NCBI RefSeq assembly: GCF_049818055.1
Contig: NZ_CP187479.1
Location: forward strand, 902,088 to 926,087
Reading direction: 5' to 3'
Length of the DNA stretch: 24,000 bases
From: Desulforudis sp. Tu-874
GTDB lineage: Bacteria > Bacillota > Desulfotomaculia > Desulfotomaculales > JASEER01
Shown: one piece after another, positions 1 through 24,000 of the stretch
Position numbering within the stretch: position 1 is the first letter of the stretch
How the letters are laid out: the number at the start of each line of letters is the position of its first letter
Notes under the pieces: model-generated
What the model was told of the DNA's origin: nothing
The model's input: only the letters and a program-made list of their open reading frames with translations
The model's database searches: none
Program-made: the position numbers and the translations under genes

Positions 1-204
1 GTAAGAGGGGAAATGCGGCTGGCAGCCTGTATGGGAGGTATCCCCAAACTGCCCGAGGCTGAAACGAAGGTCAGGGAAGCGCTCTGGGAGGTGCACATCA
101 ACCGTCCCGAAGAAGCTCATAGGCTGCTGGGCGAAGCGATATCCCTCGTGGTGTCGGGAACCGAACAGGCGACCAAGTATTTAATCGACCAGTCATTGTT
201 ATAA
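1..204 (+). CDS. hypothetical protein (either a 63-aa ORF from ATG 13 or the 3' end of a gene starting left of the window)
   Basis: Frame 1 is open from base 1 to TAA at 202-204. No recognisable motif. Only a weak purine-rich stretch lies before ATG 13. Confidence 0.25.
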   Translation, partial: VRGEMRLAACMGGIPKLPEAETKVREALWEVHINRPEEAHRLLGEAISLVVSGTEQATKYLIDQSLL

Positions 205-275
205 AATGAGACAAGGAGACCTGCCCGCAAAGGGAGAACAAGTACCTGGCAGTTGAATAGCGGAGGAAAACAGAC

Positions 276-344
276 GTGGGTAAACTAATCCTTATCGGGC
301 TGGTCGTTCTGGCCATCTACCTCATGCGCCGCTTCCGCAAGTGA
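276..344 (+). CDS. candidate 22-aa hydrophobic micropeptide (MGKLILIGLVVLAIYLMRRFRK)
   Basis: GTG at 276 is preceded by GGAGGAAAA at 262-270. The peptide is one predicted TM helix followed by a basic tail. It is below the ORF-track size cutoff. No homology was recognised. Confidence 0.25.
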   Translation: MGKLILIGLVVLAIYLMRRFRK

Positions 345-399
345 CCGCGGCGCGGGCTCGGACCTTGCCGCCAGCTAGTTGAACAAGGAGTGGCGCCAC

Positions 400-1338
400 T
401 TGTCTCAGACCGGTAACCAACAACCGTTGATTAACCCCTATCTGGCCGTCGTCCTGGCCGTCGTTGCTGCGTCATTCTCGTCGATTTTCACCAAGTTGGC
501 CGACGCCCCGGCCATCATTATCGCCTTTTATCGTATAGGCATCACCGTCCTCATCCTGGCCCCCTTTATGCTACGCAGCGCGAATGTGCAAACCGTAAGG
601 GGCCTCAGCCTGAAAGCACGGGGGTTGGCCTTGCTTGCGGGCTTCTTCCTGGCCCTGCATTTCGCGACCTGGATCACCTCGCTGGAATACACGTCGATCG
701 CCAGTTCGACCGTGCTTGTGACAATGCAGCCGCTGTTCGTCGTCGCCGGCGGCGTCTACCTGCTGGGAGAGCGCATCAGCCGCAACGCTTTACTCGGCGG
801 TGCTCTGGCCCTGGCCGGAAGCGTCCTGATAGGCATCAACGACTTCCAGATCAGCGGGCAGGCCATTTTGGGGGACATCCTGGCCTTTGCCGGAGCCATT
901 TTTGTAGCCGGCTACGTTCTGATCGGGCGCGTTTTAAGAGCGCAGATGGACGTTCTCCCTTATACCTTCATTGTCTATGGAGCTTCAGCTGTAACGCTTT
1001 TTCTCTTTGCCCTCGTCTTCAACACCCCTTTTGGTCCTTATCCGGCCCTGACCTGGCTGTATTTCGCCGCTTTGGCCCTCGTGCCGACAATCTTCGGCCA
1101 CTCCGTGCTGAACTGGGCCTTAAAGTACGTTAAAGCCGCAGTGGTTTCGGTAAGCATCCTGGGTGAGCCGGTCGGCGCCTCGATCCTGGCCTATTTCGTC
1201 TTTGGACAGGTACCAACCCTCCTGCAGGTTACCGCAGGCGCCATGATTATCGGCGGGCTGACCTGCTTCCTGCTGTGCTCCAGAAACGAGGACCGCCGCC
1301 GATCCCTCGGCGGAAAACACGCCGTAGAACGCTGGTAG
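400..1338 (+). CDS. DMT superfamily (EamA-like) permease
   Basis: About 10 hydrophobic segments in two halves, typical of EamA/RhaT transporters. The ORF is open from 379. TTG at 400 has AAGGAG 9 nt upstream, so the start is uncertain (379 or 400). Confidence 0.85.
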   Translation: MSQTGNQQPLINPYLAVVLAVVAASFSSIFTKLADAPAIIIAFYRIGITVLILAPFMLRSANVQTVRGLSLKARGLALLAGFFLALHFATWITSLEYTSIASSTVLVTMQPLFVVAGGVYLLGERISRNALLGGALALAGSVLIGINDFQISGQAILGDILAFAGAIFVAGYVLIGRVLRAQMDVLPYTFIVYGASAVTLFLFALVFNTPFGPYPALTWLYFAALALVPTIFGHSVLNWALKYVKAAVVSVSILGEPVGASILAYFVFGQVPTLLQVTAGAMIIGGLTCFLLCSRNEDRRRSLGGKHAVERW

Positions 1339-1388
1339 CGGCGGGAACGTTTCTTTGCTCCCTCAGACAGGAGGCGACGGGGACTTTG

Positions 1389-2357
1389 ATGATCGACGTA
1401 CAGGGTTTGACCAAGCGTTTCAAAGACTACGTAGCCGTGCGGGAAATCAGCTTTACGGTGGGGAAGGGGGAGGTTTTTGGTTTTCTCGGCCCCAACGGGG
1501 CGGGAAAGTCCACGACGATCAAGATGCTGGCCACCCTGCTCCGGCCCTCCGCCGGCACGGCCAGGGTCAACGGTTACGACATCGTGCGCGAACCGGCCAA
1601 GGTCCGTCGCAGCATCGGCATGGTATTCCAGGACCCCAGCCTCGATGACCGCCTTACGGCCAGGGAAAACCTCGAGATGCACGGCATGCTCTACGCCGTG
1701 CCCAAACCCGTCCTGAAGAAGCGCATAGAGGAGATGCTGGAGCTGGTCGGCCTGGCCAACCGGCAAAACGAACTGGTACGCACGTTTTCGGGGGGGATGA
1801 AGCGGCGGTTGGAGTTGGCCAGGGGCTTGATCCACGCCCCGGGGCTGCTCTTTCTCGACGAGCCCACCCTCGGCCTTGATCCCCAGACGCGCACCCATCT
1901 CTGGGAGTATATCTCCGGCATCCAGGAAAGCCAAAACGTTACCATTTTTTTAACCACGCACTATATGGAAGAAGCCGAGATCTGCCACCGTATCGCCATT
2001 ATCGACCACGGCAGCCTGGTGGCTTTGGACACCCCCGAGAACCTCAAGCGGATGGTCGGGCAGGACCTTGTAATGATCAAATGTCAGGACCCCGTGACGG
2101 CAAAGCGGCTGCTGGAATCGGAGTTTAACCTGACGGCCCGGAGCGAGGGAGGCGTTTTGATCGTCGACGTGCCCCATGGGGAGGAGTTTGTGCCGAAACT
2201 GGCGGCCGGGATTCCGGGGATCGCCGCGATCAGCGTGGACAGGCCAACCCTCGAAGACGTCTTCCTGCACCTTACCGGCAGGGCCATCCGCGAGGAAACG
2301 GCCGGCGGCATCGACCATATGCGGGCGATGCGCAGGGCAAAGGGGAGGAAAAGCTGA
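1389..2357 (+). CDS. ABC transporter ATP-binding protein (ABC-2/DrrA-like exporter subunit)
   Basis: Walker A GPNGAGKST, signature FSGGMKRRLELA, Walker B LLFLDEPT and an H-loop TTHYM. ATG 1389 (MIDVQGLTKRF) is preceded by AGGAGG at about 1369. The longer 1275 start looks like an upstream extension. Confidence 0.9.
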   Translation: MIDVQGLTKRFKDYVAVREISFTVGKGEVFGFLGPNGAGKSTTIKMLATLLRPSAGTARVNGYDIVREPAKVRRSIGMVFQDPSLDDRLTARENLEMHGMLYAVPKPVLKKRIEEMLELVGLANRQNELVRTFSGGMKRRLELARGLIHAPGLLFLDEPTLGLDPQTRTHLWEYISGIQESQNVTIFLTTHYMEEAEICHRIAIIDHGSLVALDTPENLKRMVGQDLVMIKCQDPVTAKRLLESEFNLTARSEGGVLIVDVPHGEEFVPKLAAGIPGIAAISVDRPTLEDVFLHLTGRAIREETAGGIDHMRAMRRAKGRKS

Positions 2358-3140
2358 ATGGCGGCTTTCCTGATGACGGTGTACGTTTTGTGGTTACGGG
2401 AATTAAAACGGTTCCTGCGCGAAAAAACCCGCATCCTGACCATGCTCGGGCAGCCGCTGCTTTACCTGCTGGTGATGGGTCAAGGTCTGCGCACCACTTT
2501 TAGAATCGATATTGAAGGCTTTGATTACCTCTCCTTCATCTACCCCGGCGTTATCGGAATGTCCGTGCTGTTTACGGCGATGTTCTCGTCGGTGTCCATC
2601 ATCTGGGACCGCGAATTCGGCTTTCTCAAAGAGGTGCTCGTAGCGCCCGTGCCGCGCAGCGCCATCGCCGTGGGCAAGGCCCTGGGGGGCAGCACCACCG
2701 CCGTCCTGCAGGGCACCATCCTGCTCATCCTGGCGCCCGTCGCCGGCCTGCACATCCATGCCGCTCAGATCGCCCTGCTCCTGCCCCTGATGTTCCTGCT
2801 GGCCTTCGCCATCACCTCGTTTGGAACCCTGGTGGCGGCCCGTACCGAAACGATGGAAGGCTTCCACATGATCATGAACTTCCTGATCATGCCCCTCTTT
2901 ATGCTCAGCGGGGCCTTTTTCCCCGTATCCAGCGCCCCGGCGTGGATGCAGCCGCTCATGAAAATGGACCCCGTGGCTTACGGGGTCGACGCCTTCCGTA
3001 ACGTCCTCTACACCGGAGCGGGCACAGCGGCGAAAAACTTTGCGGTCGCCTTCCCCTTAGGGCTGGACGTGGCCGTTCTGCTCGGCTTTGCAGCCCTGAT
3101 GGTGGCCCTGGGTATGCTGGCCTTTACGCGGACGGAATAA
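2358..3140 (+). CDS. ABC-2 type transporter permease
   Basis: Six-TM hydrophobic profile. The ATG directly abuts the TGA of the ATPase gene (tgaATG), the usual DrrA/DrrB-type pairing. Confidence 0.85.
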   Translation: MAAFLMTVYVLWLRELKRFLREKTRILTMLGQPLLYLLVMGQGLRTTFRIDIEGFDYLSFIYPGVIGMSVLFTAMFSSVSIIWDREFGFLKEVLVAPVPRSAIAVGKALGGSTTAVLQGTILLILAPVAGLHIHAAQIALLLPLMFLLAFAITSFGTLVAARTETMEGFHMIMNFLIMPLFMLSGAFFPVSSAPAWMQPLMKMDPVAYGVDAFRNVLYTGAGTAAKNFAVAFPLGLDVAVLLGFAALMVALGMLAFTRTE

Positions 3141-3429
3141 TCTTCATCGCCCCGTCATTTTCATAAGCAACCCTAGCTCCCGGTTCCAGAACGATAATCA
3201 AACCCCTGGCATGGTCAATGGCGACTTCGCGGTTGATCGTCATCATGACCGTCCCGTTGGTCCCCAAAATTGTTTCAACCACCGTGCCGTCGTCGTAAAG
3301 GAGGACCTGACGCATCGAACCGTCCTTCTCCACAGTAAGCTCTTTATGTTCGGCGCTTGCCGGCCGCCGTGTGGAAATACGCCAGTCCATGCTCTCCGGG
3401 AGTTCGTTGCCGTTGACGATAAAGCTCAA
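3124..3429 (-). CDS. hypothetical protein (101 aa)
   Basis: The ORF has a TTG start preceded by AAAGGGG. It converges on and overlaps the permease 3' end by 17 nt. No motif recognised. Confidence 0.35.
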   Translation of the reverse strand: MSFIVNGNELPESMDWRISTRRPASAEHKELTVEKDGSMRQVLLYDDGTVVETILGTNGTVMMTINREVAIDHARGLIIVLEPGARVAYENDGAMKIIPSA

Positions 3430-3710
3430 GCCCCGCGCCCCTTTCTGTATTGACAGACTGATTGCTTATAGCTTTCCCTTTTCGTTTCTTCATCTCCGCC
3501 TTCATAAATCCTGCTTGCCGTCCGGGAGAGTTCGGGGGGCGTAAATTTACCGGCACAAAAAGGAAAACCCGTCTTCGGAACGAATGAAACAATAATGACT
3601 AATTTACTTAACATTCGATCGGCGTCCTTAAATGCTAGGAGCAAAAACCCCTTCGTTCCGGCTAAACTAAGGCTGTAAAAGAAGATTCAACGCCGAAAGA
3701 GGTGAAAAGT

Positions 3711-3848
3711 ATGGACAGATGGGTTTGCACGGTATGCGGTTACGTATACGACCCTCAGGAAGAGGGAGGACTCCCTTTTGAAGACCTTCCGGATGATTGG
3801 GTTTGCCCCGTTTGCGGCGCAGGCAAGGAAGCTTTTGAAAAAGAATAA
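3711..3848 (+). CDS. rubredoxin (45 aa)
   Basis: Hand translation gives [45 protein letters not shown]. Both CxxCG knuckles and the aromatic core are present. AGAGGTGA RBS lies 5 nt upstream. Absent from the ORF track because it is under 60 aa. Confidence 0.9.
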
Positions 3849-3903
3849 TCTGTTGGCTCTGAGCACAAGTTAATATTTTCACAAAGCGGGGAGGAGCAAA
3901 ACA

Positions 3904-4020
3904 ATGGCGACTAAAGTGGGAGAAGTTTATAAGTGTCTGGTATGCACCAACGTTGTCGTCGTTAAAGAAGAAGGCAAGGGAACGCTGGTTTGCTGCGGGA
4001 AACCGATGGTGAAACAGTAG
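3904..4020 (+). CDS. desulforedoxin (38 aa, Dx-type FeS4 centre)
   Basis: Hand translation gives [38 protein letters not shown]. It has the CxxC...CC pattern and, from memory, is near-collinear with D. gigas desulforedoxin (..[31 protein letters not shown]). GGAGGAG RBS upstream. Confidence 0.85.
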
Positions 4021-4036
4021 GGTCGTTTGTTGCTCC

Positions 4037-4091
4037 TGTCAACGCCGACTTACTTTTGACCCACTGGCGCCGGTTGGGAATTGACCCACCC
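4037..4091. repeat. IS21-family terminal inverted repeat region (istB-proximal end)
   Basis: Three blocks recur in inverse order at 6180-6234: TGTCAACGCCG, TGACCCACTGGCGCCGG and GAATTGACCCACCC. This multi-block pattern is typical of IS21 ends. Confidence 0.75.
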
Positions 4092-4101
4092 GGCCGACAA
4101 A

Positions 4102-4899
4102 CTACGGTTTGGACTGCTCGGCGTTAACCACCTCCGGTCTGGGGTGTGGTCCAAACAGACCGGCCCGTTTCTTCTCCCGCAGGCGGTAACTCTCCCCGCG
4201 GATGTTCAGGACGTGGCTGTGGTGCAGGAGCCGGTCCAGGATCGCCGTGGCAATCACCGCATCACCCAACACCTCGCCCCATTCGGCAAAACCCTTGTTC
4301 GACGTCAGAATGATGCTGCCACGCTCGTATCTGGCCGAGATCAGGGCAAAGAGCGCCGTGGCCGCCTGGCGGTCGTAGGGCCAGACCCCGAACTCGTCAA
4401 TAATCAGGACCTTCGGGGCCAGGTAGACCCGCATTCTCCTGTCCAGCCGGTGTTCCGCCTGGGCGCGGCGCAGGTCTTCCAGCAGGTCGTGGGCCCGGAC
4501 AAAGTAGACGCCGTAGCCCTGTTCAATCGCCCTGATCCCCAGGGCCACCGCCAGGTGGGTTTTGCCCACCCCCGGCGGGCCCAGAAGCAGGATGTTCGCC
4601 GCGTCGGCGACGAAGGTCAAGGTAGCGAGTTCCCTTACCAGACGTTCATCCACCGATGGCTGGAAGCCAAAATCGAACTGCTCTAAGGTCCGGTGGTAGG
4701 GCAGGTGGGCCAGCCGGGTCCGGGTCTTCAGATAACGCTCCCGCCTGGCTGCCGCCTCGATCCCCAGCAGGTCGGCCAGGAAGTCGGCATAGGACAACTG
4801 CTTTTGCACGGCCGCTTCCAGTCGGCTGTCCAGGATCGCCGCCGCCTGTCCCAAACCCAGGTGCTCCAGGTAGTGGCGCGCTTTCTCCAGGGCGATCAC
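4102..4899 (-). CDS. istB: IS21-family helper ATPase IstB
   Basis: AAA+ motifs Walker A GPPGVGKTH and Walker B LLIIDEFG. The GTG start overlaps the istA stop (GTGA). Confidence 0.9.
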   Translation of the reverse strand: MIALEKARHYLEHLGLGQAAAILDSRLEAAVQKQLSYADFLADLLGIEAAARRERYLKTRTRLAHLPYHRTLEQFDFGFQPSVDERLVRELATLTFVADAANILLLGPPGVGKTHLAVALGIRAIEQGYGVYFVRAHDLLEDLRRAQAEHRLDRRMRVYLAPKVLIIDEFGVWPYDRQAATALFALISARYERGSIILTSNKGFAEWGEVLGDAVIATAILDRLLHHSHVLNIRGESYRLREKKRAGLFGPHPRPEVVNAEQSKP

Positions 4900-6143
4900 C
4901 GTTCGCTCACCACCAACGCTTCGTAGTCCAGCAAAGACCGAATCTGGACTTCCACCGTCTGGACCTGAAAAGCTGTTGGGGTTTGGCGCCGCCGGCGGTC
5001 ACCCATCGGCAGCCCGTCCCACTGGCCGGGCAGGGTAAGCCGCTGCCCCGGGGTTACGGCCCGCGGATGGACGGCCAGCCTTTCGTTCCCCGCCCAGATC
5101 TGGATCGTGGTCTCGTCCGGCTGGACCTCTACTTTTCGGCCGGCCCATTGCCAGGGGACGCCATACCAGGAGCCGTTCCATTGGAGGTAACCATCCCGGC
5201 CCACCTTGCGCTCCTCACGCAGGAAAGGCAAAAGCTTATCGGGGCCGGGCAGGGGCATCAGATGGGCCTGCTCGATGATCAGGCGGTCAATCGGTCGTTC
5301 CCGGGTCGTCCCGTGGATACGGACGTTGGCCACGGTGTCAAGCCAGACTTGGGCCCGGCGGTTGAGGTCAGTAAGATCAGTAAACCGGGCACCAGGCCAG
5401 AAGTTGCCTTCGACGTACCCGACGCCGCGCTCGACCTTGCCTTTGGTTCTGGCCCAGTAGGGCCGGCAAAGCTGGATGTCAAAGCCCAGCCGCAGGGCGA
5501 AGTCCAGGAAACGCTTGTTCCAGATAGGCTGCCCGGCCTCGTCCCGGTCAAGAACGACCAGCTTGGCGTTGTCGTACAGGCACTTGCGCGGAATGCCGCC
5601 CAGCCGCGCAAAACCGTTGATGTGGCAGCGGATGAAGCCGGCCACGTCGGCGCGCTGGATGAACTCTACGTACATGGCCCGCGCCCAGGCCAACACCAGG
5701 ACGAAAGCCCAGACATAACGTGGTGTCCCGTCCGGCGTCAGGTAGCGGTAACGGCCGAAGTCGACTTGCGCTTGTTCGCCGGGCTTGGTTTCAAAGCGCA
5801 CGGTGACTTCAGGCTTCCGCCGCCATCGGCGGAACGGGTGAACGTACTCCTTGAGGATGGAGTAGCCGCCTGTGTAGCCCAACTCCCGGATCTCCCGGAG
5901 CAGAACGACGCAATTGTCCACTCCCTCGCTAAGCCGCTTCTGGATATAATCTTTGTAGGGGTCGAGCTTGGACCCCCGCTTCGCCCGGGGCTTCGGTTTG
6001 GGTATCCCCGGCTCCCGAAGGTATCTACGAACCGTGTTCCGGGATACGTCAAGAAGCCTTGTGATGGCACGGATGGATTCGCCCTTGCCGTGCAACTCGA
6101 TGATCTGTTTCACTTTCCCACCCTCCAGCATCTTGTTGGACAC
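4896..6143 (-). CDS. istA: IS21-family transposase IstA
   Basis: N-terminal HTH (GESIRAITRLLDVSRNTVRRYL) followed by an rve/DDE integrase core (QVDFG...; AWARAMYVEF...). The size and the pairing with istB fit the family. The exact start is ambiguous (GTG 6143 or ATG 6131). Confidence 0.9.
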   Translation of the reverse strand: MSNKMLEGGKVKQIIELHGKGESIRAITRLLDVSRNTVRRYLREPGIPKPKPRAKRGSKLDPYKDYIQKRLSEGVDNCVVLLREIRELGYTGGYSILKEYVHPFRRWRRKPEVTVRFETKPGEQAQVDFGRYRYLTPDGTPRYVWAFVLVLAWARAMYVEFIQRADVAGFIRCHINGFARLGGIPRKCLYDNAKLVVLDRDEAGQPIWNKRFLDFALRLGFDIQLCRPYWARTKGKVERGVGYVEGNFWPGARFTDLTDLNRRAQVWLDTVANVRIHGTTRERPIDRLIIEQAHLMPLPGPDKLLPFLREERKVGRDGYLQWNGSWYGVPWQWAGRKVEVQPDETTIQIWAGNERLAVHPRAVTPGQRLTLPGQWDGLPMGDRRRRQTPTAFQVQTVEVQIRSLLDYEALVVSER

Positions 6144-6179
6144 CTCCGTCTTTTGCAGTCGAAGGTGTCTTTCGCCGGG

Positions 6180-6234
6180 GGGTGGGTCAATTCTTTTTCG
6201 GCGCTACCGGGTCATTTTAAACCCGGCGCTGACA
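6180..6234. repeat. IS21-family terminal inverted repeat region (istA-proximal end)
   Basis: The reverse complement reads TGTCAGCGCCG..., ...TGACCCGGTAGCGCCG... and ...GAATTGACCCACCCC. These match the blocks at 4037-4091. Confidence 0.75.
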
Positions 6235-6256
6235 GCTCCTCGGTAAAGGCACTGAG

Positions 6257-6292
6257 AAAGGCACCGCTTCACAAGAACGGTGCCTCTTTCGT
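6257..6292 (+). terminator. rho-independent terminator, probably the original rubredoxin-desulforedoxin terminator displaced by the IS
   Basis: AGGCACCG (6259-6266) pairs with CGGTGCCT (6278-6285), followed by CTTTC. Without the IS it would sit about 40 nt after the desulforedoxin stop. Confidence 0.55.
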
Positions 6293-6342
6293 CATGCAGG
6301 GAACATACAACGCCCCAGCCATAAGCGTTAAATGGGCCTGTA

Positions 6343-6371
6343 AGGCAATCAAAACCCCGGCTACTGGGGTT
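6343..6371 (-). terminator. candidate intrinsic terminator (minus strand)
   Basis: On the minus strand, AACCCC-AGUAGCC-GGGGUU is followed by UUGAUUG. It lies about 350 nt downstream of the last pilin gene. Confidence 0.4.
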
Positions 6372-6453
6372 GGGTCATAAGAGCACTTTAACAGGCCTCT
6401 GAAGCCAAATTAAGAACACCTTGACAACCTCCTTGGGTATTGCTCTAAAATTG

Positions 6454-6473
6454 GTATACCCCGCCGGGTATAC
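6454..6473. other. perfect 8-bp palindromic hairpin GTATACCC-CGCC-GGGTATAC
   Basis: Read directly from the sequence. On the minus strand it is followed by CAAUUUUAG, so it may be a terminator or RNA-stability element in the pilin 3' region. Confidence 0.4.
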
Positions 6474-6687
6474 TGCCTGCATCCCGATACCCTGAATCCT
6501 ATCCGGCATTAAAATCTTGACGGTGCTCATTGGATGCGGCGAGGCTGGATCTACTGATCTACTATGGAGATTTGGATCTGCACTGCACACAACCCGGATA
6601 AAGGCAGGGCGAGCCCAGGCTAACTCATTCACCAGTTCATCCACTTCTTAGGCAACATAATACTTCTTATGGGAACCAATTGGGTGT

Positions 6688-6708
6688 TGAGCATTGAGCG
6701 ATGAGCGT
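6688..6708. repeat. three tandem heptads TGAGCAT TGAGCGA TGAGCGT
   Basis: Read directly. The repeat lies 10 nt beyond the stop of the second pilin gene. Function unknown. Confidence 0.5.
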
Positions 6709-6717
6709 TAACCCCGA

Positions 6718-7107
6718 TCACTCGGCCTTCCATTGGCCGTTATCAAGAACGTAGTCTTTTCCGTTGGGTGAAACAGGCCAACCTACAATCAACCGGTTCT
6801 CAATCTTTCCTTTTAAGGAGTCAGTGGTTTCGCTTCGTGGGTCGTTAGACTCGTCCTCCAGCACCCACTGTAGGGTGGCACTGTTCAAAGCTCTGACGTT
6901 CACTTCGTCTGCCCTGTCCCTGGCGGTCTGTTCCGTGGACTTGTACATCGGTAGGGCAGTGGCCACTAACACCGCGATGATAACAACGACAACCAGGAGT
7001 TCCACGAGCGTAAAACCGCGTTTGTCACCCAAGCATCCCGGTAGATAACGAGGTTTTCCAGTGTCCTCAAACCGGCAGTCAATATCCGGCACGGTGTTCA
7101 CATCCAT
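6718..7107 (-). CDS. type IV pilin-like protein with a prepilin N-terminal cleavage/methylation motif (second pilin)
   Basis: ...GDKRG|FTLVELLVVVVIIAVLVATALPMY carries the class III signal (G-1, F+1, E+5). The start is uncertain. ATG 7107 has GAGG 9 nt upstream. TTG 7032 would give a short MGDKRG leader. The 7221 start would run through a strong hairpin. Confidence 0.75.
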   Translation of the reverse strand: MDVNTVPDIDCRFEDTGKPRYLPGCLGDKRGFTLVELLVVVVIIAVLVATALPMYKSTEQTARDRADEVNVRALNSATLQWVLEDESNDPRSETTDSLKGKIENRLIVGWPVSPNGKDYVLDNGQWKAE

Positions 7108-7174
7108 TCTTGTTGGCCTCACAACACGGCCTCGGATAGACATGTACCCCAAAATGGAGTCACCTTTAGAGATA

Positions 7175-7204
7175 CGCCCCCTGCCATCACTCCGGCAGGA
7201 GGCG
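7175..7204 (-). terminator. strong stem-loop between the two pilin genes (attenuator or partial terminator candidate)
   Basis: An 11-bp stem, CGCCUCCUGCC / GGCAGGGGGCG on the minus strand, with an 8-nt loop. The 3' tail is only moderately U-rich (UAUCUCU). Confidence 0.4.
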
Positions 7205-7274
7205 TATCCTTCATCCAACAATGAGTTACAAGTTTGGTGCCTAGCACCATGTGTTCTTAATTCTTTCCGTCAGT

Positions 7275-7655
7275 TTACGGCCAAGCAATAGGTAAAGATG
7301 CGTTGGTAAGTGTCGTTCCACCAACCGTCCCGCTAACCTGACCCCGAAGAGGAGTACCACCCACTGTATACGTTGCAGTTCCCGGCCCTGCGGGTACAGC
7401 TTGTAAGTATGTGGGAACTAAGGCATTTATATCGGTCGGGTTAGTTCCATTATTAGCAGCCTGGAATTGCATGATCGCACCATCAATCGTCCTTAGGTTG
7501 GCCTCTACAGCCCTTCGTTCTGCTGTTTGTGATACGTTGTTATAAACAGGCACAGCAATAGCCACCAGGATGCCGATGATGACCACGACGATCATCAGTT
7601 CGACCAGGGTGAAGCCCTTACGGTTCTTGAGGAGATGGCAAAGTCTTGTAAACAT
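7275..7655 (-). CDS. pilA: type IV pilin, probably the major pilin (126-aa precursor)
   Basis: MFTRLCHLLKNRKG|FTLVELMIVVVIIGILVAIAVPVY carries the class III signal. Strong RBS GGGAGGTGA. It has its own upstream region and is followed by a hairpin. The C-terminus is Gly/Thr-rich. Confidence 0.85.
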   Translation of the reverse strand: MFTRLCHLLKNRKGFTLVELMIVVVIIGILVAIAVPVYNNVSQTAERRAVEANLRTIDGAIMQFQAANNGTNPTDINALVPTYLQAVPAGPGTATYTVGGTPLRGQVSGTVGGTTLTNASLPIAWP

Positions 7656-7747
7656 CGTTTCACCTCCCTTCCCTCTTCTTGGGAATTCATGCCATCTTTT
7701 GTCTTCCTATATGTGGTTATACCGTCATACACGTAACCCTAGACACT

Positions 7748-7774
7748 GTTTCGGAACATTTTAGTCAAACTTTA
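7748..7774 (-). promoter_or_regulatory. candidate sigma-28/FliA-type promoter upstream of pilA
   Basis: The minus strand reads TAAAGTTT (7774-7767), then 11 nt, then tCCGAAAc (7755-7748). The E. coli FliA consensus is TAAAGTTT-N11-GCCGATAA. The -35 element is exact and the -10 matches 5 of 8. Confidence 0.35.
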
Positions 7775-7812
7775 GAATTCCAACGCGAAACGTCCAGGCA
7801 ATCAGGCGCTAT

Positions 7813-9042
7813 TCACTCTTGCACTTGCTCTTCCTCCTGTACGGTAATCGGCTGGGCGCTACCTATCAGTTGCAGATAATCCGCAACGCGCTTAACGTTA
7901 TCAGGCGACTCCTCCACCCACATGACGTACTCGTCCTTTTCTCCGGGCATCAGGTCGGACGATATGTTAAAGCTGCTTGTCGGGATGCCGGTTAAGTCAC
8001 TGAGCAGCTTACGGTAGTTATAGATCAACTGGTAATTGTCGCTCTTGGCCACCGGTATCCGTACCTTGGCCCGCTCCTGGTCAAGCCGGTTCAACGCGCC
8101 GCGCACCTGGGTTTCCATATGGGACGGACAGATGACCAGCAGTTCTCTTCCGAACTCGGGATAGCTGAACGTGATCGTCTTCACCATTGACCCGCCGCTG
8201 CTCGCTGATGCCCCGGCACCGCTGCTTGCCCCCGTCGCTCCGGCGGTTCCCGCCAGGGAGCTCAGAAGAGAATCAGCGGCATCAGCAGGGCCTGACTCTT
8301 CACTGATAAAGGTCCCTAATCTTTCCGCCGCGTCGCGGGCGACGATGTTCTTTAACTGGTAGACAAACACCGACTGCGTGGCCGGTTTGCCCGACACGTC
8401 AACCCCCGGGATGTCGACGGCATTGACCAGCTCGCGCACCTTCTGCAGGGCTTGCGCTGAACCTTGCGCCCACAGTATGCCCGGGTGGGTTTCCACAGTG
8501 ACGGCCTTGGCCGGGATACCAAGCTGTCCGATCAGGGATTTGACCTTTTCCGCCGGAATATAGACGAGGTCGAACCGTGTTAGATGCATCTGCGCGAAGA
8601 AGTTCCTGTCCAGGTCTTCCTGCTTGCCGACGACGATGATGTTCCCGTCCTGGATATAGGATAGGCCTTCCCTTTGCACGAGCAGTTCCAGGGCGCGGCG
8701 TGCAGTGACGCCCTCGGCCTTGAAGTTCACCTTTACCGGATCGGCGGCGAGGATGACGCTGCTCCCCATCTTCAGTGCCAGCGCCGAGAGGACATCGCGG
8801 ATATCGGCCCCGCGAACCTCAATGGTGACTCCCCCTCCGCCAGGAGAAGAAGACAGCGGCGTTATTCCGTCGTCGATAGACAGGGCTGCCGTGGGCCTGC
8901 TGTCGGCGGCCGCGATGCTTGGGATACCCCCGAAAACAAGACAGGCCGCTACTACCAGCGACACCGCCGGTATGCGCATTCCGGACCGGAAGACCCTTTT
9001 TACGCCATATAATACCGTGTCTCTACCGATCATTCCTTGCAC
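7813..9042 (-). CDS. secretin N-domain (N0/N1-like) protein lacking a C-terminal secretin pore domain
   Basis: A signal/TM segment (MRIPAVSLVVAACLVFGGIPSIAAA) is followed by an N0-like segment (VRGADIRDVLSALALKMGSSVILAADP...ALELLVQREGLSYIQDGNIIVVG). Two Secretin_N-like repeats follow, and the second is split by an S/G/A-rich insert. I recognised no secretin beta-barrel motif. Start is GTG 9042 or ATG 9033. Confidence 0.6.
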   Translation of the reverse strand: MQGMIGRDTVLYGVKRVFRSGMRIPAVSLVVAACLVFGGIPSIAAADSRPTAALSIDDGITPLSSSPGGGGVTIEVRGADIRDVLSALALKMGSSVILAADPVKVNFKAEGVTARRALELLVQREGLSYIQDGNIIVVGKQEDLDRNFFAQMHLTRFDLVYIPAEKVKSLIGQLGIPAKAVTVETHPGILWAQGSAQALQKVRELVNAVDIPGVDVSGKPATQSVFVYQLKNIVARDAAERLGTFISEESGPADAADSLLSSLAGTAGATGASSGAGASASSGGSMVKTITFSYPEFGRELLVICPSHMETQVRGALNRLDQERAKVRIPVAKSDNYQLIYNYRKLLSDLTGIPTSSFNISSDLMPGEKDEYVMWVEESPDNVKRVADYLQLIGSAQPITVQEEEQVQE

Positions 9043-9052
9043 TTCCCTTCCC

Positions 9053-9592
9053 CTACCGCGTCGACTTGGCGGTGTCGCTTATACTGGCTCTACCGTTGAG
9101 TTTCAGGCGCATTTCACGGTCACCCGCCTTAAGAACAACTTCCCGTTCCTTGATCTCCTCCACCGTCCAGGTCTCGGCAACCGTAGAGCCTTTCTCGGCA
9201 ATATAAGCCATGCCGCCGATTTCGATGATCGCCAGGTTCTGCCCGTTTTTGTCCAGGATAACCCCCCGGAGCAAAGCCCCGGCGAAGGGATCAATCACGT
9301 CCCCCTGGCCGGCCGATAACTTATCCCCGGGCTTCTCGTCCAGGGTGCGCTGTGTCTGCGGCAGGGTGGTTACTTGCTTTTCGCCGGCAGCAATATCTTT
9401 TGCCGCCTGCTGGATAGCGGCATCCTGCGCGCCCCCCTTGGTAAGGCGGGTAACAAGGGCATAGGACACAATGGCAAGGATGATCAGGACAAGCAGCAAC
9501 CCGCCCACAACCAGCTTTTCCCTGTGCGCCGTCGCCCACTGCCGTACCCGCTCCCGGTCGAAGCTCATCCCCTTTGGTGTTTCCTCAGCCAC
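9053..9592 (-). CDS. PilP-like (GspC HR-domain-like) pilus assembly protein, bitopic
   Basis: One N-terminal TM helix. The C-terminus LRGVILDKNGQNLAIIEIGGMAYIAEKGSTVAETWTVEEIKEREVVLKAGDREMRLKL matches the PilP beta-sandwich pattern. Its position after pilO fits. GTG start with a GGTGGAG RBS. Confidence 0.55.
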   Translation of the reverse strand: MAEETPKGMSFDRERVRQWATAHREKLVVGGLLLVLIILAIVSYALVTRLTKGGAQDAAIQQAAKDIAAGEKQVTTLPQTQRTLDEKPGDKLSAGQGDVIDPFAGALLRGVILDKNGQNLAIIEIGGMAYIAEKGSTVAETWTVEEIKEREVVLKAGDREMRLKLNGRASISDTAKSTR

Positions 9593-9642
9593 ACTTCTCC
9601 ACCATCCTTATCTCTCTATCTCTGTACGTTCCAGCCGCCGGT

Positions 9643-10170
9643 CTACTGCTGTCCAGCGTAAAAAGCGCTGGCGGCAATGTCAGCCCTTATTTCGGATGAG
9701 TCCTCGTTCAACCGGGCGAGTTTCAGCTCCTCGATGCGTACCGCTCTGGGACCGTCCCGCAGGCCGGCAAGCAAATCAAGCACCTCCGAGTACCGTCCTT
9801 CAAGAGCCAGTTTGAAGGGCATCTCGACGTAACCTTGCCCGGTAACGCGTTCCTCAAAACGGACTTGTCTAAGGCATAAGCCGGCGGCCTCGGCGGCCGC
9901 TTGCAGATCGGCGAGAAGGACATCCTCGTCAGGCTCCGCAGGCATCATCCGCTCCAGCCGGTTCAACTGCTCCTGCACGCCGACAGCGTCTGCTTTCATT
10001 TTGATCAACTGCTGCACCCGGGTCTGATCGCGGGCCAGCGCCATGCGTTCTTCCGTAACGGCGTCCCGCGCCGCCCGCAACGCCCCGAACTGGAGGTAAA
10101 GCAGGAAAAGCATTAAGATTAACGCGATTACTCCGAGGATTACAAGAAAAAGATTGCTGTTAATACGCAC
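9643..10170 (-). CDS. pilO: type IV pilus assembly protein PilO
   Basis: N-terminal TM helix, a coiled-coil segment, then a ferredoxin-like C-terminus (FKLALEGRYSEVLDLLAGL...). Position after pilN. GTG start with a weak RBS. Confidence 0.75.
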   Translation of the reverse strand: MRINSNLFLVILGVIALILMLFLLYLQFGALRAARDAVTEERMALARDQTRVQQLIKMKADAVGVQEQLNRLERMMPAEPDEDVLLADLQAAAEAAGLCLRQVRFEERVTGQGYVEMPFKLALEGRYSEVLDLLAGLRDGPRAVRIEELKLARLNEDSSEIRADIAASAFYAGQQ

Positions 10171-10187
10171 AGAGGGCTGGCTGATTG

Positions 10188-10859
10188 CTAATCCCCTCCT
10201 TGTACAGGCTGGAACGGCTGACCGGAAAGAACCGCCGCCTTGATTTCAAACTGGACCATGGCGTCCCCGTGAAGGTTTTCCGTAGAGGTAAACCGGCACC
10301 TGACATCGGTAAGCCCGGGCACATCACGTAAAGCATCCAGCCAGGCGGCAACGGCCGTGTGCTCGAATGTCCACCCGCGGATAACAACTTCGCTCACAGC
10401 GGCGGATTGAGCGGCGGTTTTGTTCCCGCCCGCGCTTTGTCCTTGCCCGGACTGGCCTTGTGTTGCCTGGACCTGAGCATTCTTGTCTTTTTTCTCTACT
10501 TTCCAGTCAGTTAACCAGACGGAACCGGGGATCTGCCGCCCTATGTCGGCCATGATCCTTGTCCAATCAGGCGGGGAACCGACCGCTTCGCGGACCAGAC
10601 CCTCGGTCCGGGTCATCCGGTCCCGCATGTCGGCATACTGCTGGTAAGCTGCGGCTTCCTGTTGAACCTTGCGCCGCTCCTCTTGAAGCCGTGCCGCCTC
10701 TCCCCGTGCCTGGACGGTAGCGGCTATCAACGCGGCGTAAAACGCCAGGAAAACCAGGAGTACCGTCCCGCTCACAAGGATGGTTAGATTACGTCTTCGG
10801 CGTGCACGCAACTGCGTAGCAATTTCCGGCGGCAGAAGGTTGATCCTGACCTGGCTCAC
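10188..10859 (-). CDS. pilN: type IV pilus assembly protein PilN
   Basis: The conserved N-terminus INLLPPE (the PilM-binding peptide) is followed by a TM helix and a coiled coil. GTG 10859 has GGAGGG 6 nt upstream and overlaps the pilM stop (GTGA). The 10898 start is probably an extension. Confidence 0.8.
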   Translation of the reverse strand: MSQVRINLLPPEIATQLRARRRRNLTILVSGTVLLVFLAFYAALIAATVQARGEAARLQEERRKVQQEAAAYQQYADMRDRMTRTEGLVREAVGSPPDWTRIMADIGRQIPGSVWLTDWKVEKKDKNAQVQATQGQSGQGQSAGGNKTAAQSAAVSEVVIRGWTFEHTAVAAWLDALRDVPGLTDVRCRFTSTENLHGDAMVQFEIKAAVLSGQPFQPVQGGD

Positions 10860-11893
10860 TTCGCGCCCTCCAATCCTCGTCTGGCCAGACCGATGCACAC
10901 GGCGAAGTCCAACACCTCGCGCGTGATGTCCTCACAGCCCGGCTGTACGGTGATTCCTTCGAGAGGGCGCACCTTCTCGACGCGCAAGTCCAGGCGTTCG
11001 GCCATAAACTCGGCAAGACCGGCAAGCCTGGCGCCTCGCCCGCTGATGATGATTCTCTCGACATCGGCCGAGCCCGGTTGCGCGAGATAATAGCCGATGG
11101 AAGATTGGATCTCGCCCGCTACGTTGTTACACCAGGCACGCAGTTTTTCCTTATGCCGTTGCCGAGCCGTTTGCTGTTCATCTTCCGCCCCTGTCCCCAC
11201 GGGTTCGACGTCGGCAAGGAGAAAGCCAAAGCTTTTGACCGCGTCCTGGAGGCTTATCGGAACCAGCCGCGCAAACCGCGGCACCCCGTCCGCGGCGATC
11301 AGGATGTGGCTGAGGCCGTTCCCGACGTCCACCAGGGCGACCGTGCCCCGGCGTTCGTTCGTCATCGCCGCGTTGACCAGGGCCAGGGGAGCCGCGTCTA
11401 TAGCCGTAACGTTCAGCCGCGCGCCGGAAAGGGCCTCCAGGAAAGGCTGGAGCATGTCCCGCCTGGCGGCCACGAGCAGGACTTCCAGAAGCCGACCGTG
11501 CCCCCCGGTGGTTTGACCCACGACGGCGAAATCCAGCACGGCCTGGTTCAAAGGGATGGGCAGGTAGTCCTGCGCCTGGTAACGGATCAACTGGGCCAGC
11601 TTGTTCTCCGGCACTTTGGGCACAGTACCCAGGCGGATGAGCACGCCCTGGTTGGCTATCCCCAGGACGACATCGCGGCTGCCTATCCCGGCCGCAGTCC
11701 ACAGCTTTTCCAGGGCTGTAGCCACGGCCTTGGGGTCGGTTACAGCGCCCTCGACGACCGCGCCATCCGGGAGTTCCTGGCGTCCCCAGGCCGCCAGGCG
11801 CGGGGCGCGGGGAGTACCGCGCAGTTCAACGGCGCGCACCTCGCCGGCGTCCAACTCCAGTCCTACCGCACCGGCCGGCTTAAAAAAGCCCAT
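10856..11893 (-). CDS. pilM: type IV pilus assembly ATPase-fold protein PilM
   Basis: Actin/FtsA-like fold signatures (GLELDAGEVRAVEL..., VALVDVGNGLSHI, IIISGRGARLAGL). ATG 11893 (MGFFKP...) avoids overlapping the upstream gene. Confidence 0.85.
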   Translation of the reverse strand: MGFFKPAGAVGLELDAGEVRAVELRGTPRAPRLAAWGRQELPDGAVVEGAVTDPKAVATALEKLWTAAGIGSRDVVLGIANQGVLIRLGTVPKVPENKLAQLIRYQAQDYLPIPLNQAVLDFAVVGQTTGGHGRLLEVLLVAARRDMLQPFLEALSGARLNVTAIDAAPLALVNAAMTNERRGTVALVDVGNGLSHILIAADGVPRFARLVPISLQDAVKSFGFLLADVEPVGTGAEDEQQTARQRHKEKLRAWCNNVAGEIQSSIGYYLAQPGSADVERIIISGRGARLAGLAEFMAERLDLRVEKVRPLEGITVQPGCEDITREVLDFAVCIGLARRGLEGAK

Positions 11894-11949
11894 CTTCTCC
11901 CACCACTCTCCCCTGCTGCACCGGGAGTCAGTGTCCCGGTATTGATTTC

Positions 11950-13383
11950 TTAAGGATTCGCTATTTCTTTCCAACTAACGATTTCCCAACCCGCGTTAAC
12001 AGGTTGCAGAAAATGCGGCGGCGTGTCGTAGGCCATGCGCGGGTCGTGGCGGTAGTTCTTGTTGTAACCGGTCAGCCGGGTTCCCGTCAACGAGAAGAAG
12101 GTACCAACCGCGCCGCGGAATTGTTGTGTAATCGAACCTACCAGGGTGATGGTTCCCCTTGCCGGCCCCTCATCCCACTCTTCATACTCCCAGGAAGGGT
12201 TTAGGGCGAAAAGGGCACCGTGAATCGTTACGTTCTGCGGCGAAACGTCGCCGGCCAAACCCGCCAGCACATCGTAATAGGGCCATGTTGACGTCGGCCA
12301 GTAATAGTGCAGCAGACGAATCCGCCCGTTGGCGACCAGCCCGAGCATGTCGTCGGTAATCCCGCCGTTCGGGTCGAAGTCGTCGTTGGCGTAGCGAAGG
12401 CCGCCCGTCGAACCGGCGGTAAGGTAGTTGAAATTCGTTGGGTTCTTGTGCGTAATGTAAATATTATTGGCCGCGGCAATGGTCAGGCGGCCGTCCAGCG
12501 TGCCCGAAACAAAGACATTGCCTCTGCTGAGGTTCCACTTGTCAGTTCTGCTCTCGTCGGGGTTGCTTGTACCGTCCACGTAGATCACCCCGTTTGGCGG
12601 CAGCGGGCGAGTCACCGCGCTGCCGGTACCGTTTCGGATAGTAACCTGGTTGCCGTTAAGCAGGATGCACGTCCGGCCGTTGTAATAATAACCGTTGTAT
12701 TGCGCCTGTGTTTTAAGCTGGCTGTTTGATGGGGGAAAGGTCAGCGGCGCCACTTTTTGGGGAGGGCCTTCCTCGTAGAATGGGTTGCTGCCCGCACGGA
12801 CATCCAGGTTAACGGAATAGGTTACCGGACCATGAAAAATCGGATCGCCGTCGATATGTAAGGTGCCGTTGGTATGCAAAGGGCCGAAAACCTCATCGCC
12901 GGTAATCCACCAGACCGTTTGCCCGGAAGACATGGTCTCCTCCCCGGAAAGGTAAATGGTTTGCACAAACTGGCGCTTACGGACCGTTATCTCAACACTG
13001 CGCCTGTTTGTTGGATCGCTGGCCGGCCAGCCCGTCGAGCGGATAGTGACCACCGGCTCTTCAGTGGTCGGGGGATCAACCTGCAGGCGGTAAAATCCGT
13101 CCTGAAACGGCGTATCCACGTTTAAACGGGCGTCGTCAGCAGTCTTGTCGACTTCCGGAACCTCGTAATACTTGGAATCCTTGTTAAGATGCCAAAGGTA
13201 TTTGTTCAACCCGGCCTCCGCGAAGTAGATGGCCCTTTCGCTGTCGGAACTACGGCGCCCCATGGTGGCCTGACTCTCAACAAGAAAAGCCGCGGTAAAA
13301 CCCAGGAGGGAAATAATGGCAATAATCATTACCACTATGGGTACAGCGATTCCGTGTTCCTGGCACAAGAGACGTCGCATCAT
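11950..13383 (-). CDS. GspK/PilX-like large pilus-associated protein (477 aa)
   Basis: The N-terminus QEHGIAVPIVVMIIAIISLLGFTA resembles the PilX_N/GspK type, with a hydrophobic helix after (E/Q)xG and no Glu at +5. The large C-terminal part has repetitive beta-strand motifs. The ATGA overlap with the preceding minor pilin gene implies coupling. Confidence 0.6.
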   Translation of the reverse strand: MMRRLLCQEHGIAVPIVVMIIAIISLLGFTAAFLVESQATMGRRSSDSERAIYFAEAGLNKYLWHLNKDSKYYEVPEVDKTADDARLNVDTPFQDGFYRLQVDPPTTEEPVVTIRSTGWPASDPTNRRSVEITVRKRQFVQTIYLSGEETMSSGQTVWWITGDEVFGPLHTNGTLHIDGDPIFHGPVTYSVNLDVRAGSNPFYEEGPPQKVAPLTFPPSNSQLKTQAQYNGYYYNGRTCILLNGNQVTIRNGTGSAVTRPLPPNGVIYVDGTSNPDESRTDKWNLSRGNVFVSGTLDGRLTIAAANNIYITHKNPTNFNYLTAGSTGGLRYANDDFDPNGGITDDMLGLVANGRIRLLHYYWPTSTWPYYDVLAGLAGDVSPQNVTIHGALFALNPSWEYEEWDEGPARGTITLVGSITQQFRGAVGTFFSLTGTRLTGYNKNYRHDPRMAYDTPPHFLQPVNAGWEIVSWKEIANP

Positions 13384-13988
13384 GAGGCATTCCCCCTGCT
13401 GCGTACGCTGATGGTGGCCTGAACCGCCAACGGCTGGGCAAGCGGTGTGGCGGCATCATTAACCAGCAGATTAACAAGTACCTTCATGCGCGGAGGGTTG
13501 CTGGCGTCAACAGTAAAGAGAGGATCACCGGCTCCGTTAACCACAGTCGTGACCACAGTCTCATAGGCCGTTGGCGCCGCGTAGGAATACGGGTATGCGC
13601 TGCCCTGCGGGGCGCTGACCCCCCGCTCAAGCCTCCCGTCCACGAGACGGTACCTGACCAGCTCCGGCCTACCATCGCCGCTGACGTCGGTATAAACGTC
13701 GAGCTGCGTGTTGCCGGCAGAAACAGCCACCGCGGTTCCACCATTGGTCGCAACCCGTGCCTGGTGGACCTCGCGGTTAAGGACGTCAATAAAAAGACGG
13801 GCCTCCTGCACGGCGCGCGCCTCGGCTGAAGCACGGTTCCAACTCTTATAGCCGTAATCGAAATACATATAAATAACGCCAATAGTCATGCTTAGCAGGG
13901 CGAGCACAACCAGCAGTTCGACCAGCGTAATACCCCTCTTATTTCTGAATGTATCCTCCAACCGAAACCAGACGGCCGTTCCATTCAC
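13380..13988 (-). CDS. minor pilin (prepilin-type N-terminal cleavage/methylation domain protein)
   Basis: ...FRNKRG|ITLVELLVVLALLSMTIGVIYMYF carries the class III signal with Glu at +5. 202 aa. Confidence 0.75.
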   Translation of the reverse strand: MNGTAVWFRLEDTFRNKRGITLVELLVVLALLSMTIGVIYMYFDYGYKSWNRASAEARAVQEARLFIDVLNREVHQARVATNGGTAVAVSAGNTQLDVYTDVSGDGRPELVRYRLVDGRLERGVSAPQGSAYPYSYAAPTAYETVVTTVVNGAGDPLFTVDASNPPRMKVLVNLLVNDAATPLAQPLAVQATISVRSRGNAS

Positions 13989-14047
13989 TGAACTCTCACA
14001 TCCATTTGTGCTGCGTTTCCATTCGCCGGGCCGTCGTACATCACTCG

Positions 14048-15751
14048 CTAAAATGGCAGGTTGGTATACGTAACCACGTATTGACCCGAGACGACATTGA
14101 CCTCTCTCCTATCCATCCAGACTCCCCCGAACCACCTATATACTTCATAAAGACCGGGATCGAGGTTGTCGAAAAGCGCTTCGCCGTCTGCGCCGGTATG
14201 CTGTACTTGATTGTACCCGTTTGGTCCCACGACCTTTACACGGATGTTCTTTGGTTTCCCGTTGGACTTCTCGGCGCGGACCAGGATACTCCGAAATTCC
14301 GGTTGCAAGACGACATGGTATGTCTCCACCACGCCCGCGTCCGTCCACTGTTGACCGCCGGTGACCCAAAAAGCGCCGTGCTCGGGACCGAAGGGTAGGT
14401 ATCCCGGAGCGGTAACCTTAACACAGTACCGGCTGTACTGGTACCCTTCCACCGGAATCAGGGGGGGCGAGCATGGGTTGTTCTCCTCCAGGACGAAACC
14501 AGCAAGCCCGTCTTTAGTCGTCTGAGTAGAGGCCACTGGGCTAGAAGAGCAAACGCCGGTCCATAAACCTAAGTGGTAGGTATAGGTGTGTCGGTAGATC
14601 TCCACGAGAGCGCCCGCCACCGGCATTCCTGATCCTTGGGAGGTTACCGTGACACTGGCGTTTGCTCGTATCAGTTCCAGGATAAGGCTCTTCGTCTGGC
14701 CGGGTTCATCGAAAGTACCGTCCCAAACCGCCTCATGCTTAGGCAGTAGCACATAAGGAATATAGCCGTCCGCTGTTACCGTCAGGTTATAGGGTGTTCC
14801 TAGGTAACCGTCACCGACCGGCCAGAGGTCGCCCAGGAAATCCTTGGGCAAGACGCCCCCCATTTCGGCGGTGAAGTTCTTGCTGATCGTGCCGGTTTCC
14901 GGCGTTTCAAGAACCAGCGTACCTGGGACATTGATCAGGTTCCCTGTCGAAGCGTCTCGCAGTTCGATCTCCAGGTGGCATGGGAACTCTATTTCGAAAA
15001 GACGCTCGACAGTGACTCCACTGGTGACCTCGGCCGTTTGCTGAGCCTGCGCGGGGTGAACCATCATTCCCTGATCGCTTGGGTCGACTTGAACAGTGTA
15101 GCTTCCCTCATCGAGGACGGCAAAGAGGACCTGGCCAACCTCGTCGGTCCAGTTCGTCTGGGGCGCATCGGGTCCGGCCGAAAGTTCGGCGCGGATGTTC
15201 TCTACCGGGACGTCTACGCCCGGGGTCGTACGCCATCCCCGCAAGACCTGCACGCGGATGTTGCCCCCCGGGAAGGCCTCCTCCTCACCCTCCAAGGAAA
15301 CCAGGGTGTGGATTTCCGTAGTCTGAACCACTTCCCCCGTAAAGACGCTCGGAGCGCTTACACTGACTCTCACCCGCTTGTAATCATAGGGGATAGGATC
15401 GGTCCCGCTCGAATCGTCAGCCGGATCGTTTACCCACCAGATCCTGGTCTGAACTGTATAATTGACCCCCCCGACCGTGACCGTCGTCGTCGGCTGAATA
15501 TTCCCTGAAGGGTTACCCCCTGCGAGACCCACCTGACTGTAAGGCAGGGCACGGATATCTTCAATTATATTGGCCGCCAGCTTGGTGGCGACGAGCCGCG
15601 CGCGGTTGGCCTGCGAGCCCTCGCTGATGTAGACGAAGAGAGGGACAAAGGCCACCGTAACAACGGTTAAGAGCGTCAGTGCGACGAGCACTTCCACCAG
15701 GGTAAAGCCCCGGCGGTCGGCCAGTTTGTCAATTGACAAGCGTCTCGTCAT
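14048..15751 (-). CDS. PilV-like giant minor pilin with repeated carboxypeptidase-regulatory-like (Ig-like) modules
   Basis: MTRRLSIDKLADRRG|FTLVEVLVALTLLTVV carries the class III signal. The C-terminal roughly 450 aa has several stretches of the pattern G-x-V-x-D..G..L..A.V.. / ..DG.F.F..L..G.Y.V. Examples are WTDEVGQVLFAVLDEGSYTVQV, VTSQGSGMPVAGALVEIY and HTGADGEALFDNLDPGLYEVY. Confidence 0.75.
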   Translation of the reverse strand: MTRRLSIDKLADRRGFTLVEVLVALTLLTVVTVAFVPLFVYISEGSQANRARLVATKLAANIIEDIRALPYSQVGLAGGNPSGNIQPTTTVTVGGVNYTVQTRIWWVNDPADDSSGTDPIPYDYKRVRVSVSAPSVFTGEVVQTTEIHTLVSLEGEEEAFPGGNIRVQVLRGWRTTPGVDVPVENIRAELSAGPDAPQTNWTDEVGQVLFAVLDEGSYTVQVDPSDQGMMVHPAQAQQTAEVTSGVTVERLFEIEFPCHLEIELRDASTGNLINVPGTLVLETPETGTISKNFTAEMGGVLPKDFLGDLWPVGDGYLGTPYNLTVTADGYIPYVLLPKHEAVWDGTFDEPGQTKSLILELIRANASVTVTSQGSGMPVAGALVEIYRHTYTYHLGLWTGVCSSSPVASTQTTKDGLAGFVLEENNPCSPPLIPVEGYQYSRYCVKVTAPGYLPFGPEHGAFWVTGGQQWTDAGVVETYHVVLQPEFRSILVRAEKSNGKPKNIRVKVVGPNGYNQVQHTGADGEALFDNLDPGLYEVYRWFGGVWMDRREVNVVSGQYVVTYTNLPF

Positions 15752-15772
15752 CCCCGCCTCACATCCCCCGCT

Positions 15773-16489
15773 TCAGGACAAGGCCGCGGCCATTTGGCTG
15801 AGACTTTTGTTCAGTATCCGCGACACCTTGCGCTGGCTGATGCCCAGTTTCCTGGAGGCTTCGGTTTGCGTCAGGTCACGGTAAAAGACCAGGTAGATCA
15901 CCTTACGTTGCAGATCGCCGAGTCGCGCCAGCGCCTGCCGGACGGCGATGACGTCTTCGATGGGCAAGCGGAAGCTTTCGTACCGCAGGTTCTTAATCCG
16001 GGACAGGTCCATCTCGTCCAGCGAAACGATACCGGCACGCAGCGCCTCGAGCACGCCGTCCTCCCGGACATTGACGGCGGCCGCGATCTCGCTGATCGAC
16101 GGAGGTTCTCCGGTCCGCTGCAGCAGTTCGTCCGCCGCGGCATGGATGCGCGCCTGCAGTTCGGCCACCCAGCCCGGCCGGCCGAAGGCGGCCTCGCGCC
16201 GCAGGTGGTGGCGGATCTCTCCGGCGATGCAGTGCGCGGCGTAGGTTGCGAACTTAACGCCCTTCCCTGGATCGAACCGTCGTACGGCCTTCAGCAGGCC
16301 CTCGTAGCCGGCCTGGATCACGTCCTCGCCGGGACGGTCGCCGACGTGCAGCCGCGCGAAGTGCTCGATCAAGCGGCGACCCGCCTGCATCACAGCCACC
16401 AAATCCTGCTCCTTGCCTGTCTCCAGGTATGCTCTCATACTATCTTCCAAGTTTGGAACTCCGCCGCCTGTTGCGCTGTTAGAATACAC
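15773..16489 (-). CDS. sigma-70 family RNA polymerase sigma factor, group 3 (SigB/F/G-FliA clade)
   Basis: Region 2 (DVIQAGYEGLLKAVRRFDPGKGVKFATYAAHCIAGEIRHHLR), a region 3 segment, and a region 4 HTH (LTQTEASRKLGISQRKVSRIL). The GTG start lies 2 nt after the pilC stop, with GGGAGG inside the pilC 3' end. Confidence 0.85.
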   Translation of the reverse strand: MYSNSATGGGVPNLEDSMRAYLETGKEQDLVAVMQAGRRLIEHFARLHVGDRPGEDVIQAGYEGLLKAVRRFDPGKGVKFATYAAHCIAGEIRHHLRREAAFGRPGWVAELQARIHAAADELLQRTGEPPSISEIAAAVNVREDGVLEALRAGIVSLDEMDLSRIKNLRYESFRLPIEDVIAVRQALARLGDLQRKVIYLVFYRDLTQTEASRKLGISQRKVSRILNKSLSQMAAALS

Positions 16490-16491
16490 TA

Positions 16492-17703
16492 CTACCTCCC
16501 GATCTGCGTAACGACAGTGAAAATGGGCAAGTACATCGAAATAATAATGCCGCCGATAATACAGCCGATAATGATAATCAAAACGGGTTCGACAAGGGCG
16601 ACGAGTCCGCGCGCCATCGCCGCGACCTCGGCCTCGTAAAACTCCGCGATCCTGTTGAGTAACAAGGCCAGCGAGCCCGTCTCCTCACCGACGGCCACCA
16701 TCTGGGTGACCATGGGCGGAAATACGCCGCTCTCTTCCAGCGGGCCGGCGATGGTCTTGCCTTCCTGGATCTTTTCGGCGGCCAGTTCCACCACCTCGAC
16801 GATCACCGCGTTGCCCGAAGCGGGCCCGGCGGCCGCGAGGGCCTGCAGCACCGGGATACCGCCCGAAAGCAGGGTGGAAAAGGTACGGGCGAATCGCGCG
16901 ATGACGGTGCGCTGGAAAAGCGGGCCCATAACCGGGAGTTTAAGCTTTAAACGGTCCCAAGACCGCCGTCCGGCGGGGCTGTGCACGTAGAAACGCGCGC
17001 TAAAGAAGACCGCGGCAAGAACAGCAAACCACAGGTACCAGAAATGTCTTAAGGAATCGGAAACACTCATCAGTACCCTTGTCGGCAGGGGCAGGACCGC
17101 GCCGGCCGGAAAAAACTTGACGAATATCGGGACGATAAAAAACATCATACCCATCACGACCAGGCCGGCGAAGCAGAGCACCACCATCGGGTAAAAGGTG
17201 GCCGAACGAATGCTGTCCCGCAATTGCTTGTCGCGTTCGAGCTGCTCGGAAAGCCGGCGCAGGATTTCCTCCAGGGAGCCCCCGACCTCTCCGGCGCGCA
17301 CCATATCGGTATATAACGCCGGGAAGATGTCCGGGTAGCCGCGCAGCGCGTCCGAAAATCCCATCCCGGCTTCGACGTTGCGCGCTGTCTCAGCCACCGC
17401 CCGGGCCAGCGTCGGGTTCGTAACCTGCTTGCTCAAGGTATTCAGGCAACGGGTCAGCGGAATGCCCGCATCCAGCATGGCGGCCAGCTGCCTGCTGAAG
17501 AGGCTCAACTCCCCGATGTTCACATTGCGGCGAAAGGTGAAAAACTGGCGGATAGCCGATTCCTTTACCGGGGTTACATCCACGACGGTGTACCCTTGCC
17601 TGCGCAGGCGGGCAGCAACAGCGAACTCGTGCTCGGCATCCATCCGTCCGGTCACCGTATTGCCGGTACGGTCGATAATCTGGTAGGCGAAAAGCCCCAT
17701 CAT
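16492..17703 (-). CDS. pilC: type IV pilus platform protein PilC (GspF family)
   Basis: Two T2SSF repeats and three TM segments, at the typical length. Candidate starts are clustered (TTG 17706, ATG 17703, ATG 17700). Confidence 0.9.
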   Translation of the reverse strand: MMGLFAYQIIDRTGNTVTGRMDAEHEFAVAARLRRQGYTVVDVTPVKESAIRQFFTFRRNVNIGELSLFSRQLAAMLDAGIPLTRCLNTLSKQVTNPTLARAVAETARNVEAGMGFSDALRGYPDIFPALYTDMVRAGEVGGSLEEILRRLSEQLERDKQLRDSIRSATFYPMVVLCFAGLVVMGMMFFIVPIFVKFFPAGAVLPLPTRVLMSVSDSLRHFWYLWFAVLAAVFFSARFYVHSPAGRRSWDRLKLKLPVMGPLFQRTVIARFARTFSTLLSGGIPVLQALAAAGPASGNAVIVEVVELAAEKIQEGKTIAGPLEESGVFPPMVTQMVAVGEETGSLALLLNRIAEFYEAEVAAMARGLVALVEPVLIIIIGCIIGGIIISMYLPIFTVVTQIGR

Positions 17704-17721
17704 CAACCCCCGTTTCCTGAA

Positions 17722-18855
17722 TTAGAACCAGTTCTTGGCCTGCAGGCCGTTACGATCAGCCGCGCCGGTAAAGCCTTGCTGTAGCAGGCGCTCCAATTCC
17801 ACGCGGTCCACGCAGCGCAGCAGGGCGGTCTCCCGCGTGATCAAGCCGCGCTGGCAAAGATCGGCCAGAGACTGGTCCATCGTGCACATGCCCATCGCCC
17901 GGGCGGTCTGCATGGCCGTATAGAGCTGGTGTTCCTTGCTCTCGCGGATCAGGTTGCGCACCGCCGGCGTGGCCAGCATAAGTTCAACGGCCACCACCCG
18001 GCCGGAGCCGTCGGCAGTCGGCAAAAGCTGCTGCGCGATGACACCCTGCAGGCAGTCGGCGAGTTGCTGCCGGACCTGGTTCTGCATATACTCCGGAAAC
18101 ACGTCGACGATGCGGTGGATGGCCAGCGGCGCCGTCTGGGTGTGCAGCGTGGACAGCACCAGGTGGCCGGTCTCGGCGGCCGTAAGGGCGATGGCGATGC
18201 TCTCCAGGTCGCGCATTTCTCCGATCAGGATTACGTCGGGGTCGTGGCGCAGTACGTGGCGCAAAGCGTTGGCGAAGGAATGGGTGTCGGTGCCGACCTC
18301 ACGCTGCTTGACGATGCTCTTTTTATGGCTGTGCAAAAACTCGATCGGCTGTTCGATGGTGACGATGTTGAGGCTGCGCTCTCTGTTGATCAGGTTGACC
18401 ATAGCCGCCAGCGTAGTCGATTTGCCGCTGCCGGTGGGTCCGGTGACCAGCACGAGGCCCCGCGGGAGGAAACACAGGTCCCGGACGGCCGCGGGCAGAC
18501 GCAGGTCTTCGAGATCGGGAACAAACGTCGGCACCACGCGAAAGGCCACGGCCAGGGTCCCGCGCTGGCGCATGATGTTCCCCCGGAAGCGGCTTACCCC
18601 CGGTATTGAATAAGAGAAGTCCAGTTCCCATTCCTCTTCGAGCTGTTTACGATGGGTGGGGTCCAGGATGGGCATCACGAGATTGGTAATGTCCGCCGGC
18701 GTCAACGGGCGAAAGTCCAGGGGCACGAGTTCGCCGAAGACCCTGGCGATCGGCGGGGAACCCGCCGTGAGGTGCAGATCGGAGCCCTTGCGGTGCACCG
18801 TCTCGATCAGGATCTGGTCCATGCTGAGCACTTCCTTGCCGCCATCGCCGCTCAT
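17722..18855 (-). CDS. pilT: type IV pilus retraction ATPase PilT
   Basis: Walker A GPTGSGKST, Asp/His boxes and the PilT-type AVRNLIRE motif. ATG 18855 overlaps the pilB stop (ATGA) and has a GAGGGTGA RBS. The 498-aa ORF-track form is an upstream extension into pilB. Confidence 0.9.
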   Translation of the reverse strand: MSGDGGKEVLSMDQILIETVHRKGSDLHLTAGSPPIARVFGELVPLDFRPLTPADITNLVMPILDPTHRKQLEEEWELDFSYSIPGVSRFRGNIMRQRGTLAVAFRVVPTFVPDLEDLRLPAAVRDLCFLPRGLVLVTGPTGSGKSTTLAAMVNLINRERSLNIVTIEQPIEFLHSHKKSIVKQREVGTDTHSFANALRHVLRHDPDVILIGEMRDLESIAIALTAAETGHLVLSTLHTQTAPLAIHRIVDVFPEYMQNQVRQQLADCLQGVIAQQLLPTADGSGRVVAVELMLATPAVRNLIRESKEHQLYTAMQTARAMGMCTMDQSLADLCQRGLITRETALLRCVDRVELERLLQQGFTGAADRNGLQAKNWF

Positions 18856-20540
18856 ACGATCACCCTCATTATTTCTTCCAGCGACGTTATACCCTGCTTG
18901 ACCTTTAGCATTCCGTCCCGGCGCAGCGTGACCATGCCCTCGCTGATCGCCTGGTCCTTGATCTCCGAGGCCGAACGCCTCTGCAGGGTTAAGCGCCGGA
19001 TCGGTTCGGTAACGCGCAGCAATTCGTAAACGCCGGTGCGTCCCTTGTATCCCGTCCTGCTGCACCGCAAGCAACCTTTGGGGCGGTATAGGCGGACCGG
19101 TCCGCCGGCGGGGTCTGCCGGAAAATCGGGGATATTCGCCAGTTCCTCCGGGCTTAAGCTGTACTCTTCCTTGCAGTTGGGGCACAGCTTGCGCACCAGC
19201 CGCTGTGCCAGAACACAAACGAGCGATGACGCCGTAAGGAAGGGTTCGATCCCCATGTCCGACAGGCGGGTAATTGCTCCCGCGGCATCGTTGGTGTGTA
19301 GCGTCGACAGCACCAGGTGGCCGGTGAGGGCCGACTCCACGGCGATCCGCGCCGTTTCCTGGTCGCGGATCTCGCCGATCATCACGATATCCGGGTCGCT
19401 CCGCAAGATGGAGCGCAGCCCGTTGGCAAAGGTCAGTCCCGCCTTGGGGTTAACCTGTATCTGGTTCAGCCCGTCGAGCCGGTACTCCACCGGGTCCTCG
19501 ACCGTGATGATGTTCTTCTCCACGGAATTCAGTGCCGCCAGCGCGGCGTACAGCGTCGTGCTCTTGCCGCTTCCGGTGGGTCCCGTCACCAGGATGAACC
19601 CGTAAGGCAGGCGCAAAAACTCTTCGAAGGCCCCGAGGACCTGGCGGGAAAAACCCAGTTTCTCCAAAGTTATCAGCTTGGCCGAGCGGTCGAGGAGACG
19701 CAGGGTCAGCTTCTCGCCGTAGGCCGCCGGCAGCGAAGCGACCCGGACGTCCACGGTCTTGCCTTCGATCCTCAGCGTCATCCGCCCGTCCTGCGGGACG
19801 CGGCGGTCGGCGATGTCCATATTGGCCAGGACCTTGATGCGCGACACCAGCGCCGGGTGAAGCCTGCGCGGCGGCTGCATTATGTCGTGCAGCACGCCGT
19901 CCAGGCGGAAACGTACGCGCATGGACTTCTCCTGCGGGTCGATGTGGATGTCGCTCGCCCCGGCGTTTACGGCCTGGCTGAAAATCAGGTTGGCCAGGCT
20001 GACGGCGGGCTTGTCCGCGGACTCCTCGGGACCGGTGACGATTTCCGGCGCCTGCTGTTCGTCCTCGGGTGCCGTTTCGACATCGGAGTTGGTGCGGCTG
20101 AAGCGGTCGATCGCCGACTCCAGCTCGCTGTCCGGAACAACCACCGGCTGGATTTCGTATCCCGTCAGTATCCGCAGGTCGTCCAGGGCGATCACGTCGG
20201 TGGGGCGCATCATCGCCACCACCAGCCGCCCGTTGTCGAAACCGATGGGCAGGGCGCGGTAACGGCGGGCAACCTCGGGGGAAACCAGGCTCATGGCCGC
20301 CGAATCGATAGTATACGACTCCAAGCTGACAAAAGGCACGCCGGCCCGTTCGGCCATGACCCGCGCGATGTCGTCCTCGCTGCAATACCCCAGCTTGACC
20401 AGCGTACGGCCCAGGAGGCCCTTGTCACCATCCCTGATAACCTGGCTCTTAAGCGCCTCCTCAAGCTGATCCTGCGTAATAATGCCGGCCTCAACCAGCT
20501 TGGTCCCCAGGAAATTACGGCTCGGCTGAAGTTTCGCCAT
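18852..20540 (-). CDS. pilB: type IV pilus assembly ATPase PilB (GspE family) with an MshEN-like N-terminal domain
   Basis: T2SSE N-domain (LVEAGIITQDQLEEALKSQ), Walker A GPTGSGKSTT, and a tetracysteine motif CPNC...CLRC. AAGGTGA RBS. Confidence 0.9.
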   Translation of the reverse strand: MAKLQPSRNFLGTKLVEAGIITQDQLEEALKSQVIRDGDKGLLGRTLVKLGYCSEDDIARVMAERAGVPFVSLESYTIDSAAMSLVSPEVARRYRALPIGFDNGRLVVAMMRPTDVIALDDLRILTGYEIQPVVVPDSELESAIDRFSRTNSDVETAPEDEQQAPEIVTGPEESADKPAVSLANLIFSQAVNAGASDIHIDPQEKSMRVRFRLDGVLHDIMQPPRRLHPALVSRIKVLANMDIADRRVPQDGRMTLRIEGKTVDVRVASLPAAYGEKLTLRLLDRSAKLITLEKLGFSRQVLGAFEEFLRLPYGFILVTGPTGSGKSTTLYAALAALNSVEKNIITVEDPVEYRLDGLNQIQVNPKAGLTFANGLRSILRSDPDIVMIGEIRDQETARIAVESALTGHLVLSTLHTNDAAGAITRLSDMGIEPFLTASSLVCVLAQRLVRKLCPNCKEEYSLSPEELANIPDFPADPAGGPVRLYRPKGCLRCSRTGYKGRTGVYELLRVTEPIRRLTLQRRSASEIKDQAISEGMVTLRRDGMLKVKQGITSLEEIMRVIV

Positions 20541-20770
20541 CAGATCACCTTATCGTTAATATCCCGGACTATAAGTAATTTCGGCAGAAACCTACTGGCG
20601 GTAAATATATGCCAGACGGAAAAGCTATCCTTTCGACAATTAATCTAACAATACATGAAATTTATATATTAATTGCTAAATTTATTATAATTGTGCATGA
20701 AAAGAGCCGCCACCCTTTAGTGAAAATAAACCCCTTTCGTACCTCTCGGCGGATCTTTCTTGACACAAGG
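20541..20770 (-). promoter_or_regulatory. AT-rich upstream/leader region of the pilB operon (promoter not pinpointed)
   Basis: The base composition drops sharply to AT-rich. Several TATAAT-like hexamers are present (TATAAT, TAATAT). An 8-bp inverted repeat CAATTAAT/ATTAATTG sits at 20637-20644 and 20668-20675. Confidence 0.35.
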
Positions 20771-20771
20771 C

Positions 20772-20806
20772 AAACAAAAAAACCGGCCTAAAATCTGAGG
20801 CCGGTT
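20772..20806 (-). terminator. rho-independent terminator ending the peptidase-sortase operon
   Basis: On the minus strand, AACCGGCCU-CAGAUUUU-AGGCCGGUU is followed by a U-tract (UUUUUGUUUG). Confidence 0.7.
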
Positions 20807-20821
20807 GCATAATCATGGCTG

Positions 20822-21475
20822 CTAATTCTCAACCAACTTGGCCCTTACAGCCAGGCGGTTTTCCTTGCCCGATTTGTGACACGTCGTTAACGTCAACGCC
20901 GAATAATCAGTTGGCTGGATAACACTCCAATCATTAGCGGCTATCACCTTGACAAACTCGACCTCGTACACAAAACGTTCGGTACCCTTCTTAATGAGGA
21001 TCCGGTCACCGGCAACCAGCCGGTCTATCTTGCGAAATCACGAACCGTACATGTTCCTATGTGCCGCGACCGCTGTGTTTCCCTCTCCGGGCATCGCCGA
21101 GTGCTCATACCATCCCGGTCCCCTGCTCAGCACGTATGATGTCGTTCCCTTCGCAACGGCTGCTTTCAGCCCTATCTTAGGGATCTCTATTACGAATACC
21201 GCCGGTAAAGGAGGCGGCGGAGGAGCCGGCGCTGGTTTCTTCTCCTCCCCCTTTGGTTCGCCGTCACCAACGACAGGGTTTTCCGTAAGCCCGGTTTCTT
21301 GCCGGACGCTGCCTGCTACACCAGGCACCAGCTCGACTGACTCCATCCGCTCCAGGGCGTGCCGCTGGTAAAGCCAGGCGCGGACATCGGTAAAAAAAGG
21401 GTAAAGCATCAGCAATACCCCCGCTGTCATCAATAAACCGCTGAGAACGATAACCAGCATTCTTTTTCCGGACAT
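20822..21475 (-). pseudogene. sortase (class D/E-like) interrupted by a single in-frame TGA at 21038-21040
   Basis: The N-terminal part (to 21041) has the TM anchor and the His motif (NTAVAAHRNMYGS). The same frame continues after TGA as FRKIDRLVAGDRILIKKGTERFVYEVEFV...SALTLTTCHKSGKENRLAVRAKLVEN. That part carries the TLxTC Cys and the conserved Arg. ATG 21475 has GGAGAG 5 nt upstream. Confidence 0.75.
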
Positions 21476-21552
21476 CTCAACTCTCCAGACTTTCAAGTCC
21501 AAAAGGGGCAATTATTCCTGGCAAGTATTTCTGCACGCAACTCAGTCAAACC

Positions 21553-22092
21553 TTACGCGGGAAGTGGCAGGGTTATGAAATAAGCCGAAACCGTGCCCAG
21601 GAAAATGGCAATGCCGTAAGGAACGGCCAGGCGGTCTTTCGCCTTGACCTCTTCGTTCGGGAGCATCACGTCGTAGCCGATCTTCCCCCTGGTGTAGACA
21701 AACAGTTTTACCCCTACAAGAAAATCGTTCAGGCGTTTGAAGCGCTTGCTGACGATGAGAGCAAGTAAAGCCACTGCTCCGCCCCAGAGAGCGGTCAACA
21801 GCACCGCCGAAAGAATAAATCCGGTCCCCTTGAGCGCGCCGATGGCGCCTAAAAGCTTGACGTCTCCCCCGCCGAGGCCGCCAAGGGCAAACGGAATAAA
21901 AAGAATCAACAGGCCGATCAGCAGCCCCTTGGCACTTAAAAGCAAACCGGGCCAACTCCCGAGGACCCCGTTAATAACCAAACCGGCCGCCATTCCCGAC
22001 AGGGTCAGCCAGTTCGGAATACGGTTTGTGCGCAAATCCCAGGCCAGGCCGATGCCGACCAGCAGGATAACAAGCACGTCGATCATCGTCAA
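21553..22092 (-). CDS. A24-family prepilin peptidase, short CpaA/TadV-like form without an N-methyltransferase domain
   Basis: 179 aa and polytopic. The two catalytic Asp contexts are AWDLRTNRIPN and GGGDVKLLGAIG. There is no cytoplasmic Cys-rich methyltransferase region. GAGGA RBS. Confidence 0.85.
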   Translation of the reverse strand: MTMIDVLVILLVGIGLAWDLRTNRIPNWLTLSGMAAGLVINGVLGSWPGLLLSAKGLLIGLLILFIPFALGGLGGGDVKLLGAIGALKGTGFILSAVLLTALWGGAVALLALIVSKRFKRLNDFLVGVKLFVYTRGKIGYDVMLPNEEVKAKDRLAVPYGIAIFLGTVSAYFITLPLPA

Positions 22093-22139
22093 ATCCTCAG
22101 CTAAAGATCCTTAAACGTATCGGTAACCGGGAGAGTTCG

Positions 22140-22325
22140 TTATTTGAACTCCACAGCTACAATACCCTTCGTGCGGATGGTTACCAGTCGTTTGCACTTG
22201 TTGCACTTGATTTCGATATCGTCGCCGTTGACCACACAAATCAGCTTGTTGCAAAGACACCTTGTTTGCCTGCCGGTCCCCCGGGAGGCCGTTCCGGCAA
22301 GGCTTTGATCGGTCTTATCTTGCAT
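22140..22325 (-). CDS. Com-like zinc-ribbon protein (61 aa)
   Basis: From ATG 22325 (RBS GGAG) the product is MQDKTDQS...TRCLCNKLICVVNGDDIEIKCNKCKRLVTIRT... From memory it resembles phage Mu Com (IRCKNCNKLLFKADSFDHIEIRCPRCKRHI). The first Cys pair has altered spacing. Confidence 0.5.
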   Translation of the reverse strand: MQDKTDQSLAGTASRGTGRQTRCLCNKLICVVNGDDIEIKCNKCKRLVTIRTKGIVAVEFK

Positions 22326-22351
22326 TAATCTCCTGCTCCTCAAAGATAAAA

Positions 22352-22394
22352 CAAAAGGACAAAATATCAAACCGACCTTGACTTAAGGTCGGTT
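22352..22394 (-). terminator. intrinsic terminator forming the expression platform of the leader upstream of the Com-like gene
   Basis: A perfect 10-bp stem, AACCGACCUU-AAGUC-AAGGUCGGUU on the minus strand, followed by UGAUAUUUUGUCCUUUUGUUUU. It lies only about 25 nt before the RBS. Confidence 0.7.
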
Positions 22395-22495
22395 GCCTTG
22401 ACCGTTCCGCGGTAATTCAGGTACCCATTCACCAGCCACGTGCACTGCTCCCCGTTGGGAAAACCAATCCGGCTTCCTGCAAATTCCCGCTTTCA
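22385..22495 (-). promoter_or_regulatory. candidate c-di-GMP-II-like riboswitch aptamer
   Basis: The minus-strand leader contains GUGAAUGGGU (22432-22423) and GCAACCGACC (22396-22387). They occur in the same order as AUGAAUGGGU and GCAACCGACC in the C. acetobutylicum c-di-GMP-II aptamer, which I recall from memory. The second block is also the 5' arm of the terminator. I could not complete a full fold by eye. Confidence 0.45.
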
Positions 22496-22501
22496 CCAAG
22501 A

Positions 22502-22530
22502 ATTTTATCTTTGTTTTAACTGTTTGTCCA
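22502..22530 (-). promoter_or_regulatory. candidate sigma-A promoter for the leader/Com-like operon
   Basis: The minus strand reads TGGACA (22530-22525), a 17-nt spacer, then TAAAAT (22507-22502). Confidence 0.45.
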
Positions 22531-22603
22531 CTACAACTTTCACCAGAAATATCGGCCTTGGGATCTGTATCGAAGTACTTGTCCTCCGGCCTTTTCTTAC
22601 CAC

Positions 22604-23485
22604 CTAATAGACAGCGTAGCTGTCGACCAGGTAGGTTTTAGCAAAGAGCTCGGCGTTGTCATAGTACCGATCCCCCGTTTTGCGCACGAACTTGCCGTCT
22701 TTCACGTATCCTGCGTCCCACGTGGTGTCCATGGGCACCCAGCGGCCGTCGACCTTAATCTCGTTCCAGGCGTGAAACTGGCGTTCCCAGGAATCGCTCC
22801 CGGCCTGCCCGTAAACCACGCGTGCCTCCAGTCCGGCCGCGCGGGCCAACGCCGCGGTCAGGAAGGCGTACCCGCTGCAGACCCCCTGGCGCGCCTCGAG
22901 CGTGCTGCTTGCGGGAGACAGGCTCAAATCCTTGGAAGCAAGACGGCCGGTATCATAGCCGATGTTGGCGGCAACCCAATCGTGGATCGCCCTGGCCTTT
23001 TCCGCGCTCGTTTTGGAACCTGCCGTAACGGCGGCCGCAAGTTTCACGATGTTCTGATCGGCTGAATCAATATAAGCGGAGGGAGCAAGATACCTGTTAT
23101 CCTCCCCGGCCTTGTTGATGACCTGAAACCTGACGGTGCCGTCAAACTTCCGCGGGTTGTCCCCTGCCCAGATCGTGTAAATACCCTGGCCGAAACGAAG
23201 GCTGATCGTCCGTGTGAAGCTTCCCTCTTCGGGATCAACCGGGTAGGTCTCGATCTCGCCGCCGGGACCTCTTACCGCCAGCCATAGCTGCTGTAAATCG
23301 GTCTTACCGGTAACCGTCAGGTCGCCGCTCAACTCCGTCAGGTTCCGGCTCGGGGAAGTGATTTCGATAGCCGCAGATTTAAAGCCGACAGAGTACGCCG
23401 CATCGGCTGCTCCCGGAATGATAACGCAGCAGATGCAAGTCACTAAGACCAAAAGCCAAAAAGCACTCTCGCGGCTGACTCTCAT
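22604..23485 (-). CDS. secreted transglutaminase-like (Cys-His-Asp core) protein
   Basis: Signal peptide MRVSRESAFWLLVLVTCICCVIIPGAADA. Transglutaminase core residues QGVCSGYAFL ... FHAWNEI ... MDTTWD. ATG 23485 is preferred because the 23557 extension would run through the leader terminator. Confidence 0.8.
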   Translation of the reverse strand: MRVSRESAFWLLVLVTCICCVIIPGAADAAYSVGFKSAAIEITSPSRNLTELSGDLTVTGKTDLQQLWLAVRGPGGEIETYPVDPEEGSFTRTISLRFGQGIYTIWAGDNPRKFDGTVRFQVINKAGEDNRYLAPSAYIDSADQNIVKLAAAVTAGSKTSAEKARAIHDWVAANIGYDTGRLASKDLSLSPASSTLEARQGVCSGYAFLTAALARAAGLEARVVYGQAGSDSWERQFHAWNEIKVDGRWVPMDTTWDAGYVKDGKFVRKTGDRYYDNAELFAKTYLVDSYAVY

Positions 23486-23498
23486 CAAGATTCCCCCG

Positions 23499-23538
23499 AA
23501 CAATAAAGAAGCCTGCTCGCCAATTGACGTGCAGGCTT
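23499..23538 (-). terminator. intrinsic terminator (expression platform of the GEMM-I leader)
   Basis: On the minus strand, AAGCCUGC-(14 nt)-GCAGGCUU is followed by CUUUAUUGUU. It ends about 14 nt before the ATG at 23485. Confidence 0.6.
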
Positions 23539-23544
23539 TGAACA

Positions 23545-23640
23545 AGCTTACCGGCAACTGGCTGGCGTAGCAGGTTCCCCTGCCTTAGCCCCTTTAGCTT
23601 TGCGCCGCCACCTTTCGGTGGCTTTGCCCTGAGCGGAGTA
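23545..23640 (-). promoter_or_regulatory. c-di-GMP-I (GEMM-I) riboswitch aptamer
   Basis: The minus strand reads CUCAGGGCAAAGCCACCGAAAGGUGGCGGCGCAAAGCUAAAGGGGCUAAGGCAGGGGAACCUGCUACGCCAGCCAGUUGCC. It has CAGGGCAAA, a 6-bp hairpin capped by GAAA, GCGCAAAGC, and a second hairpin with a CUAAG receptor-like bulge and a GGAA loop. It is collinear with the V. cholerae Vc2 aptamer as I recall it. Confidence 0.7.
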
Positions 23641-23662
23641 TTAAGTTTGCACTTTGCTGTTT

Positions 23663-23690
23663 TTATCGGCGGCTCAACGCGAAAACTTTA
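23663..23690 (-). promoter_or_regulatory. sigma-28/FliA(SigD)-type promoter candidate upstream of the GEMM-I leader
   Basis: The minus strand reads TAAAGTTT (23690-23683), a 12-nt spacer, then GCCGATAA (23670-23663). Both elements match the FliA consensus exactly, and the spacer is one nt longer than the E. coli optimum. Confidence 0.5.
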
Positions 23691-23697
23691 TAGGGAT

Positions 23698-23735
23698 GTA
23701 AAATAATAGGCCCTGCAGGCATCCACCCACAGGGC
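23698..23735 (-). terminator. rho-independent terminator of mdh
   Basis: GCCCUGUGGG...CCUGCAGGGC forms a stem of about 10 bp (with G-U pairs) on the minus strand, followed by CUAUUAUUUU. It lies 30 nt after the mdh stop. Confidence 0.6.
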
Positions 23736-23763
23736 TGTTTTCGTTGAGACTTACGAACCCGTA

Positions 23764-24000
<237 letters not shown>

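Follow-up and report, generated by a model that had tools for sequence, protein, structure and literature searches.

A group-3 sigma factor gene in type IV pilus clusters of Desulforudis and other anaerobic Firmicutes, and a candidate promoter for the major pilin

The pilus locus and its sigma factor gene

The window analyzed here, a 24,000-nucleotide stretch of the Desulforudis sp. Tu-874 genome (contig NZ_CP187479.1), contains a type IV pilus locus whose genes all lie on the minus strand [Table 1]. Read 5' to 3' on that strand, genes encoding a transglutaminase-like protein, an A24 prepilin peptidase and a sortase-like protein are followed by pilB, pilT, pilC and a sigma factor gene. Downstream of the latter come genes for a minor pilin, a pilin-like protein and a PilX-like protein, then pilM, pilN, pilO, a T2SSC/PilP-like and a Secretin_N-only gene and, beyond a gap of 157 nt, pilA and a second pilin gene.

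Table 1. Genes and sequence elements of the pilus region (window positions).
Feature	Position	Strand	Evidence or remark
TAAAGTTT-N12-(G)CCGATAA upstream of the transglutaminase-like gene	23664..23690	-	FliA/SigD-like; kept in L001; upstream of the c-di-GMP-I riboswitch
c-di-GMP-I riboswitch (RF01051)	23550-23638	-	76.9 bits, above the Rfam gathering score of 35
Transglutaminase-like gene	22604-23557	-	
A24 prepilin peptidase gene	21553-22092	-	
Leader upstream of pilB	20541..20830	-	Terminator-like hairpin at 20781-20806
pilB	18852-20540	-	Pfam T2SSE and MshEN (pilB/pilT); pilB and pilT are the first genes of the sigma-bearing operon
pilT	17722-18855	-	4-nt overlap with pilB
pilC (T2SSF platform protein)	16492..17706	-	Pfam T2SSF 2.5e-64; public gene call starts at 17700
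Shine-Dalgarno of the sigma gene, GGGAGG	16495..16500	-	Formed by the final sense codons of pilC; GTG follows after 5 nt
Pilus-operon sigma gene	15773..16489	-	238 aa, GTG start, regions 2, 3 and 4; Pfam, SigF/SigB profile matches, family alignment
Operon genes downstream of the sigma gene (minor pilin to pilO)	9643..15751	-	Pfam N_methyl, PilX_N, PilM_2, PilN, PilO
Large minor pilin gene (567 aa)	14048-15751	-	CarboxypepD_reg/SdrD_B-like domains; prepilin N_methyl motif; starts 21 nt after the sigma stop
Pilin-like gene	13380-13988	-	
PilX-like gene	11950-13383	-	
TAAAGTTT-N12-CCGAAA upstream of pilA	7749..7774	-	Not conserved; may belong to an upstream A/T-rich tract
Predicted -35 element of the pilA promoter, TGTCTA	7740..7745	-	pilA-upstream alignment, motif scan
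Predicted -10 element of the pilA promoter, GGTATAAC	7716..7723	-	Separated from TGTCTA by 16 nt and from the pilA ATG by 60 nt
pilA (major pilin candidate, putative sigma target)	7275..7655	-	Pfam N_methyl 4e-10; orthologues follow the motif in related loci
Second pilin gene	6718-7221	-	

The sigma gene product matches the Pfam domains Sigma70_r2 (8e-15), r3 (2e-8) and r4 (2e-12), all above their cut-offs, in keeping with the original prediction of a complete sigma factor encoded between pilC and the minor-pilin genes. The presence of regions 2, 3 and 4, the lack of region 1.1 and a length of about 240 aa identify it as a group-3 sigma-70 factor. Exactly as had been predicted, its GTG start codon (16487-16489) follows the pilC stop codon (TAG, 16492-16494) after a gap of 2 nt, with the GGGAGG ribosome-binding site located within pilC. 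This start is favored over an ATG at codon 18, since the alignments with homologues begin at residues 12-14 and the N-terminal L14-E15 is common to them. Across related loci, a median of 5 nt separates the pilC stop from the sigma start, the gap does not exceed 15 nt in 36 of 45 loci, and a Shine-Dalgarno sequence inside pilC is usual. The sigma factor of the window is translationally coupled to pilC.

The absence of an adjacent RsbW/SpoIIAB-type gene, likewise proposed from the sequence, holds for the whole window and extends to the 80 related neighborhoods, none of which shows conservation of such a gene. Neither RsbW/SpoIIAB- nor RsbV/SpoIIAA-type genes are found in the window, which thus lacks the adjacent genes of SigB/SigF-type partner switching. 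A linked anti-sigma factor was further sought by clustering all ORFs of at least 70 aa from 81 loci, which yielded no RsbW/SpoIIAB-, RsbV- or FlgM-like gene; the conserved clusters correspond to pilus components, plus aroK and aroE.

A sigma factor family associated with pilus clusters

Among NCBIfam models, the SigB/SigF/SigG subfamily (TIGR02980) ranks first for the window sigma factor, with a score of 134.9 bits against a cut-off of 234.35. It is also the best-scoring family for all 22 members of the group tested, the other 21 members giving the same family ranking. The more specific models (cyanobacterial and actinobacterial SigF, sporulation SigF, SigB and SigG) score 91-107 bits against cut-offs of 261-372: 106.5 versus 321 for sporulation SigF (TIGR02885), 103.9 versus 261 for cyanobacterial SigF (NF005644), 93.2 versus 315 for SigB (TIGR02941) and 91.6 versus 372 for SigG (NF006071). 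The FliA/WhiG model (TIGR02479) reaches 86.6 bits for a cut-off of 189.6. A similar picture emerges from the comparison of a family profile with solved structures, in which SigF (1l0o_C, 149 bits) and SigB (8x6g_H, 147 bits), both aligned over residues 8-236 and thus over the full length of the protein, precede WhiG (101), SigA (89) and FliA (81); identity to SigF and SigB is about 28-31%, with about 31% for SigF. In a neighbor-joining tree built with the solved-structure references and E. coli FliA, the family forms a single clade, sister to SigB and SigF, while FliA and WhiG occupy a separate branch. Given these scores below the cut-offs and the separate clade, the protein is not a flagellar SigD and, by curated criteria, is not a sporulation or stress sigma factor either. 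The possibility that an ordinary flagellar SigD had come to lie next to the pilus locus, for which phylogenetic placement had been proposed as a check, is thereby set aside.

We define the pilus-cluster sigma family by a length of about 235-255 aa, by a gene located in a type IV pilus cluster (as a rule immediately downstream of pilC) and by the motifs H-C-I-x-G-E-I-R-H and F-x-L-P-I-E-D. The window sigma factor displays all of these features and is 53-90% identical to other members. Seven recognition-helix residues (H86, R93, H94, Q219, R220, S223 and R224) do not vary within the family, which has a region 4.2 helix of the 'SQxxxSR' type. Two of its invariant features are family-specific: R220, which lies in the -35 recognition helix, and the F173-x-L175-P176-x-E178-D179 stretch of the linker between regions 3 and 4.

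A protein search returned 225 relatives, none of them annotated beyond 'sigma-70 family' or 'sigma-B factor'. Scanning loci with 12 family sequences, at one genome per species, yielded 145 relatives from which 80 loci were kept; the whole comparison covers about 90 related loci. Pilus genes, detected by tblastn with the pilus proteins of the window, lie near the sigma gene in 77 of the 80 species genomes. The immediate upstream neighbor is pilC in 54 of the 80 loci, and the downstream neighbor is pilM in 35. Carriers include Desulforudis, Desulfoscipio, Desulfotruncus and Sporotomaculum (Desulfotomaculia included); the Heliobacteria Heliobacterium, Heliorestis and Heliobacillus; Syntrophaceticus and Thermacetogenium (Thermacetogenia included), Syntrophomonadaceae, Dethiobacter, Dehalobacter and Acidaminobacter; and Oscillospiraceae, Halobacteroidaceae, Limnochordia and a few metagenome-assembled genomes (MAGs) labelled Sumerlaeota and other phyla. 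The closest relative, from a Bacillota MAG (L001), encodes a 90% identical protein and is collinear with the whole pilus region of the window. In a more distant subclade (P0099) the sigma gene also follows pilC, overlapping its end. Three homologues (L043, L059 and L074) map outside pilus clusters. Since the gene belongs to a conserved family residing in pilus clusters, its original description as an orphan sigma factor is misleading, and the finding is more general than first supposed. Our literature search, which covered mainly openly accessible journals, found no published description of a pilus-operon sigma factor in Firmicutes; a survey of type IV pili in Gram-positive bacteria does not mention sigma factors (PMC3244431).

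A conserved element upstream of pilA

Alignment of the regions upstream of pilA revealed a conserved element, TGTCTAAA-N13/14-GGTATAAC. In its strict form, TGTCTR-N15/16-GGTATAA, the motif occurs 55 times in 54 of 81 loci, whereas 30 block shuffles gave 0-1 matches apiece. At 51 of 57 sites, an ORF bearing the prepilin signal GFTLxE comes within the next 600 nt, and 3 more sites lie at contig ends. As elsewhere in the family, the window carries the motif upstream of the major pilin gene, at 7716-7745, where it begins 4 nt downstream of the pilA motif of the original prediction. The GG of the motif is invariant, and 45 of 54 sites end their -10 element with a C, where sigma-A prefers a T. Scanning for sigma-70 promoters upstream of pilA returned nothing. 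Taken together, these sequence features argue against sigma-A and for a putative promoter of another type. Read as GTCTAA-N14/15-GGTAT, the motif has the layout of a SigB-type promoter (GTTTAA-N12-14-GGGTAT), in agreement with SigB and SigF being the nearest relatives of the sigma factor; similarly, the invariant residues of the recognition helices are matched by an invariant promoter. No copy of the motif was found ahead of the sigma gene of the window or ahead of its operon.

The distribution of the motif was compared with that of the sigma gene in a small negative control set, retrieved with PilC homologues of a sigma-bearing Oscillospiraceae locus and consisting of six sigma-less loci (L205-L209 and L211) from a different clade of Clostridia. 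The set comprises Geosporobacter ferrireducens, Tepidibacter hydrothermalis, Natronincola ferrireducens, Caloranaerobacter azorensis, Alkaliphilus pronyensis and one Logan contig (L211), and in these loci pilB-pilT-pilC is followed by a pilin gene. The conserved pilA motif is absent from all six. A further locus, L210, has the gene order of L211 (pilD-pilM-pilN-SLH-pilB-pilT-pilC) plus a sigma gene, with the motif TGTCTGAATCGGCCGGCCGCCGGTATAA in the 116 nt that separate its sigma and pilin genes; in the sigma-less L211 and L208, pilC and the pilin gene are 32 nt and 18 nt apart, respectively. In the sigma-less loci and the L210/L211 pair, sigma gene and promoter therefore come and go together. 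A sigma gene found upstream of aroE in L207-L209 was discarded as a family member, the L207 copy resembling a SigK/E-type pro-sigma factor and being closer to SigA/SigF than to the pilus-cluster family. Scanning metagenome contigs for the exact motif gave 120 matches, about 100 of them chance hits, with 16 preceding pilins; the six matches with pilC in range all have the sigma gene as well, a supportive observation rather than a control.

We consider it likely, from these comparisons, that the window gene encodes a pilus-dedicated group-3 sigma factor, in a clade of its own, that directs RNA polymerase to TGTCTA-N15/16-GGTATAAC before pilA. From the joint conservation of protein and motif we infer that the sigma factor reads the conserved pilA promoter, and its regulon is probably very small, possibly limited to pilin promoters.

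Alternatively, the TGTCTAAA…GGTATAAC element could be read by another factor, either sigma-A, through -35 contacts of an unusual kind, or a regulator (activator or repressor) whose site overlaps a sigma-A promoter, the pilus-operon sigma factor then having unlinked targets. The 17 nt separating TGTCTA from TATAAC are indeed the optimal sigma-A spacing, one variant of the motif (L064, TTGACTAAA-N13-GGTATAAT) fits the sigma-A consensus, and the binding of the sigma factor to the element is itself deduced from sequence. We nonetheless regard this explanation as improbable given that the motif co-occurs with the sigma gene and is missing from the six sigma-less pilus loci, that its GG is invariant and a C replaces the T at -7, that the canonical sigma-A promoters of the same loci look different, and that the sigma-70 scan detects nothing upstream of pilA.

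It is more doubtful still that the protein is a general stress or developmental sigma factor (SigB or SigF/SigG type) that serves a large regulon and lies in the pilus operon only incidentally. SigB/F/G are its best-matching families and three homologues do lie outside pilus clusters; against this reading, the protein falls below every curated cut-off (SigBFG, SigF, SigB and SigG), the clade is monophyletic and distinct, and no RsbW/SpoIIAB or RsbV/SpoIIAA partner is linked to the gene. Nor can a linkage to pilus genes be incidental when it recurs over several classes, in 77 of 80 species.

Least tenable is the original proposal that the sigma factor drives two FliA-like TAAAGTTT-N11-12-CCGAxA promoters, upstream of pilA and of the transglutaminase-like gene, for although both matches are real and unexpected by chance (0 in 100 shuffles) and the transglutaminase-like gene copy is kept in L001, the pilA copy is degenerate in this closest relative (CTGAAA) and no other locus has it upstream of pilA, the protein is SigB/F-like rather than FliA-like in both score and branch, and a FliA/SigD consensus points to a separate flagellar-type sigma factor. 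The classic FliA/SigD consensus is TAAA-N15/16-GCCGATAA. The site at 23664-23690, which is of this type and conserved in L001, more likely belongs to another sigma factor and is probably not a target of the one encoded in the window. The spacing-relaxed motif TAAA-N14-18-CCGAxA was also considered as a target and rejected, its 55 matches being scattered over the 80 loci with none upstream of pilA. What survives of the feed-forward circuit originally envisaged is its logic: a machinery operon switching on the pilin gene fits the comparative data (motif in 54 of 81 loci, absent from 6 of 6 sigma-less ones), but through a different promoter, that at 7716-7745.

Regulatory inputs, proposed circuit and comparison with known systems

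In relatives of the window locus, the circuit receives its input from c-di-GMP riboswitches that precede either the sigma gene or the operon containing it. Each of the ten pilB-sigma-pilA-type loci harbors a c-di-GMP-I riboswitch, placed 150-230 nt ahead of the sigma gene and itself preceded by a canonical sigma-A promoter, and in Syntrophomonadaceae-type loci the sigma gene is preceded by TTGACx-N17-xATAAT promoters less than 1 kb from the pilA motif. The pilB-pilT-pilC-sigma operon is preceded by a c-di-GMP-I riboswitch in Desulfoscipio (L008) and by a c-di-GMP-II riboswitch in L001. At least five loci (L045, L046, L049, L050 and L054) have a second riboswitch in the pilA leader and, in four of these, about 50 nt separate the motif from the leader aptamer downstream of it, as expected of a promoter. 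One lineage thus displays a complete chain made of a sigma-A promoter, a c-di-GMP riboswitch, the sigma gene, the dedicated promoter, a second riboswitch and pilA.

The pilB leader of the window is of a different make. Its alignment with L001 indicates that a segment of about 250 nt, which in L001 holds the promoter and the c-di-GMP-II aptamer, is missing and that only the terminator hairpin has been kept. A riboswitch at this position was considered and rejected, a permissive Rfam scan having returned only chance-level matches and the L001 alignment showing the segment to be missing. No promoter was identified for the operon of the sigma gene in the window.

The circuit that we propose would operate as follows. 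The sigma factor would be made within the pilB-pilT-pilC machinery operon by virtue of its translational coupling to pilC, and would then direct RNA polymerase to the pilA promoter of the window (7716-7745), such that the abundant filament subunit would be transcribed only when the assembly machinery is expressed. Pilin synthesis would in this way depend on the machinery operon, a feed-forward design of the kind originally envisaged. In view of the lack of a linked anti-sigma gene, the activity of the sigma factor may be set purely by the amount made. More speculatively, and by analogy with the export of FlgM, the sigma factor may be gated by the pilus machine itself. Whether the family at large constitutes an unrecognized group of pilus-specific sigma factors in anaerobic Firmicutes, with the window protein as its founding example, working essentially as one sigma factor for one promoter and, in some lineages, as part of a two-stage c-di-GMP cascade, is a broader proposition on which we find ourselves evenly divided.

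The closest functional analogue is the SigF protein of cyanobacteria, a precedent for a group-3 sigma factor driving pilA almost exclusively (PMC2532724, PMC6495340). SigF of Synechocystis recognizes the pilA1 promoter through a -32 TAGGC and a -12 GGTAA element, and the SigF regulon of Nostoc punctiforme was described as 'extremely limited', with pilA as the one stringent target (PMC2532724, PMC6495340). Common to this system and the one proposed here are a group-3 sigma factor, a main or only stringent target that is the major type IV pilin gene, a nearly one-to-one relationship of sigma factor and promoter and a GGTA core in the -10 element (GGTAA in Synechocystis, GGTATAAC here); besides, NF005644 ranks among the top-scoring families in each of the 22 members tested. 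The two differ in their -35 elements (TGTCTAAA versus TAGGC), in the score of the window protein, which is below the NF005644 cut-off, and in the location of its gene in the pilus machinery operon with coupling to pilC, an arrangement not reported for cyanobacterial sigF (PMC2532724, PMC6495340). Moreover, Synechocystis SigF autoregulates (PMC2532724), whereas no copy of the motif was found upstream of the window sigma gene or operon.

The Firmicutes SigB and SigF/SigG proteins are the closest relatives in sequence and structure; the promoter layout of the window family is similar to that of SigB, and its region 4.2 helix is likewise of the 'SQxxxSR' type. They are set apart from it by the curated cut-offs, which the window protein does not reach, by their partner-switching genes, which are not linked here, and by the invariant F173…D179 motif and R220 proper to the family.

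A different parallel is provided by flagella. In B. subtilis, sigD resides in the fla/che operon and, as with FliA/FlgM systems generally, a sigma factor of the machinery operon turns on a separately transcribed flagellin gene. The proposed pilus circuit would similarly have a sigma factor encoded within the operon of an assembly machine activate a filament-subunit gene, with the differences that clade, promoter and appendage are others and that no FlgM-like anti-sigma gene is linked. Separate transcription of the major pilin is also known from other regulatory systems: sigma-54 together with PilS-PilR controls pilA in Pseudomonas, Geobacter and Myxococcus, and a c-di-GMP-II riboswitch lies upstream of pilA1 in Clostridioides difficile. 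As in the loci examined here, the major pilin gene in these systems is transcribed apart from the machinery, from a specialized promoter or through a c-di-GMP-responsive leader. In contrast to the sigma-54/PilS-PilR system, however, the specialized factor of the window is an operon-encoded group-3 protein of the sigma-70 family and, unlike in C. difficile, the riboswitch of some relatives precedes the sigma gene itself.

The regulation of type IV pili in Gram-positive anaerobes, among them syntrophs, heliobacteria, deep-subsurface Desulforudis and dehalorespirers, is poorly understood. If the proposed reading is correct, a dedicated sigma factor and a sharply defined promoter would account for the coupling of pilin production to both machinery expression and c-di-GMP. 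Several hundred proteins now labelled just 'sigma-70 family' would gain a name and an annotation rule, and genetic tools for Clostridia would gain a compact, probably orthogonal pair of sigma factor and promoter. The parallel with cyanobacterial SigF and flagellar SigD is suggestive of very abundant filament subunits having repeatedly acquired a sigma factor of their own.

Cyclic di-GMP riboswitches and promoters

A two-stage c-di-GMP arrangement was found in the related loci L035, L045, L046, L048, L049, L052, L054, L056, L057, L058 and L204, in which a sigma-A promoter is followed by a c-di-GMP-I riboswitch, the sigma gene and then TGTCTAAA…GGTATAAC, and in which pilA is often preceded by a second riboswitch. 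The variant pilA promoter of another related locus, L064, matches both the sigma-A consensus and, with one mismatch, the family motif (the conserved predicted pilA promoter, TGTCTR-N15/16-GGTATAA); this variant may represent an evolutionary intermediate.

In L001, a Bacillota MAG whose pilus region is collinear with that of the window, a c-di-GMP-II riboswitch accompanies a sigma-A-like promoter in the region upstream of pilB (5421-5693). Compared with this region, positions 20541-20830 (-) of the window lack the segment of approximately 250 nt bearing both elements, and the terminator hairpin at 20781-20806 is the only part of the L001-type leader retained. The transglutaminase-like gene is preceded on the minus strand by a FliA/SigD-like promoter, TAAAGTTT-N12-GCCGATAA, and then by a c-di-GMP-I riboswitch; L001 retains this promoter type as well as the riboswitch.

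The sigma homologues in L043, L059 and L074, at 42-50% identity, are not located in a pilus cluster. No family motif was found near these homologues, which may be paralogues with other targets.

Coordinates of features in the window and, where named, in L064
Feature	Position	Strand	Remark
Variant pilA promoter	L064, about 10790-10830		TTGACTAAA-N13-GGTATAAT
IS21-type element genes	4102-6143	-	rve/Mu-transposase-like transposase gene and istB
Second pilin ORF	6718-7221	-	
Secretin_N protein and T2SSC/PilP-like protein genes	7813-9592	-	
Sortase-domain gene	20829-21511	-	in-frame TGA at codon 21038-21040
Transglutaminase-like gene	22604-23557	-	downstream of the 23550-23690 region
c-di-GMP-I riboswitch and upstream promoter	23550-23690	-	riboswitch 76.9 bits

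Other genes of the pilus region

In the longest reading of the second pilin ORF the prepilin motif does not appear until residue 67, so the true start is probably internal; no family motif was found upstream of this ORF. IS21-type element genes lie near the end of the pilin genes, and 6375-6644, beside them, holds no clear gene.

The Secretin_N protein (409 aa) shows a weak STN match and lacks the secretin C-domain. Its gene adjoins that of the T2SSC/PilP-like protein, and the pair is conserved (27 and 24 related loci) in lineages generally viewed as single-membraned.

The TGA codon splitting the sortase-domain gene is TGG (Trp) in L001, and each half still matches Pfam Sortase; either a nonsense mutation or a sequencing variant could account for the TGA.

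Follow-up and report, generated by a model that had tools for sequence, protein, structure and literature searches.

A probable eroded class II c-di-GMP riboswitch with a retained terminator in front of a Com-like zinc-ribbon gene of Desulforudis sp. Tu-874

Class II c-di-GMP riboswitches (RF01786) are ON switches that are typically found in the context of pilus and surface genes, examples being those of the Clostridioides difficile type IV pilus operon and adhesin (PMC11477304), and the 3′ strand of their aptamer takes part in a triplex that contacts the ligand (PMC7583470). In the canonical relatives of the element described here, this AACCGRCC strand has two alternative uses: it is built into P1, pseudoknot and ligand-binding triplex, or it serves as the 5′ arm of a terminator. 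Binding of c-di-GMP locks the block in the former state, so that no terminator forms and transcription reads through. The leader under study shares with these riboswitches the 5′-leader position before pilus and surface genes, the order of promoter, aptamer and terminator, the placement of GCAACCGRCC in the terminator 5′ arm, and the UGGGYAC loop motif together with GGA at the right distances. It differs from them in its score (8 bits, compared to 63-88 bits), in a P1 of three pairs and in lacking the kink-turn GA, P2 and the GCAC:GUGC pseudoknot. A second comparison can be drawn with constitutive attenuators and terminators of 5′ leaders, which it resembles by a GC-rich 10-bp hairpin with a U-rich tail located between promoter and ribosome-binding site and by the lack of any predicted competing structure. 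Unlike these, however, it goes back by its sequence to the expression platform of a riboswitch, and its tail, UUUGAUAUUUUG, is interrupted. The riboswitch-controlled small proteins of C. difficile (bioRxiv 10.64898/2026.06.10.731418) are comparable in so far as the transcript likewise starts with the gene of a very small protein. They are, however, helical, membrane-associated and controlled by class I switches, whereas the product encoded here is a zinc ribbon with relatives behind class II switches; the possibility that they represent the same family was rejected since they are helical membrane proteins.

All relevant genes of the window, i.e., the whole stretch of 24 kb that was analyzed, are located on the minus strand (Table 1). 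In the direction of transcription, a class I aptamer is followed by a transglutaminase-like gene, the leader under study, a zinc-ribbon gene of 61 codons, a short Peptidase_A24 prepilin peptidase gene, a sortase-domain gene and pilB, beyond which a pilT-like gene, pilC, a sigma factor gene and a pilin-like gene are found. The original prediction had suggested a search for RF01051 alongside RF01786, and this search returned the class I aptamer at a high score. The zinc-ribbon protein, whose sequence recurs unchanged (100% identity) as a hypothetical protein of Desulforudis sp. 1088, has four cysteines and resembles Com of phage Mu, with the family assignment remaining below the Pfam cut-off (Zn_ribbon_Com, PF10122: E = 0.026, 14.4 bits, cut-off 22.9). 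Matches to this Pfam family are weak in four of six members of the Com-like family; PHROG 13819 (“gpCom”) matches all six (best E = 2e-4), and PHROG families annotated as “translational regulator” match the gene as well. Only six relatives of the protein were found in a large protein database.

Table 1. Features of the locus, listed in the direction of transcription (coordinates refer to the window)
Feature	Position	Strand	Basis
Class I c-di-GMP riboswitch aptamer, intact, preceding the transglutaminase-like gene	23550..23638	minus	RF01051, 76.9 bits, E = 9e-14
Sigma-70-like promoter, -35 TGGACA / 17-nt spacer / -10 TAAAAT	22502..22530	minus	10/12 consensus matches
5′ leader part upstream of the aptamer-like stretch	22462..22501	minus	39/40 identical in L012
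Putative eroded class II c-di-GMP aptamer, 84 nt, keeping UGGGUAC (loop), GGA and GCAACCGACC	22378..22461	minus	R1 alignment, 8.0 bits
Intrinsic terminator, 10-bp stem, 5-nt loop, AACCGACCTT-AAGTC-AAGGTCGGTT	22370..22394	minus	Terminator scan
Ribosome-binding region GAGGAGCAGGAG, ahead of the ATG at 22325	22330..22341	minus	Read from the sequence
Com-like zinc-ribbon gene, 61 aa + stop, first gene past the leader	22140..22325 (coding 22325..22143)	minus	
Prepilin peptidase, short, Peptidase_A24, CpaA/TadV-like	21553..22092	minus	E = 3e-16
Sortase-like gene, interrupted by an in-frame TGA at 21040..21038	20822..21511	minus	
Truncated second class II riboswitch, consisting of GCAACCGGCC, terminator and U-run only	20774..20808	minus	Profile and comparison with L012

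Orthologous loci were searched for by a genome scan and a metagenome scan, which yielded three and eight loci, respectively, of which only one, called L012 in the following, is orthologous. It represents the only diverged orthologue, with a Com-like product that is 85% identical; six further contigs belong to the species of the window and encode an identical Com-like protein behind near-identical leaders. The class I aptamer is 94% identical in L012 and its flanks are 53-57% identical. The stop codon within the sortase-like gene is located upstream of the catalytic TLTTC motif, and the respective codon in L012 encodes Trp in an unbroken frame of 200 aa. The Com-like gene of L012, in turn, carries a deletion of 1 nt that breaks its frame. 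Together with a truncated riboswitch remnant in front of pilB (see below), these are signs of decay elsewhere in the locus.

The TGGACA-17-TAAAAT promoter of the original prediction was recovered by a promoter scan, which found three promoter-like sites in the region compared to 1.1 expected, and 28 of its 29 bases are identical in L012. The leader of about 110 nt proposed along with it comes to a length of about 100 nt instead, if transcription starts, as we infer, near 22495; the perfect 10-bp terminator at its end was found as described. The terminator has the GC-rich hairpin and the U-rich tract on the transcribed strand that are expected of an intrinsic terminator. Five of its stem pairs are G-C and the tail reported by the scan is TGATATTTTG; the sequence after the stem reads UGAUAUUUUG, or UUUGAUAUUUUG when counted from the last two U's of the stem (22372..22361). 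The hairpin folds at -14.4 kcal/mol, compared to -15 to -19.6 kcal/mol for terminators behind canonical class II aptamers, and thus has a predicted stability on a par with canonical expression platforms. The 5′ arm of the hairpin, AACCGACCUU, overlaps with the aptamer's conserved 3′ block and begins at model position 68, as it does in the pilB switch of L012. In the leader of L012 the stem is intact and changes are confined to the loop. The strongest pairing predicted for the 5′ arm before the 3′ arm is made is a hairpin of 4+2 bp, and predictions for the leader yielded no alternative antiterminator of appreciable strength. A second promoter-like sequence, TTGATA-16-TATCTT (22370..22343), was considered as the site from which the Com-like gene is actually transcribed, and rejected, because transcription would then start at or inside the ribosome-binding site. 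The 5′ part of the leader, which shows a 1-nt deletion among population variants, had no Rfam match in a relaxed search of positions 22250-22650 (E ≤ 10).

Both sequence blocks on which the assignment to class II had been based are present in the leader. GTGAATGGGT occurs a single time in the window (22432..22423), compared to 0.01 occurrences expected, and the conserved 3′ block GCAACCGRCC is matched exactly at 22396..22387 and once more at 20808..20799, compared to 0.33 expected; two copies were reached by three of 100 shuffles. Both copies are located on the minus strand and run directly into a terminator. The notion that this block doubles as the 5′ arm of the terminator holds for eight of the ten bases of GCAACCGACC. 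The GUGAAUGGGU block, on the other hand, had been taken for kink-turn plus stem, whereas in the best model alignment it corresponds to the P3 loop (consensus AauUGGGCAC).

Searches with the family models did not recover the leader. RF01786 gave no match in the window at its gathering score (53.5 bits) and none at E ≤ 10 in a search of the 401 nt from 22250 to 22650, an outcome that the original prediction itself had named as evidence against it. The relaxed search of these positions against Rfam returned noise only, namely one snoRNA and one miRNA family at E = 0.46 and 7.5. As Rfam E-values are multiplied by 4227 families, a more permissive test was made with our own class II model (R1), built from ten canonical aptamers (alignment A3) and the Rfam consensus structure. 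Canonical aptamers score 71-88 bits with R1. With filters switched off, the leader (22461..22378) scored 8.0 bits, corresponding to E = 3.6 window-wide and to rank 14 of 31 background-level matches, and the orthologous leaders in L012 and L026 were not listed even at E ≤ 10. A sequence profile of class II (nhmmer) matched the leader with E = 1.8; here the two best matches of the window were the pilB remnant and, after it, the leader. By the covariance-model criterion of the family itself the element is consequently no class II member, and as defining features of the family proved to be lacking, it should not be filed under RF01786.

Nevertheless, the alignment to R1 covers all 84 positions with a gap at one model position and one insertion of 1 nt, unlike the chance matches elsewhere in the window, in which the middle part of the model is deleted. 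The ten canonical aptamers share 24 invariant positions, of which 17 are kept in the leader, among them the GG/CC positions and the AACCG core; A20, A33, C40, G50, G57, G64 and U65 are lost. P1 retains three of six inner pairs (GGG/CCU), compared to four to six in canonical sequences, which is not decisive since the intact pilB switch of L012 has only four itself. P2 is reduced to one of three pairs (two to three in the ten canonical aptamers), and the kink-turn, UGAA opposite GGA in the canonical form, is broken, with the invariant A20 absent and G57 changed. In P3, six of eight pairs can form, two of them G-U and with one bulge, compared to seven to eight in canonical aptamers, and its loop reads UGGGUAC instead of UGGGCAC, with C40 changed to U and A33 to G. 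The pseudoknot places GUAC opposite AGGC and allows two of four pairs, whereas all four are formed in each of the ten canonical aptamers, where it is mostly GCAC:GUGC and covaries to UCAC:GUGA (loop GGUCAC) in two loci (L001 and L013). An alternative register of 3 bp, CCU with AGG, can be drawn in the leader. When the nested class II helices are threaded onto the sequences, predicted energies are +11.9 kcal/mol for the window and +14.6 kcal/mol for the leader of L012, compared to -19.5 to +0.3 kcal/mol for canonical aptamers. The minimum free energy of the leader is no better than that of shuffled sequences (z = -0.14 and +1.2), and folding thus lends no evidence for a structured aptamer. The arrangement of an expression platform is preserved, as the terminator would compete with the 3′ part of the aptamer; the ligand-gated ON switch originally proposed is not borne out, given that P2, kink-turn and pseudoknot are broken and the class II fold is unfavorable.

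What stands of the class II assignment is ancestry and layout. A stretch of 117 nt, comprising the aptamer-like part, the terminator and the tail, resembles the riboswitch in front of pilB in L012 with z = 8.4, a likeness that none of 300 shuffles reached and that extends to the arm AACCGRCCU of the terminator and to the tail UAUAUUGUCC. This riboswitch (4167-4250 in L012) is a class II member of 65.6 bits (RF01786), and the leader is probably a paralogue of it. Canonical RF01786 aptamers are moreover found directly upstream of Com-like homologues in four loci (L007, L021, L023, and L024), with two in tandem in L007 and two upstream plus one downstream of the homologue in L021. In the platforms that were examined (L007, L023, and L024) the terminator starts within or just after the conserved 3′ block. 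Homologues of the prepilin peptidase (about 55% identity) were also considered as a source of comparable leaders, and rejected as they are located in Flp/Tad pilus loci without a Com-like gene or a comparable leader.

The site upstream of pilB in the window provides a second class II derivative, which retains TGCAACCGGCC plus a terminator and lacks the promoter and about 66 nt of aptamer, whereas L012 has both, the promoter being TTGACA/TATAAT and the class II aptamer complete. This remnant and the leader are alike in their class II origin within the same lineage, in GCAACCGRCC, in the terminator of the form AACCGRCCU...AGGYCGGUU and in a score of about 8 bits with the class II model. They differ in the way they were reduced: the remnant lost the 5′ two-thirds and the promoter by one deletion of about 260 nt, whereas the leader is full-length and eroded by point changes. 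The suggestion that the locus uses both riboswitch classes in neighboring units accordingly applies to L012, where the class I aptamer at the transglutaminase-like gene is accompanied by the intact class II switch at pilB, and not to the window, in which both class II elements are degenerate.

Comparison with L012 also bears on how the leader has changed. The aptamer-like 84 nt differ at eight positions, compared to three of 113 in promoter, 5′ leader and terminator-to-ATG segment together (Fisher p = 0.057), and the rate in the aptamer-like part is about that of the third codon positions of the Com-like gene, of which seven of 61 differ (88.5% identity). A further invariant position, G55, is gone in the leader of L012, and among contigs of the window's species the aptamer-like part shows a substitution and a 1-nt deletion. 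It therefore looks like the sensor has drifted while promoter, terminator and ribosome-binding site were retained, with the counts being small. As a whole, the leader is 95% identical between window and L012, and the block of promoter, leader and Com-like gene (22610..22011) is 87-98% identical, compared to 62-66% at third codon positions of the flanking transglutaminase and peptidase genes, i.e., about 34-38% of these differ. Selection may have acted on the whole leader, the aptamer-like part included. Since high identity also reaches the synonymous sites of the Com-like gene, however, the pattern suggests a recent recombination tract, which fits at least as well as selection at the RNA level.

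Taken together, we consider it probable that the leader derives from a class II c-di-GMP riboswitch by erosion and that its terminator now acts as a leaky attenuator independent of a ligand. The original layout of promoter, aptamer and terminator with its 5′ arm inside GCAACCGRCC persists. Of the elements that would otherwise sequester the block, kink-turn and P2 are gone, the pseudoknot is reduced to two of four pairs and P1 to three; the terminator would for this reason form by default, ligand binding would be lost and, the U-tract being interrupted, termination would probably be partial. As a result, the Com-like gene, the prepilin peptidase gene and what remains of the sortase gene would be expressed at a low basal level irrespective of ligand, and the terminator would in addition halt read-through from the upstream unit that is controlled by the class I riboswitch.

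The same preserved features could also belong to a class II-derived riboswitch that is divergent and still functional, with a remodeled fold (no kink-turn, shifted pseudoknot) in which c-di-GMP or a related dinucleotide sequesters AACCGACC and thereby blocks termination, as in the ON switch originally proposed. The retention of the AACCG core, of GG/CC and of most invariant positions fits such a switch, as do the overlap of the terminator with the conserved block, which is the arrangement of working switches, and the pilus and surface gene context that is typical of class II (PMC11477304). The identity of the leader to that of L012, far above the neutral sites of the flanking genes, would likewise be expected, yet this identity continues across the synonymous sites of the Com-like gene and thus suggests a recombination tract. 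Moreover, the lost invariants of pseudoknot and kink-turn are uncompensated, the threaded fold is unfavorable, the dedicated model yields scores that are at background level and lower still for the orthologues, RF01786 has no match, and both the additional loss of G55 in L012 and the indel within the population fall inside the aptamer-like part. We thus regard a functional switch of this kind as unlikely. The more specific claim that the leader represents a new, class II-derived subclass of working riboswitches, in which the kink-turn is lost, the pseudoknot re-registered and the terminator still controlled by c-di-GMP or another cyclic dinucleotide, is quite doubtful. If true, such a riboswitch would gate a Com-like post-transcriptional regulator together with prepilin processing.

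The phage protein Com has been reported to activate translation by binding mRNA. An attenuator that is read by a protein might be envisaged, in which an RNA-binding factor, possibly the Com-like protein itself, attaches to the conserved 5′ leader or to the terminator region and permits read-through, and the likeness to class II reflects ancestry only. The most conserved parts of the leader are indeed its 5′ part (39/40) and the terminator-to-ATG segment (43/44 identical in L012), and the first gene is Com-like by its PHROG matches (gpCom and “translational regulator”) and weakly by Pfam Zn_ribbon_Com; furthermore, genes of this type recur as first genes of operons for surface structures. The leader contains, however, no identified binding motif, the window lacks the GUAAAGCCC..GAGGCAAUA motif with which other Com-like genes are associated, no strong antiterminator is predicted, and the Com assignment itself stays below the Pfam cut-off, so that this reading appears quite improbable. 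A chance likeness, i.e., an ordinary promoter, the terminator of the upstream transglutaminase gene and a coincidental 10-mer, would agree with the window-wide scores at chance level (E = 3.6 at rank 14 and E = 1.8) and with the shuffles that reach two GCAACCGRCC copies, yet it is disfavored as very improbable by the full-length alignment with its single-position gap, single-base insertion and 17 kept invariants, by a likeness to the pilB riboswitch of L012 that runs through terminator and tail, and by the canonical class II aptamers at the same position of four homologous genes.

If the leader is, as we favor, an eroded class II derivative, it would belong to a kind of element that is rarely documented, as homology searches are blind to riboswitches without an aptamer of which only the expression platform persists. 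One cluster in two sister genomes provides a natural series here, from intact (pilB in L012) over truncated by deletion (pilB in the window) to eroded by point changes (the leader), with an intact class I switch next to it. For a lineage of the subsurface that evolves slowly, the series could reveal how pilus genes lose their control by c-di-GMP, and what role a terminator takes on later without its sensor. Beyond this locus, small Com-like zinc-ribbon genes are repeatedly the first genes to follow canonical class II riboswitches, and genes for exopolysaccharide, giant surface proteins and pili come after them. This recurrent pattern suggests an undescribed relay from c-di-GMP over a riboswitch to a small regulator, and it may prove more useful than the leader itself.

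Comparison with L012, a sister genome in which the orthologous locus has diverged, revealed uneven conservation along the window. The intact class I c-di-GMP aptamer upstream of the gene for the secreted transglutaminase-like protein is 94% identical in both genomes, whereas its immediate flanks reach only 53-57%, which is a clear signature of selection acting on this aptamer. This sets it apart from the eroded class II leader in front of the Com-like gene. A second stretch of about 600 nt (22011..22610) begins in the end of the transglutaminase gene, covers the leader and the Com-like gene, and extends 80 nt into the peptidase gene. Its identity to L012 is 87-98%, compared with 62-66% at third codon positions of the neighboring genes. 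This difference suggests either a recent recombination tract or an unusual constraint at the nucleotide level.

Upstream of pilB, L012 contains a class II riboswitch (RF01786 aptamer, 65.6 bits), of which only GCAACCGGCC, the terminator and its U-run are left in the window. The roughly 260 nt that are absent correspond, with L012 as reference, to a TTGACA/TATAAT promoter plus the 5′-most ~66 nt of the aptamer. The remaining hairpin lies 14 nt past the stop codon of the sortase-like gene, and its present role is probably that of a plain terminator. Within the pilus cluster, a sigma-70 family gene is flanked on one side by pilC and on the other by a large gene whose pilin-like product has N_methyl and SdrD/SpaA-like domains.

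Two genes of the unit downstream of the leader carry apparent lesions, one in each genome. In L012, a 1-nt deletion (AAACAAGG to AAACAGG) puts the ATG of the Com-like gene out of frame with its zinc ribbon, for which there is no other start codon; the gene is either a pseudogene or the result of an assembly error in this metagenome-assembled genome. In the window, the sortase-like gene is interrupted by an in-frame TGA at a codon specifying Trp in L012 (GS* versus GGW). The stop precedes the codon for the catalytic cysteine of TLTTC, and beyond it the frame is open for 71 codons. This gene is probably a recent pseudogene. In L027, an independent metagenome contig, the same gene was called at a truncated length of 145 aa.

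Coordinates of the features described (window unless a locus is named)
Feature	Position	Strand	Basis or context
Second class II element, a truncated c-di-GMP riboswitch preceding pilB	20774..20808	-	Comparison with L012 3976-4260
Gene of the sigma-70 family, with regions 2, 3 and 4	15776..16489	-	Inside pilus cluster
In-frame TGA in sortase-like gene (20822..21511)	21038..21040	-	Comparison with L012
Class I c-di-GMP aptamer	23550..23638	-	RF01051, 76.9 bits
Com-like gene with 1-nt deletion	L012 2501-2682		Sequence comparison
Com-like loci	L007 2633-3189; L021 226-796; L023 263-595; L024 504-843; L001 3001-4911; L013; L015
(G)UAAAGCCC-NNN-GAGGCAAUA	L007 2775-2800; L008 1727-1752; L014 349-374; L016 1700-1725; L017 208-233; L019 76-101; L021 142-167; L023 194-219; L024 437-462
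Different conserved leader of Com-like genes	L001 2850-2935; L013 255-350; L015 1335-1410

Near Com-like genes of nine other loci, either upstream or downstream, the motif (G)UAAAGCCC-NNN-GAGGCAAUA is conserved, often with a U-run after it. It has no Rfam match and does not occur in the window. It might act as a binding site, or else form a small structured RNA. The three Com-like genes closest to that of the window (65% identity) are preceded by a different conserved leader, GAGAGCGCACCGRGGUCARGARUUGGUCC...GACCRAUUCAGGAAMAAGGKUCCUGCAGCCUCUSUUUUUUG, which ends in a terminator-like stem. This leader has no Rfam match at gathering score and could be another regulatory RNA.

Com-like zinc-ribbon genes are small (58-62 aa, motif RCxCNKLIC...EIKCNKCKR) and were repeatedly found as the first gene after either a single canonical class II c-di-GMP aptamer or two of them, and are followed by genes for exopolysaccharide (Wzz and tyrosine kinase), giant surface proteins (Cu_amine_oxidN1, cadherin-like) or pili. 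This recurrent order suggests a relay, for which no description was found, from the riboswitch to a small regulator.

Follow-up and report, generated by a model that had tools for sequence, protein, structure and literature searches.

How does the RNA leader in front of a gene for a secreted transglutaminase-like protein act, and in which state of the cell would that gene be expressed? The leader lies near one end of the 24,000-nt stretch of DNA that was analysed as a whole (the window), next to a type IV pilus cluster. The answer depends on the identity of the RNA, its ligand, the promoter from which it is transcribed, the direction in which it switches, and the bearing of the pilus genes on any of these.

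Identity of the aptamer and its expected ligand

The entire window was scanned by cmscan against Rfam 15. RF01051 (c-di-GMP-I) was matched at 23638-23550 on the minus strand, over the full length of the model (positions 1-87 of 87), with 76.9 bits (E 9e-14) against a gathering score of 35 bits. This was the sole match in the window above any gathering score, and a genome-wide search recovered the identical match at 23638-23550. A first-pass annotation of this DNA had read the leader as a GEMM-I riboswitch, an identity which the covariance model thus bears out; all of the leader elements that it had named were also present, on the minus strand, which it had left unstated. These elements are CAGGGCAAA (23631-23623), the hairpin GCCACC-GAAA-GGUGGC (23622-23607, with the GAAA loop at 23616-23613), GGCGCAAAGC (23606-23597), the P2 hairpin (23599-23556), in which the receptor CUAAG (23588-23584) stands opposite UACG (23569-23566), and UUGCC (23557-23553). 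Both architectural hallmarks of the c-di-GMP-I class, a GNRA-tetraloop hairpin and a second hairpin with a tetraloop receptor, were therefore found. As seen in the cmscan alignment, the 3' half of the receptor carries a C in place of the consensus U, and a two-pair helix is formed by G23627-C23626 with G23603-C23602. One proposal of the first-pass annotation did not hold: the closing helix between GGCAA and UUGCC is not part of the ligand-bound structure, as the family consensus leaves G23628 and C23554 as unpaired ligand contacts. G23629/G23628 pair with C23554/C23553 only in RNAfold folds, which model no ligand.

The 166-nt leader folded better than its shuffles (z = -2.77), and 210 nt of the minus strand contain promoter, aptamer, terminator, Shine-Dalgarno sequence and ATG. 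A tandem arrangement was considered for this leader and rejected, as it holds one RF01051 match only; an RF01051 search of 20400-24000 returned no second aptamer, even at E<=1, and the room upstream of the aptamer is taken up by the promoter and the terminator of the neighbouring gene. Seven RF01051 riboswitches above the cut-off were found in the 2.49-Mb genome, one of them before flgB. Judged from its sequence, the element is a genuine, well-formed and ordinary class I c-di-GMP riboswitch.

Ligand recognition in Vc2, the GEMM-I aptamer of Vibrio cholerae whose structure is solved and whose numbering is used here, involves three bases: G20 recognises one guanine of c-di-GMP, C92 forms a pair with the other guanine, and A47 is stacked between the two; an A at position 20 marks cGAMP-sensing relatives (PMC6140456, PMC5888326). 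Model positions 11, 38 and 83, which we mapped to G20, A47 and C92 through the flanking conserved G-C pairs, are occupied in the cmscan alignment by G23628, A23601 and C23554. The leader thus resembles Vc2 in its GNRA tetraloop and receptor and in its G20/A47/C92-type contacts; it differs in having a terminator platform, Vc2 being without terminator action (PMC6366702). The seven GEMM-I copies of the genome that pass the cut-off and every orthologous leader have a G at the specificity position, and the genome encodes GGDEF-EAL proteins. From the three contact bases, the uniform G and these proteins, c-di-GMP is the expected ligand, and the specificity for c-di-GMP rather than cGAMP that had been predicted in the first pass agrees with a G, not an A, at 23628. 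The alternative, that the aptamer senses 3'3'-cGAMP or both dinucleotides in the manner of GEMM-Ib RNAs, appeals to the fold, which cGAMP riboswitches share, and to one bispecific example from Clostridium; however, wild-type Vc2, with its G20, discriminates against cGAMP (PMC6140456), and with the same base at G23628, in the other genomic copies and in the orthologous leaders, we regard cGAMP sensing as very improbable.

Promoter and expression platform

The upstream boundary is the 3' end of a lactate/malate dehydrogenase gene (24000-23764, minus strand, stop TAG at 23766-23764; PF02866 Ldh_1_C, E 8.6e-13), which lies outside the switch. Behind it the terminator scan called an intrinsic terminator on the minus strand, a hairpin at 23735-23710 (11 pairs, 7 of them G-C) with the tail CUAUUAUUUU, ending at 23700; this predicted terminator would shield the riboswitch unit from transcription arriving from upstream. 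Between the dehydrogenase terminator and the aptamer, the search gave no sigma-70-type site. A sigma-28 (FliA/SigD)-type promoter was identified at 23690-23663 on the minus strand, composed of TAAAGTTT (23690-23683), 12 nt, and GCCGATAA (23670-23663), with a predicted transcription start near 23656-23652, some 15-20 nt before the aptamer. We take the sigma-28 consensus to be a -35 element TAAA(GTTT) and a -10 element GCCGATAA at a spacing of about 11-12 nt (15-16 nt from TAAA); the spacer found here presumably exceeds the E. coli sigma-28 consensus by 1 nt. We infer that this near-consensus promoter is in use and drives the leader.

The strict sigma-28 pattern occurs five times in the 2.5-Mb genome, against roughly two occurrences expected from a base-composition estimate; one of the five lies before flgM, and a near-strict copy lies before a methyl-accepting chemotaxis (MCP) gene. 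A relaxed pattern gave 77 matches genome-wide, mostly intragenic, and was rejected as a definition of the regulon. The cognate sigma factor gene, fliA, is present at 1.58 Mb (TIGR02479, 246.9 bits, cut-off 189.6). It closes a cluster of flagellar genes on one strand, about 20 kb long, at whose start stand a GEMM-I riboswitch and flgB. A sigma factor encoded in the pilus cluster was also considered as the user of the promoter and rejected, as its score is SigB/F/G-like and below the FliA cut-off.

Downstream of the aptamer, folding revealed an intrinsic terminator on the minus strand, made up of a hairpin at 23538-23509 (-18.2 kcal/mol) and the U-rich tail CUUUAUUGUU (23508-23499). The terminator that the first-pass annotation had placed before the start codon is thus present, with the arms AAGCCUGC (23538-23531) and GCAGGCUU (23516-23509) and a U-tract, and its hairpin is longer than had been drawn: it reads AAGCCUGC-A-CGUC-AAUU-GGCG-A-GCAGGCUU, that is, 8 bp, an A/A mismatch, a further 4 bp (CGUC/GGCG) and an AAUU loop. 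Seven of the ten nucleotides of the tail are U, and the U-tract is interrupted. A simple terminator scan made no call at this hairpin, probably because the eight outer pairs were read as the stem, which leaves a loop above the 8-nt limit of the scan. Directly beyond the tail, the Shine-Dalgarno sequence GGGGGA (23497-23492), a 6-nt spacer and the ATG (23485-23483) occupy 23497-23483 of the minus strand.

A gap of 11 nt lies between aptamer and terminator, which do not overlap. When the aptamer consensus was enforced, the terminator folded alongside it (-51.7 kcal/mol), and the two structures are therefore compatible. A third structure competes with both. This predicted antiterminator hairpin (23562-23519, minus strand; -19.7 kcal/mol alone) pairs GCCAGUUG (23562-23555), which comprises the base of P2 and the junction G, with CAAUUGGC (23526-23519), and further pairs CGGUA with UGC-CG and GCUU (23547-23544) with AAGC (23538-23535). 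In a nascent transcript ending at 23519 the antiterminator was the minimum-energy fold, at -54.3 kcal/mol compared to -39.7 kcal/mol with the aptamer enforced, in energy models which leave out tertiary contacts, ligand energy and folding kinetics. As it uses up the entire 5' arm of the terminator together with nucleotides that are held by the bound aptamer, it excludes both other structures. The flgB leader of the same genome was found to follow the same design.

Orthologous leaders and the direction of the switch

A same-genus relative carries an orthologue with 77% protein identity, its start codon conserved, behind one GEMM-I aptamer. The promoter of this congener (TAAAGTTC, 12 nt, GCCGATGA) has kept its boxes and their spacing, with a spacer of unrelated sequence. 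Its leader retains CAAUUGGC and GCCAGUUG without change, and the inner antiterminator helix GCUU:AAGC has become GGUU:GGCC, with one C-G pair replaced by G-C and two U-A pairs by G-U; these changes are compensatory, and the covariation comes from one relative. The terminator arms have likewise changed, from AAGCCUGC/GCAGGCUU to AGGCCUGCG/CGCGGGCUU, and both hairpins persist, at -20.6 kcal/mol for the antiterminator and -17.8 kcal/mol for the terminator.

In the more distant leaders (Pelotomaculum propionicicum, several Syntrophomonas, Peptococcaceae and others) a separate terminator follows each aptamer, and the loop or 3' arm of that terminator is usually complementary to the AUGCCAGCC(AG) strand of the aptamer. 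The duplex energy between the aptamer 3' end and the downstream sequence was lower than in dinucleotide shuffles, with a mean z of -1.36 and values below -2 in 8 of 23 units; as the automatic procedure mis-delimited the terminator in some of these units, this one included, and the 23, all before orthologous genes, are mutually related, the test is taken as weak support.

Within a species-representative collection, 11 of 13 full-length orthologues have GEMM-I directly upstream, seven of them as doublets; at the remaining two, from Thermacetogeniaceae (L012) and Gracilibacter (L021), no upstream GEMM-I was found even at E<=1. The gene was also present in 3 of 40 sampled relatives, all three with GEMM-I and two with doublets. 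Combined, GEMM-I leaders precede 14 of 16 orthologues in other Clostridia, with a tandem arrangement in nine. A single riboswitch unit is present in this genome and in its congener, whereas the other orthologues have sigma-A-like promoters and mostly two units.

The layout of the platform is that of Cd1 (Cdi-1-3), the class I c-di-GMP riboswitch before flgB of Clostridioides difficile (Sudarsan 2008; PMC9262584). In Cd1, aptamer and terminator coexist and an antiterminator competes with them, which results in an OFF switch; the ON switch pilM, by comparison, relies on aptamer and terminator folds that are mutually exclusive (PMC9262584). In the constrained and nascent folds of the present leader, aptamer and terminator coexist and the ligand-free antiterminator is built from the 3' strand of the aptamer. 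On the basis of this shared layout we predict a Cd1-like OFF switch, in which a rise in c-di-GMP shuts the gene off, and consider this direction quite probable; the functional class I switches of C. difficile, seven in number, all turn their genes off (PMC6366702). The likeness to Cd1 extends to the aptamer family, the transcriptional mode of control (here predicted) and the tie to the flagellar regulon. The systems differ in that Cd1 governs a flagellar operon, whereas a single gene for a secreted enzyme, with a sigma-28-type promoter, stands behind the present leader, whose direction is a prediction.

A class I switch can also be ON, as is Bc2 of B. thuringiensis (PMC6366702). If c-di-GMP prevented termination here, the enzyme would be made together with pili in the sessile, high-c-di-GMP state, as might be expected of a gene that adjoins a type IV pilus cluster, pili and adhesins being often induced by c-di-GMP. 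The structure of the platform speaks against this reading, however: the terminator lies apart from the aptamer, the two fold together, the bound aptamer sequesters no terminator strand, and the only competitor of the terminator needs aptamer nucleotides that the ligand would lock. Since, moreover, the sigma-28 promoter points to the motile phase and the pilus neighbourhood is not conserved, an ON switch appears unlikely. It is also conceivable that the aptamer is real and that control is mainly translational or exerted on RNA stability, or that the switch is regulatorily inert, as 5 of 16 c-di-GMP riboswitches of C. difficile are not functional (PMC6366702). Such a reading could draw on the imperfect U-tract, on the Shine-Dalgarno sequence that follows it directly, and on the full-length minimum-energy fold, which contains other long-range pairs, among them one of the aptamer's 5' flank CUCCGCUC with GGGGGA. 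This last pairing, however, is lost in the congener, where the flank reads UGCCGCUA, while the three elements aptamer, antiterminator and terminator have all been kept there, with changes that are compensatory; terminators behind each aptamer are also kept in orthologous leaders of at least four families. We consider translational control or an inert switch quite unlikely, and termination in the OFF direction is retained below.

The secreted enzyme and its possible role

The regulated gene (ATG 23485 to stop 22604, minus strand) encodes a protein of 293 aa with a transglutaminase-like domain (PF01841, E 4e-26). By inspection, its signal peptide ends in AADA, before AYS, and is followed by an N-terminal beta-sandwich (residues ~40-125) and the transglutaminase core. 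The residues C203, H238 and D253 are invariant across 14 orthologues, which together with the domain match confirms the signal-peptide-bearing protein of transglutaminase fold with a Cys-His-Asp triad described in the first pass. The AlphaFold model (pLDDT 80) was matched by Foldseek to 3isr, a putative cysteine protease, to TG2, TG3 and FXIII, to TglA of S. pyogenes, to the pseudomurein endoisopeptidase PeiP, and weakly to LapG (4u65_E, E 9e-4, TM 0.36). Core domain, triad and fold place the protein in the transglutaminase-like superfamily (PF01841/COG1305), and the product is a secreted, COG1305-type putative cysteine protease for which cleavage and cross-linking are both possible.

The position of the gene beside a pilus locus, to which attention had also been drawn in the first pass, is real in this genome, where it adjoins a type IV pilus cluster; the association is not conserved, and the orthologues stand in unrelated neighbourhoods, as single-gene units flanked by unrelated and often convergent genes. 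The first terminator-like hairpin seen past the stop codon, ACCGACCUU/AAGGUCGGU with a U-rich tail (22393-22371, tail to 22359, minus strand), falls within the leader of the operon that follows, which comprises a Com-like gene, a prepilin peptidase and a sortase; no Rfam match was found in that leader at E<=1. A promoter-like site at 22530-22502 separates the regulated gene from these three. An operon link to the pilus genes was rejected in view of the single-gene orthologues and of the intervening hairpin and promoter-like site. The gene thus appears to form its own single-gene unit, with read-through into the leader of the next operon possible, as no hairpin directly follows the stop.

Taken as a whole, the locus is likely to be a minus-strand single-gene module that joins a FliA-type promoter, a class I OFF riboswitch and a secreted enzyme. 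Transcription would begin at the FliA/sigma-28-type promoter (23690-23663), and the first ~110 nt of RNA would fold into the canonical class I aptamer (23638-23550). At high c-di-GMP, the ligand would lock the 3' junction strand together with the base of P2; the hairpin at 23538-23509 would then form with its U-rich tail, and the polymerase would stop before the Shine-Dalgarno sequence. At low c-di-GMP, the 3' strand of the aptamer (GCCAGUUG..CGGUA..GCUU) would pair with AAGC..UGC-CG..CAAUUGGC in the 5' arm and top of the terminator, and this antiterminator would allow the polymerase to read into the gene for the Cys-His-Asp enzyme. Given the sigma-28 promoter and the OFF switch, expression would need both FliA and low c-di-GMP. 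As fliA ends a flagellar cluster that is headed by a GEMM-I riboswitch before flgB, c-di-GMP would repress the gene twice, once by depriving it of FliA and once by way of the gene's own leader. The flagellar cluster is one operon in Bacillus and C. difficile; if the same is true here, lower FliA and termination in the leader would together constitute a coherent feed-forward loop.

The RNA class is already in the literature, as is its link to the COG1305 family, and the RNA teaches nothing new about riboswitches. A 2025 survey found COG1305 (yebA, transglutaminase-like putative cysteine proteases) to be significantly enriched among the targets of tandem c-di-GMP-I riboswitches in Bacillota (PMC12452182); of all tandem classes, c-di-GMP-I doublets are the commonest (347 doublets), and triplets occur as well (PMC9481103). 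The present locus shares the aptamer class and the gene family with these systems, and its orthologues are mostly tandem; it differs in having one unit, with a FliA-type promoter in place of the sigma-A-type promoter and distal unit of its relatives. The present analysis adds a predicted direction (OFF), a leader of one unit with a FliA-type promoter, and the finding that the pilus link is not conserved. The locus provides one more well-resolved example of how class I riboswitches link to c-di-GMP a conserved family of secreted transglutaminase-fold enzymes in Clostridia that are syntrophic or reduce sulfate. The gene is here connected with the flagellar sigma factor as well, a combination which suggests that it is expressed in motile cells with low c-di-GMP and which offers a concrete starting point for finding the substrate of the enzyme. 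One tentative explanation is that in this genus a FliA-dependent promoter has replaced the distal riboswitch unit, that the feed-forward arrangement mimics the sharpness of a tandem switch, and that the enzyme is a motile-phase dispersal protease.

Our guess, made by analogy, is that the enzyme acts as a surface or matrix protease of the motile phase, similar in logic to ZmpI and LapG; if so, it would be a release or dispersal protease and the Gram-positive counterpart, in logic, of these two. LapG of Pseudomonas fluorescens is an extracytoplasmic transglutaminase-like cysteine protease whose action is restricted to low c-di-GMP (PMC3032545), and it shares these traits with what is predicted for the present enzyme, besides being among its structural matches. 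Unlike the present gene, it is under post-translational control by the receptor LapD, with no riboswitch; the relation is distant, and domains and envelope differ. The zmpI (PPEP-1) gene of C. difficile is under a class I OFF switch, and its product is a secreted protease which releases adhesins that are induced via class II riboswitches (PMC6366702). A secreted hydrolase under a class I switch is thus common to both, the enzyme being a zinc metalloprotease in C. difficile and of the Cys-His-Asp transglutaminase fold here. The two also differ in their possible targets: a C-terminal screen of this genome for LPxTG proteins gave spurious matches only and its sortase gene carries an in-frame TGA stop, for which reasons sortase-anchored substrates were rejected as targets in this genome. 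In P. propionicicum, the neighbours of the orthologue are a gene with a class II riboswitch, which encodes an LPYTGG-anchored (DNG)n protein, and a class E sortase; this arrangement is reminiscent of the zmpI/CD2831 pair in C. difficile (PMC6366702).

Further GEMM-I riboswitches in the genome

Besides the GEMM-I (class I c-di-GMP) riboswitch that precedes the transglutaminase-like gene of the window, six more were found above the 35-bit cut-off in the Desulforudis sp. Tu-874 genome, around contig positions 319703, 2359176, 2363819, 1600095, 1676451 and 51139. A seventh further copy, at 2367840, is truncated and scored 30 bits. The specificity position, equivalent to G20 of Vc2, is a G in all of these further copies, and most are followed by terminators. 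As read from their translations, the genes behind the six encode a secreted acidic TPR/stalk-domain protein, a FapA (DUF342)-like protein, a PAS sensor protein, FlgB, a small membrane protein and a LuxR-type response regulator.

The neighboring Com-like/prepilin-peptidase/sortase operon

In the leader of the Com-like, prepilin-peptidase and sortase genes (window 22350-22530, minus strand), the boxes TGGACA and TAAAAT, separated by 17 nt, resemble a promoter, and a hairpin resembling a terminator is also present; an Rfam search of this leader returned no matches at E<=1. On the same strand, a 61-aa ORF (22140-22325) lies 5' of the gene for a 179-aa A24 prepilin peptidase; it carries a Cys-rich, zinc-ribbon-like motif at its C-terminus (CLCNKLIC...CNKCK) and had no match in an NCBIfam search.

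The class E sortase gene (20823-21475, minus strand) is interrupted by a single in-frame stop, a TGA at 21040-21038, placed after the catalytic His and before the Cys and Arg (AAHRNMYGS*FRKID). Comparison with the Pelotomaculum propionicicum orthologue, which reads GHRTMYGAWFRHLD at the same stretch, places a Trp codon at the position of this TGA. As a search for LPxTG substrates in the Desulforudis genome yielded none that were convincing, the sortase gene is probably decaying.

The equivalent sortase neighborhood of P. propionicicum (locus L009) contains an intact class II c-di-GMP riboswitch at 6318-6401. The gene behind it (5155-6201, minus strand) encodes a 348-aa product in which (D/N)NG repeats make up nearly the whole sequence and which carries an LPYTGG sorting signal. 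This gene adjoins those for a class E sortase and for a Cna-B/SdrD-like LPFTGG protein, and is convergent with the transglutaminase-like gene bearing tandem GEMM-I riboswitches.

A repeated transposase-like ORF

The promoter pattern search also returned, by chance, an ORF starting MLEGGKVKQIIELHGKGESIRAITRLL, which looks like an IS21-type transposase. Five near-identical copies, all preceded by the same sequence, were found in the genome (around 908306, 1401311, 1673044, 2220094 and 2331929), one of them falling within the window near position 6219.
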